DNA of 64,000 nt, taken from positions 862,164-926,163 of the forward strand of contig OZ241898.1 of NCBI GenBank assembly GCA_965203525.1. The letters run 5' to 3'. Each line of letters opens with the position of its first letter. Positions within the stretch are counted from its first letter, which is position 1. The position numbers were made by a program, and so were the translations under genes. This document shows, in pieces, positions 1 through 64,000 of this stretch. This DNA is from Vicinamibacterales bacterium (GTDB taxonomy: Bacteria; Acidobacteriota; Vicinamibacteria; Vicinamibacterales; UBA8438). The notes below the pieces were generated by a model. The model was not told where the DNA came from. It saw only the letters and a list, made by a program, of their open reading frames with translations, and did no database searches.

Positions 1-1150
1 GTTGCCACGGCAGCCGCGGTCCGGCGGCCGGCGGGCGCCGCTTGCGGGCCAGCGCGATGCCTTGGAGCCGGCCGACGAGCTGCTCCACCCGGTCGAGTTG
101 GCCGGAGTCCAGTTCCCCGACCTTCCCGTCGAGCTTTTGGATACCTCTGTCGCAGGACTTGAATGCGCCGTCTATTTCACTCTTGACCAGGAGATCGCTG
201 GAGAGCGTCGCCGCCTGGAGACTGCGGGTTTCGTCAAGACTCTTGACGGCTTGGGGATCCGCGATGACCTTCGCGAGCTCGCGCACGTGGCCGCCGGTGG
301 TGATCACGGGATCGGACGTTGCGCGGACGTCGACGTCCTGGCCGTCTTCTTCTCCTTCGTCCGGTTCCGCTTCGCGCGACATCCACGAGAACAGTCGATC
401 GAGGTTCGAGCGGTAGGAAGCGGCGCGCGTCTCGTGATCCCAGCCGAGCCAGTCGCGCATCGCCTCGCTCTTGAGGACCTCGCGGAACAGGTTGTATTTC
501 TCGGACTGGAACTGGTCGCCGTAGTCGCTCGTGCGGTAGGCGTCCACCAGCGCCAGCGTCCGCACCGACAGGTTGAACTCGCGCTTGCTCACGCCGAGGG
601 CCCGGCAGACCGCGTCCGCGTCGCCGCCGAAGTGCGGAAGCAGCCGCTCCATCGCCAGCGCGCGGTTGACGGCGGGCCAGCGCTGCTTGCCGGAGATGTG
701 GTGCAGCCCCATCATCACCAAGTGATCGCGCTCGCCCGCGTCCTGGTGGAGCACGACCGGCAACGCGGAAAACAGCGCACTGTCCAGCTTGCCGAGATCG
801 ATGGCGTCCTCTTCGTGCCGGCGCTGCAGGTGCTTGAGCGTCGCGACCCGCCGGTTCCCTTCGACCACGAGGAACCGTCCCGCTTCCATGCGCTGGACCA
901 GAACGGGGTCGATGTCGAGCCAGCCGTTCGCCTTGATGCTGGCGACGAGGTCTCGAACGTGATCCTGGCCGCGTCCGAGCACGAAACCGGTCGTGCGGCG
1001 CTGCACGTCGGCGTCGAAGACGTGCTCCGGCGGGACGGGGCGGTAGTCCGGATGGTCGACGAACCGGAAGTTGTTCGGGTCGAGGTACAGGCGCTTCAGC
1101 GACACGGACTGCCGCTTGCCGCGTACCTGTTCCGCGGTTTCTTCACTCAT
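1..1150 (-). CDS. ParB/Srx-like N-terminal domain protein, 3' end runs off the window
   Basis: Not in the ORF track because it has no stop in the window. Reverse strand from ATG at 1150 reads MSEETAEQVRGKRQSVSLKRLYLDPNNFRF...DLVASIKANGWLDIDPVLV...FLVVEGNRRVATLK...HHISGKQRW and stays open to base 1. LDPxNxR and VEGNRR are ParB/Srx-fold motifs. Confidence 0.7.
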   Translation of the reverse strand, partial: MSEETAEQVRGKRQSVSLKRLYLDPNNFRFVDHPDYRPVPPEHVFDADVQRRTTGFVLGRGQDHVRDLVASIKANGWLDIDPVLVQRMEAGRFLVVEGNRRVATLKHLQRRHEEDAIDLGKLDSALFSALPVVLHQDAGERDHLVMMGLHHISGKQRWPAVNRALAMERLLPHFGGDADAVCRALGVSKREFNLSVRTLALVDAYRTSDYGDQFQSEKYNLFREVLKSEAMRDWLGWDHETRAASYRSNLDRLFSWMSREAEPDEGEEDGQDVDVRATSDPVITTGGHVRELAKVIADPQAVKSLDETRSLQAATLSSDLLVKSEIDGAFKSCDRGIQKLDGKVGELDSGQLDRVEQLVGRLQGIALARKRRPPAAGPRLPWQ

Positions 1151-1365
1151 GGGTGCACTCCCGTTCGGCGCCGGGAGGAAAGGCCGCCCCGGTCGTTCGA
1201 TCGTATAACGGTGCGCCCGTATGTCGGTGCGGTACGCAGCCGAACGAGCGGGAGACCCGGCGGTCCCCGACGGGAAGCACCGGGGGCTTCACGGTCGGCC
1301 GCCGGCCGCGGGCGCCACGGCGAACCCGAGGGCGGCCGCGTTGCCGCGAATCCGATCGTCGAACG

Positions 1366-1511
1366 GTGATCGCCCCTGCCCGCCCCCCGTCGCCGGCGTC
1401 GATCCGATCCACCTCGCCGCGGTGGAGTCCGCGGCCGCGGTGATCGTCCTGCCCGCGCCCGTCGCCGGCATCGATCCGCTCCGTCCCGCCGCGGCGGAGT
1501 CCGCGGCCGCG
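1366..1511. repeat. Two tandem copies of a ~73-bp GC-rich dispersed repeat
   Basis: GGTGATCGyCmTGCCCGCsCCCGTCGCCGGCrTCGATCCG...GCCGCGGyGGAGTCCGCGGC seen twice here, once at ~2321-2390 and twice at ~3415-3540. Confidence 0.8.
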
Positions 1512-1554
1512 GCCCGTGCCGCGTGCGTGGCGGGTATGATGGCGGTTCAGGACC

Positions 1555-2230
1555 ATGAACGATCCCGCCTACAAGTGGCTGTTCTCCCGGCCGCGCATGG
1601 TCCGCGACCTGCTGCGCGGCTTCGCCGCCCGCGGCTGGAACGGCGCGCTCGACTTCGCCTCGCTGACCCCGCTTCCTGCTGGACGAGGGGCGCTTGGGGA
1701 GCGCGGATCTGCCGCGCGGCAATCTGGTGTCGGCGCTGATCGCGCTGGAGACGAACCGGGACGGGGCGCGGCTGCCGGCGCTGCTGGAGACGCTGTTCGG
1801 TCTGCTGCGGGAGCAGGGTGACGCGGAGTTGGTGCGTGCGTTCCTGGCGTGGATGGGGCAGGTGCTGCGGTCGCGGCGTTTCCTCGGGATGGATCCGGAG
1901 TCGCTGCCGCGTCTGGAGGAGATGCGAACGATGCTGGAAGAAACGGTTCGGGAGTGGACGGCGGAGTGGGTGGCGGAAGGCCGCGAGCAGGGCCTGGAAC
2001 AGGGCCTGGAGCAGGGCCTGGAGCAGGGCTTGGAGCAGGGCCGCTCGGAGGAACGCGCGCTGCTGTGCCGACAGGCGGCGCGGAAGTTCGACGCCGGCAC
2101 CGCGCAACGGCTGGCCGCGGCGCTGGCGGAGGTCGCGGACCCGGAGCGGCTGGCGGAAGTCGGCGACTGGATCATCGAGTGCGGGACGGAGGCCGAGCTG
2201 CTGGCCCGCGTCGCCCGCTTCGATTCCTGA
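1555..2230 (+). pseudogene. Rpn family (recombination-promoting nuclease/putative transposase) gene with internal deletion and frameshift; C-terminal part intact
   Basis: N-terminus MNDPAYKWLFSRPRMVRDLLRGF...LDFASLTPLP jumps near 1676 into another frame (LLDEGRL...NLVSALIALE), followed by GLEQ repeats and the typical C-terminal 'LLCRQAARKF...WIIEC' tail. The PD-(D/E)XK core is missing. Confidence 0.75.
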
Positions 2231-2320
2231 TGGCGGGGCGACGCTTCGACGCAGTTTCCCAGGGCAGCCCGTGGGCCAGTGTCCCCGCCGCATTCGCGAA
2301 CGCGACCCCGCGGCGGCTAC

Positions 2321-2390
2321 GGTGATCGCCATGCCCGCCCTCATCGCCGGCATCGATCCGGGCCGCCCCGACGCGGCGGAGTCCGCGGTC
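2321..2390. repeat. Single copy of the ~73-bp dispersed repeat
   Basis: ggtgatcgccatgcccgccctcatcgccggcatcgatccg...gcggcggagtccgcgg matches the copies at 1366-1511 and 3415-3540. Confidence 0.75.
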
Positions 2391-2402
2391 GCGCCGGTCG
2401 CC

Positions 2403-2565
2403 CTGCGCGACGCCGCCGGCCGCGCGGGCGGCCCGCCCGGCGTCTGGTTGCTGGCCCCGAACGACGAACAGGAGGCGCGGCCGGTGATTGACGGCCGGCC
2501 CGTGCCGGTCTTCCCCGCCGCGCAGTGGGCGCGCGTTCCGCGGGAGTGGCTGGCCGCCCGGCGGT
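2403..2565 (+). pseudogene. pglW: Probable 3'-terminal fragment of BREX-2 kinase pglW
   Basis: Translates to LRDAAGRAGGPPGVWLLAPNDEQEARPVIDGRPVPVFPAAQWARVPREWL, which resembles my recollection of the PglW C-terminus. It sits where pglW normally lies, upstream of pglX on the same strand, and has no kinase body in front of it. Confidence 0.55.
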
Positions 2566-2614
2566 CCGCTGGCGGCGCGGGCGATCCGCGCCAGCGAGCA
2601 GCGCATCCGGGTGG

Positions 2615-2644
2615 TTGACAAGACGATCTGGCCGACTGTACGCT
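2615..2644 (+). promoter_or_regulatory. Possible sigma70 promoter
   Basis: TTGACA (2615-2620), 18 bp, then TACGCT, followed by a GGGGAGG RBS before the GTG at 2686. Confidence 0.35.
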
Positions 2645-2685
2645 GGGAGGCGTGCTGTCAAGGATTTTTGTGGGGGGAGGTCTGT

Positions 2686-3075
2686 GTGGCTGAACTGGCG
2701 GTGGTTGGGATCATCGATCTTCAAGTCCTGATCGCGCGGGATGGTGACGAGAGTTGGGTCGCTCAGGGAGTCGAGATCGACTACGCTGTCTGTGGCACGT
2801 CCTCCGACGACGTTCGCAAGCGGTTCCAACTGGGCCTGGGCAAGATGATTCAGGCTCACTTCGACCACTTCGGCAACTTGGGCAAATTGCTGAAACCCGC
2901 ACCGATGGACGACTGGACGAACCTGGTGCGGTCTCAGCCCCAGGCGCAGGAATGGCTCTACACGTCCGTATCCGTGCACGAGTTCGTCGACTCGCAGAGG
3001 GTGAGCGACATTCCCTTCGCGAGGATAAAGTACGCAATCGCGCAGCAGGCGGAGACTGACCACGTTGCCCATTGA
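2686..3075 (+). CDS. HicB-like antitoxin-fold protein
   Basis: RBS GGGGAGG + GTG. The segment 'LQVLIARDGDESWVAQGVEIDYAVCGTSSDDVRKRF' fits the HicB/DUF1902-type N-terminal pattern. Lower GC than flanks. Confidence 0.5.
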   Translation: MAELAVVGIIDLQVLIARDGDESWVAQGVEIDYAVCGTSSDDVRKRFQLGLGKMIQAHFDHFGNLGKLLKPAPMDDWTNLVRSQPQAQEWLYTSVSVHEFVDSQRVSDIPFARIKYAIAQQAETDHVAH

Positions 3076-3319
3076 CTCGCGAAGCGACAACCACCCGGGG
3101 GACGTCGATCGCGAACGGGTCTTGAACAACCTGCGTTTTCACGGCGTGCGCGTTTCCGAAGACAGCCAGGACGGGTCGTTCCTGGTCCATACGCTCACGA
3201 AGGGTGACGTTGTTGAGGTTCAACCCTTTCCAAAGCGCATCAGCAGGCATATGATCGGGCGGCTCTCGGCAAAGTTCGAGATCGGAATGGCCTCGTTCTT
3301 CAATGCACCGCACCGATGA
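3065..3319 (+). CDS. Small protein, possibly HicA-like toxin
   Basis: 84 aa, overlaps the upstream gene. Pattern 'LRFHGVRV...DGSF...ISRHMIGRLSAKFEI' loosely fits the HicA fold. Confidence 0.4.
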   Translation: MPIDSRSDNHPGDVDRERVLNNLRFHGVRVSEDSQDGSFLVHTLTKGDVVEVQPFPKRISRHMIGRLSAKFEIGMASFFNAPHR

Positions 3320-3414
3320 TTCAGACCGCTGCGCCCGGCCGCTGCCGTGGGTGGTGAGGTCCTGGTACTCCGAAGCGCCGCCCCGCACCATTTCACCCCA
3401 TCCGTTCAGCCGTG

Positions 3415-3680
3415 CCATGGCCGCCCCCGCCGGCACCGCTCCGCTCCATCCCGCCACGGCGGAGTCCGCGGCTACGTTGATCGCCATGCCCGCCCCCGTC
3501 GCCGGCACCGATCCGCTCCGCCCCGCCGCGGCGGAGTCCCTGCCCACGGCGTTCGCCCCGTCCGCACCCGCCATGTCGTTCGAGAAGGATCGGGCTTGCC
3601 TGCGCAGGGCCGCGGCGTTCGCCCCTCCCGCGCCCGCCGCCGCCATGTCGTTGGAGAAGGACCGGGCTTGCCCGCGTGGG
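3415..3680. repeat. Two more copies of the ~73-bp repeat plus a ~65-bp direct duplication just upstream of pglX
   Basis: Copies at ~3415-3475 and ~3477-3540, then cggcgttcgcccc...cgccatgtcgttsgagaaggaycgggcttgccygcg twice (~3547-3604 and ~3613-3676). Confidence 0.7.
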
Positions 3681-3697
3681 TCCCTGCCCGCCGCCGC

Positions 3698-6600
3698 ATG
3701 ATCGACGCCGGCCGCCTGCTCGCCGACCTGAAGCGCCTGCGGGCGGACCTCGAAGACGACCTGCGCGTCCGGTGCGAGGAGCACCCGGACCTCGACCGCC
3801 CGCTGCGCGACGAGTACGACGCGGCGCACGCGGCCGGGCGGACCGCGCAGCCGTACGCGGTCTGGCGCGACGCGCGCCTGACGCAGATCGCCGCCGCGTG
3901 GCTGCTCGGCTGCGTCTTCGTCCGCTTCCTCGAAGACAACCGCCTCGTCGACCCGCCGCGCCTCTCCGGCCCCGGCGACCGCCGCCGGCGGGCGCTCGAC
4001 GAGCACACCCTCTACTTCCGCGCCCATCCGACCGACACCGACCGCGAATACCTGCTGCACGTCTTCCGGGAGGTCGCCGCGGTCCCGGCCGCCGCGCCGC
4101 TGTTCGACCCCGGCCACAACCCGATCGGGACGCTCGACCCGTCCGCGGACGCGGCGCGCCGGACGCTGCGTCCGTCGGGCGACGCGGCGGCGCGCCTGCT
4201 CGGGCTGTGGCAGCGGATCGACCCGGACGCGGGCGGCCTCGCGCACGACTTCACCGACCCGGAGCGGGACACGCGCTTCCTCGGCGACCTCTACCAGGAC
4301 CTCTCCGACGAGGCCCGCAAGCGGTTCGCGCTGCTCCAGACGCCCGCGTTCGTCGAAGAGTTCATACTCGACCGCACGCTGACGCCGGCCGTCGAGGAGT
4401 TCGGCTTCCGCGACGTGTGCCTGATCGATCCCGCCTGCGGGTCGGGGCACTTCCTGCTCGGCGCCTTCCGGCGGCTGGACGCGCGGTGGGCGCGGGACGA
4501 GCCGGGGACGAATCCGCGCGAGCGGGCGCGCCGGGTGCTGGCGCAGATCGCGGGCGTCGACCTGAACCCGTTCGCCGTTGCCGTCGCCCGCTTCCGGCTG
4601 CTGGTCGCCGCGCTGGGGGCGTCGGGGGTGGAGCGGCTCGCCGACGCGCCCGCCTTCGACGTCCGGGTGGCCGCCGGCGACGCCCTGCTGCACGGCCCGC
4701 GCCCCGGCCTGGAGGGCGCGCGGAAGCGCTACCTCGAAGCGGCGCCGGGGCCGCCCGCGCCGGGTGCGGACGGGACCGCCGCGGCCGGACCCGCCGCCGC
4801 CGCCGGCGACGCCAACGCGCGGATGACCGTCGCGCCGGGCGCGGACGGGGCCGCCGCGGCCGGTGCGCCGGACGCCGTCTTCGACGATCCGCTGGCACAC
4901 GTCTACCGCACGGAGGACGCCGGGGCGCTGCGCGCCATCCTCGGCGGGCGCTACCACGCGGTGGTCGGCAACCCGCCCTACGTCACGCCGAAGGACCCGG
5001 CCATCAACCGGGCGTACCGCGAGCGCTTCGACTCGTGCCACGGCAAGTATTCGCTGGCCGCGCCGTTCACCGAGCGCTTCTTCGACCTCGCCTTCGCGCC
5101 GCCGGCGGGCGCGGCGGAACCGGCCGGCTTCGTCGGCATGATCACCGCCAACTCGTTCATGAAGCGGGAGTTCGGCCGCAAGCTGATCGGGCGCGTCCTG
5201 CCGCGCCGGGACCTGACCCACGTCGTGGACACGTCCGGCGCCTACGTCCCCGGCCACGGGACGCCGACGGTGATCCTGTTCGGGCGCCCGCGCCCGCCGG
5301 TCGCCGGGACCGTGCGCACGGTGATGGGCGTCCGCGGCGAGCCGTCCACGCCGGAGGACCCGGCCGCGGGCCTCGTCTGGTCGGCGATCGTCGCGCAGAT
5401 CGACCGGCCGGGGTCGGAGAGCGCGTTCGTGAGCGTCGCCGACGTGCCGCGGGCGCGGTTCGCGCGGCACCCGTGGAGCCTCGGCGGGGGCGGGGCGGCG
5501 GAGTTGAAGGAACTGATCGACAAGGCGGGCGCCGGCGCGGCGGGCGGCGCGGGCGGAACGATGCTCCCGGTGGCGGGCAGCGGCAGCGCGGCACCCGGCG
5601 GCGCCGGCGTTGCAGGCGTGGCGGGCGTGGCGGGCGGAACGACGCTCGCCGCGGCGGGCAGCGATGGCGCGAAACTCGGCGTTGCGGGCGCTGCGGGCAG
5701 AACGGCGCCAAGCGGAAGACGGCGAGGATCGCCCGCTGCCGACGGCGCGGGCGATGCGGTCGTCGCTGGTGGAGCGACGCTTCCGGCGGCGGGCAGCGAC
5801 AGCGCGGTACTCGGCGGCGCGGGCGCTACGGGCGCGTCGGGTGGAACCACGCTCGGCGGAAGGCGGCGAGGACCGTCCGCTGCCGACGGCGCGGGCGCTG
5901 CGGGCGCCGCGGATGGAACGGCACTCCTGGCGGCGGGCAGCGACGGCGCGGAACTCGGCGGCGCCGGCACCGCGGTCGCGGCTGGCGGGACGACGCTCCC
6001 GGCGGCGGGCAGTGCTGGCGCGGCACCCGGCGGCACGGGCGTTGCGGTCGCCGCGGGTAAGGAAGGTATTCAGGCGGACAGGATGGTGCTCGGGACGTTG
6101 GCGGAGAGTATCGGAATAGCCGTGGCTACCGGAGAGGATGATCTGTTCGTGTTTCCCGATCGCGCGTCCATGGACAGGCTGCGAATCGAATCGGCCATGC
6201 CGCTCTTGACGGGCGACAGGATTCGTGATTGGTGTCAGGAAAGATCGAACCTCTCGATCTTCGTATATGACGAAAATTTCAAGGTCCAACCCCTCGATGT
6301 TCTCCCTGAAACCGGTAGTCTCCTCTGGCGGTTCAAGACGATGCTGTCAAGGCGACGCCCGTTCGGTATACCGATCATCGAACGCGGTCTTGCCTGGTAC
6401 GAATGGCAAGAGCTGTACAAGAAGAAACTCCGGACGCCGCTCTCCATCGCCTTCGCGGACATCAGCACGCACAACCACTTCGTGCTGGACCGCGGCGGCA
6501 AAGTCTTCAACCGCACTGCGCCGGTGATCAATTTGCCGGCGGAGGCCACCGAGGACGACCACCTCGGACTCGTCGGCCTGCTGAACAGCTCGACCGCGTG

Positions 6601-8353
6601 CTTCTGGATGAAACAGGTGTTTCACAAGAAGGGATTGGGCGAGAATTGGGAGCCGCGATACGCGCACGACGGCACGAAGCTGAAACAATTTCCGGTCCCC
6701 GCCGAACGCCCGCTCGCCCTCGCCCGCGCCCTCGACGACCTGGCCCGGGAGCGCGCCGACCTCCTCCCCGCCGCGATCGCCGCCCGCGGCGCGCCGACGG
6801 CCGACGCCCTGCGCGACGCCCGCGCCCGCGCCAGCGCGATCCGCGAGCGGATGATCGCGCTGCAGGAGGAGCTCGACTGGCGCTGTTACCACCTCTACGG
6901 CGTCACCGGCGACGACCTCTGCCTGCCGGCGGGCGCCCGCGCCGGCGCCGACCCGGCCGACGGCATCCTGTCGACGGCCGGCCCGCCAGCGGATGCGGGC
7001 GGATCTCCCGGCGCCTGGACCGCCCCGCCGACCGAACCGGTCCCGCTGCCGCCCGCGCAGGCGGACCCTCGGCGCCGTGCGCAGCAGGCAGATGAAGGTT
7101 CCGCCGCCGCCCGCGCGGCCGGACCATTCGGGGATCCGGACTGGAGCGAGACGCGGCGCCGCGAAGAGCGTCCCGCGGCCGCTACCCGGGCAGACGGACC
7201 GTCCGCGGGCGGCGGCGACGACCCGTACCTGCCCGCGGCCGCCGGCCGGGAGGTTCCGGACGTCCCCGCCGTCCGCCTCGGCGAGCGCGCCTTCGAGATC
7301 GTCCTCGCCCGCAAGTGCGCGGCGGGGGAAGTGGAGACGAAGTGGTTCGAGCGGCACGGCGCGGCGCCGGTCCCCGCCGTCCCGGACCGCTGGCCGGCGG
7401 CGTACCGCGCCCTGGTCGAGCGGCGCATCGCGGCCATCGAAGCGCAGCCCGCCCTCGCCCTGATCGAGCAGCCGGCCCACAAGCGCCGCTGGAGCGACGA
7501 GCCGTGGGAAGCGCAGCAGGAGCGGGCGCTGCGCGGCTGGCTGCTCGACCGGCTGGAGGCGCCCGCGCATTGGGCGGAGCCGCGCCTGACGACCGCCGCC
7601 GCGCTCGCCGACCGGATGCGCGAGGACGACGCGTTCCTGGCGGTCGCGGCGCTGCACGCCGAGCGGATCGACTTCGACGTGACCCGGCTCGTCGCCGACC
7701 TGGTGGAGGGCGCGAGCGTCCCGCTGCTGCCCGCGGTGCGCTGCACGCCGTCCGGGTTGCGCAAGCGGGCGGCGTGGGAGCGGACGTGGGACCTCCAGCG
7801 GCGGGAGGACGCCCTCGACGCGCGGACGGCCCTCCCGCCCGCCGACCCGGCGCGCCTGACGCCGGAGCGGGCCGCGGCGGCGAAGGCGCGCGACGTGGGC
7901 GCGATACCGGTCCCGCCCCGCTACGCCGCGGCCGACTTCCGCCGGGCCGCGTGGTGGCGGCTGCGCGGCAAGCTCGACGTGCCGAAGGAGCGCTTCTTCA
8001 GCCTGCCCGGCTGCGCGCGCGACGCCGACCCGTCGCTGCTCGTCGGCTGGGCCGGCTGGAACGCGCTGGCGCGGAGCCGCGCGGTGGCGGCGTGGCTCAT
8101 CGCACGCAAGGAGCAGGACGGCTGGCCGGCGGCGCGCCTGCTGCCGCTGCTCGCCGCCCTCCGCGAGCTGCTGCCGTGGGTGCGGCAGCGCCACAACGCG
8201 CCCGACCCGGACTACGGCGTCGGCATGGGCGACTACTTCGCGGGGTTCCTCGACGAGGAGGCGCGGGCGCTCGGCCTCTCGGACGACGCCATCCGCGGGT
8301 GGGCGCCGGCCGATACCCGGCGGCGCGGGGGCCGGCGGAAGGCGGCGCGGTAA
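3698..8353 (+). CDS. pglX: BREX type 2 adenine DNA methyltransferase PglX
   Basis: Motif I LIDPACGSGHFL and motif IV VVGNPPY. PglX-typical segments FLGDLYQDLS..ARKRFALLQTP, ITANSFMKREFG, PGHGTPTVIL, LQEELDW and WRLRGKLDVPKERF. Lies upstream of pglY/pglZ/brxD/brxHI. Confidence 0.93.
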   Translation: MIDAGRLLADLKRLRADLEDDLRVRCEEHPDLDRPLRDEYDAAHAAGRTAQPYAVWRDARLTQIAAAWLLGCVFVRFLEDNRLVDPPRLSGPGDRRRRALDEHTLYFRAHPTDTDREYLLHVFREVAAVPAAAPLFDPGHNPIGTLDPSADAARRTLRPSGDAAARLLGLWQRIDPDAGGLAHDFTDPERDTRFLGDLYQDLSDEARKRFALLQTPAFVEEFILDRTLTPAVEEFGFRDVCLIDPACGSGHFLLGAFRRLDARWARDEPGTNPRERARRVLAQIAGVDLNPFAVAVARFRLLVAALGASGVERLADAPAFDVRVAAGDALLHGPRPGLEGARKRYLEAAPGPPAPGADGTAAAGPAAAAGDANARMTVAPGADGAAAAGAPDAVFDDPLAHVYRTEDAGALRAILGGRYHAVVGNPPYVTPKDPAINRAYRERFDSCHGKYSLAAPFTERFFDLAFAPPAGAAEPAGFVGMITANSFMKREFGRKLIGRVLPRRDLTHVVDTSGAYVPGHGTPTVILFGRPRPPVAGTVRTVMGVRGEPSTPEDPAAGLVWSAIVAQIDRPGSESAFVSVADVPRARFARHPWSLGGGGAAELKELIDKAGAGAAGGAGGTMLPVAGSGSAAPGGAGVAGVAGVAGGTTLAAAGSDGAKLGVAGAAGRTAPSGRRRGSPAADGAGDAVVAGGATLPAAGSDSAVLGGAGATGASGGTTLGGRRRGPSAADGAGAAGAADGTALLAAGSDGAELGGAGTAVAAGGTTLPAAGSAGAAPGGTGVAVAAGKEGIQADRMVLGTLAESIGIAVATGEDDLFVFPDRASMDRLRIESAMPLLTGDRIRDWCQERSNLSIFVYDENFKVQPLDVLPETGSLLWRFKTMLSRRRPFGIPIIERGLAWYEWQELYKKKLRTPLSIAFADISTHNHFVLDRGGKVFNRTAPVINLPAEATEDDHLGLVGLLNSSTACFWMKQVFHKKGLGENWEPRYAHDGTKLKQFPVPAERPLALARALDDLARERADLLPAAIAARGAPTADALRDARARASAIRERMIALQEELDWRCYHLYGVTGDDLCLPAGARAGADPADGILSTAGPPADAGGSPGAWTAPPTEPVPLPPAQADPRRRAQQADEGSAAARAAGPFGDPDWSETRRREERPAAATRADGPSAGGGDDPYLPAAAGREVPDVPAVRLGERAFEIVLARKCAAGEVETKWFERHGAAPVPAVPDRWPAAYRALVERRIAAIEAQPALALIEQPAHKRRWSDEPWEAQQERALRGWLLDRLEAPAHWAEPRLTTAAALADRMREDDAFLAVAALHAERIDFDVTRLVADLVEGASVPLLPAVRCTPSGLRKRAAWERTWDLQRREDALDARTALPPADPARLTPERAAAAKARDVGAIPVPPRYAAADFRRAAWWRLRGKLDVPKERFFSLPGCARDADPSLLVGWAGWNALARSRAVAAWLIARKEQDGWPAARLLPLLAALRELLPWVRQRHNAPDPDYGVGMGDYFAGFLDEEARALGLSDDAIRGWAPADTRRRGGRRKAAR

Positions 8354-8373
8354 CCGCTCGGGGTTCGGCGGGA

Positions 8374-8424
8374 TGGAATGGCAACTGAAAAAGGGACCCT
8401 GCGGCCACGTGAAAAGGGACCCCC
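8374..8424. mobile_element. IS21-family-like terminal remnant
   Basis: TGGAATGGCAACTGAAAAGGGACCC-N10-TGAAAAGGGACCC: a TG start with two tandem copies of the sub-terminal motif, the layout of IS21 ends. No istA/istB nearby. Confidence 0.5.
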
Positions 8425-8582
8425 CGGTTTCCGTCAACAGGTCAATCGATGGCCTTCTGGGATGGGGAAGGACTTGATCTCTTCCCCCGGTCGCGTCACA
8501 CTCGTTTCGTACACCCCGGGTCCGCCTCTGCCTTCGGGTATGCGCCCGGGGTTTTGCTTTCGCCCGCCGGGGCGTGGCGGCT

Positions 8583-8951
8583 CTACCTCGCCCACTCACG
8601 CGCCTGCTTTCTCATCTCCTCGCGGGTCAGTCCCAGGATCTCCGCGGCGCGCCCGAGCGAGATGCGCTGTTCTTCGACCGCCCGCCGCACGAGCCGCGGC
8701 AGGCGGTCCTCCGGGAAATCGTGCCGGGAAAGCCCCGCGGGTTCTCCCGGGGTGACCAGCTCGCCGACCGGCGCGGCGAGGGCCGCCGCCAGATCGGAGA
8801 GGGTCCGCGCCCGCGGCACGACCGTCCCGCGCTCGATCTTTCCGAGCGCCATCCGCGAGATGCCGGCCCTGGCGGCAAGCTGATCCTGCGTCAGTCGCCG
8901 CTCCAGACGCAGCCGGGCGATGTTGGCGGCGATGCGGGCGGCGTCGGCCAT
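8583..8951 (-). CDS. XRE-family HTH protein, probably an internally deleted XRE-ImmA/IrrE (M78) gene
   Basis: RBS GGGAGG. HTH_3 'IARLRLERRLTQDQLAARAGISRMALGKIERG' is joined almost directly to the tail 'LVRRAVEEQRISLGRAAEILG' typical of XRE-M78 proteins. No HExxH motif. Confidence 0.65.
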   Translation of the reverse strand: MADAARIAANIARLRLERRLTQDQLAARAGISRMALGKIERGTVVPRARTLSDLAAALAAPVGELVTPGEPAGLSRHDFPEDRLPRLVRRAVEEQRISLGRAAEILGLTREEMRKQAREWAR

Positions 8952-9157
8952 CGGTGCCTCCCTCGTTGACGGCGCCGCCACGATAGCATCATTTCTACAA
9001 CTTTTGGAATTGGTAAATCATCTGCCGACGACGAAACACGGGCGCCCGGCCTGTCCACCCGACGCTCGACTCCGGCGCGGTTCGACATGCTGCCGGCTGG
9101 CGGGGACGGCGGTCTGCCGTGCGTCACCGGCGGCACTTGGCGATGAGCGCGCGCACG

Positions 9158-9376
9158 TCACGGCCATTCGCGCCGGCGGTGGCGCTCGTACTGCAGGCCA
9201 TCGAGGTTGCGGTCTCGCCAGAGGCCGAAAACGTCGTCGCCGTCGCGCACGTGCCGCGCATCCAGGTAGTCGGCGACGGCGCGGCGGATGACCTCGGCGC
9301 GGGACACACCCTCGCGCCGGCAGACGTCGGCCAGTTGCCGCAACTGCTCCTCGGGAAGTTCTATGACCGTCCGCAT
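9158..9376 (-). CDS. CopG/RHH VapB-type antitoxin (orphan)
   Basis: MRTVIELPEEQLRQLADVCRREGVSRAEVIRRAVADYL...FGLWRDR..DGLQYE..RREW has a ribbon-helix-helix pattern and a VapB-like tail. No intact PIN gene follows. Confidence 0.75.
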   Translation of the reverse strand: MRTVIELPEEQLRQLADVCRREGVSRAEVIRRAVADYLDARHVRDGDDVFGLWRDRNLDGLQYERHRRREWP

Positions 9377-9410
9377 GGCATGTGACGTCGGCGTATGGTG
9401 ACGAAATCGT

Positions 9411-9710
9411 ATGTTCCGGGGGCGCCGGGCGGCAAGCCGCTGGAGCGCGGTGGTGGTGGTGGTGGCGGCGGTGGTGGTCACGTTGATCGTGACGCTGATC
9501 GGGCAGCGCATCGACGACACCAACCGGCGCATCGACGATGCGAACCGGCAGTTCGAGGCGAGCCGGGAGGCCATCGAAGCGAACCGGCGGGCCATCGAGG
9601 CCAACCGGGAAGCCATCGAAGCCAACGGGCGGCGCATCGACGAGCGGTTCGACGCGCTGCAGGCCCTGATCCTTGAAGCGCTCGAAGCGCGCCGCGCACA
9701 GGCCGACTAG
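9411..9710 (+). CDS. Small membrane-anchored coiled-coil protein
   Basis: Hydrophobic stretch AVVVVVAAVVVTLIVTLI followed by heptad repeats (RIDDxNR, AIEANRx). Confidence 0.6.
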   Translation: MFRGRRAASRWSAVVVVVAAVVVTLIVTLIGQRIDDTNRRIDDANRQFEASREAIEANRRAIEANREAIEANGRRIDERFDALQALILEALEARRAQAD

Positions 9711-12094
9711 CCGCGGCGTCGGCGTCGTGCCATAGCCTTTCGAATGTCGCGGGCAACCTCCTCGACCTCCCGCGCCACCCGCGACTCGATTCCGAGCTCC
9801 CGTTCCAACGCTACCAGGAGAGGCTGCAGCAGCGTTGCGGAACGCGACCCCGCGATCAGATCGTGCATGCGCTCCGGCCCGAGCTTGACGCTGAGGTTCA
9901 CGAGGGCTTCGATAGCCCCCCCGGGCAGCGTGTCGAGTTCCGGGAGGATCGCGAGACTCGCCCCGACGTCCTGCTCGCCCGCCGATCGGTCCCCTTCCGC
10001 AAGAGCCGCTGCCGCCCGAATCAGATGGCCGAGCCAGCGGTGCCGCCACTTGGCGCCGCACCGATCGAGCAACTGGTCAACGGTCTGGATGGCTGCCTTG
10101 AACTGCTGGCCTGCGACCTCCAGATGTCCCTTGAAGAGGCGAGCATCTGCAACAATCTCGACTAGGCCCGGCGCCCGACTCGTCCCGAAGCGGCGCACCA
10201 CCTCGTTATACGCCGCCAGCGCATCATCCGGTCGTTGCAAGGTGTCGAGGGCGAGTCCCTTGTTGATGAGTGCGTTCGCGACCATATCCTGAAGAGCAGG
10301 CGTTTCGCTCATCTCAAGGCGGAGCACCTCGTCGCACACTGCCACCGCATCATCCGGTCGTTGCAAGGCACGCAAGGCACTCATTTTGTTTACGAGTGCC
10401 TTCGCGACTGCTTCCTGAAGAACCGGCGTTTCGCTTTTTCCGAACCGGCACACCATTTCGTCGCACGCTGCCACCGTATCATCCGGCCGCTGCAAGGCAA
10501 AGGAGATAACCCCTTTGTTGAAGAGCGCCATCGAGACATTTTCCTGAAGAACCGGCGTTTCGCTCGTTCCGAAGCGACGCACCACATCGTCGCAGGCGGC
10601 TATCGCGTCGTCCGGCCGCTGCAGATTGTGCAGTATGGCCCCCTTGTTGACGAGTGCCTTTGCGACCCACTCCTGAATAGCGGGATCCTCGCTCTCTCCG
10701 AACAAAAGCACCATTTCCTCACACGCGGCCAGGGTCTTCTCGTCAGGCGTTTCCGATTCGGACAGTATGATCCTCGTCTTGCAGAGCTTCTCGGCCGCCC
10801 GCCGAAATTCCGCGGGCATCTTCTTCTTCATCGACTCCATCAACCGTGCAAATGCGGTTTGGTGGAGCGCCTGCGTCTCCGGGTCCGGGCGAACGATATC
10901 GCTGACCATGCGCGCGCCGATGTCCATCAATTCACGCGGCGAATAGTACGACTCCATGAAACGGACAAGGGCTTCGACGAGATGGTCCGGTCCACGCCGG
11001 CGGCGCAGCAGGTAGTAGATGTTGTACAAGCGCTCGGTCAGGTAGTACCGCTTGCGTCTGGCGCTGCCGCCCGCTACCTGGACCACGCCGCGCTCGCCGA
11101 GACGTGCGAGCTGGGCGCTGCACTGGCTGGGGTCGAGCCGGGCGTGCTCCGCGACTTCCCGCGCGGCGGCCGGCTTCCACAGCGCGGCGAGCGCGAGATA
11201 GACGCGGCGTTCCTGCGCGGGGAGCGATTCGAGATGGTTCTTGAAGTATTCCGTGTGATCGTCGACCAGATCGAGCAGATCGGCCATCAGCTCCCGGAAC
11301 GACCGCCCGGCGCCGAAGCGGGCGACGATCGCGATCAACCGCGGACTGCCGCCGGTGAGGATTTCCAGCGAACGCACCGTTTCGCGCGCGACGGGGCGGT
11401 CGGCCGCCGCTTCCCAGAGCACGGCGCACTGGTCCGTGTCGAGCGGGCGCAGCGTGCGGACTACGAAAAGGTCGTACAGGGCGCGGTCCGGGCTGTCGAT
11501 CTCGTCGAAGCGGCTGGTCGCGCTCGCGAACAGGATGATTCGCGGTTCGGTCTGCAGGACCTTCCGCAGCCGCCAGCCCGCGTCCCGGTCCGCCATGTCC
11601 CTGAACAGCATGTTCAGGTTCTCGACCAGCAGCAGGAGCCGCTGGCCGCGCCGGTCCGCGAAATCCAGCAGCGCGCCGAGACAGCGTTCGCCCAGATCCC
11701 GGTCGTCGCGGATGGCGCGCAGCTCGCCGACGGTGCGGTCGAGGTCGGCCTCGTCTTCCCGATACGGCGCCGCCTGGGCGGCCAGGTGCGTCAGGCACTC
11801 CAGCCAGAACTCTCCCGCGGAGGAGACCTCGTAGCTCTCTTCCGGGAAGACGACCGGGAAGCAGTGCGCGGCCAGCGCGGCGTCCCGGCGCGCCTCGGCC
11901 GCGACGCGCAGCAGCAGGCTCGTCTTCCCGCTGCCGCGCGGACCGATCACGATCTGGTGCGGATTCGAAGCTCCGGTGCACTCGCGCAGGTTCTCGACGA
12001 GCATTTCGAACTCCGTCGTTCGTACGCAGAACGACGCCACCAGCTCGTCGTCGGTGAGGAAACCGGGGTTGTACTTGCGAATGGAAACGGCCAT
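9707..12094 (-). CDS. P-loop ATPase (STAND-like) - winged HTH - TPR protein
   Basis: Walker A GPRGSGKT, Walker B-like LLLLVEN, GxP motif TGGSPR, wHTH 'LPAQERRVYLAL...AREVAEHARL', and about four ~44-aa TPR-like repeats (VAKALVNKG...QRPDDA.AACD.VV.RFG.SETP). Confidence 0.8.
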   Translation of the reverse strand: MAVSIRKYNPGFLTDDELVASFCVRTTEFEMLVENLRECTGASNPHQIVIGPRGSGKTSLLLRVAAEARRDAALAAHCFPVVFPEESYEVSSAGEFWLECLTHLAAQAAPYREDEADLDRTVGELRAIRDDRDLGERCLGALLDFADRRGQRLLLLVENLNMLFRDMADRDAGWRLRKVLQTEPRIILFASATSRFDEIDSPDRALYDLFVVRTLRPLDTDQCAVLWEAAADRPVARETVRSLEILTGGSPRLIAIVARFGAGRSFRELMADLLDLVDDHTEYFKNHLESLPAQERRVYLALAALWKPAAAREVAEHARLDPSQCSAQLARLGERGVVQVAGGSARRKRYYLTERLYNIYYLLRRRRGPDHLVEALVRFMESYYSPRELMDIGARMVSDIVRPDPETQALHQTAFARLMESMKKKMPAEFRRAAEKLCKTRIILSESETPDEKTLAACEEMVLLFGESEDPAIQEWVAKALVNKGAILHNLQRPDDAIAACDDVVRRFGTSETPVLQENVSMALFNKGVISFALQRPDDTVAACDEMVCRFGKSETPVLQEAVAKALVNKMSALRALQRPDDAVAVCDEVLRLEMSETPALQDMVANALINKGLALDTLQRPDDALAAYNEVVRRFGTSRAPGLVEIVADARLFKGHLEVAGQQFKAAIQTVDQLLDRCGAKWRHRWLGHLIRAAAALAEGDRSAGEQDVGASLAILPELDTLPGGAIEALVNLSVKLGPERMHDLIAGSRSATLLQPLLVALERELGIESRVAREVEEVARDIRKAMARRRRRG

Positions 12095-12098
12095 CGCG

Positions 12099-13352
12099 TC
12101 ACGCTCCGGACCGCGGCACGCGCTTCTCGACGGAAACGAAGTGCCGTCCGTGGCGGGCGCGCCACCAGTCTTCCAGCAGCCCCGACACGAAGCGGTAGCC
12201 GTCCTGCTGCGCTTCCAGATACCCGTCGTGCTCGAGCACGCGGAGCACGTCTTCGATCGGGACCGTGCCGGCCGCCCGGTTCCGGAAGTAGTCGCGGTAC
12301 CGATCGATGGCGCCGTGCTTCAGTACGCCGCGGTTCGCCGCCGCTTCGGTCAGCAGGTCGAGCGCGTCGCGACAGCCCTCCGGTCCGAGGACCAGCTTCA
12401 GCCGGCTCTCGTAGTGGTCCATGTCCGCCTGTCCGCGCACGCCGAGCATTTCGGCCGTGTAGACGCGCGCGACGTCGGCGGGCGTTGCGCTCCGCGTGCC
12501 GGCCAGGCGCAGGTCTTCGTCCAGGCTGTCGAAGAAGCGCTGCACGTGGTGCGGCACCAGGCACCGCAGCCGGCGGCACATTTCCTGGCGCGCGGCGAGG
12601 GGCAGGTCGAGGCCGCGGCCTTCGGCGAGCGCGGCGAGACAGTCCAGGGCGGTCTGCTCGTTCCAGGGCTTCAGATCGAAGGGCGAGAAGATGTTCGCGT
12701 GGGCGCTGAGATTCGCCTGCCGCAGGATCGGTTCCAGGCCCACGCTGCCGGAGGCGATCAGGCATATTCTGCCCCGGTGTTCCTGGCCGTTCCGGCGCAA
12801 CCAGCTCAGGAACTCGTCGACGGCCCGCTTCCCCTCCGGTGTGATGCGGTAGTCGTCGTCCTTCAGCATCCGGTTGACGAGGATCGGCAACTCGTCGATC
12901 GCCAGCACGACCGGCCGATCGCTCTCGGCCAGAGCGGCGAAGACCTCGTCGCCTTTCTGCCGCCAGCTTCCGGCGTCGATTCCCGCCCGCAGCTTCACGC
13001 GCACCTCGGCGACGGACACCGTCTCGATCCGCTCGCCGACGTTGGCGAACAGGGACTTGATTCGGGACCACGCGCGCTGCGCAGGCTGCGACTGAAACGC
13101 GATCTCCGCAACGGCGTCCGCCGCGGAGCCGGCGTCTTCCAGATCGACGAACACCGTCTGGAAGTCGCCGTCGGCCGACAGGCGGCGCAGCAACTCCCGC
13201 ACCAGACTCGTCTTGCCCATCCGCCGTTGCGCGGTCAGCAGCGTGTGGGTCCCGTTGCGCACCCGGTCCGCGAGCAGGTCGAGCTCGGCCTGCCGGTCGA
13301 AGAAGCGCTCTCCCTCGACCCAGTTCGACCCTGCCTTTTTCAACCCCGCCAT
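12099..13352 (-). CDS. P-loop ATPase (AAA/archaeal-ATPase-like)
   Basis: FFDRQAEL, Walker A TAQRRMGKT, Walker B LAIDELP. Ends 4 bp upstream of the ATPase-TPR gene. Confidence 0.8.
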   Translation of the reverse strand: MAGLKKAGSNWVEGERFFDRQAELDLLADRVRNGTHTLLTAQRRMGKTSLVRELLRRLSADGDFQTVFVDLEDAGSAADAVAEIAFQSQPAQRAWSRIKSLFANVGERIETVSVAEVRVKLRAGIDAGSWRQKGDEVFAALAESDRPVVLAIDELPILVNRMLKDDDYRITPEGKRAVDEFLSWLRRNGQEHRGRICLIASGSVGLEPILRQANLSAHANIFSPFDLKPWNEQTALDCLAALAEGRGLDLPLAARQEMCRRLRCLVPHHVQRFFDSLDEDLRLAGTRSATPADVARVYTAEMLGVRGQADMDHYESRLKLVLGPEGCRDALDLLTEAAANRGVLKHGAIDRYRDYFRNRAAGTVPIEDVLRVLEHDGYLEAQQDGYRFVSGLLEDWWRARHGRHFVSVEKRVPRSGA

Positions 13353-13375
13353 GGCTGGCCTCCCAACAACACTGC

Positions 13376-13551
13376 TGCCATCGATTCCGTTGCCATCGAT
13401 TCCGTTGCCATCGATTCCGTTGCTATCGATTCCGTTGCTATCGATTCCGTTGCCATCGATTCCGTTGCCATCGATTCCGTTGCCATCGATTCCGTTGCTA
13501 TCGATTCCGTTGCTATCGATTCCGTTGCCATCGATTCCGTTGCCATCGATT
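13376..13551. repeat. 15-bp tandem repeat (TGCYATCGATTCCGT), 11 full copies + partial
   Basis: Directly visible. The only variation is C/T at position 4. Confidence 0.97.
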
Positions 13552-13821
13552 TTGATGGCAAACGAATGAGGAAGTCAAGCCGCGCGGCGCGTCCCTCCTC
13601 GGGACCGCGCCGGTCCGTTCCCCGGGATGCGGTCCAGCCCGGTGATGCGGACCGGCTCGACGTCCGGTCGGGCGTCGATGCCGCTCCCGGGCCGGACGGG
13701 TAGAATGGCGCCGGCATCAGGAACCCGTGACCAGGACCGACCGGCGGCTGCCGACCCGCGTCGTGCTGCGCAACTGCAAGAGCATCGTCTCGACCGCCGA
13801 AGGCCGCGGAGAGACGCCGGC

Positions 13822-16800
13822 ATGACGCTGCTGCGCGACCTGATCGACGTCCCCGAGCGGGTCCACCGCGACGACTTCGTCCTGCGCCTGTCGGAGGGGG
13901 TGGACCGGCCGGAGGAGACGCTTCGCGACTACGTGGTGACGCCGCAGCTCGCCGGCGCCTTCGACCGGGCGCTCCACCTGATCCGGGCCGCGCTCGACTC
14001 CGGATCGAGCAAGGCGGCGTACCTGCACGGGAGCTTCGGCAGCGGCAAGAGCCACTTCATGGCGGTGCTGCACCTGCTGCTCCAGCAGCACCCGGCGGCC
14101 CGCGCCGCCGAGGGGCTCGAAGCGGTCGTCACCCGCCACGACGACTGGCTCGCGGGCCGCCGGTTCCTTCTGGTGCCGTACCACCTGATCGGCCAGCCGA
14201 GCTTCGAGGCGGCGGTGCTGGGGGGCTACGCCGCCCGGGTCGCCGCGCTCCATCCGGACGCGCCGGCGCCGGGCGTCTACCGGGCGGAAGGGCTGTTCGC
14301 GGACGCCCGCCGCCTGCGCGCGCAGCTCGGCGACGAGGCCTTCTTCGCGCAGCTCGACGGCGCCGGGCGGCCCGCCGGCGCCGGCGGCGGCTGGGGCGAT
14401 CTGGCCGGGCGGTGGGACGCGGCGGGCTTCGAGGCGGCGCTCGCGGCGCCGGGGGACGCCGAGGCGCGCGGCCGGCTGGTCGGGGCGCTGGTCGACGCCT
14501 TCTTCCGGAGCTACCGCGACGTGGTGCGGGGGAGCGGGGCGGCGTTCGTGCCGCTCGACGACGGGCTGGCGGTCATGGCCCGGCACGCGCGCGATCTCGG
14601 CTACGACGGGCTGGTGCTCTTTCTGGACGAGCTGATCCTGTGGCTCGCCACCCACGCCGCCGACCTGGCGTTCCTGAACGCCGAGGGTCCGAAGGTGTCG
14701 AAGCTGGTGGAGGCGGAGGCGGCCGGCCGGCCGATCCCGATCGTCAGCTTCGTGGCGCGGCAGCGCGACCTGCGGGAGCTGGTGGGGGAGCAGGTGACGG
14801 GGGCCGAGCAGCTCGGCTTCGCCGACGTCCTGCAGTGGTGGGAGGCGCGCTTCGAGCGGATCGTGCTGGAGGACCGCAACCTGCCGGAGATCGCCGCCCG
14901 GCGGCTGCTCCGCCCGCGCAGCGACGCGGCGCGCGAGGCCGTCGACCGCGCCTGGGCCGACACGGAGCGGGTCCGGCGGGAGGTGTTCGAGACGCTGCTG
15001 ACGCCGCGCGCCGACCGCGCCACGTTCCGGCGGGTGTATCCCTTCAGCCCGGCGCTGGTGGAGACCCTGATCGCTGTTTCCGGGCTCCTGCAGCGGGAGC
15101 GGACCGCCCTGAAGGTGATGCTGCAACTGCTGGTGGAGCGGCGGGAGACGCTCGCCCTGGGGGAGATCGTCCCGGTGGGCGATCTGTTCGACGCGATCGC
15201 CGAGGGGGACGAGCCGTTCACCGAGGGGATGCGGCACCACTTCGAGCACGCCCGCGGCCTCTACCGGCGGAAGCTGCTGCCGCTGATCGAGCGCCAGCGC
15301 GGCGTCACGAAGGCGGAGGCGGCGGAGCGGCCCCCGGACGACGGCGCGGCGCGCGCCTTCCGCGCCGACGACCGCCTCGTCAAGACGCTGCTGCTCGCGG
15401 CGCTGACGCCGGAGGTGGAGGTGCTGAAGCACCTGACCGCGACCCGGCTGGCGGCGCTCAACCACGGGTCGATCCGGACGCCGATCGAGGGGCGGGAAGG
15501 GCAGGAGGCGCTACGCCGCTGCCGCGCGTGGGCGGCCGAGGCCGGCGAGGTCCGGATCGGCGACGATCCGGCCGATCCGACCATCGCGCTGCAGCTTTCG
15601 GCCGTCGACACCGAGGGGATCCTCGCCAACGCGGACCGCCACGACAACTCCGGGAACCGCCGGCGCAAGGTCCGCGAGGTCCTGTTCGCCGAGCTGGGCG
15701 TCGAAGACCGCAACGAGCTGCTGCTGCGCCACGCGATCGAGTGGCGCGGCGTCGAGCGCGGCTTCGAGCTGATCGTCGCCAACGTGCGGGAACTGCCGGA
15801 CGAGTCGCTGGCGACGCGGGGCGACGGCCGGAAGGTGATCGTCGACTTCCCCTTCGACGAGCCGGGCCGCACCCCGGCCGACGACGCCGCCCGCCTGGAC
15901 GCCTGGCGCGAACGCGGGGACCGGGCGCGGACGCTGGTCTGGCTGCCGTCCTTCCTGAGCGCGGCGGCCCAGCGCGATCTCGGCACGCTGGTGAAGATCG
16001 ACCACCTGCTGGCGGGTGAGCGGCTGCGCGACCACGCGGCGCACCTGTCGCCGGTGGACCGGGCGTCGGCGCGCGAGATCCTGCGGAGCCGGCAGAACCA
16101 GCTCCGGCAGCGTCTGGCGCGCCATCTGGAGGAGGCCTACGGCGTGGAGACGCCCGCGTCCGGATCGGTCGAGCCGGGCCACGCCCCGGCGGCGCGTTTC
16201 CGGTCGCTCGATCCGGCGTTCGATCCCCGGCCGCCGGCGCGGGCGAACCTGCGCGAGGCGTTCGCGGACCTGCTCGGCCAGATGTGCGCCAGCCAGTACC
16301 CGGGGTGTCCGGAGTTCGGCGCTCCGCTCCGGCCCGCCGCCCTGCGACGGGTGCACGAGCAGGTGTCGCGGGCGGTGCAGGCGCCCGAAGGGCGGGTCGC
16401 CGTCGACAAGCCGCTCCGCCCCCTGATGACGCAGATCGCCGTCCCCTTGCGGCTCGGCGAGATGGGGGAGACCCACTTCGTCATCGGCCGCCACTGGTTC
16501 GCCTGCTTCGACCGTCTGGACGAGCCGCTGACGGTGGCGAAGCTGCGCGCGGCGATCGACGAACCGCGGCGGACGGGGCTGCCGGACGCGGCGCGCAACC
16601 TCGTCCTGCTGGTGTACGCGGATCAGGCGAACCTCGCGTTCCGGCGGCACGGGGGGCCGTGGCGGGCGTCGCTCGACGACCTGCCGGACGACCTGGAGCT
16701 GCGCGCGGAGGAGCTGCCGGCGCCCGACGTCTGGGAACGGGCCGTGGACTGCGCCGGGCGCGTGTTCGGGGTGGCGGCGTCGCCGCTCCGCAACGCGCGC

Positions 16801-17607
16801 AACGCGGGCGCGCTCGCCGACGCGCTCGACGAAGTCGCGGCGCGCGCCGGCGACTGCGACGCGCTGGCCGCGCGGCTGGCGGACGTGACCGCGGAACTCG
16901 CCGTCGCCGGGACCGACGCCCGCCGCCTCCGCACGGCGCGCGCGACCGCCGCCCTCGTCCGCTCGCTGGGCGCCCGGCGCGGGGCGGCGCGGGTCGCCGC
17001 GCTGGCGGAGGTCGAGGCGGAGACGTCCTGCGAGGCGATGGCCAGGAGCTTCCGCGGGGCGCAGCAGATGCGGGAGGCGCTCGACCGGACCAAGTGGGCG
17101 CTCTTCGCATCGATCGCGCGGCTGACGGACGCCCGCGCGGACGCCGCGCAACGTCTCCGGCGGGAGCTGGCCGAGGCGGTGGCCGCGGACGAATACGTGG
17201 CGCCGCTCGCTCAGCGGCTCCCGGCGCTCGAAGACCGGGCGATCGCCCTGCTGTCCGCTCCGCCGGCGCCGGTTCCTCCGCCGGAACCGCGGACACCCCC
17301 GCCGCCCGCGCCGCCGGGCGGTCCGCCGCCGGTGACGCCGGCGCCGGATCCCGGCGTCGCGCCGCCGCGGCGCACGTCGGACAGGAACGCGCCGTCCGCA
17401 CGGGAGTACCCCCCGCACCCCGTTGCAGGCGGCGTGCCCGATCGCCCGCCGGACGGAAGCGTGGCGGTCGCGCCGGAAGGCGCCCGCGAGGAGCTGGATC
17501 TCGATCGGCTGCGGACCGTGACGGCGGGTCTGGAGGCGCTGCTCGCCCGCGACCCCGCCGCGCGGATCCGGATCAGCTGGAAGGTCCGGGGCGGGGAGAA
17601 TCCGTGA
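13822..17607 (+). CDS. pglY: BREX type 2 ATPase PglY
   Basis: MTLLRDLIDVPERVHRDDFVLRL start, Walker A HGSFGSGKSH, LFLDELILWL, SFVARQRDL, YPFSP, LQRERTALK. GTGA overlap with pglZ. Confidence 0.92.
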   Translation: MTLLRDLIDVPERVHRDDFVLRLSEGVDRPEETLRDYVVTPQLAGAFDRALHLIRAALDSGSSKAAYLHGSFGSGKSHFMAVLHLLLQQHPAARAAEGLEAVVTRHDDWLAGRRFLLVPYHLIGQPSFEAAVLGGYAARVAALHPDAPAPGVYRAEGLFADARRLRAQLGDEAFFAQLDGAGRPAGAGGGWGDLAGRWDAAGFEAALAAPGDAEARGRLVGALVDAFFRSYRDVVRGSGAAFVPLDDGLAVMARHARDLGYDGLVLFLDELILWLATHAADLAFLNAEGPKVSKLVEAEAAGRPIPIVSFVARQRDLRELVGEQVTGAEQLGFADVLQWWEARFERIVLEDRNLPEIAARRLLRPRSDAAREAVDRAWADTERVRREVFETLLTPRADRATFRRVYPFSPALVETLIAVSGLLQRERTALKVMLQLLVERRETLALGEIVPVGDLFDAIAEGDEPFTEGMRHHFEHARGLYRRKLLPLIERQRGVTKAEAAERPPDDGAARAFRADDRLVKTLLLAALTPEVEVLKHLTATRLAALNHGSIRTPIEGREGQEALRRCRAWAAEAGEVRIGDDPADPTIALQLSAVDTEGILANADRHDNSGNRRRKVREVLFAELGVEDRNELLLRHAIEWRGVERGFELIVANVRELPDESLATRGDGRKVIVDFPFDEPGRTPADDAARLDAWRERGDRARTLVWLPSFLSAAAQRDLGTLVKIDHLLAGERLRDHAAHLSPVDRASAREILRSRQNQLRQRLARHLEEAYGVETPASGSVEPGHAPAARFRSLDPAFDPRPPARANLREAFADLLGQMCASQYPGCPEFGAPLRPAALRRVHEQVSRAVQAPEGRVAVDKPLRPLMTQIAVPLRLGEMGETHFVIGRHWFACFDRLDEPLTVAKLRAAIDEPRRTGLPDAARNLVLLVYADQANLAFRRHGGPWRASLDDLPDDLELRAEELPAPDVWERAVDCAGRVFGVAASPLRNARNAGALADALDEVAARAGDCDALAARLADVTAELAVAGTDARRLRTARATAALVRSLGARRGAARVAALAEVEAETSCEAMARSFRGAQQMREALDRTKWALFASIARLTDARADAAQRLRRELAEAVAADEYVAPLAQRLPALEDRAIALLSAPPAPVPPPEPRTPPPPAPPGGPPPVTPAPDPGVAPPRRTSDRNAPSAREYPPHPVAGGVPDRPPDGSVAVAPEGAREELDLDRLRTVTAGLEALLARDPAARIRISWKVRGGENP

Positions 17608-20537
17608 CCCCGGCGCCGTCCGCGGCGCAGGTGCGCGCGCAGGCGCAGGCGGTCCGCGACCGCTACCCGGAGGCGCGCGTCATCGGGATCCAGGCGCCGG
17701 CGTGCGGCGGTCCGTTGCCGGCGGTCCGCCTCGGCGCGGACCGCGCGCCGCTCGTCCGTTGCGACTCGGTCCTCGCCCTGCGCGAACGGCTCGTGGACCT
17801 GCCGGCCGGCGGTCCCCCGCTGGTCGTGCTCACCGGCCTGCCGCGGGACGAGCTGGGCGCCGACCTGCTGGCGCGGCTCGCCGGCGGGAAGCTGTTCCGG
17901 ATCGATCCCTGGCAACTGGTGAAGGCGCGCTGCGGAGCGCGCGCCGTCGACCCGCGTCTGGTCGAGCGCGGGGAAGAGCAGTCCTGGATCGCGCGGGCGC
18001 TCCTCGACACGGAGCCGGAGGCGGGCTACCCCCGCGCGCCGAGCGGGTTCCTGGCGGCGGAGACCGTCTGGCGCCATCTGTTCGAGACGCTCGCCGGCAT
18101 CCCGCGGGGCGAGCGGGACCCGGACGCGTTGCTCGCGTGGGCGCTGGCGGGGACGCCGCGGGAGACCCTGGCGGCGCTGCCGGAGGAGACGCGGGCGGGA
18201 CTGGCCGCCGCCGTCGAGGCCGGCGCCGGCCGGACGGCCCGCGTGCTGTTCGAGACGGCGGGCCGGATCGGCCGCGAAGCGGTCTCCGTCGGACTCGTGG
18301 CGGGCGTTCTGTTCGAGGCCGGGGGCGACGAACGGGCCGCGAAGGCGCGCGGCAAGCTCGAAGCGCGGCTCGGACTCGAGGAGCTGGACGCGGCGCTCGC
18401 GGGCCGGTGGACCGCCGCCGCCGCGCGGGTGCTGCGGCGCTGCCGGGCGCGCACCGGGGATCCGCCCGCGGCGCCGGCCGCCGTCCCGGCGGTGCTCGCC
18501 GGCGCCGATGCGCTGCTGCGGGAGCTGGGCGCCGGGGAACTGGCGTGGCGCAGCGCGATGCTGCCGGCGTCCCTCGATCAGCGTCTGGCCCGGTTCGCGC
18601 GGGAGCTGGCCGGGTTCGTCGACGGCGGCGCGGCCGGGGTTCCGGACTCGTTGCGCGCCGCGGGCCTCGAGGTGCTGGAGCACCGGCTCGCCGCGGACGA
18701 CGCGCGGCGCACCGCGGGCGTCGAGATGGCCCTGCGGCTGGCGGGCTGGCTGGCGCGGCGCCGCCGCGCCGGGGCGGGCCCGCCGCGCGGGTTCGGCGCG
18801 GCCGCCCGCGCGTACCGCGCCGAGGGGAGCTTCGTCGACCAGGCGCGCGCGCGCCTCTGGGACGGCGACGCTTCGCCGCCGCTCGCGGACGCCTGCGCCC
18901 GGCTGGCGCGGCGCGCGGACGAGGCCCGGCAGGAAGAGAACCGCGCGTTCGGCGCGCTGCTGGCGTCCTGGCCGGGGACCGGCGCGCACGACCGCGATCT
19001 GCTCGGGGTGGAAGAAGTCCTGGCGCGCCGGGTCGCGCCGCTCGCGAAAGTCCATCCGGTGCTGGTGCTGGTCGTCGACGCGATGAGCCTGCCGGTCTTC
19101 CGGGAGCTGGAGCACGATCTGGCGCGGCGCGGCTGGGTCGAGCTCCTGGCGGACGACGCGCCGGCCGGCGACGCGGCGCCGGCGCGGCCGACGGTGATCG
19201 CCGCCCTGCCCACGGTGACCGAGGTCTCCCGCACCAGCCTGCTGTGCGGCCGGATCACGTCCGGGAACGCGGCGACCGAGAAGGCGGGCTTCGCCGGGCA
19301 CGCGGGCCTCCGCGCGGCGGGCGGAGCGCAGGCGCCGCCGGTGCTGTTCCACAAGGGCGACCTGCGGGAAGCGGGCGCCGCGGGCCTCGCGACGGGCGTG
19401 GGCGCGGCGCTCGCGGACCCCGGCCAGCGGGTCGTCGGCGTGGTGATCAACGCCGTCGACGACCACCTGGCCAAGGGCGATCAGGTGCGCGTCCCCTGGA
19501 CCGCCGGCCACGTCCGCCCGGTCGAGGAACTGCTGGAGCGCTGCCGCGCCGGCGGGCGCGCCGTCGTGCTGGTGAGCGACCACGGGCACGTGATCGAGCG
19601 GGAGACGGAAATGCGCGCCGGGGACGGCCCGGAACGCTGGCGGGAGGCGGCCGGCCCGCCCGCCGCCGACGAGGTGCTGATCTCGGGGCCGCGCGTCGTC
19701 GCCCCCGGCCGGCGTCTGCTGGCGCCGTGGAGCGAGCGCGTCCGCTTCGGCATGAAGAAGAACGGCTACCACGGCGGCGCGGCGCTGCAGGAGGTGGTGC
19801 TGCCGCTCGGCGTCTTCGCGCCCCCGGACGCCGTGGCGCGCGTCGCCGGCTGGCGCGAGGTCCGCCCCGAGGCCCCCGGCTGGTGGGACTGGCGGAGCGA
19901 ACCGCTTCCGGCGTCCGCCGCCGCTGCGCCCGCGTCCGTGTCGCCGCCCCGGAGGTCGGTGGCGGAGGGGGAACCGCTTCCGGCGTCCGCCGCCGCTGTG
20001 CCGGATCCGGCGCCGGCGCTCCACGATCACGTCGTTGGCCGACCGCCCCACCGCGTTCATGCCGCCGTTGCGCCGGATCCGGCGCCGGCGCTCCACCCGG
20101 GGCCCGGGCCGGCGCGCCGCGCGGCCCGCCCGGGCGAGACCGGCGACCTGTTCGCCCTGCCGGAGCCGGAGCCTCCGCTGTCCCCGTCGGCGCCATCCCC
20201 GTCGGCGCCGAGTCGAGGAACCTGGATCGATCGGCTCTTCGCCACCGAGCAGTTCGCGGCGCAACGCCGGCGGGCGGCCCGCGCCGCGTTGTCCGACGAG
20301 CGAATCCGAATCATCCTGACCGCGCTCGACGCACGGGGCGGCACGCTGACCCGGGCCGCGCTGGGCACGATCCTCGGCGTGCCCGCCTTCCGGCTCGACG
20401 GCATCCTCTCCGCCCTGCGGCGGATCCTGAACGTCGACGGCTACGACGTGCTCGCCGTCGACGACGCGTCCGAGAGCGTCACCCTGAACCGCGGCCTGCT
20501 CCTCGTCCAGTTCGACGTCGACAGGAACCGGACGTAG
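17604..20537 (+). CDS. pglZ: BREX type 2 phosphatase-domain protein PglZ
   Basis: Alkaline-phosphatase-like motifs LVVDAMS, ALPTVTEVSRTSL, NAVDDHL, VSDHGH, GYHGG. C-terminal 'LRRILNVDGY' wHTH. GTG start overlaps the pglY stop. Confidence 0.92.
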   Translation: MTPAPSAAQVRAQAQAVRDRYPEARVIGIQAPACGGPLPAVRLGADRAPLVRCDSVLALRERLVDLPAGGPPLVVLTGLPRDELGADLLARLAGGKLFRIDPWQLVKARCGARAVDPRLVERGEEQSWIARALLDTEPEAGYPRAPSGFLAAETVWRHLFETLAGIPRGERDPDALLAWALAGTPRETLAALPEETRAGLAAAVEAGAGRTARVLFETAGRIGREAVSVGLVAGVLFEAGGDERAAKARGKLEARLGLEELDAALAGRWTAAAARVLRRCRARTGDPPAAPAAVPAVLAGADALLRELGAGELAWRSAMLPASLDQRLARFARELAGFVDGGAAGVPDSLRAAGLEVLEHRLAADDARRTAGVEMALRLAGWLARRRRAGAGPPRGFGAAARAYRAEGSFVDQARARLWDGDASPPLADACARLARRADEARQEENRAFGALLASWPGTGAHDRDLLGVEEVLARRVAPLAKVHPVLVLVVDAMSLPVFRELEHDLARRGWVELLADDAPAGDAAPARPTVIAALPTVTEVSRTSLLCGRITSGNAATEKAGFAGHAGLRAAGGAQAPPVLFHKGDLREAGAAGLATGVGAALADPGQRVVGVVINAVDDHLAKGDQVRVPWTAGHVRPVEELLERCRAGGRAVVLVSDHGHVIERETEMRAGDGPERWREAAGPPAADEVLISGPRVVAPGRRLLAPWSERVRFGMKKNGYHGGAALQEVVLPLGVFAPPDAVARVAGWREVRPEAPGWWDWRSEPLPASAAAAPASVSPPRRSVAEGEPLPASAAAVPDPAPALHDHVVGRPPHRVHAAVAPDPAPALHPGPGPARRAARPGETGDLFALPEPEPPLSPSAPSPSAPSRGTWIDRLFATEQFAAQRRRAARAALSDERIRIILTALDARGGTLTRAALGTILGVPAFRLDGILSALRRILNVDGYDVLAVDDASESVTLNRGLLLVQFDVDRNRT

Positions 20538-20643
20538 CCCGCGACGGCGAGAGCCGTCGGAATCGAATCCCCGGGATTCCAGGTGTGGAGACCGTCCCCG
20601 GTGTCTCCGCGCGGCCCGGAACGGCGGGCGCTATGATCGCCGG

Positions 20644-22038
20644 ATGCCCGCTGCGTCGACGGCCGGCCGCGATGCGGACGCCGGGACCGCGACGAGTCCC
20701 CGGCGCCGCCGCGAGATCGTCGACGCGCTCCGCCGCGGCACCGTGCCGCGGCGCGGCCTGGAGGCCTTCGCGGTCGGCCTCGATCCGTTCGCGTCCGCGC
20801 TGGCGGACGAGCTGGCGGCGGTGGCGGCCGGCGGCGCGCAGTGCAAGGCGGTCCGCGGCGAGTACGGCAGCGGCAAGACGTTCTTCGTGCGCTGGCTGCA
20901 GGAGCGGGCGAAGCGGCAGGGATTCGCGGCGGCCGAGGTGCAGATCTCGGAGACCGAGACCCCGCTGCACCGGCTGGAGACGGTGTACCGGCGGCTCGTC
21001 GAGCGCCTTTCGACCGCGGACACCCACGAGGGCGCGCTCCGTTCGATCCTCGACAACTGGTTCTACGCGCTGGAGGAAGACGTCCTGGCCGAGGGGGGCG
21101 TCGGCGAGGGGGAGACCGACGCGCTGCTGGCGCGGACCGCCGATCTGCTGGAGCGGCGCCTCGCGGCGGTCGCCCGCCGCGCGCCCGCCTTCGCGACCGC
21201 GTTGCGGGCGTACCGGCAGGCCGCGGCCGCGGGCGAGCGCGCCACCGCCGAGGCGCTGCTGGCCTGGGTCGGCGGGCAGCCGAACGTCGGCGCGGCGGCC
21301 AAGCGGTACGCGGGGGTCAAGGGCGACCTGGACCACTTCGGCGCGCTCGGCTTCCTGCAGGGGTTGCTGGTCATCCTGCGCGACTCCGGCTTCGCCGGTC
21401 TCGTGGTGGTCCTCGACGAGGTGGAGACGCTGCAGCGCGTCCGGGGCGACGTGCGCGAGAAGAGCCTGAACGCCCTGCGGCAGTTGATCGACGAGATCGA
21501 CGCCGGACGGTTCCCCGGCCTCTACCTCGTCGTCACCGGCACGCCCGCGTTCTTCGACGGACCGCAGGGCGTGCGGCGGCTGCCGCCTCTCGCGCAACGG
21601 CTCGACGCGGACTTCTCCGGGGACCCGCGCTTCGACAATCCGCGCGCGCCGCAGGTGCGGCTGCGGACCTTCGACCTGGACCGGCTGCGGGAGGTCGGCC
21701 GGCGGATCCGCGATCTGTACGCCGCGGGGGCGGCCGCGCCGGCGCGCGTCCGGGAGCGCGCCGGCGACCCGTACCTGGACGATCTCGCGCGGGCCGTCAC
21801 CGGGGGCCTCGGCGGCCGGGTCGGCGTCGCCCCGCGCGTCTTCCTCAAGAAGCTGGTCCAGGACGTGCTGGACCGCATCGACCTGCACCCGGCGTTCGAT
21901 CCGCGCCGCGACTACGCCCTCACCCTGGCCGACGGCGAGCTGACCGACGTCGAGCGCAACGCCCGCGCCGCATCGGAACCGCCGTCCTCGCCGCGCGCCG
22001 CCGCGCGCACGCCGGACGACGTCGAACTCGACCCGTGA
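20644..22038 (+). CDS. brxD: BREX ATP-binding protein BrxD
   Basis: ALRRGTVP..GL, Walker A GEYGSGKT, EVQISETETPLH, VLDEVETLQR. Position after pglZ. Confidence 0.93.
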   Translation: MPAASTAGRDADAGTATSPRRRREIVDALRRGTVPRRGLEAFAVGLDPFASALADELAAVAAGGAQCKAVRGEYGSGKTFFVRWLQERAKRQGFAAAEVQISETETPLHRLETVYRRLVERLSTADTHEGALRSILDNWFYALEEDVLAEGGVGEGETDALLARTADLLERRLAAVARRAPAFATALRAYRQAAAAGERATAEALLAWVGGQPNVGAAAKRYAGVKGDLDHFGALGFLQGLLVILRDSGFAGLVVVLDEVETLQRVRGDVREKSLNALRQLIDEIDAGRFPGLYLVVTGTPAFFDGPQGVRRLPPLAQRLDADFSGDPRFDNPRAPQVRLRTFDLDRLREVGRRIRDLYAAGAAAPARVRERAGDPYLDDLARAVTGGLGGRVGVAPRVFLKKLVQDVLDRIDLHPAFDPRRDYALTLADGELTDVERNARAASEPPSSPRAAARTPDDVELDP

Positions 22039-24188
22039 GCCGTCCGTCCGCGTTCGACCGCCTGCACCCGGCCCTGCGGCACCACGTCGTCAACTCGCTC
22101 GGGTGGACCTCGCTCCGCCCGCTGCAGGAAGCGGCCGTCGGCCCGGTGCTCGACGGCGACCACGTCCTGCTGCTGGCGCCGACCGCTGGCGGCAAGACGG
22201 AGGCGGCGGTGTTCCCGCTGCTGTCGCGGATGCTCGGCGGCGGATGGCGCGGGCTGAGCGTGCTCTACGTCTGCCCGATCAAGGCGCTGCTGAACGACCT
22301 GGAGCCGCGGCTGCGCGCCTGCGCCGATCCGCTCGGGCGGCGGGTCGACCGCTGGCACGGCGACGTCGGCGCCGCCCGCCGGCGGCGGATCGTGCGGGAG
22401 CCGCCCGATCTGCTGCTGACCACGCCCGAGTCGATCGAGGTGCTGCTCGTCTCGAACCGGGCGGAGCCGCGCGTGCTGTTCCGGGATCTGCAGGCGGTGG
22501 TGGTCGACGAGCTGCACGCCTTCGCCGGCGACGACCGGGGCTGGCATCTGCTCGCGGTGCTGGAGCGGGTGGGCCGGCTGGCGGGCCGCGAGGTCCAGCG
22601 ACTGGGGCTCTCGGCGACGATCGGCAACCCCGAGGCGCTGCTCGACTGGCTCGCTCCCGCGTCGTCCCGGCCGCGGCGGGTCGTCGCGCCGGAGGGCGGG
22701 ACGTCGGCGCCGGCAGCCTTGCCGGTGGGGGGGAGCTCGCGATCGCCGCCGGAGCCGTCGGTCCACCTGGACTACGTCGGCAGTCTGCGGAACGCGGCGC
22801 GGGTGGTGGCGGCGCTCCACCGGGGCGAGAAACGCCTGGTGTTCTGCGACAGCCGCGGCCGGGTCGAGGCGCTCGCGGCGGCGCTCCGGGAAGCCGGGAC
22901 GGAGACCTTCGTTTCCCACGGTTCGCTCGGCCTGGACGAACGCCGGCGCTCCGAGGAGGCGTTCGCCCAGGGGCGCGACTGCGTCATCGTCGCCACCAGC
23001 ACGCTGGAACTCGGCCTCGACGTCGGCGACCTCGACCGCGTGATCCAGATCGACGCCCCGCCGACCGTCGCCGCGTTCCTGCAGCGGCTGGGCCGCACCG
23101 GCCGCCGCGCCGGCACGGCGCGGAACTGCCTGTTCCTGGCGACCGCCGACGACGGCTTCCTGCGCGCGGCGGGCCTGCTGCGGCTCTGGCGCGCCGGCTA
23201 CGTCGAGCCGGTCGTCCCGCCGCCGGAGCCGTTTCACGTCTTCGCGCAGCAGATCCTGGCGCTCGTCCTCCAGGAAGGGCGCATCGGCCGCTCCACGTGG
23301 CGCGAGTGGCTGGGCGCGATGCCCGCCTTCCGTGCGATGGAGGGCGCGCGCCTCGACGACGTCCTCGAATTCATGCTGGCGCGGGGCATCCTGCACGAAG
23401 AGGCCGGGATGCTGGCGATGGGTCCGGAAGGCGAGCGCGTCTTCGGCCGGCGCCACTTCCTGGACCTCCTGTCGGTCTTTACCGGTGAACCCCTGTTCGC
23501 CGTGCGCCACGGGCGGACGGAGCTGGGACTCGTTCATCCGCTGTCGTTCCAGGTCCGGCGCGCCGGCCCGGTGGTCCTGCTGCTCGCGGGCCGCGGCTGG
23601 GAGGTGTCGCACGTCGACCGGGCCCGGCGGGTGGCGTACGTGCGGGCCACGACGAGGGAGCGGGGGCGGTCGTGCTGGATCGGGACGGGCGTTCCCCTCG
23701 GCTTCGCGCTCTGCCGCGCCATCCGGCGGGTTCTGGCCGACGGCGCGCCGGACGTCGAGCTGAGCCGGCGCGCCCGCGGCAGGCTGGCGAAGATCCGCGG
23801 GGACTTCGACTGGGTCGACGCCGCCGGCACCGCGGTCGTCCGGGACGCCGCCGGCGCAAGCCGCTGGTGGACGTTCGCCGGCCTGCGGGCCAATACGTCC
23901 CTGGGAGAGGCGCTCGGTCCGCTGCGCCGGCAAGGCGCCCGCGAGGAGAACCTGTCGATCCGGCTGCGGGACGGCGCCGGCGCCGACGACGTCAGGAGAC
24001 GACTCGACGGCGAGGGCGCGGCGGCGGCGCGCGTCTTCCCGGTGACGGACGCGGCCGTCGAGTCGCTGAAGTTCTCCGCGTGCCTGCCGCCCGGGCTCGC
24101 TGGCCGCACCCTGCGGGCGCGCGGGACCGACGCCGAGGCGGTCGGCACGTGCCTGCGGGAGCCGGTGCGCCACGTCGTCCTGACGTGA
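22035..24188 (+). CDS. brxHI: Lhr-like DEAD/DEAH helicase BrxHI
   Basis: APTAGGKTE, TTPES, DELH, SAT, TSTLELGLDVG, QRLGRTGRR. GTG overlaps the brxD stop. Confidence 0.88.
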   Translation: MSRPSAFDRLHPALRHHVVNSLGWTSLRPLQEAAVGPVLDGDHVLLLAPTAGGKTEAAVFPLLSRMLGGGWRGLSVLYVCPIKALLNDLEPRLRACADPLGRRVDRWHGDVGAARRRRIVREPPDLLLTTPESIEVLLVSNRAEPRVLFRDLQAVVVDELHAFAGDDRGWHLLAVLERVGRLAGREVQRLGLSATIGNPEALLDWLAPASSRPRRVVAPEGGTSAPAALPVGGSSRSPPEPSVHLDYVGSLRNAARVVAALHRGEKRLVFCDSRGRVEALAAALREAGTETFVSHGSLGLDERRRSEEAFAQGRDCVIVATSTLELGLDVGDLDRVIQIDAPPTVAAFLQRLGRTGRRAGTARNCLFLATADDGFLRAAGLLRLWRAGYVEPVVPPPEPFHVFAQQILALVLQEGRIGRSTWREWLGAMPAFRAMEGARLDDVLEFMLARGILHEEAGMLAMGPEGERVFGRRHFLDLLSVFTGEPLFAVRHGRTELGLVHPLSFQVRRAGPVVLLLAGRGWEVSHVDRARRVAYVRATTRERGRSCWIGTGVPLGFALCRAIRRVLADGAPDVELSRRARGRLAKIRGDFDWVDAAGTAVVRDAAGASRWWTFAGLRANTSLGEALGPLRRQGAREENLSIRLRDGAGADDVRRRLDGEGAAAARVFPVTDAAVESLKFSACLPPGLAGRTLRARGTDAEAVGTCLREPVRHVVLT

Positions 24189-24210
24189 AGCAACGCTTTC
24201 CGGCGGTCGC

Positions 24211-24395
24211 CGCCCGCCTGATTCCGGCCGGGACGCCGCTACGCGGTGCGGCTACGCCGTCGCGGTTTCGTCGCCCGCCTGGATTCCGGCCGGGGCGCCG
24301 ATACGTGCGGTGCGGCTACGCCGTCGCGGTTTCGTCGCCCGCCTGGATTCCGGCCGGGACGCCGCTGCGCGCGGCGGCTACGCCGTCGCGGTTTC
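24211..24395. repeat. Three tandem ~62-bp copies containing the 3' end of the Uma2 gene
   Basis: cgcccgcctg(g)attccggccggg...gcggctacgccgtcgcggtttcg is repeated three times. Confidence 0.85.
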
Positions 24396-25109
24396 GGCGG
24401 CGCCCTGCTCGCGCACGCGGATGCTGGCGCGCCGGCGGCGGCGTACGATGCGGGCGACCGCCTCCCGGCGTTCGTCCGGCGTCAGGCTGAACCGCACGCC
24501 GTCCACGGCCTCGCGGACGTCGCCCGCGGTGAGGCCGCCGAGGAGGTGCGAGGCGGCGAGCTCGCGCGGCGGCGTTCCGGGGCGCAGGGCGAGGAACTCC
24601 ACCCGCAGTTCGCGGGTCCCCTTGCGTCCGCGCACCCGCCACAGTTCGCGCACGCCCAGGTTGCCGTAGCGTTCGACCTTGCCTTCGTCCGCATACGTGA
24701 CTTCGACCTCGACCACGAGATCGGGCGGCGTGCGTTCGAAGAAGGCGTCGGCGGCCGCCTCTCCGTCGACGAGGGCGGCCCGATAGGCTCTGGCGCGTTC
24801 GCCGACGTAGAACGCGCAATCCGGCTCCATTCCCGTGCCCGGGGGATCGCCCGGCCCGCGGAGCCGGGTGTCGCGGAGGCCCTTCGAAGCGCCGGTGACG
24901 GCGCTCCCCGCGGCATCGACGACGTCGTCGAGGATCGCGGCCAGATCGCCGTGGAGGCGCGAGGGGGTCGTCAGGGTGATGATCCCGCGCACGGGATCGA
25001 GGCAGACGCGGCGGAACCACCGGTTCCAGTCGACGGCGGCGAGCTCGGCCACCGTTCCGGCATCGGCGCGCAGGACGTGGATGGTGGACCCGAGCGGCCC
25101 GGTGCGCAT
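24378..25109 (-). CDS. Uma2 (DUF820) family PD-(D/E)XK endonuclease-like protein
   Basis: MEPDCAFYV, PPDLVVEVEVT, K..RY..LGVRELW motifs. Start codon uncertain. Confidence 0.8.
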   Translation of the reverse strand: MRTGPLGSTIHVLRADAGTVAELAAVDWNRWFRRVCLDPVRGIITLTTPSRLHGDLAAILDDVVDAAGSAVTGASKGLRDTRLRGPGDPPGTGMEPDCAFYVGERARAYRAALVDGEAAADAFFERTPPDLVVEVEVTYADEGKVERYGNLGVRELWRVRGRKGTRELRVEFLALRPGTPPRELAASHLLGGLTAGDVREAVDGVRFSLTPDERREAVARIVRRRRRASIRVREQGAAETATA

Positions 25110-25234
25110 CGTGGGTTCCCGGCCGCCCGCGGCGCGTTCGTCCTGTTTCGCCACTCGTCCACGATAGCACGGCGCCGCACGCCGCGCGGCGGGACCGGCG
25201 GACCGAGCGGGGCCGGGCTGGCCGAGCCGGCGGC

Positions 25235-26971
<1,737 letters not shown>

Positions 26972-26992
26972 GATCCGTCCGCTCCGGTGGCG

Positions 26993-28005
26993 CTACGGCG
27001 CCGGGAAGCGCCCGATGCGCTCGCCGCCGCCGACTCCGCCGACCCAGATCTCGTCGCCGACCTGGATGGCGGCCGTGCCGAGGACGACGTGTTCGTTCGA
27101 GGGGTAGCGGACGATCTCCTCGGTGGCGAGGCTGTCGGGCAGGATCTTCGCCACCCGCGACGTGACCCCGCCGCATGCGCCTTCGCCGAGACAGGCGAAG
27201 ATCGAGTCCGGCCCGCTCCCCGCGTGGCCGGCCGCCAGCAGCGTGCCGTCGGGGGCCCAGTGGACGTTGTCGACGTGGAAACCGACCTCGACCGCATCGA
27301 CCACCGGCGGCGTCCGTCCCCGCGACAGGCGGATCAGCGACCGCGTGCCCCAGCCGCCGACGTACAGCCAGCGTCCGTCGGGCGACGCCTCGACGCCGTT
27401 CGGGCCCGCCGTCGCGCTGCCCGGCACCTCCGTCCAGCCGGCGCCCGGCCGCCACTCCCACAGCTCGCCGGCCGAACGCTGGAAGTTGGTCGCGACGAAG
27501 CCGCCGTCCGGCAGCGCCGAGACCGAATTCAGGCCGACGCCGTCCGGCGCCACCGCGCATCCGACCCAGGTGACGGCCGGCTCCGCGCCGCGCGCGTCGA
27601 GCTCGAACACCTCGACCGCCTCGCGGGCGCCGTGGCGGACGACGTACAGGGTGTGCAACCCGTCGCCGCCGGCCGCAGGCCGAGGCCGTGCGGCCGGAAG
27701 CCGCTCGTGTCGGGGCCGGGGCAGGCGCCGTAGGCCGCCGTGTCGTGCCGCGGCGCCGACGTCGCGGCGGGGTAGATCGGCCGCGACGTGCCGTCGCGCG
27801 CGTCGGTGGCGTACAGGCGTCCTTCGTCCGCCATGCTCGACACGACGACCCAGGGCGACTCCGGCACCGCGGCCAGGTCTTCCGGGTTCACCGGCCCGCA
27901 GACGAACTCCACGCCGCCGTCCGGATCGCACTGCGCCGCGCCGGGGACGGGCAGCGCCAGCAGGCAGACGGCCGCCGGCGACATCAGCAGCATGCGCGCC
28001 CTCAT
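26993..28005 (-). pseudogene. Secreted SMP-30/arylesterase-like six-bladed beta-propeller with one frameshift near 27670
   Basis: Signal peptide + NPEDL...FRPHGLGLR in one frame (27529-28005 ORF). LYVVRHGAREAVEVFEL...GPNG...DNV continues in another frame (26993-28303 ORF). Confidence 0.7.
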
Positions 28006-28372
28006 GGTTTCCTCCTCTCGCGGGTCGCCCGGCTCTCGCGGATTGCCCGGCCGAACCCCGCGCGATTATGTCACGCGGCCGCGGCGGCGCCAGCCCCCGG
28101 ACCGTCCGCCGCGCGCGTTCGGGCGCCCCCCGTCCCCGCGCGCGGCCGGCGTTGCGCCAGCCGCCACAGGTGCCGCCGATGGCTCCGGCCCCGTCCCCGT
28201 GCGCGGCCGGCGTTGCGCTTGCGCCGCGGAAAGGGGATGATCGGCGGCGCGGAGGAGACTCGTGAACGAGTGCGTTCCGGCGCGTCGCCGCGGCCGGGCG
28301 CACGGTTGCCGGCGGTCACGGTTGCGCTCCGCCCGGCTGCCGGAAACACCCTGGAACGTCGAGGAACAGACG

Positions 28373-30748
28373 ATGCGACCACTTGCCGCCCGGATGCCCG
28401 GAGGTTTCGGTTCGCGGTTCGGAAACGCCGCCCGCCTGGCGCTGGCCGCGCTGGCGGCGGTCGCGGCCGGTTGCGCCGCCGGCGAACCGGAGGGGTCCGC
28501 GTCGCTCGACCGGCTCGCGCGCGGCGCGCTGGCCGTCATCGACGGCGAGCTGACGGTTCCCGGCCTGCGGGAGCCGGTGGAGGTGATCCGCGACGAGTGG
28601 GGCGTGCCGCACGTCTACGCGCGGAACGACGACGACCTGTTCTTCGCGCAGGGCTACGTCATGGCGCAGGACCGGCTGTGGCAGATGGAGATGTGGCGCC
28701 GCTGGCGGGAGGGCCGGCTGGCCGAGATCTTCGGGCCGGAGGCGCTCGACTACGACCGCCGCACCCGCCTGATGAAGTTCCGCGGGCCGTGGGACGAGAC
28801 GGAGTGGACGAGCTACCACCCCGACGCGCAGCGGCTCTTCGGCGCGCACGCCGCCGGCGTGAACGCCTGGGTCGGGCAGAACCGCGGCAACCTGCCGGTG
28901 GAGTTCCAGCTCACCGGCGTCGAGCCGTTGCCGTGGACGGCGGAGACGGCGGTGCTGCGCTGGGCGTCCCTCGGCGTGCCGAGCGTGCGGGGGCACGCCA
29001 TCCACGAGATGCAGCTCGCGCTCGACGTCGCCCGCTACGGGGTGGAGGAGGCGAACCGGCGCTTCGCCCCGGACCCGTGGGACGACCTGGTGGTGCCGGA
29101 CGGGCTCGACGTGGGCCTCGTCACCGAGGAGATCCTCGACGCGATGCGCGCCGGGGACGGCGACCCGTTCGTGGCCGGACGCCTGCCGCCGCTGGAGATC
29201 GTCGAGCCGTACCGCGCGCTGATCGCGGCGCCGCGGCAGCGGGCGCGGCAGGTCTCGCCGGGGCCGCTCGCCATCGAGGGAAGCAACAACTGGGTGCTGA
29301 GCGGCGCCCGCTCGCCGAACGGCGCGCCGATTCTCGCCAACGACCCGCACCGGCGCATCGAGATGCCGGCGCTGCGCTACTTCGTGCACCTGGTGGCGCC
29401 CGGCTGGAACGTGATCGGGGGCGGCGAGCCGCCCTTCCTCGGCGTCGACGCCGGCAGCAACGAGCGCATGGCGTGGGGCTTCACCTTCGCCGGCACCGAC
29501 ATGGTCGACGTCTACGTCGAAGAGCTGCACCCCGTCGAGCCGGACCTCGTCCGCTGGCGGGACGGCTGGGAGCCGTTGCGGATCATCGAGGAGCGGATCC
29601 CGGTCAAGGGCCGGGAGCCGGAGCCGGTGGTGCTGAAGTTCAGCCGGCACGGTCCCGTCTTCTACGAGGACCTCGAGAACCGCGTCGCCTACGCGGTGCG
29701 TTCCGTCGTGCAGGAGCCGGGCACGGCCGCCTACAAGGGCAGCTTCCGGCTCGCCCAGGCGGAGGGCTGCGCCGACTTCTTCGAGCGCGCGATGCACTGG
29801 CTGGTGCCGACCCACAGCCTCGTCTGCGGAGACGCCGACGGCAACGTCGCCCTGCAGGTGACCGGGCTGACCCCGGACCGCGACGGCTGGAACGGGCGGC
29901 TGCCGGTCCCGGGCAACGGCGACTACGAGTGGCGCGGGTTCCGGACCGACCTGCCGCGGGAGTTCAATCCCGAGCGGGGCTACGTTGCGACCGCCAACGA
30001 CAACGTCCATCCCCCCGGCTACGAGGGGCGGCCGGTCTTCTACCACTCGTCGCGCGGCGTCGAAACGTCCCGCATCGCCCGTCTGCGCCAGATCTTCGAC
30101 GCCGGCGCGGTGCTCTCGGTGGACGACCACAAGCGGATCCAGCACGACGCCCGCCTGCTCGCGGCCGAACGGGACGTCCCGGCGTTCCGGGGCTGGACGG
30201 CGGACGACCCCGACGTGGAATGGGCGCGGGGGTTGATTGCCGGGTGGGACGCCACGCTGTCGCGCGGCAGCGCCGCCGGCGCGCTGTACGTGCGCTGGAC
30301 CGCCGCGGTCGACGACGCCGTCCGGGATCCGGGGATCCCGGAGGCGGAGCGCCGGACGCTGATCGAGGAGGGGCTGGCGGCGGCGATCGAACGGCTGACG
30401 GCGGAACTCGGCCCCGACCGGGCCGGGTGGCGGCACGGCCGGGTGCATGCCAGCGAGCTGCCGCACATGCTGGTCCCGGCGTTCGACCTGCCGCCGGTGG
30501 AGCGTCCGGGCGGCTTCGGCGCGGTCAACGCCACCGGCGCCAACTTCCGGCGCATCATCGACCTCGCGGACCCGGACCGCTCCGTCGCCAGCAACGCGCC
30601 GGGACAGTCGGCCCAGCCCGGCAGCCCGTACTACGGCAACCTGGCGGAGAACCTGGGCAACGGCGAGTACTTTCCGCTGCTTTATACGCGCGCCGCGGTG
30701 GAGGAGCGGGCGGCGCACCGGCTGACGTTGCGGCCCGCCGGCGACTGA
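28373..30748 (+). CDS. Penicillin acylase family Ntn-hydrolase (possible lipoprotein)
   Basis: RDEWGVPHVYA, QGYVMAQDRLWQME, GSNNW nucleophile site, ANDPH, ATAND, PGQS...SPYY. Lipobox-like VAAGC. Confidence 0.93.
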   Translation: MRPLAARMPGGFGSRFGNAARLALAALAAVAAGCAAGEPEGSASLDRLARGALAVIDGELTVPGLREPVEVIRDEWGVPHVYARNDDDLFFAQGYVMAQDRLWQMEMWRRWREGRLAEIFGPEALDYDRRTRLMKFRGPWDETEWTSYHPDAQRLFGAHAAGVNAWVGQNRGNLPVEFQLTGVEPLPWTAETAVLRWASLGVPSVRGHAIHEMQLALDVARYGVEEANRRFAPDPWDDLVVPDGLDVGLVTEEILDAMRAGDGDPFVAGRLPPLEIVEPYRALIAAPRQRARQVSPGPLAIEGSNNWVLSGARSPNGAPILANDPHRRIEMPALRYFVHLVAPGWNVIGGGEPPFLGVDAGSNERMAWGFTFAGTDMVDVYVEELHPVEPDLVRWRDGWEPLRIIEERIPVKGREPEPVVLKFSRHGPVFYEDLENRVAYAVRSVVQEPGTAAYKGSFRLAQAEGCADFFERAMHWLVPTHSLVCGDADGNVALQVTGLTPDRDGWNGRLPVPGNGDYEWRGFRTDLPREFNPERGYVATANDNVHPPGYEGRPVFYHSSRGVETSRIARLRQIFDAGAVLSVDDHKRIQHDARLLAAERDVPAFRGWTADDPDVEWARGLIAGWDATLSRGSAAGALYVRWTAAVDDAVRDPGIPEAERRTLIEEGLAAAIERLTAELGPDRAGWRHGRVHASELPHMLVPAFDLPPVERPGGFGAVNATGANFRRIIDLADPDRSVASNAPGQSAQPGSPYYGNLAENLGNGEYFPLLYTRAAVEERAAHRLTLRPAGD

Positions 30749-30760
30749 GGGTCCGCGCGC

Positions 30761-30877
30761 CCGGAAACAAAAGTGGCACAGGTGCGCCCGCAAGTGTCGC
30801 TCGTCGACCCGGCGCCGGGCGACAGAGCGAAGGGCACCGGAAACAAAGTGGCATACGTGTGCGCTCCGCAAGTGTCT
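30761..30877. repeat. Two imperfect ~39-bp direct repeats
   Basis: ccggaaacaa(a)agtggcayasgtg(tg)cgcyc(c)gcaagtgtc at 30761 and 30837. Confidence 0.7.
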
Positions 30878-31020
30878 CCCGGCGTTGCGGACCAGCGGTC
30901 GTTGTATGAGCGGCGAAGCCGCATGACTTCCTGTCGAACCGTCGATGCGAAACTCGGCGAATTGCAGTCTGCGCGTCGTGCGAGGCCCGTCCGGGAATCC
31001 GCGAATGATATGATCGTCGC

Positions 31021-31341
31021 ATGACCCTGACGATCCCGGAAGTGATCGGGATTCTGGTGCTGTTCCTGACGGCGCTTGGCTTGGCGCTGACCGCGGTCAA
31101 GATCATGCTGTCCCGCGTCGACCGGCTCGACGCGAAGAACGAAAGCCGCGTCGACCGGCTCGACGCGAAGAACGAGCGGGCGCACGCGGCCATCACCGAG
31201 AACATCAAGGCCGTCGATGACCGCGCCGAGCGGCGCGCCGAGGCGCATCGGATTGCGCTGGAAGCGATCGCGCGCGACGTGTCGTTCCTGGCCGGCCGGC
31301 AGGCCGAACGCGACCGGCAGGCCGAACGCGTCAGCGAATGA
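31021..31341 (+). CDS. Small N-terminally anchored coiled-coil protein
   Basis: TM segment VIGILVLFLTALGLALTAV and a duplicated SRVDRLDAKNE. Confidence 0.65.
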   Translation: MTLTIPEVIGILVLFLTALGLALTAVKIMLSRVDRLDAKNESRVDRLDAKNERAHAAITENIKAVDDRAERRAEAHRIALEAIARDVSFLAGRQAERDRQAERVSE

Positions 31342-31380
31342 GCGCGCGCTTCGGACGAACGGAGCGGACGGGAGAGAAGG

Positions 31381-32406
31381 ATGAATCGGATTCAACGAAG
31401 AGTACGCGGCGCGCGGGCGGCGGCGCGCGGGCGGCGGCGCGGCGTTCTCCTGCGCGCCTTCGTCGCCGCCGCGCTCGGCGTCTGCGTCGCGGGCGCGGCG
31501 GCGACCGCCGGCGCCCAGGGCCGGCGCGGCGCCTATTTCGGGATCGAGCTCGGTCTGGCCGTCCCCGCCGGCATCTCGTCGCCGCTGTCGGGCATCAGCC
31601 AGCCGACGCGGTGCGATCGGCTGCTGTACGAGAACCGGGCGCAGGCGCCGGCCGACGCCGGGTGCACCGACGTGCCGCCCCGGACCATCTACACCGCCGA
31701 GTTCCGTCCCGGCGCCGACTTCGCGGGCGCCGTCAGCGCCGGCTACGCCCTCGACGGGGGGCTGCGCATCGAGGTGGAGTACCTGAACCGCACGCAGGGG
31801 GACGACGAATCGCCCCTGCCCGGCACCACCGACGTCACGCAGGTCAAGGCGCGGGAGTGGAGCCAGCCGCCCACCGCGGGCATCTCCGACTTCCGGGCCC
31901 GCCAGGTCCTGGTGAACGGGTACTACGACTTCGTGAGCCGTTCGTCCTGGACGCCCTACGCCGGCGCCGGCGTCGGCTGGGCGCGGACGAACCTGCGGTA
32001 CCGGAACCTCTACGTGCGCAGGACGGTCGACGACGGGTACGTCGACATCTTCCTCGACACGCTCGACGCCGACGCGCGCGCGCACTTCACCAACGTCGGT
32101 CTCGACCCGCGGCGGATCGCCGAGGCGGCCGCCGGCACCGCCAGCTTCACCAACACCGCCGTCGGCCAGACCGTCTTCGGCTTCCAGGTTCTGGGAGGCG
32201 TCGACTACGCGCTCGCGGATCAGGTGTCCCTGGGCGTGAAGGCGCGCTGGGCCCGGTTCGCGGAGCTCGACCACGACGCCGTGTGGGAGCGCATCCGGAG
32301 CCACGCGCCGGTCCTCGCCGACGGCGTGACGCCGTACGAAGTCAACGTCAAGCTGGAAGGGATGGGGTACTGGGGCGTGACCGTCGGCCTGAAGTACCAC
32401 TTCTGA
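31381..32406 (+). CDS. Outer-membrane beta-barrel protein (opacity/OmpA-like)
   Basis: Signal peptide, LRIEVEY, NGYYDF, PYAGAGVG, FGFQ..GGVDY, and a C-terminal aromatic beta-signal GLKYHF. Confidence 0.8.
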   Translation: MNRIQRRVRGARAAARGRRRGVLLRAFVAAALGVCVAGAAATAGAQGRRGAYFGIELGLAVPAGISSPLSGISQPTRCDRLLYENRAQAPADAGCTDVPPRTIYTAEFRPGADFAGAVSAGYALDGGLRIEVEYLNRTQGDDESPLPGTTDVTQVKAREWSQPPTAGISDFRARQVLVNGYYDFVSRSSWTPYAGAGVGWARTNLRYRNLYVRRTVDDGYVDIFLDTLDADARAHFTNVGLDPRRIAEAAAGTASFTNTAVGQTVFGFQVLGGVDYALADQVSLGVKARWARFAELDHDAVWERIRSHAPVLADGVTPYEVNVKLEGMGYWGVTVGLKYHF

Positions 32407-32425
32407 GGCGCGCGGCGTTCCGTCG

Positions 32426-33943
32426 ATGATCGACACCCCCGGAGCCGGGCCCGAGGCGGACGAGAACGGCCGGGCGCGGTTCGACGCGTTGCGGCGCCGG
32501 GTCGGGCTGCTGCTCGGCCCCGGCCTGTTTCTGCTCCTGCTGCTGCTGCCGCTCGAAGGCCTGACCCCCGAGGGCCGGCGGCTGGCCGCGGTCATGGCCT
32601 TGGTCATCGTGTTCTGGGTCACCGAGGCCCTGCCGCTGGAGGTGACCGCGCTGCTCGGCCCGGTGCTCGCCATCATGCTCCGCGTCGGGCCGGCCCGCGA
32701 GGTGCTGGCGCCGTTCGCGAATCCGCTGATCTTCCTCTTCCTCGGCAGCTTCATCCTGGCGCGGGCGCTCTTCGTGCACCGGGTCAACGAGCGCATCGCC
32801 TACGGCGTCCTGTCGCTGCGCATGGTCGGCGCCCGTCCGACCCGCATCCTGCTCGCCTACGGCGCGCTCGCGGCCTTCCTGTCGGCCTGGATGAGCGACA
32901 CCGCGACGACCGCGATGCTGGTGCCGATCGGCGTGTCGCTGGTCGTCTTCATGGAGTCCGAGGGCGGGCTTCCGAAGCGCTACGGGACCGCGCTCATGCT
33001 GATGACCGCCTACGGTTCGGTGATCGGCGGGATGGCCACGCCGGTCGGCACGCCCCCGAACGTCATCGCGATGGGCATGCTCGGCGAGCAGCTCGGCGTC
33101 CGCATCTCGTTCGTCGAGTGGATGCTGGTCGGGGCGCCGGCCACGGCCGTCTTCCTGGTCATCGCCTTCCTCTTCCTGAACCGGGTGGGGCGGACCGGCG
33201 TCGCGGAGATCCCCGGGGCGGACCGGATCATCGCCGCGCGGCGGCGCGCGCTCGGCCCCTGGAGGCCGGGCGAACGGAATGCGGTCCTCGCGTTCGGGGT
33301 CACCGTGTCGCTCTGGATCGGCCCCGGCCTGCTGCCGCTCTTCCTCGGCCGCGACCACCCGTTCGCGCTCGCGGTTCTGGCGAGCGTGCCGGAGGCGGTG
33401 GCCGCCATGACCGGGGCGATCCTGCTCTTCCTGCTGCCGATCAGCCGCACCAAGCGCTCGACCATCACCTGGAAGCAGGCGGCGCAGATCGACTGGGGCA
33501 CCATCCTGCTGTTCGGCGGGGGGCTCTCGCTCGGGGCGCTGTCGGGCGCCACCGGGCTGGCGCGGGTGGTCGGCGAGGGGATCACCGGCCTCGTGCCGTC
33601 CGACGGCGTGGTGCCGATCACCTTCGCCGCCACGCTCTTCACCGTGGTGCTCTCCAACGCCATGTCGAACACCGCCGCCGCCAACATCGCGCTGCCGATC
33701 GTCATCTCCATCGCGTCGGCGGCCGGCGTGAATCCGGTGACCCCCGCCTTCGCCGCCGCCCTCGGCGCGTCGATCTCGGTGGTGCTGCCGGTTTCGACGC
33801 CGCCGAACGCCCTCGTCTACGCGACCGGCCGCATTCCGATCACGCGGATGGCGCGCTACGGCCTCCTGATGGCGGTCCTCGCCCTCGCGCTGGTGCCGGT
33901 CGTGACGCTGGCGATGACGAGCGTCGCGGGCCTCGGGCACTGA
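32426..33943 (+). CDS. DASS/SLC13 family Na+-coupled anion symporter
   Basis: FWVTEALP, WMSDTAT, TPVGTPPN, IDWGTILLFGGGLSL, MSNTA, LPVSTPPNA. Confidence 0.92.
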   Translation: MIDTPGAGPEADENGRARFDALRRRVGLLLGPGLFLLLLLLPLEGLTPEGRRLAAVMALVIVFWVTEALPLEVTALLGPVLAIMLRVGPAREVLAPFANPLIFLFLGSFILARALFVHRVNERIAYGVLSLRMVGARPTRILLAYGALAAFLSAWMSDTATTAMLVPIGVSLVVFMESEGGLPKRYGTALMLMTAYGSVIGGMATPVGTPPNVIAMGMLGEQLGVRISFVEWMLVGAPATAVFLVIAFLFLNRVGRTGVAEIPGADRIIAARRRALGPWRPGERNAVLAFGVTVSLWIGPGLLPLFLGRDHPFALAVLASVPEAVAAMTGAILLFLLPISRTKRSTITWKQAAQIDWGTILLFGGGLSLGALSGATGLARVVGEGITGLVPSDGVVPITFAATLFTVVLSNAMSNTAAANIALPIVISIASAAGVNPVTPAFAAALGASISVVLPVSTPPNALVYATGRIPITRMARYGLLMAVLALALVPVVTLAMTSVAGLGH

Positions 33944-34113
33944 GGCGCGCCGCGGCCGGCCGCCGGCGGGGCGGGCCGACGCGGGCGGACGGGGGGGTGT
34001 GCGCGATCGGGCACCGAGGCGCGCCGCGGTCGGCCGCCGGCGGGGCGGGTCGATGCGGGCGTGCGCGATCGGGCACTGAGGCGCGCCGCGGTCGGCCGCC
34101 GGCGGGGCGGGTC
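33935..34113. repeat. Three ~45-bp repeats beginning at the DASS stop codon
   Basis: gggcacygaggcgcgccgcggycggccgccggcggggcgggycg at ~33935, ~34009 and ~34071. Confidence 0.8.
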
Positions 34114-34267
34114 GGGTACGATAGGCGCGACGCCGCGGCCGGGAGACTGCCGGGCGCGCCGGGCGCTCTGGCCGACCCGGCCGGGGGAGCTGCCCGGGAT
34201 TTGCCCCCGGGCCGGCCGCCGGCGGGCCGGCTTCGTCCGGTGGCCGGCCGAAGGATGGAGACCCGAC

Positions 34268-34738
34268 ATGGAACTGAAGCGGATCCTGCTGCCGACCGAT
34301 TTCAGCGACACCGCCCGGCACGCGCTCGACTACGCCCGCGAGCTGGCCGGGCGCTTCGGCGCCGAGACGCACCTGCTGTACGTCGTGCCCGACCCGACGC
34401 CGCAGGACTGGGCGGTGGGGGCGGCGGGGCTCGTCGTCTCCGAGCTGCTCGAGACGTGGAAGGCCGACGCCGAGCAGCGCCTGGCGCGGATCTCGCTGGA
34501 CGGCGTCGAGACCGTGCGGGCGACCCGCGTCGGCCACGCGTTCGTCGAGATCCTGCGGTATGCCGCCGACAACGCGATCGACCTGATCGTGATGGGGACG
34601 CATGGCCGCGGTCCGGTCAAGCACCTGCTGCTCGGCAGCGTGGCGGAGAAGGTGGTGCGGAAGGCCCCCTGTCCGGTGCTGACGGTGAGACAGCCGGGAC
34701 ACTCGTTCGTCATGCCGGCGGCGCCGGACGCCGCGTGA
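34268..34738 (+). CDS. Universal stress protein
   Basis: ILLPTDFS, DLIVMGTHGR, LLGSVAEKVVRKAPCPVLTV. Confidence 0.93.
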   Translation: MELKRILLPTDFSDTARHALDYARELAGRFGAETHLLYVVPDPTPQDWAVGAAGLVVSELLETWKADAEQRLARISLDGVETVRATRVGHAFVEILRYAADNAIDLIVMGTHGRGPVKHLLLGSVAEKVVRKAPCPVLTVRQPGHSFVMPAAPDAA

Positions 34739-34961
34739 CGGCCGCCTGCCGGGATCTCGTGGGCGACGGTGGGCTCGTTCGTCATGCCGGCGGCGCCGGA
34801 CGCCGCGTGACGGCCGCCTGCCGGGATCTCGTGGGCGACGGTGGGCTCGTTCGTCATGCCGGCGGCGCCGGACGTTGCGTGACGGCCGCCTGCCGGGATC
34901 TCGTGGGTGACGGTGGGCTCGTTCGTCATGCCGGCGGCGCCGGACGCCGCGTGACGGCCGC
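34702..34961. repeat. 72-bp tandem repeat, ~3.6 copies, containing the Usp 3' end
   Basis: ctcgttcgtcatgccggcggcgccggacg... starts at 34702, 34774, 34846 and 34918. Confidence 0.92.
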
Positions 34962-35003
34962 GGCCGCTCGGCGCGGGTCACGCGCTGCCGGGTGACTCGG
35001 CAC

Positions 35004-38000
35004 ATGGCGGAATCCGCTGACGAGCGGCGTACGGTGCGCGGCGGAGGCGCCGGCCGGCCTGCTCCCGAACCGGGCCGGATCGCCTTCGTCCGCCAGCGCC
35101 GCTACCTCGTCGAGGACGTCGCCGAGCCGGGCGGGGAGGGCGAGGCGACCCTCGTCCGCCTGTCCTGTCTCGACGACGACGCGCAGGGCCGGCCGCTGGC
35201 CGTGCTCTGGGAGCACGAGCTGGACGCCCGGATCCTGGAGGACGACGGCTGGCAGGCCGTCGCCAGGAAGGACTTCGACGAGCCGGCGCTGTTCGCGGCC
35301 TATCTGCGCACGCTGTCGTGGAACTGCGTCACCGCGACCGATCCGAACCTGTTCCAGGCGCCGTTCCGCGCCGGAATCCGCCTCGACGCCTACCAGCTCG
35401 AACCGCTGTGGAAGGCGTTGCGCCTGCCGCGGGTCAACCTGTTCATCGCCGACGACGTCGGCCTCGGCAAGACGATCGAGGCCGGGCTGATCGCCCGGGA
35501 ACTGCTGCTCCGCCGGCGCGTGGACCGGATCGTCGTGGCGTGCCCGCCGTCGATGCTGGAGCAGTGGCGCGACGAGATGGAAGCGCGCTTCGGCCTCGCG
35601 TTCACCATCCTCGACCGCGCGCACGTGACCCGCATGCGGCGCGAGCGGGGCTTCGCCGTGAACCCCTGGACGACGCATTCGCGGTTCCTGGTCTCGCATC
35701 GCCTGCTGATCGACGAGACCTACGCCGCCGGGCTGCGGGACTGGCTGGGAGGGTTCGCCCCGCGCACGTTGCTGATCCTGGACGAAGCGCACCACGCGGC
35801 GCCGTCGAGCGGCGCCCGCTACGCCGTCGACTCGCAGACCACGCGGGCCGTCCGGGACGTTGCGCCGCGTTTCGAGCACCGGCTGTTCCTGTCCGCCACG
35901 CCCCACAACGGCCACTCCAACAGCTTCTCCGCGCTGCTCGAAATCCTGGATCCGCAGCGTTTCTGCCGCGGTGTGAAGGTGCTCAAGGGGCAGCTCGACG
36001 ACGTGATGGTCCGCCGCCTGAAGTCCGACGTTCGGGAGATCGAAGGCGGTTTCCCCAGGCGCACGGTCGAGCAGATCGACGTCGAGGGACTGCCGCCGGA
36101 CGCGCCCGAACTCGTGCTCGCCGAGAAGCTGAGCGCGTACCGCGACGAGCGCGAGAAGCGCCTGGCGCACGCGGTCCGGTCGCGGCAGGCGGCCGGGGCC
36201 CTGGCCGTCGCGGGCCTGCAGAAGCGGCTGCTGTCGTCCATCGAGGCGTTCGCCAGGACGCTCGCGGTGCATCGAAGGGGCATCCTGCGGGCGCTGGAGA
36301 AGCCGCCGCCGGCGAGGGACGTTCCCCGCGCGACGCTGGCCGATCTGGAAGCAATCACCGCCGGAACGGACCGCGACGCAACGGCCTCCGAGGCCGACGA
36401 CGCCGCCGGCCTCGACGGCGATCCGCGACGCGACGAACAGGAGGAGGGTCGGGACGGCCCGGATCCGGAACGCGAGCTGGCGGAGCGCATGGAGACGGCG
36501 ACCCTCGTGTCGAGCGGCGCGGCAAGTTCCGGGGAGCGCGCCGCCCTGCGGCGCGAGCTGCGGCTGGTCGACGAAATGCTCGACGTCGCGGACGCGAACC
36601 GCCACGCCCCGGACCCGCGCGTCGGCAGCATCGTCGACTGGATCGGCGAGCACATGTGCCCGGGGTTGACGTCCGGGGCCGCATCCCCGCGCTGGAACGA
36701 CCGGCGCGTCATCGTCTTCACCGAGTACGAGGACACGCGCCGCTACCTCGAGCGCTGCCTGCGCGAAGCGATCGCCCGCACCGACCGGCCGCAAGAGCGT
36801 ATCGCCGTCTTCTCCGGCGTGACCCCGCGGCCGGCGCGCGAGGAGATCAAGCACGCCTTCAACACCGAGCCGAACGATCATCCGCTCCGGATCCTGATCG
36901 CCACCGACGCGGCGCGCGAGGGATTGAACCTGCAACGCCACTGCGCCGATCTGTTCCACTTCGACCTGCCCTGGAACCCGAGCCGCCTCGACCAGCGCAA
37001 CGGCCGCATCGACCGGAAGCTGCAGCCCGCCGCCGAGGTGTTCTGCCGGTACTTCTACTACCGGCAGCGTCGCGAAGACGACGTGCTGCGGGTGCTGGTG
37101 AGCAAGGCGGACCGCATTCGCGAGGAGCTCGGCAGCGTGGCCGCCGTGCTCGAACGCCGGGTGGCCGACACCCTGGAGCGGGAGGGCCTGCGGCGCGACC
37201 GGCTGGCCGAGCTCGCGGACGGCATCGAACGGATGTCCGCGCACGACGAGCGGAAGACCGTCGAAGAAGAGCTGGAGGAGGCGCGCACCCGGGAGGACCG
37301 TCTGCGGCGGTCCGTCGAGGTGCTGCAAGGCCGCCTGGACCGTTCCCGGCGGCGCATCGGGGTCACGCCGGCGCAGTTCCGGCGGACGCTCTCGGTGAGC
37401 CTCCGGCTGGCCGGCGTCCCGGAGGGCATTCAGGAAGTCGCCGGACGCACGGCCCGCGGCGCGCCGGCGGTACACGACAGACCGATCGCCGGCGACGCCC
37501 TGGGCGGCACGGCCCGCGGCGCGCCGGCGGCGCACGACAGACCGATCGCCGGCGAGGCTTGGGGCGACGGCACGCTACGCGGCGAGTCGCCGCCGCCGCC
37601 GCCGTACGCCGGAGCGCACGGATTCCGCCCCGACGACGAGCCCGGGGACGCGGTGGAGGCGTTCGCCCGCGGCGCGCCGGCCGCCGGGGCGCACGGATTC
37701 CGCCCCGACGACGAGCCGGGGGACGGCGGGTCGCCGCCGCCCGTGCGGTACGAGGGCAGGCGCCGCGGCGCCTTCACCACCGTGGACCGCGACGCGGCGC
37801 CCGGATGGGGCGCTCCGCCCGCCGCCCGCGTCTTCGAGTTCCCGGTCCACCGGAAGCTGGTCCGCGACCCCGGCTGGACCGCGGCGCTCGATACCTTGCG
37901 CGAGCGCCGGCGCCCCGGCGAGAGCGTCGGCCGGTGGCGCCGGCGGGCGAGCGTGAAGCCGGTCACGTTCGAGGACACCGGCCGGCTCGGCGACAAGGCG

Positions 38001-38714
38001 GTGCACCTGCATCTGGAGCATCGCGTCGCCCGGCGCCTGCTCAACCGCTTCACGGCGCAGGGCCTGATCCACCACGATCTGTCCAAGGCGTGCCTGACCG
38101 CGGCGCCGGGACGCGACACGCGGGTGGTGCTGCTGGGCCGGCTCGCGGTCTACGGGCGGCATGCCGCGCGCCTGCACGAGGAAGTGGTGCCGGTCACCGC
38201 CCGCTGGATCGACGCGGCGCGCCGGCCGGGCGGCCTCGTGCCCTACGGCCGCGCCGGCGAGCAGACGACGCTGGCCGCGTTGCAGGCGGCGCTCGACGAC
38301 GCGGACGACCGGCGCATCCCCGGACCGGTGCGGGCGCGTTTCGCGGCTTCCGCCGCGGCCGACGTCCGCGACCTGAAACCGCATCTGGAGCGTCGGGCGC
38401 AGGAGCTGGTCGCCGAGGCCAGGCGCCAGCTCGCCGACCGCGCCGGCGCGGAGAGCCGCAACATGCGCGATCTGCTCGACCGCCAGCGGATGCGCATCGC
38501 GGCGGCGGTCCGGGACAGCGCGCAGCCGGCGTTGGACTTCGACGCCGCGGAGCGCCGCCAGCACGAAGCCGACCGCCGCGCCTGGGACCGGCGCCTGCGG
38601 CAGATCGAGGACGAACTGGAGAGCGAGCCGCGCCGCATCGCCGAGACCTACGCCGTCCGCGCCGTGCGCGTCGACCCGGTCGGCATCGTCTACCTGTGGC
38701 CGGCCACGGTCTGA
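35004..38714 (+). CDS. drmD: DISARM SNF2-like helicase DrmD
   Basis: QAPFRAGI...YQLEPL, LPRVNLFIADDVGLGKT, DEAHH, SATPHNG, TDAAREGLNLQ, QRNGRIDR, and the C-terminus PVGIVYLWP. Adjacent to the MTase. Confidence 0.92.
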   Translation: MAESADERRTVRGGGAGRPAPEPGRIAFVRQRRYLVEDVAEPGGEGEATLVRLSCLDDDAQGRPLAVLWEHELDARILEDDGWQAVARKDFDEPALFAAYLRTLSWNCVTATDPNLFQAPFRAGIRLDAYQLEPLWKALRLPRVNLFIADDVGLGKTIEAGLIARELLLRRRVDRIVVACPPSMLEQWRDEMEARFGLAFTILDRAHVTRMRRERGFAVNPWTTHSRFLVSHRLLIDETYAAGLRDWLGGFAPRTLLILDEAHHAAPSSGARYAVDSQTTRAVRDVAPRFEHRLFLSATPHNGHSNSFSALLEILDPQRFCRGVKVLKGQLDDVMVRRLKSDVREIEGGFPRRTVEQIDVEGLPPDAPELVLAEKLSAYRDEREKRLAHAVRSRQAAGALAVAGLQKRLLSSIEAFARTLAVHRRGILRALEKPPPARDVPRATLADLEAITAGTDRDATASEADDAAGLDGDPRRDEQEEGRDGPDPERELAERMETATLVSSGAASSGERAALRRELRLVDEMLDVADANRHAPDPRVGSIVDWIGEHMCPGLTSGAASPRWNDRRVIVFTEYEDTRRYLERCLREAIARTDRPQERIAVFSGVTPRPAREEIKHAFNTEPNDHPLRILIATDAAREGLNLQRHCADLFHFDLPWNPSRLDQRNGRIDRKLQPAAEVFCRYFYYRQRREDDVLRVLVSKADRIREELGSVAAVLERRVADTLEREGLRRDRLAELADGIERMSAHDERKTVEEELEEARTREDRLRRSVEVLQGRLDRSRRRIGVTPAQFRRTLSVSLRLAGVPEGIQEVAGRTARGAPAVHDRPIAGDALGGTARGAPAAHDRPIAGEAWGDGTLRGESPPPPPYAGAHGFRPDDEPGDAVEAFARGAPAAGAHGFRPDDEPGDGGSPPPVRYEGRRRGAFTTVDRDAAPGWGAPPAARVFEFPVHRKLVRDPGWTAALDTLRERRRPGESVGRWRRRASVKPVTFEDTGRLGDKAVHLHLEHRVARRLLNRFTAQGLIHHDLSKACLTAAPGRDTRVVLLGRLAVYGRHAARLHEEVVPVTARWIDAARRPGGLVPYGRAGEQTTLAALQAALDDADDRRIPGPVRARFAASAAADVRDLKPHLERRAQELVAEARRQLADRAGAESRNMRDLLDRQRMRIAAAVRDSAQPALDFDAAERRQHEADRRAWDRRLRQIEDELESEPRRIAETYAVRAVRVDPVGIVYLWPATV

Positions 38715-38717
38715 GCG

Positions 38718-41700
38718 ATGCCCGACCGCGAACGCGAGCGCCTGATCTTCGCCCACCAGGAGTGGCTCGGCTTCGTGCAGCCGGTCGGACTCGTGGTCTC
38801 GCCGGCGGTCATGGTGGATGCGCAGGTGGTGCCCGACCGCAACGTCTCCGGACGCCAGCGCGAATTCACGGCGCTGCTCGACCCCGACGACCGGGGCGCG
38901 ACGAGCCGCTGGCGCGCCCCCGACCTCCGCCGCCTGTTCCTGGACTGGCTCGGATGGGAGGAGGACGACCTCGTAGACGCCGGCGCGCACCGGGAGCTGC
39001 TCGAAATCGCGCTGCCGGAACTGCAGGCGGTGCTGGCCCCGACCTGGGCGGTGCCGGCCGACGGCGACGGCGGCGACGGCGGCGATGACGACGGCGAGGC
39101 CGCCGGCTGGCGGATGCTCGTTCGCGTGGAGGACCCGGGCGTCGATCTCGATACCCCGCCCGAGGACGCGGCGTGGAACGCGAGCCGGCACGAGCGTTTC
39201 GTGCGCCTGCTGGCGGAGACCGGCGTTCCCGCCGGCCTGCTCTGCGCCGACGACCGCATCCGGCTGATCCACGCCCCCGGCGGCGAGACGCCCGGCTGGC
39301 TGACCTTCGACTTCTCGCAGATGGCGATGCCCGCGGGCCGCCCCATCCTCGCCGCGTTCGACATGCTGCTGTCGGCGGAGGCGCTGTTCGGAACCGGCGA
39401 GGCGAGTCTGCCGGCGCTGCTGCGCCGGAGCCGGGAGGCGCAGGCCGAGGTCTCGACCCGGCTGGCGCGTCAGGTGCTGGCCGCGCTGTACGAGCTGCTG
39501 CGCGGCTTCGTCGCGGCCGACGCGCACCGCGGCGGCCTGGAGACGCTGGCGCGCGAGTCGCCGAAGCGCCTCTACAACGGGCTGGTCGTCGTGCTGATGC
39601 GGCTGGTGTTCCTCCTGTACACCGAGGATCGGGGCATGATGCCGGACCATCCGGTGTACCAGCAGCACTATTCCCTCGGCGGCCTGTTCGCCCGGCTGCG
39701 CGCCGACGCGGCCGCGTACCCGGACACCATGGACCAGCGCTACGGGGCCTGGGCGCAACTGCTGGCGCTGTTCCGGCTCGTCTACGGCGGCGGGCGGCAC
39801 GGCGGCCTGTCGTTCGCCGCCCGCAAGGGACGCCTGTTCGACCCGGCGCGCTTTCCGTTCCTCGAACGTCTCGCAAACGGCCCGGGAGCCACGGAAGACG
39901 GGGCGGCGGGCGGTGCGGACCTGCCGCTGGCGCCCGACGGAACCGTCTGGCGGGTGCTGGAAAACCTGATGGTGCTCGACGGGGAGCGGCTCTCCTACCG
40001 GACGCTGGACGTCGAGCAGATCGGCTCGGTCTACGAAGCGATCATGGGGTTCCGGATCGAACTGACGGCGGGGCGTTCCATCGCGGTGCGCTCCCCGAAA
40101 CGGACCGGCGCCGCGGTGGTCGTGGACGTCGACGAGTTGCTGTCGGCGGCCGGCGGCAAGCGCGCCAGGGCGGTCGCGGAGCGGACCGGCCACAAGGTGG
40201 CGGGCGCCGCGGACGCCGCGTTGCGGCGGGCGGAGACGGTCGAGGACGTCGTCGCGGCGCTGGAAGGCCGGATCGACCGGGACGCGACCCCCGACGTCGT
40301 GCCGGCGCAAACGCCGGTCCTGCAGCCGACCGACGAGCGCCGCCGGTCCGGCAGCCACTACACGCCGAGCACGCTGACCGGCCCGATCGTCGCAGAGACG
40401 CTCCGGCCGATCTTCGACCGCCTGGGTCCCGCGCCGACGCCGGATCGGATCCTCGACCTCAAGGTCCTCGATCCGGCGATGGGATCGGGCGCCTTCCTCG
40501 TCGAAGCCTGCCGCCAGCTCGCCCGGAAGCTAGTCGACGCCTGGCACGCGCACGGCGGACCGCCCGGCCGTTCCGCCCGCGACGAGGACGAGCTGCTGCA
40601 CGCCCGGCGCGCCGTCGCCCGGCGCTGCCTCCACGGAGTGGACAAGAACCCGATGGCGGTGGAGCTGGCCCGCCTGTCCCTGTGGCTGGTCACGTTCGCG
40701 AAGGACGACGAGTTCACCTTCGTCGACCACGCGCTGCGGCACGGCGACTCGCTGGTCGGACTGTCGCTGCAACAGATCGAGGCGCTGCACTGGCGGCGGG
40801 ACGCGCCCGCCGACAGGTTGCTGGCCGAAGACCGCGTGCGCCGCCACGTGGCCGCGGCCCGAGACCTGCGCGCCCGCATCCACGCCGCGAAGGAAAGCGC
40901 GCCGGCGGACGAACTGAACGATCTTCTGCGCCGCGCCGACTCGGAGAGGCGGCGCGTGGCGATCTGCGGCGACCTCGTGCTGCTGGCGTTCTTCAAGGGG
41001 ACGAAGCCGGCCGAGCGGGAGCGGATGCGCCGCGAACACGCCGCGTACGTCACGACCGATCAGGCGGACCGCTACCGGGGCGAGATCGAAGCGTGGCGCG
41101 CCGCCGAGCCGCCGCTCACGCCCTTCTACTGGGAGATCGAGTTCCCGGAGGTGTTCGAGCGGGAGAACCCGGGGTTCGACGCGATCGTGGGGAATCCGCC
41201 GTTCGCGGGCAAGAACACCGTCACCGCCGCACACGTCGCCGGCTACCCGCACTGGCTGAAGACGATGCACGAGGAAAGTCACGGCAACGCCGATCTCGTG
41301 GCCCACTTCTTCCGCCGCGCGTCCACCCTGCTGCGCGACGGCGGCACGTTCGGTCTGATCGCCACCAACACCATCGCCCAGGGCGACACCCGTTCGACCG
41401 GCCTGCGCTGGATCTGCGAGCACGGTGGCGCCATCTACCACGCGCGCCGGAGGGTCAAGTGGCCCGGCCTCGCCGCCGTGGTGGTGAGCGTGCTGCACGT
41501 CCGCAAGGGCGCTCCGCCCGCCGCGCCCCTGCTCGACGGCGCGCCGGTGGAGCGGATCACCGCGTTCCTCTTCCACCGCGGCGGCCACGGCGACCCCGCG
41601 CGGCTGGCTGCGAACGCCGGCAAGAGCTTCCAGGGGAGCATCGTCCTCGGCATGGGCTTCACGTTCGACGACACCGACACGAAGGACGTCGCTTCGCCCC

Positions 41701-42818
41701 TCGCCGATCTGGCAGGGCTGATCGAAGAGAACCCGCGCAATCTGGAGGCGATCTTCCCCTACGTCGGCGGCGAGGAAGTGAACACCAGCCCGACCCACGC
41801 GCATCACCGCTACGTCATCAACTTCCGCGACTGGCCGTTGCGCCGGGAGGACATCGGGGAATCGTGGGCGGAGGCGGACGAGAAGCGGAGGCGGGAGCTG
41901 CGGCGGCAGGTGGTCGTGCCGCTCGACTACCCGGAGCCGGTGGCGGCGGACTGGCCGGAGTTGCTGGCGATCGTGGAAGAGCGGGTGAAGCCTCAACGCC
42001 TCACCCTCCCCCCCAAGAACAGCATCAACCGCGACGCGGCCAAGCGATGGTGGCAATTCCTGGCTTACAGGCAGGGACTACAGGTCGCAACGGCCGGTCT
42101 GAATCAAGTCTTGGTAATTTCTCGATACGGTCAAAACGTTGCCTTCACATTTGTACCGGCTGGTGCGGTGTACAGCGACTCCGTCATCGTATTTCCATTC
42201 GAAACCCACGCCGCCTTCTGCGCGCTCCAGTCCCGCGTCCACGAAATCTGGGCGCGCTTCTTCGGCTCGTCCATGAAGGACGACCTCCGCTACACTCCGT
42301 CCGACTGCTTCGAGACCTTCCCCTTCCCCGAAGACTGGGAGACCCACCCCGCCCTCGAAGCCGCCGGCAGGGAGTACCATGACTTCCGCGCCGCCCTCTT
42401 GGTCCGCAACGGCGAAGGGCTGACCCGGACGTACAACCGCTTCCACGATCCCGACGAGAACGATCCCGACATCGCCCGACTCCGCGATCTGCACGCCGAC
42501 ATGGACCGCGCTGTCCTCGACGCCTGCGGCTGGCGCGACGTCCCGACCGACTGCGACTTCCTGCTCGACTACGAGATCGACGAGGAGACGTGGGGCGGCA
42601 AGAAGAAGCCGTACCGCTACCGCTGGCCCGACGCCGTCCGCGACGAGGTCCTCGCGCGGCTGCTGGAGCTGAACGCCGAGCAGGTCGCTGACGAAGTGCG
42701 TTCCGGCGCCGTTGCGGGAGCAGGCGGGAAACGTGGCGGGTCATCGCATGCGAAAATTCCCCACGCGTCGCGACGCACCGTTGGCATCCGATATGCTTCA
42801 CCTTGGAGGCACCGATGA
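38718..42818 (+). CDS. drmMI: DISARM class 1 adenine methyltransferase DrmMI
   Basis: HQEWLGFVQPVGLVVS N-terminus, LDVEQIGSVYE, SGSHYTP, motif I VLDPAMGSGAFL, motif IV IVGNPPF, YTPSDCFETFPFP. Confidence 0.88.
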   Translation: MPDRERERLIFAHQEWLGFVQPVGLVVSPAVMVDAQVVPDRNVSGRQREFTALLDPDDRGATSRWRAPDLRRLFLDWLGWEEDDLVDAGAHRELLEIALPELQAVLAPTWAVPADGDGGDGGDDDGEAAGWRMLVRVEDPGVDLDTPPEDAAWNASRHERFVRLLAETGVPAGLLCADDRIRLIHAPGGETPGWLTFDFSQMAMPAGRPILAAFDMLLSAEALFGTGEASLPALLRRSREAQAEVSTRLARQVLAALYELLRGFVAADAHRGGLETLARESPKRLYNGLVVVLMRLVFLLYTEDRGMMPDHPVYQQHYSLGGLFARLRADAAAYPDTMDQRYGAWAQLLALFRLVYGGGRHGGLSFAARKGRLFDPARFPFLERLANGPGATEDGAAGGADLPLAPDGTVWRVLENLMVLDGERLSYRTLDVEQIGSVYEAIMGFRIELTAGRSIAVRSPKRTGAAVVVDVDELLSAAGGKRARAVAERTGHKVAGAADAALRRAETVEDVVAALEGRIDRDATPDVVPAQTPVLQPTDERRRSGSHYTPSTLTGPIVAETLRPIFDRLGPAPTPDRILDLKVLDPAMGSGAFLVEACRQLARKLVDAWHAHGGPPGRSARDEDELLHARRAVARRCLHGVDKNPMAVELARLSLWLVTFAKDDEFTFVDHALRHGDSLVGLSLQQIEALHWRRDAPADRLLAEDRVRRHVAAARDLRARIHAAKESAPADELNDLLRRADSERRRVAICGDLVLLAFFKGTKPAERERMRREHAAYVTTDQADRYRGEIEAWRAAEPPLTPFYWEIEFPEVFERENPGFDAIVGNPPFAGKNTVTAAHVAGYPHWLKTMHEESHGNADLVAHFFRRASTLLRDGGTFGLIATNTIAQGDTRSTGLRWICEHGGAIYHARRRVKWPGLAAVVVSVLHVRKGAPPAAPLLDGAPVERITAFLFHRGGHGDPARLAANAGKSFQGSIVLGMGFTFDDTDTKDVASPLADLAGLIEENPRNLEAIFPYVGGEEVNTSPTHAHHRYVINFRDWPLRREDIGESWAEADEKRRRELRRQVVVPLDYPEPVAADWPELLAIVEERVKPQRLTLPPKNSINRDAAKRWWQFLAYRQGLQVATAGLNQVLVISRYGQNVAFTFVPAGAVYSDSVIVFPFETHAAFCALQSRVHEIWARFFGSSMKDDLRYTPSDCFETFPFPEDWETHPALEAAGREYHDFRAALLVRNGEGLTRTYNRFHDPDENDPDIARLRDLHADMDRAVLDACGWRDVPTDCDFLLDYEIDEETWGGKKKPYRYRWPDAVRDEVLARLLELNAEQVADEVRSGAVAGAGGKRGGSSHAKIPHASRRTVGIRYASPWRHR

Positions 42819-44974
42819 GTGAGTCCATCATCACCGATCCCAAAGAGGTCACGAACTACGTCGATCAGATCCGCCAATTGGCGGACGACAACAAGACTGA
42901 GCTTGGATTCCTGCCCGCGGGTGTCTACCACGAGACAGCAATGAAGGGTGGCCTGTGGGTCGCCGTTGACCGTACTCGAAAGGTACTACGCGGTTATCTG
43001 CTGTTCGGCGGCCGATACCCGCGCCTGCGCGTGTTTCAGATCTTCGTGCGCCCCGAGTTTCGCGGTTCGGGCATAGCGCGGATCTTGCTGAAAAAGCTGC
43101 GGGACTACGGCGAAAGACTCAACTACCTGACCATCACCGCCAGAGTCGCACGTGAATTGGAAGCGAACAGGTTCTGGAAAGCATGCGGGTTCTTCGTCAC
43201 CGACCAAATTTCCGGTGATGCGACAAGGAGGCCGCTCAACAAGTACACGCTCGAACTCGACGTGCCCTCTCTGTTTCGTGGCGAAACCCTCCGCACTATC
43301 GATTCTACGCAGATACGCTTCCCCGGGCCGATCCTGTTCACACCGTCATATGTCATTGACCTGAACGTGTTCTTCGACGTATTGCGAAACCGCGGCAAAG
43401 AAGAATCTTCCCTCGTGTTGTCGCTGGGCCTGACCAACGATGTTAATCTCTTCGTTACTTCCGAGTTCGTCAAGGAGCTGGAACGCCATACCGCTGACCA
43501 CCAGCGGGATCCTGTTCTGGAATTCGCCCGACGCCTGCCGACGCTTCCCGATTTGGATCCCGAGACGGCGAATCCGCTTATAGAAGGTCTGCGAACTCTG
43601 CTCTGGACAGGCGTCCCGAAAACCGGACGACGGGCAATAAACGACGCCTCCGATCTGAGTCATCTGGCGTCTTGCATCCATCACAAGGTGTACGGATTTA
43701 TCACGCGCGATGAAGCAATCCTTCAACATGCGGCGGACCTGCGTCGCATGCATGATATCAACATCGCCTCACCGGCCTATTTCATTGACTTGTTCGATGA
43801 CGACGCCGCGCGGCGCGAACCGACGCTGGCGAGTATAGATCGACAGGACATCGAGATTGCCGATCTCGATGAACGGAATCGCAGGGAGGCCGAAGAATTT
43901 CTTCATGGCCTCGGCGTCGATCCGGACCAAATACGTTCCTGCCTTGAACCGGGACCCACGCAGCATCCCAGGCTGCGGAGAATCGTGCGCGTCGGCTCGC
44001 GGCTTGTCGGCGTGGGTTCCTGGAAACACCCGGGACCGGGTCGTGTGACCGACTTGTACCTGTATGTTGACGAAAGACAATCGAACTCCGAGAGAGCGAT
44101 AGACCGCCTCTTCCTGGAGTCGTCGATGCACGGTGGCGTCGATGGACGCTTGCTCCGACTCGATCTGCACGCCCCCCGGCGGCAGGAGAAGACCCGTGGA
44201 GTGGCGGTCAATATCGGCTTTCGGTTCCCGAAGCACGAAGGCGATTCGTCCGGCGCGCTGGCCAAGGTGTCGTTCCGGGGCGTGGTCGGCGCGGGCAACT
44301 GGACATCGTTCAGGCGAGATCTCAAGGCGATGACGGATTGCGAACTGCAAGAAGGCGCGCCTTCGTGGAGCGCTATTTCCGATACCGGCATCGCCATGAA
44401 CACCGGCCAACGAGTCGGCCCCGTGATGATCTCACCGTTCGATTTTGAAACTCTGGTGTCGCCATGCGCTCTGATTCTTCCTGGTCGAGCCGCGGTGGCG
44501 ATTCCCATACAGGACAAGTATACCGAATTGATATCTTCGCCCGGCCGGCAGCGATCGTTGCTGCCTGACAAAGAAGCGGCTTTTCGGCTGGAACGCGCCT
44601 ACTTTCTTGCAGCCGGAAGGCACAGATTGCTGCCAAAGGGAACGATCGTGGTGTTTTACGTCAGCCGTCCGCGAAGTGAAGCGGTGGCGCTGGCGAGAGT
44701 GACGTTTTCCGACACGCTGACCAAGACTCAAGCCGTCACCAAATTGCGCCGACAGGGAGTGCTTTCAGAGAAGGATATAGATCGAAAAGCCGACCGGCAC
44801 GGAAAGATTGCCGCGTTTACGTTCGACAATCTTCTCAAGTTCCAGACGAACGTTTCTTATCAAGACCTCAAGCGGAACGGTTGCGTCGGCGGAGCCAATT
44901 TTGTCACGGCACAGCCATTGACTCATCAAGCGCTGATCCGAATTGCGAATCGAGCTTTCGGAGTGCAGTTCTGA
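42815..44974 (+). CDS. Multidomain GNAT acetyltransferase - PIN - degenerate GNAT-like - PUA/EVE-like protein
   Basis: AcCoA motif QIFVRPEFRGSGIARILL. PIN-like YVIDLNVFFD ... DASDLSHL...FITRDEAIL. C-terminal 'IPIQDKY...RAYF...KGTIVVFYVS...AVALARV'. ATGA overlap with the drmMI stop; clearly lower GC. Confidence 0.72.
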   Translation: MSESIITDPKEVTNYVDQIRQLADDNKTELGFLPAGVYHETAMKGGLWVAVDRTRKVLRGYLLFGGRYPRLRVFQIFVRPEFRGSGIARILLKKLRDYGERLNYLTITARVARELEANRFWKACGFFVTDQISGDATRRPLNKYTLELDVPSLFRGETLRTIDSTQIRFPGPILFTPSYVIDLNVFFDVLRNRGKEESSLVLSLGLTNDVNLFVTSEFVKELERHTADHQRDPVLEFARRLPTLPDLDPETANPLIEGLRTLLWTGVPKTGRRAINDASDLSHLASCIHHKVYGFITRDEAILQHAADLRRMHDINIASPAYFIDLFDDDAARREPTLASIDRQDIEIADLDERNRREAEEFLHGLGVDPDQIRSCLEPGPTQHPRLRRIVRVGSRLVGVGSWKHPGPGRVTDLYLYVDERQSNSERAIDRLFLESSMHGGVDGRLLRLDLHAPRRQEKTRGVAVNIGFRFPKHEGDSSGALAKVSFRGVVGAGNWTSFRRDLKAMTDCELQEGAPSWSAISDTGIAMNTGQRVGPVMISPFDFETLVSPCALILPGRAAVAIPIQDKYTELISSPGRQRSLLPDKEAAFRLERAYFLAAGRHRLLPKGTIVVFYVSRPRSEAVALARVTFSDTLTKTQAVTKLRRQGVLSEKDIDRKADRHGKIAAFTFDNLLKFQTNVSYQDLKRNGCVGGANFVTAQPLTHQALIRIANRAFGVQF

Positions 44975-45402
44975 TGAACAACGCGATAATTTCCCTCAAG
45001 CCCCGATACGCGGAGTTGGTGGTGTCTGGAGAGAAATCCGTCGAACTTCGCAACAGGATCGTCAGATTAAACCCTGGGACGACGGTTTGGATATACGCGA
45101 CACTGCCCGTGGGCCGCATCGTTGCGTTTGCGGAAGTGGAGTCAATCGTTCATGACGAGCCGACGCTGATATGGGAACAATTCAAGGGGGACATATGTAT
45201 CGAGAAGACCCACTTCGACTCCTATACGAAAGACAGGGAACGCGTGTCGGCAGTGAAGTTGACGGCGGTGCGGGAGCTGCAGGAAGCACCGACCCTGGAC
45301 GGAATCCGGAAGGTGGTCGGTACTTTTCACCCGCCCCAGTTCTATGCGCGCCTAGCGGCGGAAAGCGGACTGCTCGGCATCCTGAGCGGACTGGCCAAGT
45401 AA
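44974..45402 (+). CDS. ASCH (PUA-like) domain protein
   Basis: IISLKPRYAELVVSGEKSVELRN (GxKxxExR), IYATLPVGRIV, and C-terminal PPQ. TGATG overlap with the upstream gene. Confidence 0.88.
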   Translation: MNNAIISLKPRYAELVVSGEKSVELRNRIVRLNPGTTVWIYATLPVGRIVAFAEVESIVHDEPTLIWEQFKGDICIEKTHFDSYTKDRERVSAVKLTAVRELQEAPTLDGIRKVVGTFHPPQFYARLAAESGLLGILSGLAK

Positions 45403-45450
45403 TCGCACCGGCGGTTGCCTGTGGACTCGGACGACGGGATTGCGTCCACC

Positions 45451-45615
45451 GTCCTCGACGCCGAGCGCTGGCGCGACGTCCCGACCGACTGTGCCTTCGT
45501 GCTTGACTACGCGATCGACAAGGAGACGAGGGGCAACAAGAAGCCGTACCGCACCGCTGGCCGGACGCCGTCCGCGACGAGGTGCTCGCGCGGCTGCTGG
45601 AACTCAACGCCGAGC
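45451..45615 (+). pseudogene. Degenerate second copy of the drmMI 3' region
   Basis: Close match to 42513-42681 (gtcctcgacgcc...tggcgcgacgtcccgaccgactg...aagaagccgtaccgc...gacgccgtccgcgacgaggt...aacgccgagc) with substitutions and small indels. Confidence 0.9.
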
Positions 45616-45738
45616 GGGCCGCGTGAACCGCGCCAAGCCGCCCGGCAATTTCAGGCAAACGGCCGCGACCGCGCACCCTCCGAAGCCACTCCCGACGGGT
45701 GGTTGCACCGCGTAGCCTTTGGGAGGATAATACGCCGC

Positions 45739-46164
45739 ATGAACCCGACCCGGGAGCCGGTGCCGGTGGACAGGAAGATCAAGCACCTGGAGTTCATCCA
45801 GGGCGTGATCAACCGCCTCGCGTCCGATTCGTTCCGGTTGAAGGGCTGGTCCGTGATCCTCGTCTCCGCGTTGTTCGTCCTGTCCGCGCGCGAGGGCCAG
45901 TTGGAGCTCGTCTCGACGGCGTTCGTTCCGGTGTTCGTCTTCTGGGGTCTCGACGGCTACTTCCTGTGGCAGGAGCGCCTGTTCCGCGCGCTGTACGATC
46001 ACGTGCGGGTTCTGGCGGAAGACAGAGTCGACTTCTCGATGGACGTCCGCGCCGTCGGGACTAGCCGCGCACCAACTTGGTTGGGGGCAACCTTCTCCCG
46101 AACCCTGCTTTCCTTCTACGCCGCATTGGCCGCCGCCGTCTGTCTGACGATGGCCATTGGTTGA
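45739..46164 (+). CDS. Conserved small membrane protein (about 3 TM)
   Basis: KHLEFIQGVINRLA..SF.LKGWSV, FWGLDGYFLWQERLFRALY, and a hydrophobic C-terminus. Confidence 0.75.
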   Translation: MNPTREPVPVDRKIKHLEFIQGVINRLASDSFRLKGWSVILVSALFVLSAREGQLELVSTAFVPVFVFWGLDGYFLWQERLFRALYDHVRVLAEDRVDFSMDVRAVGTSRAPTWLGATFSRTLLSFYAALAAAVCLTMAIG

Positions 46165-46217
46165 TCAAAGAGATCATCTGCGACTTTCATCGCTGCCGAA
46201 TGGGAGAGGCGAGAGGC

Positions 46218-46928
46218 ATGAAGCTCAGCATCGACGTAGCGTGGTGTCGGAGTCCCGGCGACGAAGCCGCCGCATCATCGGGACCGATGGAGACCGAAGA
46301 CGAGGCGACCCTGGGCCGGATCGCCGTCAACGTCGATCGGATCCGGCTGACGCGGGCGCTCGACGCCCGGACCATGCGCGCGCACGACGGCGCGAATCTT
46401 TCGGCCTGCCGGCTGGCCGAGTGGCTGACCTGGAACTGGTGGCGCCTGCGCTGGGAACCGACGCATCAGGACGTCCGGCGCGACCGCGGTCTCGGCTGGC
46501 GGCAGGCTCACGAGATGGCGAGCATCGGCGGCGGCTGGCTCTGGCCGAACGTCACGATTCGATCCGACGGATTGCGGGTCGTCCTGGACGCCGTGCCTTC
46601 GGCCGACGTGGTCGCCGAGCCGGTGCGGTACGTCGCGAACGAGAGCGCCGTGGTCTCGGCGGAGGAGTTCGAGGCGGGCGTGGACGACTTCGTGAACCGC
46701 GTACTGGCGCGGCTCGGCGAGTGGTCGCTCGCCGACACGGAGCTGTCCACCGCATGGCGGGAGCTGTCGGCGGAGCGCGCCGACCCGGAATGCGCGGCGT
46801 ACCGGAAGATCGAAGCGTTCCTCGGCTTCGACGTGGACGAAGCCGACCCGCGACAGGTCGAGCGGATCATCCTGGACGGCGGCGCATCACCGGACAGCCG
46901 CCCGCGTGGACCCGGCGTCGCGACGTAG
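46218..46928 (+). CDS. Conserved hypothetical protein, probably C-terminally truncated
   Basis: LAEWLTWNWWRLRWEP...W..AH.MASIGGGWLWP...EAFLGFD. Coding-like sequence ends abruptly just before the convergent TA genes. Confidence 0.6.
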   Translation: MKLSIDVAWCRSPGDEAAASSGPMETEDEATLGRIAVNVDRIRLTRALDARTMRAHDGANLSACRLAEWLTWNWWRLRWEPTHQDVRRDRGLGWRQAHEMASIGGGWLWPNVTIRSDGLRVVLDAVPSADVVAEPVRYVANESAVVSAEEFEAGVDDFVNRVLARLGEWSLADTELSTAWRELSAERADPECAAYRKIEAFLGFDVDEADPRQVERIILDGGASPDSRPRGPGVAT

Positions 46929-46948
46929 AGATGTGCAGGAAGGCGAAA

Positions 46949-47302
46949 TCAGTTGCCGATGGACGAACGGACGAGCGCGACGACCAATGCGATGACGATC
47001 GACAGGAGCGCTCCGGCGACGCCGGTCACCGTCCAGACCTTCACGTTGGCCAGGTTGTCCTTGGTCGCGTAGTGATCCAATGCGGTCTCCAGCGCCTTCA
47101 TGCGCTCGCGAAGGTCGCCGGTGGTCTCCAGTGCCTTCACGCGCTCGCGAAGGTCGCCGATGGTCTCCAGCGCCTTCACGCGCTCGCGGAGGTCACCGGT
47201 GGTCTCCAGTTGGCCGTCGACCGACGTCTTCAACTCGGTGATAGCCGCCCACGCGGCCTGCGGCTCCGATTCCCCGGTCACCGTGCGCTTCCGGGGAGTC
47301 AT
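46949..47302 (-). CDS. Coiled-coil protein with C-terminal TM helix; candidate toxin partner of the Panacea antitoxin
   Basis: The last 117 aa of the 46949-52891 ORF, from the ATG overlapping the upstream stop (ATGA). Contains three 13-aa repeats LETxGDLRERxKA and TM VAGALLSIVIALVVALV. Confidence 0.65.
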   Translation of the reverse strand: MTPRKRTVTGESEPQAAWAAITELKTSVDGQLETTGDLRERVKALETIGDLRERVKALETTGDLRERMKALETALDHYATKDNLANVKVWTVTGVAGALLSIVIALVVALVRSSIGN

Positions 47303-47790
47303 GCCTGCTCCGCGAGACGCTTGTAGTAGTCCCGGAGCAGCTCGTTCCGGATGATCGCGCCGACGCCGAACTCCCGGTAGGTGACGTCCCAAGGGGTGTC
47401 CGGCTTGTGCGTGAGCGCGGATAGCTGCAGAGCCGTGAAGTCGCCGTAGACCTCGCGAACCTGCTCGATGACGTCGCGCTGCTCGTCGTCGAACGCGTCG
47501 GATCGGTCCACCGGCTCCGTGGTGATCGAGTCGCCACGGAACGACTTGTAGCGGTAGTAGATGCTGGGCACCACCGGACCGTACCGCCACGCTTCGGCCG
47601 GCTCGTTGATGAGCGATCGCCCGTACAGCCCGAGCATCCATCCGTGGCTGATGTACACGAGCTTCAGAACGTGCATCGGCGTCGTTTCCGTGTCGCGCCG
47701 GAGCCAGAGAATCTGCTCGGCGACCCCCCGCGGCTCTCGCGGCTCTCTGCTCGTTACAGCCGTCACGATTTCCGTTTCCTGACTCGGCAT
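47299..47790 (-). CDS. Panacea/SocA-like (DUF4065) antitoxin
   Basis: TPMHVLKLVYISHGW, EAWRYGPVVPSIY, LSALTH...PW motifs. Confidence 0.88.
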   Translation of the reverse strand: MPSQETEIVTAVTSREPREPRGVAEQILWLRRDTETTPMHVLKLVYISHGWMLGLYGRSLINEPAEAWRYGPVVPSIYYRYKSFRGDSITTEPVDRSDAFDDEQRDVIEQVREVYGDFTALQLSALTHKPDTPWDVTYREFGVGAIIRNELLRDYYKRLAEQA

Positions 47791-48082
47791 GACGCCCCCA
47801 TTCTAGCCGTCCCAGCACGACGCAGGCACCAACGTCAAGCCCGGTTCCGGTTCTTCGCGCCCGCGATCTCGGCGCGCCCGGATGCCGCCGGCGGCGCTTG
47901 TCGCGGGCCGTCCGGACGCGCGTCGAACCCGGTCGGACCACCGGCGGGCAGCCTGACAGCCGGAAGATAAGCAAACTGCATGCCGGCATGGCGGCGCGCC
48001 GCTTGCGGCATGGTTTATCCTGTGCCGCGTTGCGGCCCGGATCGGTTCCGATCCCGCCGCACACCGGGAACCGGAGTCCACC

Positions 48083-51000
48083 ATGACCCATCTCGCCGCG
48101 GACCCGCCGGCCGACAGTGTCTCCGTGCGGCGCGGTCTGTGCGACGCCCTGCGGATCGATCTCGTCGGCCCGCGGCCCGAGGATGCGGCGTTGCAGCGCG
48201 AGCGCCTGCCGCAGGCGCCGTCGCGATGGTATCTGACGGGTTTTCTGGTTCCCAGCGACGCTCCGGAAGAGCAACGGGCGCAGGACAGCGAGGAGGAGCT
48301 CGACGAGCCGGCCGAGCCGGTCCATGGCGGCGACGATTCGGGCACGCCGGACCGGGGCGGCCACAAGCGCCGCTTCCTGCCTTCGTCGATGGGGTTCAGC
48401 ATCCTGGCGGATGCGGAGACCAGGCGCCTCGAGGTGGCCGTGTCGTGGGGCGACTACGCACCGGACGCCGGTGCGCGGGACACGCCGCCGGACGAGCGCG
48501 CCGCGCCGGATGCCGTCCGCGCAGACGAAGGACCGGGCAGCGGCCGGCGGACCCGTCGTCTCGCTCCGTGGGTGCGCCGGCCGGGTGCCGGCGCGGTGGC
48601 CGTCGATCTGGATGCCGTCCCCTCCGGCCGGCCGACCCCGTTCAGGCTGCCGGGCGGCGGTGGGCTTGCCGTGGTCTGCCTCGTTCGGCCGACCCGGGTG
48701 CGGACCCTCGAAGGATTCCGGGACGCCCGGGCGATTTCGCTGTTCACGGTGAACCGCCGGCCGCCGGCGCCGGACGACGACGAGCAGGACGTCGCGTTCG
48801 CGTTTCAGGTCGAGATGCGCGTCGAGGCGGATCGGCCGTTGATCCCGCGCGGGAACCTGAACGGTCTGGACAGTCCGGATTGGGACGAACGCCTCGCCGA
48901 TCTGCATTACCGCGACGTCGCCGAGTACGCGGTCGGCCACAACGTTTCCACCCGCGCCGACGTCGCCGGCGGCGCATGCCGCCGGGTGCGGACCGAATGG
49001 ATGCCGCACGCGGGCGTGCCGCGGGTCGAACCGGCGCCGATAGATGCCGTCGAGTTCGGCATGGAGACTCTTGGCGGCCTCGACGGCGCGCCGGCCGCGA
49101 AGGCGTGTCTCGAACCGCTGGTGGAGCAGTACCGCGGCTGGGTCGCCGGGCAACGACGGGACGCGGCGGCGTTCGCCGGCCGCCGCCGGGAGGTCGCCGA
49201 CGAGCTGGTGCGAAGGGCGGACGCCGCCGCGGACCGCATCCGGGCCGGCATCGAGCTGCTGGCCGAACCGGACGTGCTCGACGCGTTCCGCGTCGCCAAC
49301 CGGGCGCTGGCCGCCGCCGCGCGCCGGCGGCGCGCGCTGGAGGAAAGGAAGCGGCCCGGGGACGTGGCGGCCCCGGCGTGGCGTCCGTTCCAGCTTGCCT
49401 ACGTCCTGATGAACCTGCGCGGCATCGCCGCGCCCACGCATCCCGAGCGCGACGTCGTCGACCTGCTGTTCTTTCCGACCGGCGGCGGCAAGACCGAAGC
49501 CTATCTGGGACTGTCCGCCTTTACCTTGGTACTCCGCCGCTTGCGCCATCCGGGTCCCGCCAGCCGGGGACTGTCGGTGCTGATGCGCTACACGCTGCGT
49601 CTGCTGACGCTCGACCAGCTCGGCCGGGCCGCGGCGCTGATCTGCGCCCTGGAGCTCGAACGCGGGCGCGCCCCGGAACGTCTGGGCGAGTGGCCGTTCG
49701 AGATCGCCCTGTGGGTCGGGCGCGCGGCGACGCCGAACCGCATGGGCCGCAAGGGCGACAGGAGCGACAGGTCGGCCCGCGTGAAGACCCTGCGCTACGC
49801 GCGCGACTCGTCGCGGGAACCGCCGCTGCCCCTGGAGCAATGCCCGTGGTGCGGCACGCGGTTCGGGAAGCGGTCGTTCCGGCTGCATCCCGACACCAGC
49901 GCGCCGACCGATCTGTTCGTCCACTGCGCCAGTCGGCGTTGCGAATTCTCCCGGAAGCGCCTGCCGATCGTGGCGGTGGACGAGCCGATCTACCGCCGCC
50001 TGCCCGCGTTCATGATCGCGACCGCGGACAAGTTCGCGGCGTTGCCGTGGACCGGCGAGACCGCACGCTTCTTCCACGGCGGCGACCCGCGCGACCCGAA
50101 GCCGCCCGACCTGATCGTCCAGGACGAGCTGCACCTCATCTCCGGGCCGCTCGGCACGATGGCCGGCCTCTACGAGACCGCGATCGACCGCCTGTGCGCG
50201 CGGCGGGTCGGCGGCGAGACCGTCCGCCCCAAGGTGATCGCCTCGACCGCCACGGTGCGCCTGGCGCAAAAGCAGATCCGGGCGCTGTTCGACCGGCGGC
50301 AGGTCGCGGTGTTCCCGGCCCCGGGACTCGACCGGCGCGACTCGTTCTTCGCCCGGGAGGCGTCGGAAAGTCCCGCCGACGTGCGCTTGTATGTCGGCGT
50401 CGCCGCGCAGGGCCGGGGGCCGCGGGTCGTCTTCCTGCGCAGCATGATCACGTTGATGGCGGCGGCGCAGGCGGGCTGGGACGCGACCGGACCCGGCGGC
50501 GGCTCCAACCCCGCCGATCCGTACATGACGGCCGTCGCCTACTTCAACGCGCTGCGGGAGCTGGGCAGCGCGCGGCGGATCGTGGAGGACGAGATCGGAG
50601 CGCGGCTGTCGTCCTACGCCGAGCGCAAGCGCCCGGGCGAGACCGCGGGCCTGTTCGCCGACCGGCGGATCGCATTCGAGCCGGTCGAGCTGACCTCGCG
50701 CGTGGGAACTTCCGAAGTCGCGGACGCGAAGCGCAGGCTCGCCCTCGACTTCCACCAGAAACAGCGGGTCGACGTGGCGCTGGCGACGAACATGATCTCG
50801 GTCGGTCTCGACGTCACGCGTCTCGGGCTGATGCTCGTCGCCGGCCAGCCGAAGACCGCCTCCGAGTACATCCAGGCCACGAGCCGCGTCGGGCGCGACC
50901 CGGCACGGCCCGGCCTCGTGGTGACGCTGCTGAACGTCCACAAGCCGCGGGACCGCTCGCACTACGAACGGTTCCCGGCCTTTCACGAGTCGTTCTACCG

Positions 51001-51487
51001 GAACGTCGAGGCGACGAGCGTCACCCCGTTCTCGTCCCGGGCGCTGGACCGCGGACTGCCCGCGGTCTCCGTCGCCCTCGCGCGGCTCGGGATCCCCGGC
51101 CTGACGCCGAACCCGGCGGCCCGGAACGTCGAGGCCCATCACGCGGAGACGGACGCCATCGCCGGGGCGGTGGGCGAACGGGCGCAACGGCACGCGGACG
51201 GGCTGCCGGCCGGGGTGGAGCAGACGGTGCAAGACCGCGTGCGGAGTCTCGTCGACGACTGGGCGGGGCTCGCCCGGGAAGCCGGACAGGTGGGCGTGAC
51301 GTTCGGATACGCCCGCGGGCTTGGCGAACAGGTGTCCACGCCGCTCCTGCGCGAGATGATCGACCCCGACCGGGAGACGCTCAGCGAGCGACAGCTTCGC
51401 TTCCGCGCGCCGCGATCCTTGCGGGACGTCGAGCCGGGCGTGCTGCTCGGCATCAAGACGCCGGAGGGGAAGGACGTCGGCACGTAG
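48083..51487 (+). CDS. drmA: DISARM helicase DrmA
   Basis: PSRWYLTGFL, PSSMG, WRPFQLA, FPTGGGKTEAYLG, MRYTLRLLTLDQ, QDELH, ATNMISVGLD, YIQATSRVGR, RDRSHYE. Confidence 0.93.
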   Translation: MTHLAADPPADSVSVRRGLCDALRIDLVGPRPEDAALQRERLPQAPSRWYLTGFLVPSDAPEEQRAQDSEEELDEPAEPVHGGDDSGTPDRGGHKRRFLPSSMGFSILADAETRRLEVAVSWGDYAPDAGARDTPPDERAAPDAVRADEGPGSGRRTRRLAPWVRRPGAGAVAVDLDAVPSGRPTPFRLPGGGGLAVVCLVRPTRVRTLEGFRDARAISLFTVNRRPPAPDDDEQDVAFAFQVEMRVEADRPLIPRGNLNGLDSPDWDERLADLHYRDVAEYAVGHNVSTRADVAGGACRRVRTEWMPHAGVPRVEPAPIDAVEFGMETLGGLDGAPAAKACLEPLVEQYRGWVAGQRRDAAAFAGRRREVADELVRRADAAADRIRAGIELLAEPDVLDAFRVANRALAAAARRRRALEERKRPGDVAAPAWRPFQLAYVLMNLRGIAAPTHPERDVVDLLFFPTGGGKTEAYLGLSAFTLVLRRLRHPGPASRGLSVLMRYTLRLLTLDQLGRAAALICALELERGRAPERLGEWPFEIALWVGRAATPNRMGRKGDRSDRSARVKTLRYARDSSREPPLPLEQCPWCGTRFGKRSFRLHPDTSAPTDLFVHCASRRCEFSRKRLPIVAVDEPIYRRLPAFMIATADKFAALPWTGETARFFHGGDPRDPKPPDLIVQDELHLISGPLGTMAGLYETAIDRLCARRVGGETVRPKVIASTATVRLAQKQIRALFDRRQVAVFPAPGLDRRDSFFAREASESPADVRLYVGVAAQGRGPRVVFLRSMITLMAAAQAGWDATGPGGGSNPADPYMTAVAYFNALRELGSARRIVEDEIGARLSSYAERKRPGETAGLFADRRIAFEPVELTSRVGTSEVADAKRRLALDFHQKQRVDVALATNMISVGLDVTRLGLMLVAGQPKTASEYIQATSRVGRDPARPGLVVTLLNVHKPRDRSHYERFPAFHESFYRNVEATSVTPFSSRALDRGLPAVSVALARLGIPGLTPNPAARNVEAHHAETDAIAGAVGERAQRHADGLPAGVEQTVQDRVRSLVDDWAGLAREAGQVGVTFGYARGLGEQVSTPLLREMIDPDRETLSERQLRFRAPRSLRDVEPGVLLGIKTPEGKDVGT

Positions 51488-51496
51488 GCGGTTTCG

Positions 51497-53296
51497 ATGC
51501 CCGACAACGTCGTTCGTCAGAGCCAGTTGATCACCATCTGGGGACCGGGAGCGATGATCGACCTGCCCGAGTACTCGGTCATCGTGTCGGGTCTGCAGGA
51601 CTGGGCCGCTTTGCGGCGCGAGAAGGTGAACGAACCCCGGCTGGCCGCGAAGCTCCGGCGGATTCTGGAAACGCCGGTGCTCGATCTGTTCACGCCGCCG
51701 CGCCACGAAGAGAACGCGCAGCGTACGGCGCCGGTGGGCGCGCGGATCTTTCCCACCTGGTTCATCGTCAAGGACGCCCGGCCCGCGCCGGGGAACCCGC
51801 GGTGGCGCCGGCGCCGGCTGGTGCGCTGGGATCAGTTGCACAGGCGCAGATTCGTCGAAGACGGCGATCGCAAGGCGGTGGTGCCGGTGCGTTTCGTGGC
51901 GGCGTGCAGGAAGGGGCACATCGACGATCTGAACTGGCGGGCGTTCGTGCACCCGGGGGGCAGGCCGTGCGAGCGTCCGCTGTGGATCGAGGAGCGGGGC
52001 ACGAGCGGCGACATCGTCGACACCTGGGCCGTGTGCGAGTGCGGCTCGGAACGCTCGCTCTACGAAGCGGCGGGGGGCGGAACCGGCGCGCTGGGGCGGT
52101 GCGCCGGCAAGCGGCCCTGGATCGGACAGTTCGCGCGGGAGACGTGCGGGGAGCCGTACCGCCTGCTGGTGCGGACGGCCAGCAACGCCTACTTTCCGCA
52201 GACGATGAGCGTCATCTCGCTGCCGGAGTGCGACGCGGGGCTGGCGGCCAGGGTATCGCAGCACCGGGATCGCCTGAAAGCCGCGGACGATCTGGGCGCC
52301 CTGGAGATTTTCCGCAGGCTTCCCGAGCTGGCCGCGGCGTTCGCCGGCGTCGACGATGCTGCCGTCATCGCCGAGTACCGCCGGCAACAGGGCGGAGCCG
52401 AGGACGTGCCGGTCAAGGACGCCGAGTTCGAGATTCTCGACAAGGGCGACGCCCGCATCGGCGATGACGATCCACGTTCGGAGTTCTTCGCGGAGACGCT
52501 GGACCGCGCCGCGTGGGACGGGGATGGCGACCCGTTGCTCGAAGCCGCCGACAAGCTGGTGCTGGCGCATCGACTGCGCGAGGTGGTGGCCTTGCTGGGG
52601 TTCACGCGCTTCGAGGCGATCGGTCCGGACAAGGACGGCGAGGTCGACCTGGACGTGGAGAGGGCGGCGCTCGCCGAGGCGATCACCTGGCTGCCGGCCG
52701 TCGAGAACCGCGGCGAGGGCATGTTCGTTTCCTTCGGCGCGCGCAGCGTGACCGGATGGCTCGAGCGGCCCGCCGTCCGGGAGCGCGGGCGCCGGTTGGA
52801 GAACGCGTGGCAAGCCTGGGCCGTGGAACGGGGCCGCCCGCGGGATGGATTTCCCGGCCTGCCGTACGTGATGCTGCACTCGCTGGCGCACATGCTGATG
52901 ACTTCAATCGCCCTGGACTGCGGCTATCCCGCCAGCTCTCTGCGCGAACGGGTGTACGCCGGCGACGGCCGCTACGGCATCCTGATCTACACGGGGTCGT
53001 CGGACTCGGAGGGCACGCTGGGCGGGCTGATCGAGACCGGCCGGCGCTTCGCCGGCCATCTGCGCCGCGCCCTGCGGGACAATCTGCTGTGTTCCAACGA
53101 CCCGGTCTGCGCCGAGCACGATCCGGGCACGCCATACGCAGGCCGGCCGCTGCACGGCGCCGCCTGTCATGGATGCCTGCTGATCGCCGAGACGAGCTGC
53201 GAGCAGCGCAACGACTTCCTCGACCGGGCGCTCGTCGTGCCCACGGTCGGCGCGTCGGCTGCCGCGTTCTTCGACGCGGAGCACCTGGAGCCATGA
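51497..53296 (+). CDS. drmB: DISARM DUF1998 protein DrmB
   Basis: RQSQLITIWGPG, C..GHIDD, ASNAYFP, HSLAH, SEGTLGGL, CSNDPVC...AACHGC...ETSCE. Confidence 0.93.
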   Translation: MPDNVVRQSQLITIWGPGAMIDLPEYSVIVSGLQDWAALRREKVNEPRLAAKLRRILETPVLDLFTPPRHEENAQRTAPVGARIFPTWFIVKDARPAPGNPRWRRRRLVRWDQLHRRRFVEDGDRKAVVPVRFVAACRKGHIDDLNWRAFVHPGGRPCERPLWIEERGTSGDIVDTWAVCECGSERSLYEAAGGGTGALGRCAGKRPWIGQFARETCGEPYRLLVRTASNAYFPQTMSVISLPECDAGLAARVSQHRDRLKAADDLGALEIFRRLPELAAAFAGVDDAAVIAEYRRQQGGAEDVPVKDAEFEILDKGDARIGDDDPRSEFFAETLDRAAWDGDGDPLLEAADKLVLAHRLREVVALLGFTRFEAIGPDKDGEVDLDVERAALAEAITWLPAVENRGEGMFVSFGARSVTGWLERPAVRERGRRLENAWQAWAVERGRPRDGFPGLPYVMLHSLAHMLMTSIALDCGYPASSLRERVYAGDGRYGILIYTGSSDSEGTLGGLIETGRRFAGHLRRALRDNLLCSNDPVCAEHDPGTPYAGRPLHGAACHGCLLIAETSCEQRNDFLDRALVVPTVGASAAAFFDAEHLEP

Positions 53297-53537
53297 GCGT
53301 TCCCGACGCCCTGCAGCCCGTGGTGAAACCCCGCGTCGCACCGAGACGGGCGGGGCGCCCGGCTGACAAGGCGTGAGGAGGGAGCATAATTGGCCATATG
53401 CGACCGACGAACAACGCAGTTCAGCCGGGATGCAGCCGCCCGTCGAATGCAGCGGGGATTCGCCACGGGCTGCTTGCGCGCGTCGGGACCCGAGCCGCGC
53501 CGGCAGATGCGGCGGCGCGGCTGATGGTGCAAGCCCT

Positions 53538-54062
53538 TCAGTCCAGCCGTTCGGCGCGGGTCACCTGCAGGACCGTCGCCTGCGCGCAACCGGACGACTC
53601 GCTCAGGGTCGCCTCGACCAGAACCTCGTCTCCCGCCGCAAGCCCCCGCACGGCGCCGGTCAGCGCGTAAAGCTCCCGGTCCTCGCCCGCTTCGCGCAGG
53701 GTCGGACAGCCGCCCGCCTCGCCGGCGATCCGCCCCCGGCGCCGCAACGTCCCGTCCGGGTCCGTGACGTGGAAGGCGGCGGAGACCGCCAGCGGCCGGA
53801 AGTAGACGTCGACGAGCACGAAGTAGTGGGTACGGTCCGCCGTCGCCCAGTCCGGCACCTCGACGACGGCCGACATCTCGCCGCGCTCGCTGGTGACGAG
53901 CCGGCTGAGCACCTCGAAGCTGGAGCGGGTCGCCCCCATGCCCAGATAGACCGGCGTGAGGGCCGGGAGATCCCGGCTCTCCACGGTCACCGCGGCGCCG
54001 GGCGCGCCGCTGCGCGGGGAGAACACCGGGGCGCGGGTGTGGACCGGGTCGAGCGGCTGCAC
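53538..54062 (-). CDS. Hypothetical protein
   Basis: Plausible codon usage and globular composition; no family recognised. Start uncertain. Confidence 0.5.
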   Translation of the reverse strand: MQPLDPVHTRAPVFSPRSGAPGAAVTVESRDLPALTPVYLGMGATRSSFEVLSRLVTSERGEMSAVVEVPDWATADRTHYFVLVDVYFRPLAVSAAFHVTDPDGTLRRRGRIAGEAGGCPTLREAGEDRELYALTGAVRGLAAGDEVLVEATLSESSGCAQATVLQVTRAERLD

Positions 54063-54183
54063 GGCGGCACCATCCTACCGCCCGGCCGGCGCCGGGTCCA
54101 GCGGGATGCTGCGGCGGCGCGGCCGATGGTGTAAACTCGCGGGCGGGACGCATCTGCCGGCGCGGCCGGCGAGGAGACGAGGA

Positions 54184-55485
54184 ATGACCACGTTTGCACG
54201 CATCGTGTCGGCGGCGGCGGTGATCGGCGTCGTGATCGGAGCGGCGGGTCCGGCGGCGGCGGCCAACGAAGCCGCGGTGACGTACTACAAGGACGTGCTG
54301 CCGATCGTCCAGGAGAACTGCCAGGCCTGTCACCGGCCGTCGGGCTACAACATCAGCGGCCTGGTGGCGCCGATGGCGTTCATGACCTACGACGAGACGC
54401 GCCCGTGGGCCCGCGCGATCGCCCGCAAGGTGGAGTCGCGCGAGATGCCGCCCTGGTTCGCGTCCGCGCCCGAGGGGGTCTTCGAGAACGAGCGCAGCCT
54501 GACCGACGCCGAGATCGACACGATCCTGCGCTGGGCCGACGCGGGCGCGCCCGCCGGCGACCGGGCCGATGCGCCGGCGCCGCCGGCCTGGGCGGAGGAT
54601 CTGCATGACGGGTGGTCGCACGGCACGCCGGACTTCGTCGTGCGCATGGAAGAGCCGTTCGTGGTGCCGGACGACGCCTACGACATCAACATCTCGTTCG
54701 ACGCCCGGATCCCGGAGGACGTGCTGGCGGAGGACGTCTGGGTGCGGGGTTGGGAGCTGCGCACCGGCGCCGAGGGTTCGGGCGTGCACCACATGTGCGC
54801 GTTCGTGCGGCCGGAGGACGGCAAGGTCCTCACCGGCGCGAACAAGTCGGCCGTCGCGCTGGGCGGACTGCTGAGCTGCGTCGCCGAAGGCGCCGAGTCG
54901 GGGATGCTGCCCGACGGCTACGGCCTGCTCGTGAAGAAGGGCTCGGTCGTCAACTTCAACATGCACTTCAACAAGGAGCCGGGCCCCGGGACGGCGTTCA
55001 CGAGCCAGGCGGAGGTCGGGTTCTTCGTCGAGGAGCGGCCGGTGGCCCATCAGGTCATCACCGACACCCTGGGCAACAACGGGTTCGAGATCCCGCCGAA
55101 CCACGCGAACTACCGGATCGGCATGGCCCGCACGCTCGAGAAGGACATCCTGGTCCTCAACTACTGGCCGCACGCGCACCTGCGTGCGAAGGCGGCGCGC
55201 TACACCGCCTTCTATCCCGACGGCACCGAGGAGCTGCTGCTCGACGTGCCGCGGTACGACCAGAGCTGGCAGGTGACCTACAAGTACCGGGAGCCGAAGC
55301 TGCTGCCGAAGGGCACCCGCATCGAGGCGAGCTTCTGGTACGACAACACCGAGAACCGCGGGGTGCGCCGCGGCTTCAACGCCGACCTCAGCGTCGGGTT
55401 CGGCCAGCGGACCAACGACGAGATGGCGCTCGGGTTCATCAGCTACGCCGAGCTCGGCGGCGACTCGACGACGAACGAGAACTAG
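54184..55485 (+). CDS. Secreted cytochrome c + copper type II monooxygenase-like protein
   Basis: Signal peptide, CQACH heme motif, MPPW, VHH, HAHLR, and a C-terminal TNDEM. Confidence 0.75.
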   Translation: MTTFARIVSAAAVIGVVIGAAGPAAAANEAAVTYYKDVLPIVQENCQACHRPSGYNISGLVAPMAFMTYDETRPWARAIARKVESREMPPWFASAPEGVFENERSLTDAEIDTILRWADAGAPAGDRADAPAPPAWAEDLHDGWSHGTPDFVVRMEEPFVVPDDAYDINISFDARIPEDVLAEDVWVRGWELRTGAEGSGVHHMCAFVRPEDGKVLTGANKSAVALGGLLSCVAEGAESGMLPDGYGLLVKKGSVVNFNMHFNKEPGPGTAFTSQAEVGFFVEERPVAHQVITDTLGNNGFEIPPNHANYRIGMARTLEKDILVLNYWPHAHLRAKAARYTAFYPDGTEELLLDVPRYDQSWQVTYKYREPKLLPKGTRIEASFWYDNTENRGVRRGFNADLSVGFGQRTNDEMALGFISYAELGGDSTTNEN

Positions 55486-55568
55486 CCGGCCGGCGCGGCT
55501 TCGTCCGCGAAGCCGACCAGACTTGCCGGGGCGGGCCCGACCGGGGGCCCGCCCCGGGAGTACCGATC

Positions 55569-55781
55569 ATGGCAGTCGAAGTGAAGATGACGTTGTCCGA
55601 ACGCGACGTGGAGCGCGTGGAGAGCCTGCGGGACATGCTGCATGCGCAGAACAAGGCGTTCGCCGTACTGGCCGCGGTCGACATCAGCCATACCTTGGCG
55701 CAGAAAGTCAAGGAGGGCGGGACGTTGCTGATCCGCAACCGCGACGGACGCGTGGAGCAGGTCGTGATCAACGGTCTGTGA
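55569..55781 (+). CDS. Small protein, possible RHH-type DNA-binding protein
   Basis: MAVEVKMTLSERDVERVESLRDML...GGTLLIRNRDGRVEQVVI shows a beta-alpha-alpha pattern. GGGAG RBS upstream. Confidence 0.5.
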   Translation: MAVEVKMTLSERDVERVESLRDMLHAQNKAFAVLAAVDISHTLAQKVKEGGTLLIRNRDGRVEQVVINGL

Positions 55782-55785
55782 TGCC

Positions 55786-56061
55786 GTGTCTGTTCCCGTT
55801 TCGAAGCCCAGTGACGACTGGGGTGACACCAGCAAAGCCAGCAAAGCCAGCCCTGTAGGCAGGGTAACGCTTCGGCCGGCGTACGAGAACGACGTCTGGT
55901 TCTATCGGATCCTGGTCATCGCGCTCGGCGGGGCCGTGTTGCTGTCAGTGGGGGGCGCGGTCCTCATCGCAGTCATGGGGAAACAGGTTCCCGAAGTGCT
56001 GGTGGCTGTCGGGTCGGCTGCCGTGGGCGCGCTTGCCGGCGTGTTCACGATGAAACGATGA
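55786..56061 (+). CDS. Small two-TM membrane protein
   Basis: YRILVIALGGAVLLSVGGAVLIAV and PEVLVAVGSAAVGALAGVF. Confidence 0.6.
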   Translation: MSVPVSKPSDDWGDTSKASKASPVGRVTLRPAYENDVWFYRILVIALGGAVLLSVGGAVLIAVMGKQVPEVLVAVGSAAVGALAGVFTMKR

Positions 56062-56125
56062 CCGATCGCTCTTGCGATTCGTTCCATCCGCCGCCCGGCG
56101 GGCGGCGGAGGCTGGCGGAGGACCG

Positions 56126-57493
56126 ATGCGCCCGTTGAGAACCGTTCTGCCGGCGTGCGGACTCGGCGCATGCCTGCTGGTTCCGGCGCCTGCCGGGGCC
56201 GGTCAGGACGGCGCGGATTCCGCGCCGGCGGATGTCATCCGCACCGAACTCACCCTGAACCTGCGCCCGGTCGCGGTCTCCTTCGAGCCGGGGCTCGGCG
56301 CCGGAGATCCGGCCCACCGGGAGCTGCTCGCGGGCAGCGGGTCCGCGTCCGGCGCGCCGGTCCGCGTTGGCGAGATCGAGGTCATGCCGCGGCTGCGCAT
56401 CGGCACGCTCGACGGCACGGCGCCGGGCGGCAGCGAATCGCCGAATCCCGCGACGGCCACCTACGCGCTCTGGCTGGCGCGCAGCGGCGCGGACTGGTCG
56501 CTCGAGCTGCGGCCCCCCGCGGACGGCGACGAAACCGGCGAAGCCGATGCGGAGGGCGATGCCGTGATCGGCAGCATCCCGCTGACCCGCGAGGCGGCCG
56601 GGACGAGAGAGACCTTCTCCGCCGCGCTGGTCCCGACCGCGGACGATGCGGGGCGCCTGCTGCTGCGCTGGCACGACCATCGCTGGGCGGCCGACTTCCA
56701 CTTCGCGGATCCTCCCGCGCCGGACGAGGAGGATGCCGGCGATTCGGAAGCGGACGGAGAAGAAACGGAGGCGCTCGAACCGGAGGAGGGCGGCGGGCGT
56801 CCGGACGAGGGCGGTGCCGAGTCGGCGGCGAACGAACCCGGGCGCGGCGCAGGGTCGGAGCGGGACGAACCCGGGCGCGGCGCCGAGTCGGAGCGGGACG
56901 AACCTGAGGAAGACGCCGGGCCGGACGAGGACGACGGGCCGCGCGTGGCCAACGACAGGGAATCCCTGGAGTTCGACTCCGACACGAGCGCCGGCTCCCG
57001 CCTCCTGCGGCTCAGCGAGCGGCACGAGACGGCGGTCGAGCTGCCGCCGGGCGCGCGCGTTTCCGTGCTCGTCTGGCAGGAGCAGAGCGTCGAGCACGCG
57101 GACTTCGCCGCGCTGGCGGCGCTGGCCGAGGGCGAGGTGGTGCGTCTGACCGAGGCGGCGGTCCTGCGCCTCCGGAGCGAGGCCGCGCTGCAGTTCGGAG
57201 ACGTGACGGTGCCGACCGGCAATCTAAGTCCGGGCTTTCCCGGCTCCTACGGTCTCTGGCTGAAGCGCGGCGCCGGCGGCTGGCGCCTGGTGTTCAACCA
57301 CGAGGCGGACTCGTGGGGGACGCAGCACGATCCGGCGTTCGACGCCGCGGAGATCGACGTGGCGCACTCCGAGGACGGCCTTGCGACCCGGCCGCTCGGC
57401 GCGGCGCTCCTGCCGGCCACGGCGCGCTCCGGGCGGCTCGTCATCCACTGGGGCCCCCACGACTGGGCGGCCGACTTCACCGTCCCCGAGTGA
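56126..57493 (+). CDS. Secreted protein with two DUF2911-like domains and an acidic linker
   Basis: Signal peptide. Two similar halves (YxLWL...W.L...GRLxxxWxxHxWAADF) joined by a D/E-rich linker with 11-aa repeats. DSWGTQHDP motif. Confidence 0.6.
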   Translation: MRPLRTVLPACGLGACLLVPAPAGAGQDGADSAPADVIRTELTLNLRPVAVSFEPGLGAGDPAHRELLAGSGSASGAPVRVGEIEVMPRLRIGTLDGTAPGGSESPNPATATYALWLARSGADWSLELRPPADGDETGEADAEGDAVIGSIPLTREAAGTRETFSAALVPTADDAGRLLLRWHDHRWAADFHFADPPAPDEEDAGDSEADGEETEALEPEEGGGRPDEGGAESAANEPGRGAGSERDEPGRGAESERDEPEEDAGPDEDDGPRVANDRESLEFDSDTSAGSRLLRLSERHETAVELPPGARVSVLVWQEQSVEHADFAALAALAEGEVVRLTEAAVLRLRSEAALQFGDVTVPTGNLSPGFPGSYGLWLKRGAGGWRLVFNHEADSWGTQHDPAFDAAEIDVAHSEDGLATRPLGAALLPATARSGRLVIHWGPHDWAADFTVPE

Positions 57494-57660
57494 ACCGCGG
57501 CGCCGGGTTTCTGTCCCGGCGCCACGGACGCCCTGCCGACCCGGGCGCCCCGGGTCGTTTTCGGCGCGGAGGCACTTTCGGTTCGCCGCCGGTCTGCCGT
57601 TCCCCCCGCGCGCACTTCATTTTTCTTGAAATTCACCGGATCGAAACCTACAATGCCCGG

Positions 57661-60096
57661 ATGAACCAGAAGATGCTGAAGTCCATCCCCGGGATCGGGT
57701 TCGCGTGCGCGGGGTTGGCCTTGACGGCATTTGCAGGCCTCCCCGCCGGCCTGGCCGCGCAGGAGCCGGCGGCGGCCGCGGCGATCGCCGCCGCGCCGGC
57801 CGCGGCGGAGGCGGCCACCGGATCGGCGCCGGCCGCGGAGAGCAGCCGGCGGCTGCTGGACCGCTACTGCGTGGCCTGCCACAACGACCGCCTGGAGACC
57901 GCGGGCCTCAGCCTGCAGGAAATCGACGTTCTGCACGTCGCCGAAGGCGCCGAGACGTGGGAAAAGGTGGTGCGGAAGCTGCGCACCGGCACCATGCCGC
58001 CGTCCAACCGGCCGCAGCCGCCCGCCGCGGCCCGCCGGGACCTGCTGGCGTGGCTGGAGACGTCGCTCGACGCCGCGTCGGAGGCGAATCCGAACCCGGG
58101 CCGCACGGAGACCCTCCGGCGTCTCAACCGCACCGAGTACCAGAATGCGATCCGGGACCTGCTGGCTCTCGACGTCGACGCCGCGGCGCTGCTGCCGCCG
58201 GACGAGAGCGGCCACGGCTTCGACAACGTCACGGTGGGCAACCTCTCGCCGGCGCTGCTCGACCGCTACATCTCGGCCGCGCGCAGGATCAGCCGGCTGG
58301 CGGTCGGGGCGCGGCGGGAGTCGGTCGAAAGCGCCGTGATCCGGGTGCCGCCCGACACCACGCAGGAAGAGCACGTGCCGGGACTGCCGATCGGCACCCG
58401 CGGCGGCGTGCTGGTGACGCATACCTTCCCGCAGGACGGCGAGTACGACGTCCAGGTGCTGCTGGCGCGCAACCGCAGCGGCAACGTCGGCGGCCTGCGC
58501 GACCCGCGCCCGCACGAGCTGGAGCTGCTGATCGACCGGACGCCGATCGCGCGCTTCACCGTGGCGCGTCCGGAGGATCGCGACGACACGCTCCTGGATC
58601 GCAACCTGAAGGTGCGCACCGCGGTCACCGCCGGACCGCACCAGCTCGGCGTCACGTTTTCCAGGGACGGCGCATCGCTGCTGGAGACCGAGCGCCAGCC
58701 GTTGCAGTCGCACTTCAACGAGACCCGGCATCCGCGCCAGACGCCCGCCGTCTACCAGGTGACGGTCACCGGTCCGTATGCGCCGCGGGGCGCCGGCGAC
58801 ACGCCGAGCCGCCGCCGCCTCTTCGTCTGCCGGCCGGCCGGGGCGAGCGACGAAGAACCGTGCGCCCGCCGGATCCTGTCGAACCTCATGCGCCGCGCCT
58901 ACCGCCGCCCGGTCTCCGACGAGGACGTCGCCGGGCCGCTGGCCTTCTACCGCGAAGGGCGTGCGGCGGGCGACTTCGACGACGGCGTCGAGAAGGCCCT
59001 GGCCGCGGTGCTCATCAACCCCGAGTTCCTGTTCCGGGTCGAGCTGGATCCGCGGGACGTCGCCGGCGGCGCGTACCGGATCAGCGACCTGGAGCTGGCG
59101 TCGCGCCTGTCGTTCTTCCTCTGGAGCAGCATTCCGGACGACGAACTGCTCGACGCCGCGGTGCGCGGCGCGCTGAGCCGGCCCGGGGAACTGGAGCGGC
59201 AGACCCGCCGGATGCTCGCCGACCCGCGTTCCTACAACCTCGCGAGCAACTTCGCGGGGCAGTGGCTGCAACTCCGCAACCTGGCGTCCGTCAGCCCGAA
59301 CCCGCGCCTGTTCACGGACTTCGACGACAACCTGCGCCAGGCGTTGCGGGAGGAAACGGAGCGCTTCTTCGACAGCGTGCTGCGCGAGGACCGCGGCGTG
59401 GCGGACCTGCTCGACGCCGACTACACCTTCCTGAACGAGCGGCTGGCCAAACACTACGGGATCCCCAACGTCTACGGGACCCGCTTCCGGCGCGTGCGGC
59501 TCGCTCCCGACAGCCGGCGCGGCGGGCTGCTGCGGCACGGGAGCATCCTGTCGGTGACCTCCTACGCGACGCGCACGTCCCCGGTGATCCGTGGCGTCTG
59601 GGTGCTGTCCAACGTCTTCGGCGCACCGCCGCCGCCGCCGCTGCCCAACGTGCCGGCGCTCGAGGAGAACGAGGTGGCCGCCAACCTGCCGATGCGGGAA
59701 CGGCTGGCCGCCCACCGCGGCAACCCGGTCTGCGCGAACTGCCACCGGACGATCGATCCGGTCGGCTTCGCGCTGGAGAACTTCGACGCGGTGGGCCGCT
59801 GGCGGGACCACGAAGGGGACGCCGCGTCCATCGACGTCTCCGGGGCGCTGCCCCTGGTCGGCGGGTTCGACGGGGTGGACGGTCTGGAAGCGGGCCTGCT
59901 GACCCGCCCGGACCTGTTCGCCGGCACCATCACCGAGAAGCTGCTGACGTTCGCGCTCGGACGGGGCGTCGAGTACTACGACGCGCCGGCCGTCCGCCGG
60001 ATTCTGCGCGCCACCGAGCCGGACGGTTACCGCCTGTCGTCGCTCGTCGTGGAAATCGTCAAGAGTGTTCCGTTTCAGATGAGGAGATCGTCATGA
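57661..60096 (+). CDS. Cytochrome c-containing DUF1587/1595/1592/1588/1585 protein
   Basis: CVACH and CANCH heme motifs, RRLNRTEYQNAIRDLL, HGFDN, ELASRLSFFLWSSIPD, FAGQWL, TSPVIRG, ENFDAVGRWR. Confidence 0.9.
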   Translation: MNQKMLKSIPGIGFACAGLALTAFAGLPAGLAAQEPAAAAAIAAAPAAAEAATGSAPAAESSRRLLDRYCVACHNDRLETAGLSLQEIDVLHVAEGAETWEKVVRKLRTGTMPPSNRPQPPAAARRDLLAWLETSLDAASEANPNPGRTETLRRLNRTEYQNAIRDLLALDVDAAALLPPDESGHGFDNVTVGNLSPALLDRYISAARRISRLAVGARRESVESAVIRVPPDTTQEEHVPGLPIGTRGGVLVTHTFPQDGEYDVQVLLARNRSGNVGGLRDPRPHELELLIDRTPIARFTVARPEDRDDTLLDRNLKVRTAVTAGPHQLGVTFSRDGASLLETERQPLQSHFNETRHPRQTPAVYQVTVTGPYAPRGAGDTPSRRRLFVCRPAGASDEEPCARRILSNLMRRAYRRPVSDEDVAGPLAFYREGRAAGDFDDGVEKALAAVLINPEFLFRVELDPRDVAGGAYRISDLELASRLSFFLWSSIPDDELLDAAVRGALSRPGELERQTRRMLADPRSYNLASNFAGQWLQLRNLASVSPNPRLFTDFDDNLRQALREETERFFDSVLREDRGVADLLDADYTFLNERLAKHYGIPNVYGTRFRRVRLAPDSRRGGLLRHGSILSVTSYATRTSPVIRGVWVLSNVFGAPPPPPLPNVPALEENEVAANLPMRERLAAHRGNPVCANCHRTIDPVGFALENFDAVGRWRDHEGDAASIDVSGALPLVGGFDGVDGLEAGLLTRPDLFAGTITEKLLTFALGRGVEYYDAPAVRRILRATEPDGYRLSSLVVEIVKSVPFQMRRSS

Positions 60097-61436
60097 TCAT
60101 CACGAAGAAGGCCCTCCCCCGGCGTACTTTCCTGCGGGGGCTGCAGGCCACCCTGGCGCTGCCGCTGCTCGACGCGATGGTTCCCGCGGCGACCGCGCTG
60201 GCCCGGACGCCGGCCCGGCCGGTCTCCAGGCTCGGCTTCGTGTTCATCCCGATGGGCTGCGACCACGGCCGCTGGACGCCGGCCGACGGCGGGCGGCTGG
60301 GGCAGTTGACCCCGATTCTCAGCCCCCTCGAGCCGGTCAAGGAGCAGTTGACGGTCATCACGAACCTGGAGCTGCAGCTCTCGTATCCCGGGACCCACGA
60401 CACGTCGAACTCCGGGTTCCTGAGCGCCGCCTACGCCAAGCACACCGAGAGTTCCGACTACCACCTGGGGACGACGGTCGACCAGATCGCGGCGCGGAAG
60501 ATCGGGCGGGACACGCAGCTTCCGTCGCTCGAGCTGTCGATGGACCTGAACCCGCTCGCCGGGGTGTGCAACAACGGCTACGCCTGCGTCTACCAGAACT
60601 GCCTGTCGTGGTCGTCGCCGACCACGCCGCTGCCGTCCGAGGCGCATCCGCGCATCGTGTTCGAGCGCCTGTTCGGCGAGGGGGGCACCGCCGCCGAGCG
60701 GCAGGCGGCGCTCCGCGGCCGGGGCAGCCTGCTCGATTCGTTCAGCGCCGACGTCGCGCGCCTGAAGCGCGCGGTGGGGCCGGCCGACCGCAAGCGGGTG
60801 GACCAGTACCTCGACAGCGTCCGCGAGGTCGAACGGCAGATCCAGCGGGCGGAGGCCGGCGCGCTCGACAATCCGATGCCCGACGTGGACCGCCCGGTCG
60901 GAGTTCCGGCCGCGTTCGCCGACCACGCCAGGCTCATGTTCGACCTGCAGGCGCTGGCGTTCCAGGCCGACATCACGCGCGTGGTCAGCTTCCAGCTCAC
61001 CCGCGAGCTGAGCAACCGCACGTATCCGGAGATCGGGGTGCCGGACCCGCACCACCCCACCAGCCACCACGGGAACGATCCAGAGAAGCTGCTGAAGATC
61101 TCCATGATCAACACGTTCCACGTGTCGCTGTTCGCCGAGTTCCTCGAGAAGCTGAAGAACACGCCGGACGGCGACGGGTCGCTGCTGGACAACACCGTCT
61201 ACCTGTACGGCAGCGGGATGGGCAACTCCAGCCTGCACGACCACGAGAACCTGCCGATCCTGGTGGCCGGCGGCGCCGCGTGCGGCATGAACGGCGGGCG
61301 GCACATCCGGTACGGCGAGGGCACGCCGCTCGCCAACCTGCACCTCACGCTGCTCGACCGGGTGGGCGTGCGCCTGGATTCGTTCGGCGACAGCGACGGC
61401 CGGGTCGAGAAGCTGGTGAGCGCCGTTCCGGTGTAG
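60093..61436 (+). CDS. DUF1552 domain protein (Tat-like RRTFL leader)
   Basis: LPRRTFLRG..LALPLLDAM, TVDQIAA, PSLEL, YLDSVREVE, AFQADITRV, GSLLDN, H...NLP. ATGA overlap with the upstream gene. Confidence 0.9.
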   Translation: MIITKKALPRRTFLRGLQATLALPLLDAMVPAATALARTPARPVSRLGFVFIPMGCDHGRWTPADGGRLGQLTPILSPLEPVKEQLTVITNLELQLSYPGTHDTSNSGFLSAAYAKHTESSDYHLGTTVDQIAARKIGRDTQLPSLELSMDLNPLAGVCNNGYACVYQNCLSWSSPTTPLPSEAHPRIVFERLFGEGGTAAERQAALRGRGSLLDSFSADVARLKRAVGPADRKRVDQYLDSVREVERQIQRAEAGALDNPMPDVDRPVGVPAAFADHARLMFDLQALAFQADITRVVSFQLTRELSNRTYPEIGVPDPHHPTSHHGNDPEKLLKISMINTFHVSLFAEFLEKLKNTPDGDGSLLDNTVYLYGSGMGNSSLHDHENLPILVAGGAACGMNGGRHIRYGEGTPLANLHLTLLDRVGVRLDSFGDSDGRVEKLVSAVPV

Positions 61437-61504
61437 CGGCCCGGCAGGCCCCGGCGGGAGGGCCCGGCCCGGGGCCGCCGGAAGATAATGACGGGAGGCG
61501 CCGG

Positions 61505-61648
61505 CCAGGAAGTGGCGGCCGGCTGCTTCCGTCCGCCAGCCGCCGGGGCCGCTGGAAGTAAAGACGGGAGACGCCGACCAGGAAGTGGCGGTCGGCTGCT
61601 TCCGTCCGCCGGTCGCCGGAGGCCCGCTGGAAGGAAAGACGGGAGACG
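61505..61648. repeat. Two tandem ~72-bp copies upstream of the ankyrin gene
   Basis: ccaggaagtggcggycggctgcttccgtccgcc...cgctggaagkaaagacgggagacg occurs twice. Confidence 0.8.
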
Positions 61649-61652
61649 ACAA

Positions 61653-63251
61653 ATGGATTGGCGACGATTGATCGCTGGAGTCCCGGTCGTGGCGCTCGCC
61701 GCGGCCGGCGCGGCCGCGGCGGCCGAGGAGACCCCGCTGGCCGATGCGGTCGAGCAGGGGCGGGCCGGTCTCGTCCGCGGCCTGCTGGTGCGCGGTGCCG
61801 ACGTGAACGCGCCGCAGGTCGACGGCACGACCGCCCTGCACTGGGCGGCGTACCGCGACGACCTGGAGACGGCGCGGCTTCTGCTCGCGGCGGACGCCGA
61901 CGTCGGCGCGGTGAACCGCTACGGCGTGCCGGCGCTGTCGCTGGCCGCCACCAACGGCAGCGCGGCCTTCGTGCGGCTTCTGCTCGACGCGGGCGCCGAC
62001 CCGAACGCGGCGCTGCTGGGCGGAGAGACCGTCCTGATGACCGCGGCGCGCACGGGGAGTCTCGCGGCGGTGGAGGCGCTGCTGGCCGCCGGCGCCGACC
62101 CGGCCGCGCGGGAGCGGCGCGGGCAGACCGCGTTGATGTGGGCGGCGGCCGAGGGGCACCTGGGTATCGTCAACGCCCTCCTCGAGGCCGGAGCCGACGT
62201 CCGCGCTGCCCTCGAATCCGGGTTCAACCCGCTGTTCTTCGCCGTGCGCGAAGGCCGCATCGACGTCGTGCGGCGGCTGCTGCGGGCCGGCGAGGACGTG
62301 AACGCGGTTCTCGAACGGGTGAAGGACGGGCCGGACGCCGCGGTCAACAACGCCAGCTACCGGCCGGTGGACGACGGCATGAGTCCCCTGTTGCTGGCGG
62401 TCCGGAACGGCCACTTCGAGCTCGCGGCCGAGTTGATCGAAGCCGGGGCCGATCCGAACGATCAGCGCACCGGATTCGCGCCGCTGCACACGATGTCGTG
62501 GGTGCGGAAGCCGGATGCGAGCGATCGCGGCGACCCGCCGCCGATCGGTTCGGGCAACCTGACCGGGCTGCAGTTCGTGCGGAAGCTCGTGGCGCTCGGC
62601 GCGGACGTGAACCTGCGCCTGAACACCGCCGGCGTCCGGCCGCCGCACACCGCGTCCCGGCTCGGGATGGAGGGAGCGACGGCGTTCCTGATGGCCGCCG
62701 ACCGGGCCGACGTCCCGTTCATGCGGTTGCTGCTGGAGCTGGGCGCGGATCCGTTCGTTCCGAACGTCGAGGGCTCCACGCCGCTGATGGCGGCGGCCGG
62801 GCTCGGCACCACCGCCCCGGAGGAGGAGGCCGGCTCGGAGGCCGAGGCGCGTGACGCGGTCCGGTTGCTCCTCGATCTCGGCGCGGACATCGACGCCGTC
62901 GACGACAACGGTGACACCGCGATGCACGGCGCCGCGTTCGCCAGCTTCCCGACGGTGGTGCAGCAGCTCGCCGACAACGGGGCCGACGTCCGCGTCTGGA
63001 CGCAGCCGAACGAGCAGGGCCGGACGCCGCTGTTCATCGCCGAGGGCTACCGCGGCGGACTGCCGCGGCCGTCCCGTCCCACCATCGAGGCGCTCACGTT
63101 CCTCATGGACGGCGCGGGCGTTCCCACGGACGGGCCGCGACCCGAGCTCGTGGACATGTACTCGCAGCCTGCTCCGACGCCGCCCGCGCAGCAGCCCGAG
63201 AAACCGGAGAAGCCCGAGCAGGGCGCCAAGGCGCAGCCGCGGGTGCGCTAG
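61653..63251 (+). CDS. Secreted ankyrin repeat protein
   Basis: Signal peptide and many GxTALHxA / GADVN ankyrin repeats. Usual partner of DUF1592-DUF1552 clusters. Confidence 0.92.
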   Translation: MDWRRLIAGVPVVALAAAGAAAAAEETPLADAVEQGRAGLVRGLLVRGADVNAPQVDGTTALHWAAYRDDLETARLLLAADADVGAVNRYGVPALSLAATNGSAAFVRLLLDAGADPNAALLGGETVLMTAARTGSLAAVEALLAAGADPAARERRGQTALMWAAAEGHLGIVNALLEAGADVRAALESGFNPLFFAVREGRIDVVRRLLRAGEDVNAVLERVKDGPDAAVNNASYRPVDDGMSPLLLAVRNGHFELAAELIEAGADPNDQRTGFAPLHTMSWVRKPDASDRGDPPPIGSGNLTGLQFVRKLVALGADVNLRLNTAGVRPPHTASRLGMEGATAFLMAADRADVPFMRLLLELGADPFVPNVEGSTPLMAAAGLGTTAPEEEAGSEAEARDAVRLLLDLGADIDAVDDNGDTAMHGAAFASFPTVVQQLADNGADVRVWTQPNEQGRTPLFIAEGYRGGLPRPSRPTIEALTFLMDGAGVPTDGPRPELVDMYSQPAPTPPAQQPEKPEKPEQGAKAQPRVR

Positions 63252-63424
63252 GCGCGCATTCGCGGGCCGACGTCAAAGTCCCCGGGCGCTGGTCGTCTTC
63301 GATCACGCCGTCCGGGGTCTTTTTTGTGCCCTCTTTCCGGATAGACGCTGTCCCCTCCGCTTCCGTGGCTGGCTCGAGTGACTCGGATCGACATCAGATG
63401 CGGCATCGAATAGCATGACGCATC

Positions 63425-63661
63425 ATGAGAACCACCATCAACATCGCCACGCCGATCTTCGACGAGCTCAAGCGCATGCAGCAGCGGGACGGCGGCACGC
63501 TCGGCGAGCTGGTGACCGGCCTGCTCGCCGAGGGGATCGAGAGCCGTCGCCGCGGCCGTTCCGATCCGGCGTTCACCTGGATCAGCCAGCCGATGCGCGC
63601 TCGCGTCGACCTGACCGACAAGGACGCCCTGGCGGCTGTTCTTGAAGACGATCGCGCATGA
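63425..63661 (+). CDS. vapB: VapB-type antitoxin
   Basis: MRTTINI...LGELV..LL...ARVDLTDKDAL. ATGA overlap with the PIN gene. Confidence 0.85.
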   Translation: MRTTINIATPIFDELKRMQQRDGGTLGELVTGLLAEGIESRRRGRSDPAFTWISQPMRARVDLTDKDALAAVLEDDRA

Positions 63662-64000
63662 GTTACACGATCGACGCCAACGTGCTGTTGTATGCGTCGG
63701 ATCGGGCGTCCCCGTTTCACGAGGCGGCAAGCGCCTTCCTGGAGGCCCGCTCCCGGGATCCCGACGTGCTGTGTCTGACGTGGCCGGTCGTCATGGCGTA
63801 CGTCCGCTTGGCGACGCATCCGCGGGTCTTCGATGCGCCGATGACCCCGCGCGCCGCCTTCGACAACGTCGCCGAGTTGATGCGCCTGCCCCGGTGCCGC
63901 GTGGTGACCGAGCCGGAGGGGTTTCTCGACGTCTGCCGCGGCGTCGCCATCGACGTGACCGCGCGCGGCAACCTCGTGCCGGACGCGCATCTGGCGGCGC
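63658..64000 (+). CDS. vapC: VapC PIN-domain toxin, runs off the window
   Basis: MSYTIDANVLLYASD..SPFH...RLATHPRVF...GNLVPDAHLAA. Not in the ORF track because it has no stop in the window. Confidence 0.9.
   Translation, partial: MSYTIDANVLLYASDRASPFHEAASAFLEARSRDPDVLCLTWPVVMAYVRLATHPRVFDAPMTPRAAFDNVAELMRLPRCRVVTEPEGFLDVCRGVAIDVTARGNLVPDAHLAA

Follow-up and report, generated by a model that had tools for sequence, protein, structure and literature searches.

A mobile STAND-type ATPase pair with its own putative operator occupies a BREX-2 cargo slot and is a candidate anti-phage sensor

The STAND regulators MalT, AfsR and LAL couple an ATP-switch NTPase to a repeat sensor and bind direct-repeat sites at promoters; for DNA binding they have a dedicated domain of LuxR or SARP type, and their regulons are defined. 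Two further described systems are relevant here. Avs (AVAST) proteins, as set out in the excerpted text of PMC13581612, combine in a single polypeptide an effector domain, an NTPase, a winged helix and a TPR-like sensor that is large and variable; they are patchy in distribution, spread by horizontal transfer and lie near defence genes. The nSTAND2 operon (Kaur, Iyer, Burroughs and Aravind 2021, eLife; PMC8195603) is, in the part of that paper drawn on here, a mobile two-gene unit with a STAND NTPase in each protein. One partner has eroded NTP-binding motifs and a fused GT4 or HEPN effector, and a hetero-multimer is predicted.

We analysed a window of 64,000 nucleotides from a Vicinamibacterales bacterium. 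The original prediction had placed two intact opposite-strand genes, 4 bp apart, between pglX and pglY of its BREX-2 locus, and both are present there as open reading frames with that spacing. Gene 1 (12099..13352, minus strand) encodes a 417-aa ATPase (P0002) and gene 2 (9707..12094, minus strand) a 795-aa protein (P0001). Their GC3 values (0.90 and 0.80, respectively) are as expected for real genes at a genome GC of 72%.

The small protein has canonical Walker A (TAQRRMGKTS) and Walker B (VVLAIDELP) motifs and a winged-helix-like C terminus (LEHDGYL...FVSGLLEDWW). It scores above the cut-off of Pfam AAA_22 (30.5 bits, cut-off 27), in agreement with the predicted P-loop ATPase, and below that of ATPase_2 (PF01637; 31.2 bits, cut-off 33.2). 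A profile of 49 family members matches PDB entries 2qen (1.7e-9) and 2fna (2.9e-8), archaeal Walker-type ATPases from structural genomics whose function is unknown. At E <= 1e-3 the family comprises 1,829 clusters at 50% identity. The small protein is predicted to be an ATPase_2-type ATPase, highly conserved and near-invariant.

The large protein is laid out as an NTPase and helical domain (residues 1–285), a MarR-like winged helix (approximately residues 286–360), a linker, five 43-aa TPR-like repeats and a conserved C-terminal cap (residues 635–795). The predicted Walker A (GPRGSGKTS), VEN-type Walker B (LLLLVENLN), GxP motif (GGSPR) and winged helix are all present. GPRGSGKTS and the hhhhVEN of Walker B are invariant among 20 aligned sequences; Gly249, Pro251 and Arg252 of GGSPR are invariant even in relatives of 19–27% identity, and the E/D-N of Walker B is also found in plasmid relatives of that identity. 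Profile alignment sets Glu158-Asn159 of the large protein opposite Asp153-Glu154 of the small one, so that VEN 'rather than DE' is best refined to EN in place of DE. With an invariant Glu-Asn at this position, the catalytic glutamate is missing. The two NTPase modules are themselves weakly homologous (hhalign E 6.7e-4).

The large protein passes the AAA_16 cut-off (40.4 bits, cut-off 32.6) and lies below those of curated STAND clades (NACHT, 18.1 versus 26.7; nSTAND1, 21.1 versus 27.1; nSTAND5, 24.0 versus 34); its Moraxella relative is above the NACHT cut-off of 26.7 (30.2 bits). It combines the features of the STAND superfamily, namely a P-loop with Walker A and B, a GxP helical domain followed by a winged helix, and a C-terminal repeat array, and is predicted to be a STAND/ORC-like NTPase with STAND-like anatomy. 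The winged helix matches the MarR-type regulators 2fa5 (E 4e-4) and 1ku9 (E 6e-4), and TrmB slightly below its cut-off (23.9 bits, cut-off 25.6). That it is of this DNA-binding type had been missed in the earlier, sequence-only reading. The description of the pair as effector-less holds: Pfam, PADLOC and NCBIfam revealed no effector family in either protein, including in the C-terminal 145 aa scanned alone.

The repeat, or sensor, block of gene 2 (10191..10705, minus strand) consists of low-GC units of 129 bp. TRF gives a period of 129 at 10191–10677, the five units start at residues 464, 507, 550, 592 and 635, and the protein scores 47.7 bits against TPR_1 and 37.8 bits against TPR_12. Hence the TPR assignment stands, with its period corrected from about 44 to 43 aa. 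GC is 0.56–0.60 over 10100–10999 as against 0.66–0.72 in the remainder of both genes, and GC3 is 0.68 in the repeats versus 0.89 in the NTPase part, a compositional difference that had been noted from the sequence. The number of units among relatives ranges from 0 to 19 and correlates with protein length (r = 0.96). The nearest homologues are 93–96% identical in the NTPase part and 93–99% in the winged helix; in the repeats they are 54–77% identical. The sensor part is thus fast-changing and compositionally distinct, varying in copy number, sequence and codon composition, as its proposed exchangeability would have it.

At every one of 80 related loci, spread over many phyla, the partner gene follows immediately downstream. 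Across 73 loci, how far one NTPase module has diverged correlates with how far the other has (r = 0.94), a figure that is descriptive because these loci share kinship. The two genes form an obligate pair and are inherited together, in line with the supposition that they are co-conserved. Flanks vary, and no third gene is conserved beside the pair in the 80 loci. Small-ATPase relatives of 57–82% identity occur in Acidobacteriota, Latescibacterota, Binatia, Chloroflexota, Gemmatimonadota, Proteobacteria and Spirochaetia; within the order the gene is found in 10 of 201 genomes, at differing genomic places. More distant relatives (23–26% identity) on Clostridium and Moraxella plasmids keep the same layout of two overlapping genes. 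We read the two genes and the putative operator upstream of them as a cassette of the STAND (NLR-like) kind, autonomous and horizontally mobile.

A TPR protein from a sponge-associated bacterium might also be read as a 'eukaryote-like' factor for interaction with the host, and sponge-metagenome-labelled runs do contain 24–37% of sampled words from the present stretch. We give this reading almost no credence, since the TPR protein is tied obligately to an ATPase of cytoplasmic type and to an operator, its relatives reside on the Clostridium and Moraxella plasmids, and no secretion signal was noticed by eye in the sequence.

The cassette has its own conserved putative operator. An array at 13376..13551 (minus strand) contains 11.7 copies of the 15-bp unit GATGGCAACGGAATC (operon strand), between a promoter-like site (13549..13578, minus strand; TTGACT, 18 nt, CAAAAT, a consensus match only) and the gene 1 ribosome-binding site. 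The palindromic GTTGNCAAC sites, spaced at 15 bp, cover the promoter and ribosome-binding site and accompany the cassette among relatives, in which 2–4 GTTG(G/C)CAAC sites with the same spacing stand at the equivalent position. Most related loci have a TTGACA −35 element upstream of the operator units, and the plasmid relatives have repeats of their own around the promoter. A spaced site pair occurs in 41 of 79 upstream segments versus 4 of 19,905 control segments, and across the 5.34-Mb genome paired sites of this kind are confined to the cassette promoter. The roughly 12-fold amplification seen here, as against 2–4 copies in relatives, probably alters expression or repressor titration. This operator had been overlooked in the earlier reading.

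Direct repeats of 15 bp and plasmid-borne copies would also suit a selfish maintenance or replication module of a mobile element, either ORC/Cdc6-like initiator ATPases acting on iteron-like repeats or an addiction module. Weak ORC/Cdc6-type matches point the same way (PF24389, 27.2 bits versus 27, over residues 6–69 only; ORC4, E 1e-3). We nevertheless consider such a module improbable. The repeats are placed like an operator, over the −35/−10 region and the ribosome-binding site, and next to the pair there is no conserved gene for an integrase, a relaxase or replication. Moreover, the Clostridium plasmid has a separate annotated replication initiation protein elsewhere, and the orc1/cdc6 model TIGR02928 gives 15.4 bits against a cut-off of 181.3.

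The same promoter architecture bears on whether the cassette is an ordinary signal-sensing regulator like MalT, AfsR or LAL, with a TPR array that binds a small molecule or protein, ATP-driven oligomers on repeated sites and no immune role. The ATP-switch NTPase, repeat sensor and direct-repeat sites at a promoter are common to both. A MarR-like winged helix with a direct-repeat operator fits such a regulator as well as it fits a defence sensor, the lack of an effector domain is in keeping with it, and at about half of the loci the neighbours are non-defence genes. On the other side, and unlike the regulons of those regulators, the only conserved site here is the cassette's own promoter, and no target or neighbour gene is conserved in the 80 loci. 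The patchy, cross-phylum distribution, rapidly varying sensor and placement in defence cargo slots likewise argue against it, and we regard a plain regulator as possible yet unlikely.

The BREX-2 locus that houses the cassette is complete. PADLOC identifies PglX, the methyltransferase (3347..8353, plus strand; 1534 bits), and BrxC-PglY (pglY/brxC; 13627..17607, plus strand; 1500 bits), which flank the slot, the latter divergent from gene 1. These are joined by PglZ (17604–20537; 816 bits), BrxD (20644–22038; 673 bits), BrxHI (22041–24188; 958 bits) and, outside the window, PglW (G000:C1:848616-853013; 1561 bits). DNA similarity to the relative G117 ends at 8272 and returns at 13813, which delimits a variable slot (8272..13813) holding the cassette and two small DNA-binding genes. 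One of these encodes a 132-aa XRE-type HTH protein (8583..8981, minus strand; HTH_3, 48.2 bits), a neighbour in the slot that is no conserved part of the cassette, the 80 loci having no conserved third gene. The other is a ribbon-helix-helix reading frame (9158..9637, minus strand; RHH_1, 31.6 bits) whose domain covers only residues 89–126, so that the true gene is probably shorter; it had no match in the 80 loci and is no conserved part of the cassette.

In three of four relatives examined the pglX–pglY slot holds MNT-HEPN, PDC-S37/Hhe-like genes, or PDC-S37 with SoFic and PsyrTA. The pglW–pglX junction of the present genome carries Septu and PDC-M38, and thus both BREX-2 junctions carry cargo. 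The pglX–pglY junction is a general cargo slot for other defence or toxin–antitoxin genes, and shows how other systems accumulate in defence loci. This bears on the suggestion, made in the original prediction, that the pair signals to BREX or guards it. In such a role it would sense inhibition of BREX or signal to the system. The position between pglX and pglY, with an intergenic region common to gene 1 and the divergent pglY, would suit this, and the sections of PMC12839542 and 10.1101/2024.01.29.577857 used here document back-up systems embedded in BREX loci. Set against this, no match to the window's BREX proteins lies within 10 kb of any of the 80 related loci, the relatives G015 and G117 hold BREX-2 and the pair or a homologue far apart, and unrelated cargo fills the slot in relatives. 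The suggestion was therefore not borne out, and a BREX accessory or guard is very unlikely.

The neighbourhoods of related loci are often rich in defence genes. Among up to four nearest large reading frames, defence or mobile-element Pfam families occur at 14 of 28 loci (no matched control), including DUF1156/DUF499/SNF2, AAA_15/21, GmrSD_N, ResIII with a methylase, PD-(D/E)XK, PIN, Fic and TrwC. PADLOC matches at E <= 1e-10 lie near 7 of 30 further loci (again no matched control) and comprise Dsr1, Dsr2, JetA, type IIG and type I restriction–modification, AbiE and an AriB-like protein; the Moraxella copy adjoins a Qat system. About half of the related loci, however, have only metabolic or unannotated neighbours, and the proposed defence-island association is upheld only in part.

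Nor did the pair match an already named system in PADLOC, NCBIfam or Pfam. Neither protein has a significant match in PADLOC-DB v2.0.0 or NCBIfam 20.0 (the best being mad8, about 20 bits, and DS41_1, 18.5 bits with a cut-off of 370), PDC and HEC models in PADLOC v2 give nothing better than E ~0.01, and the plasmid relatives are likewise unmatched in PADLOC and NCBIfam. Pfam has no specific match naming the pair. Measured against PADLOC, NCBIfam and Pfam models, rather than the 589 published STAND clades, the cassette is probably an undescribed defence sensor.

We favour, with moderate confidence, a mobile STAND (NLR-like) cassette that acts as an anti-phage or conflict sensor and has landed in a BREX-2 cargo slot. 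On its sequence, the likeliest identity is an NLR-like sensor/helper defence module under autoregulation. The operator would be bound, and the operon repressed, by a winged helix that the cassette encodes, most likely the one in the large protein. The large protein would be an ATP-binding, poorly hydrolysing sensor whose repeat array recognises an invader protein, and upon recognition it would assemble with the small 'helper' ATPase, in an ATP-dependent manner, into a hetero-oligomer. No enzyme effector is recognisable in either protein and the output step is therefore left as a guess; the one we prefer is that the winged helices and the ATPase of the helper act on DNA.

A more specific version of this sensor/helper scheme is tentative and, taken as a whole, doubtful. 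An invariant helper ATPase would be recruited, in the manner of NAIP–NLRC4 or paired plant NLRs, by a TPR sensor that is hypervariable and cannot hydrolyse ATP, and the hetero-oligomer, with no enzyme effector, would act through MarR-type winged helices on invader or host DNA, either by occluding promoters or by loading in an ORC-like way. Those winged helices would also silence the cassette at its 15-bp-spaced operator, and operator copy number (12 here, 2–4 elsewhere) would tune the trigger threshold. If the cassette is defensive, it would be a new kind of widespread immune module, with NLR logic divided between a sensor that varies and a helper that stays constant, and with no known killing domain. 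It would bear on STAND receptor signalling and on the origin of sensor/helper pairs, and the conserved operator offers an immediate experimental handle.

With archaeal ATPase_2 proteins (PF01637; 2qen, 2fna) the small ATPase shares an N-terminal FFDRE...GKTS signature; unlike it, they have no described TPR-NTPase partner. BREX-embedded systems such as BrxU/GmrSD, PARIS and Shedu are, in the same excerpts of PMC12839542 and 10.1101/2024.01.29.577857, self-contained cassettes between core BREX genes, as here, but that catalogue centres on nuclease effectors, whereas the present pair has none; the word TPR has 0 occurrences in PMC12839542. Relative to the excerpted account of Avs, the large protein has the same NTPase, winged helix and variable TPR-like sensor, and the cassette the same patchy, transferred, defence-associated distribution, with two NTPase genes and no effector in place of one effector-bearing polypeptide. 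Avs models in PADLOC gave no match to the pair at E <= 1, and NCBIfam Avs4 gave only 13 bits, to a distant relative. By its partial description, the nSTAND2 operon differs from the pair in its eroded partner and fused effector: here the loss is confined to the catalytic glutamate and Walker A is preserved, the partner bears a TPR sensor, no GT4 or HEPN domain was found and no family named nSTAND2 is among the Pfam matches. Both are mobile two-gene units with an NTPase in each protein, one of them with an impaired nucleotide motif, and for both a hetero-multimer is predicted.

We hold, with slightly better than even confidence, that the two genes between pglX and pglY of the BREX-2 locus form an autoregulated, mobile, two-NTPase STAND module. 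Both lie on the minus strand of a window of 72% GC. Gene 1 (12099–13352; GC3 0.90) encodes the small protein of 417 residues and gene 2 (9707–12094; GC3 0.80) the large protein of 795 residues. As originally predicted, the genes are intact and 4 bp apart, both frames being open with the codon-position GC of real genes. Their pairing, which had been proposed as obligate subject to a homologue survey, proved to be so. With one genome taken per species, 80 loci, all from metagenome-assembled genomes, encode a relative of the small ATPase (47–82% identity), and a large-protein relative begins within about 70 nt downstream in 80/80, contig ends cutting 2 of these loci. The loci come from Vicinamibacterales, Latescibacterota, Binatia, Dehalococcoidia/SAR202, Gemmatimonadota, Arenicellales and other taxa. 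About five of the large-protein partners seem truncated or frameshifted, judging by ORF calls. No third gene was conserved in more than 8 loci when the flanking ORFs of all 80 were clustered. Divergence from the window copy is correlated between the two NTPase modules (r = 0.94, 73 loci), a figure that is descriptive only since these loci are interrelated.

Plasmids of Clostridium estertheticum and Moraxella osloensis carry relatives that are 23–26% identical and keep the overlapping small-ATPase/large-NTPase order. The products of one copy are annotated as 'ATP-binding protein' and 'tetratricopeptide repeat protein', those of the other as two hypothetical proteins; the large protein of the Moraxella copy scores above the NACHT threshold (30.2 versus 26.7 bits). 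A maintenance module is a rival to the STAND-module reading for a pair carried in this way. The small-ATPase family comprises 1,829 clusters (50% identity) at E ≤ 1e-3 and 251 at E ≤ 1e-30, and nearly all of the members listed are stand-alone proteins of about 400–420 residues. The pair's own genome has one copy of the small ATPase, which occurs in 10/201 genomes of the order at E ≤ 1e-20, own genome included, and in 6/16 genomes of its own family, at differing genome places. The cassette or the large protein is present twice in some genomes (L052 14965–17370; loci L001 and L031 of one genome; loci L006 and L012 of another). Such duplicates differ in their repeat arrays, and a copy in L012 carries a frameshift.

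The motifs predicted for the large protein are present, and GPRGSGKTS, LLLLVENLN and GGSPR are all invariant in the alignment; what had been called an atypical Walker B is better described as Glu-Asn in place of Asp-Glu. A profile–profile alignment sets E158–N159 of the large protein opposite D153–E154 of the small protein, so that the acidic residue is preserved and Asn stands where the catalytic Glu would be. The plasmid relatives (19–27% identical) retain this acid–Asn Walker B as VEN or IDN, with VER in one relative. Matches of the NTPase part are weak to ORC4/Cdc6 and exceed the threshold for AAA_16, and the winged helix (about residues 286–360) matches the MarR-type DNA-binding regulators 2fa5 and 1ku9. 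The small protein has Walker motifs that do not vary among 24 sequences compared, TAQRRMGKTS for A and VVLAIDELP for B. Its 49-member profile matches the archaeal Walker-type ATPases 2qen (1.7e-9) and 2fna (2.9e-8). On our reading of the alignment, its C-terminus also appears to bear a winged-helix-like signature. PDB searches with single sequences returned P-loop matches only. The large protein would bind ATP as a sensor that is without the catalytic Glu, the small protein would serve as a helper with the complete catalytic set, and the two may form a hetero-oligomer. Complex prediction for large-protein residues 1–400 with the small protein gave a median of 0.19 (mark 0.32), which speaks neither for nor against binding. 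Searches of Pfam, PADLOC and NCBIfam found no effector family in either protein, and no effector emerged from the C-terminal 145 residues of the large protein or the C-terminal 181 of the small one, each scanned alone. No known domain accounts for the output step that the module would carry out.

The other half of the large protein is highly variable. Its repeats are TPRs, as predicted, but their period is 43 residues (129 bp; five units) and not about 44. The lower GC noticed for this part was confirmed (0.56–0.60 versus 0.66–0.72) and is seen at synonymous sites too (GC3 0.68 versus 0.89). Relative to the nearest homologues, the NTPase part is 93–96% and the winged helix 93–99% identical, with the repeats at 54–77%, the linker at 55–76% and the C-terminal cap at 55–78%. 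TPR variability, also put forward for survey, was marked: the 73 partners of 650 residues or more have 0 to 19 detected units (median 7), and the length of large-protein relatives tracks unit number (r = 0.96). This variation in repeat identity and copy number, together with the drop in GC3, supports a division of the large protein into a putative sensor half, exchangeable and fast-evolving, and a switch half that stays constant. The repeat array would read the invader and in this way provide the trigger. The rival here is a host-interaction protein; runs labelled as sponge metagenomes hold 24–37% of the stretch's sampled words.

Upstream of gene 1 lies a conserved operator. Between gene 1 and pglY there are 275 bp that contain a 15-bp unit repeated 11.7 times (13376–13551; 97% matches), placed between a promoter-like site (TTGACT-18-CAAAAT) and the ribosome-binding site. 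Related loci have at the same position 2–4 palindromes, GTTG(G/C)CAAC, spaced 15 bp, with a TTGACA −35 element at one end of the series and the ribosome-binding site at the other; the final unit, at the latter, reads GTTGGGAG. In the window copy the middle unit is amplified about 12-fold. At least one TTGNCAA was found in 70/79 windows of 160 nt upstream of gene 1, compared with 578/19,905 controls taken from the same loci, and a pair at 15 or 30 nt in 41/79 compared with 4/19,905. Within the pair's own genome the paired motif has a sole occurrence, upstream of gene 1. In the distant plasmid copies the promoters are surrounded by different repeats, direct or inverted. Because operator and genes move between phyla as one, the simplest expectation is that the cassette itself encodes the operator's reader, and we take the large protein's MarR-like winged helix as the first candidate for binding this DNA (GTTGNCAAC). 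A winged helix with an operator would suit a plain regulator, one of the rival readings, equally well. The array is bridged by contigs from three runs, with 191 bases skipped in X1, 175 in X3 (24 other letters standing between) and 137 in X8, and TPR units are bridged by contigs too. Such joins fit arrays being shorter in other strains and tandem-repeat collapse in short-read contigs equally well.

The surrounding BREX-2 genes are pglX (3347–8353; PADLOC 1534 bits) and pglY/brxC (13627–17607; 1500 bits), with pglZ (17604–20537; 816 bits) downstream of the latter, then brxD (20644–22038; 673 bits) and brxHI (22041–24188; 958 bits). A missing pglW was ruled out. The gene is intact beyond the window, 12.5 kb upstream of pglX in the pair's own genome (G000:C1:848616–853013; 1561 bits), and with the remaining BREX genes inside the window the locus is therefore complete. 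Its end, just 3′ of brxHI, carries three copies of a 64-bp unit (24207–24396; 90% matches). The stretch 5520–6650 inside pglX also stands out. PglX is 1668 residues long here and about 1240–1310 in relatives, from which its residues of about 725–913 and 1194–1301 are absent. Tandem repeats of 72/144 bp, in frame, make up the first extra segment (5621–6058), and arrays of 72-bp period, some within coding sequence, are found at 1364–1512, 3414–3676 and 34702–34961 as well. GC falls to 0.56–0.60 at 6050–6650 in pglX, over the part that aligns worst with relatives (42–51%) and that may be the target-recognition region.

The pair had been suggested to signal to BREX or to guard it. None of the 80 related loci matches any window BREX protein within 10 kb, and hence the pair is not a BREX component, a result that weighs against a BREX guard as a rival to the STAND-module reading. 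Pfam families that we take to be of defence or mobile-element type occur in 14/28 loci, among up to four nearest large ORFs, and PADLOC matches (E ≤ 1e-10) lie near the pair in 7/30 further loci (11/86 ORFs), both being raw counts. The pair's neighbourhoods are often defence-rich or mobile. This PglY is found in 6/201 genomes of the order, own genome included. We compared the pglX–pglY junction in four relatives, leaving G015 out: G037 has about 0 bp and no cargo, G117 an MNT and HEPN pair (L091 2114–2915), G085 a 1711-residue PDC-S37/Hhe-like gene (L093 12005–17140) and G028 PDC-S37, SoFic and PsyrT/PsyrA (L094 1675–10714). Within this order the slot is clearly a hotspot at which defence genes integrate. 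BREX loci with embedded defence cassettes are documented in PMC12839542 and 10.1101/2024.01.29.577857.

In the pair's own genome the pglW–pglX junction (G000:C1:853013–865510; window <1 to 3346) is a further cargo region, some 12.5 kb long. Besides a 2OG-Fe(II) oxygenase-like gene it carries Septu (PtuA 474, PtuB 241 bits) and PDC-M38A/B (729 and 47 bits). A 24-residue remnant matching the PglW C-terminus (about 2442–2513), just upstream of pglX, suggests an insertion with duplication of the 3′ end of pglW. The pair's strand carries, downstream of it, an XRE-type HTH gene (8583–8981, minus) and a ribbon-helix-helix gene (9158–9637, minus). These two possibly make up a small regulatory or antitoxin-like unit; related loci do not conserve them alongside the pair, and they were ruled out as cassette parts.

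Membership of an already named system was checked with PADLOC, and neither PADLOC-DB v2.0.0 nor NCBIfam 20.0 nor Pfam holds a specific match for the pair. The literature searched contains no description of it, PDC lists being compared as they appear in PADLOC v2, and the plasmid relatives' four RefSeq accessions are not among the rows listed in the accessible part of the PMC13581612 supplements. The nearest described system is the nSTAND2 operon (PMC8195603), a mobile two-gene operon of one active and one eroded STAND NTPase for which a hetero-multimer is predicted. There the inactive partner bears GT4 or HEPN effectors, whereas that of the pair bears a TPR sensor and no effector. Avs proteins have their sensor logic in common with the pair, but are single chains with effectors (PMC13581612).
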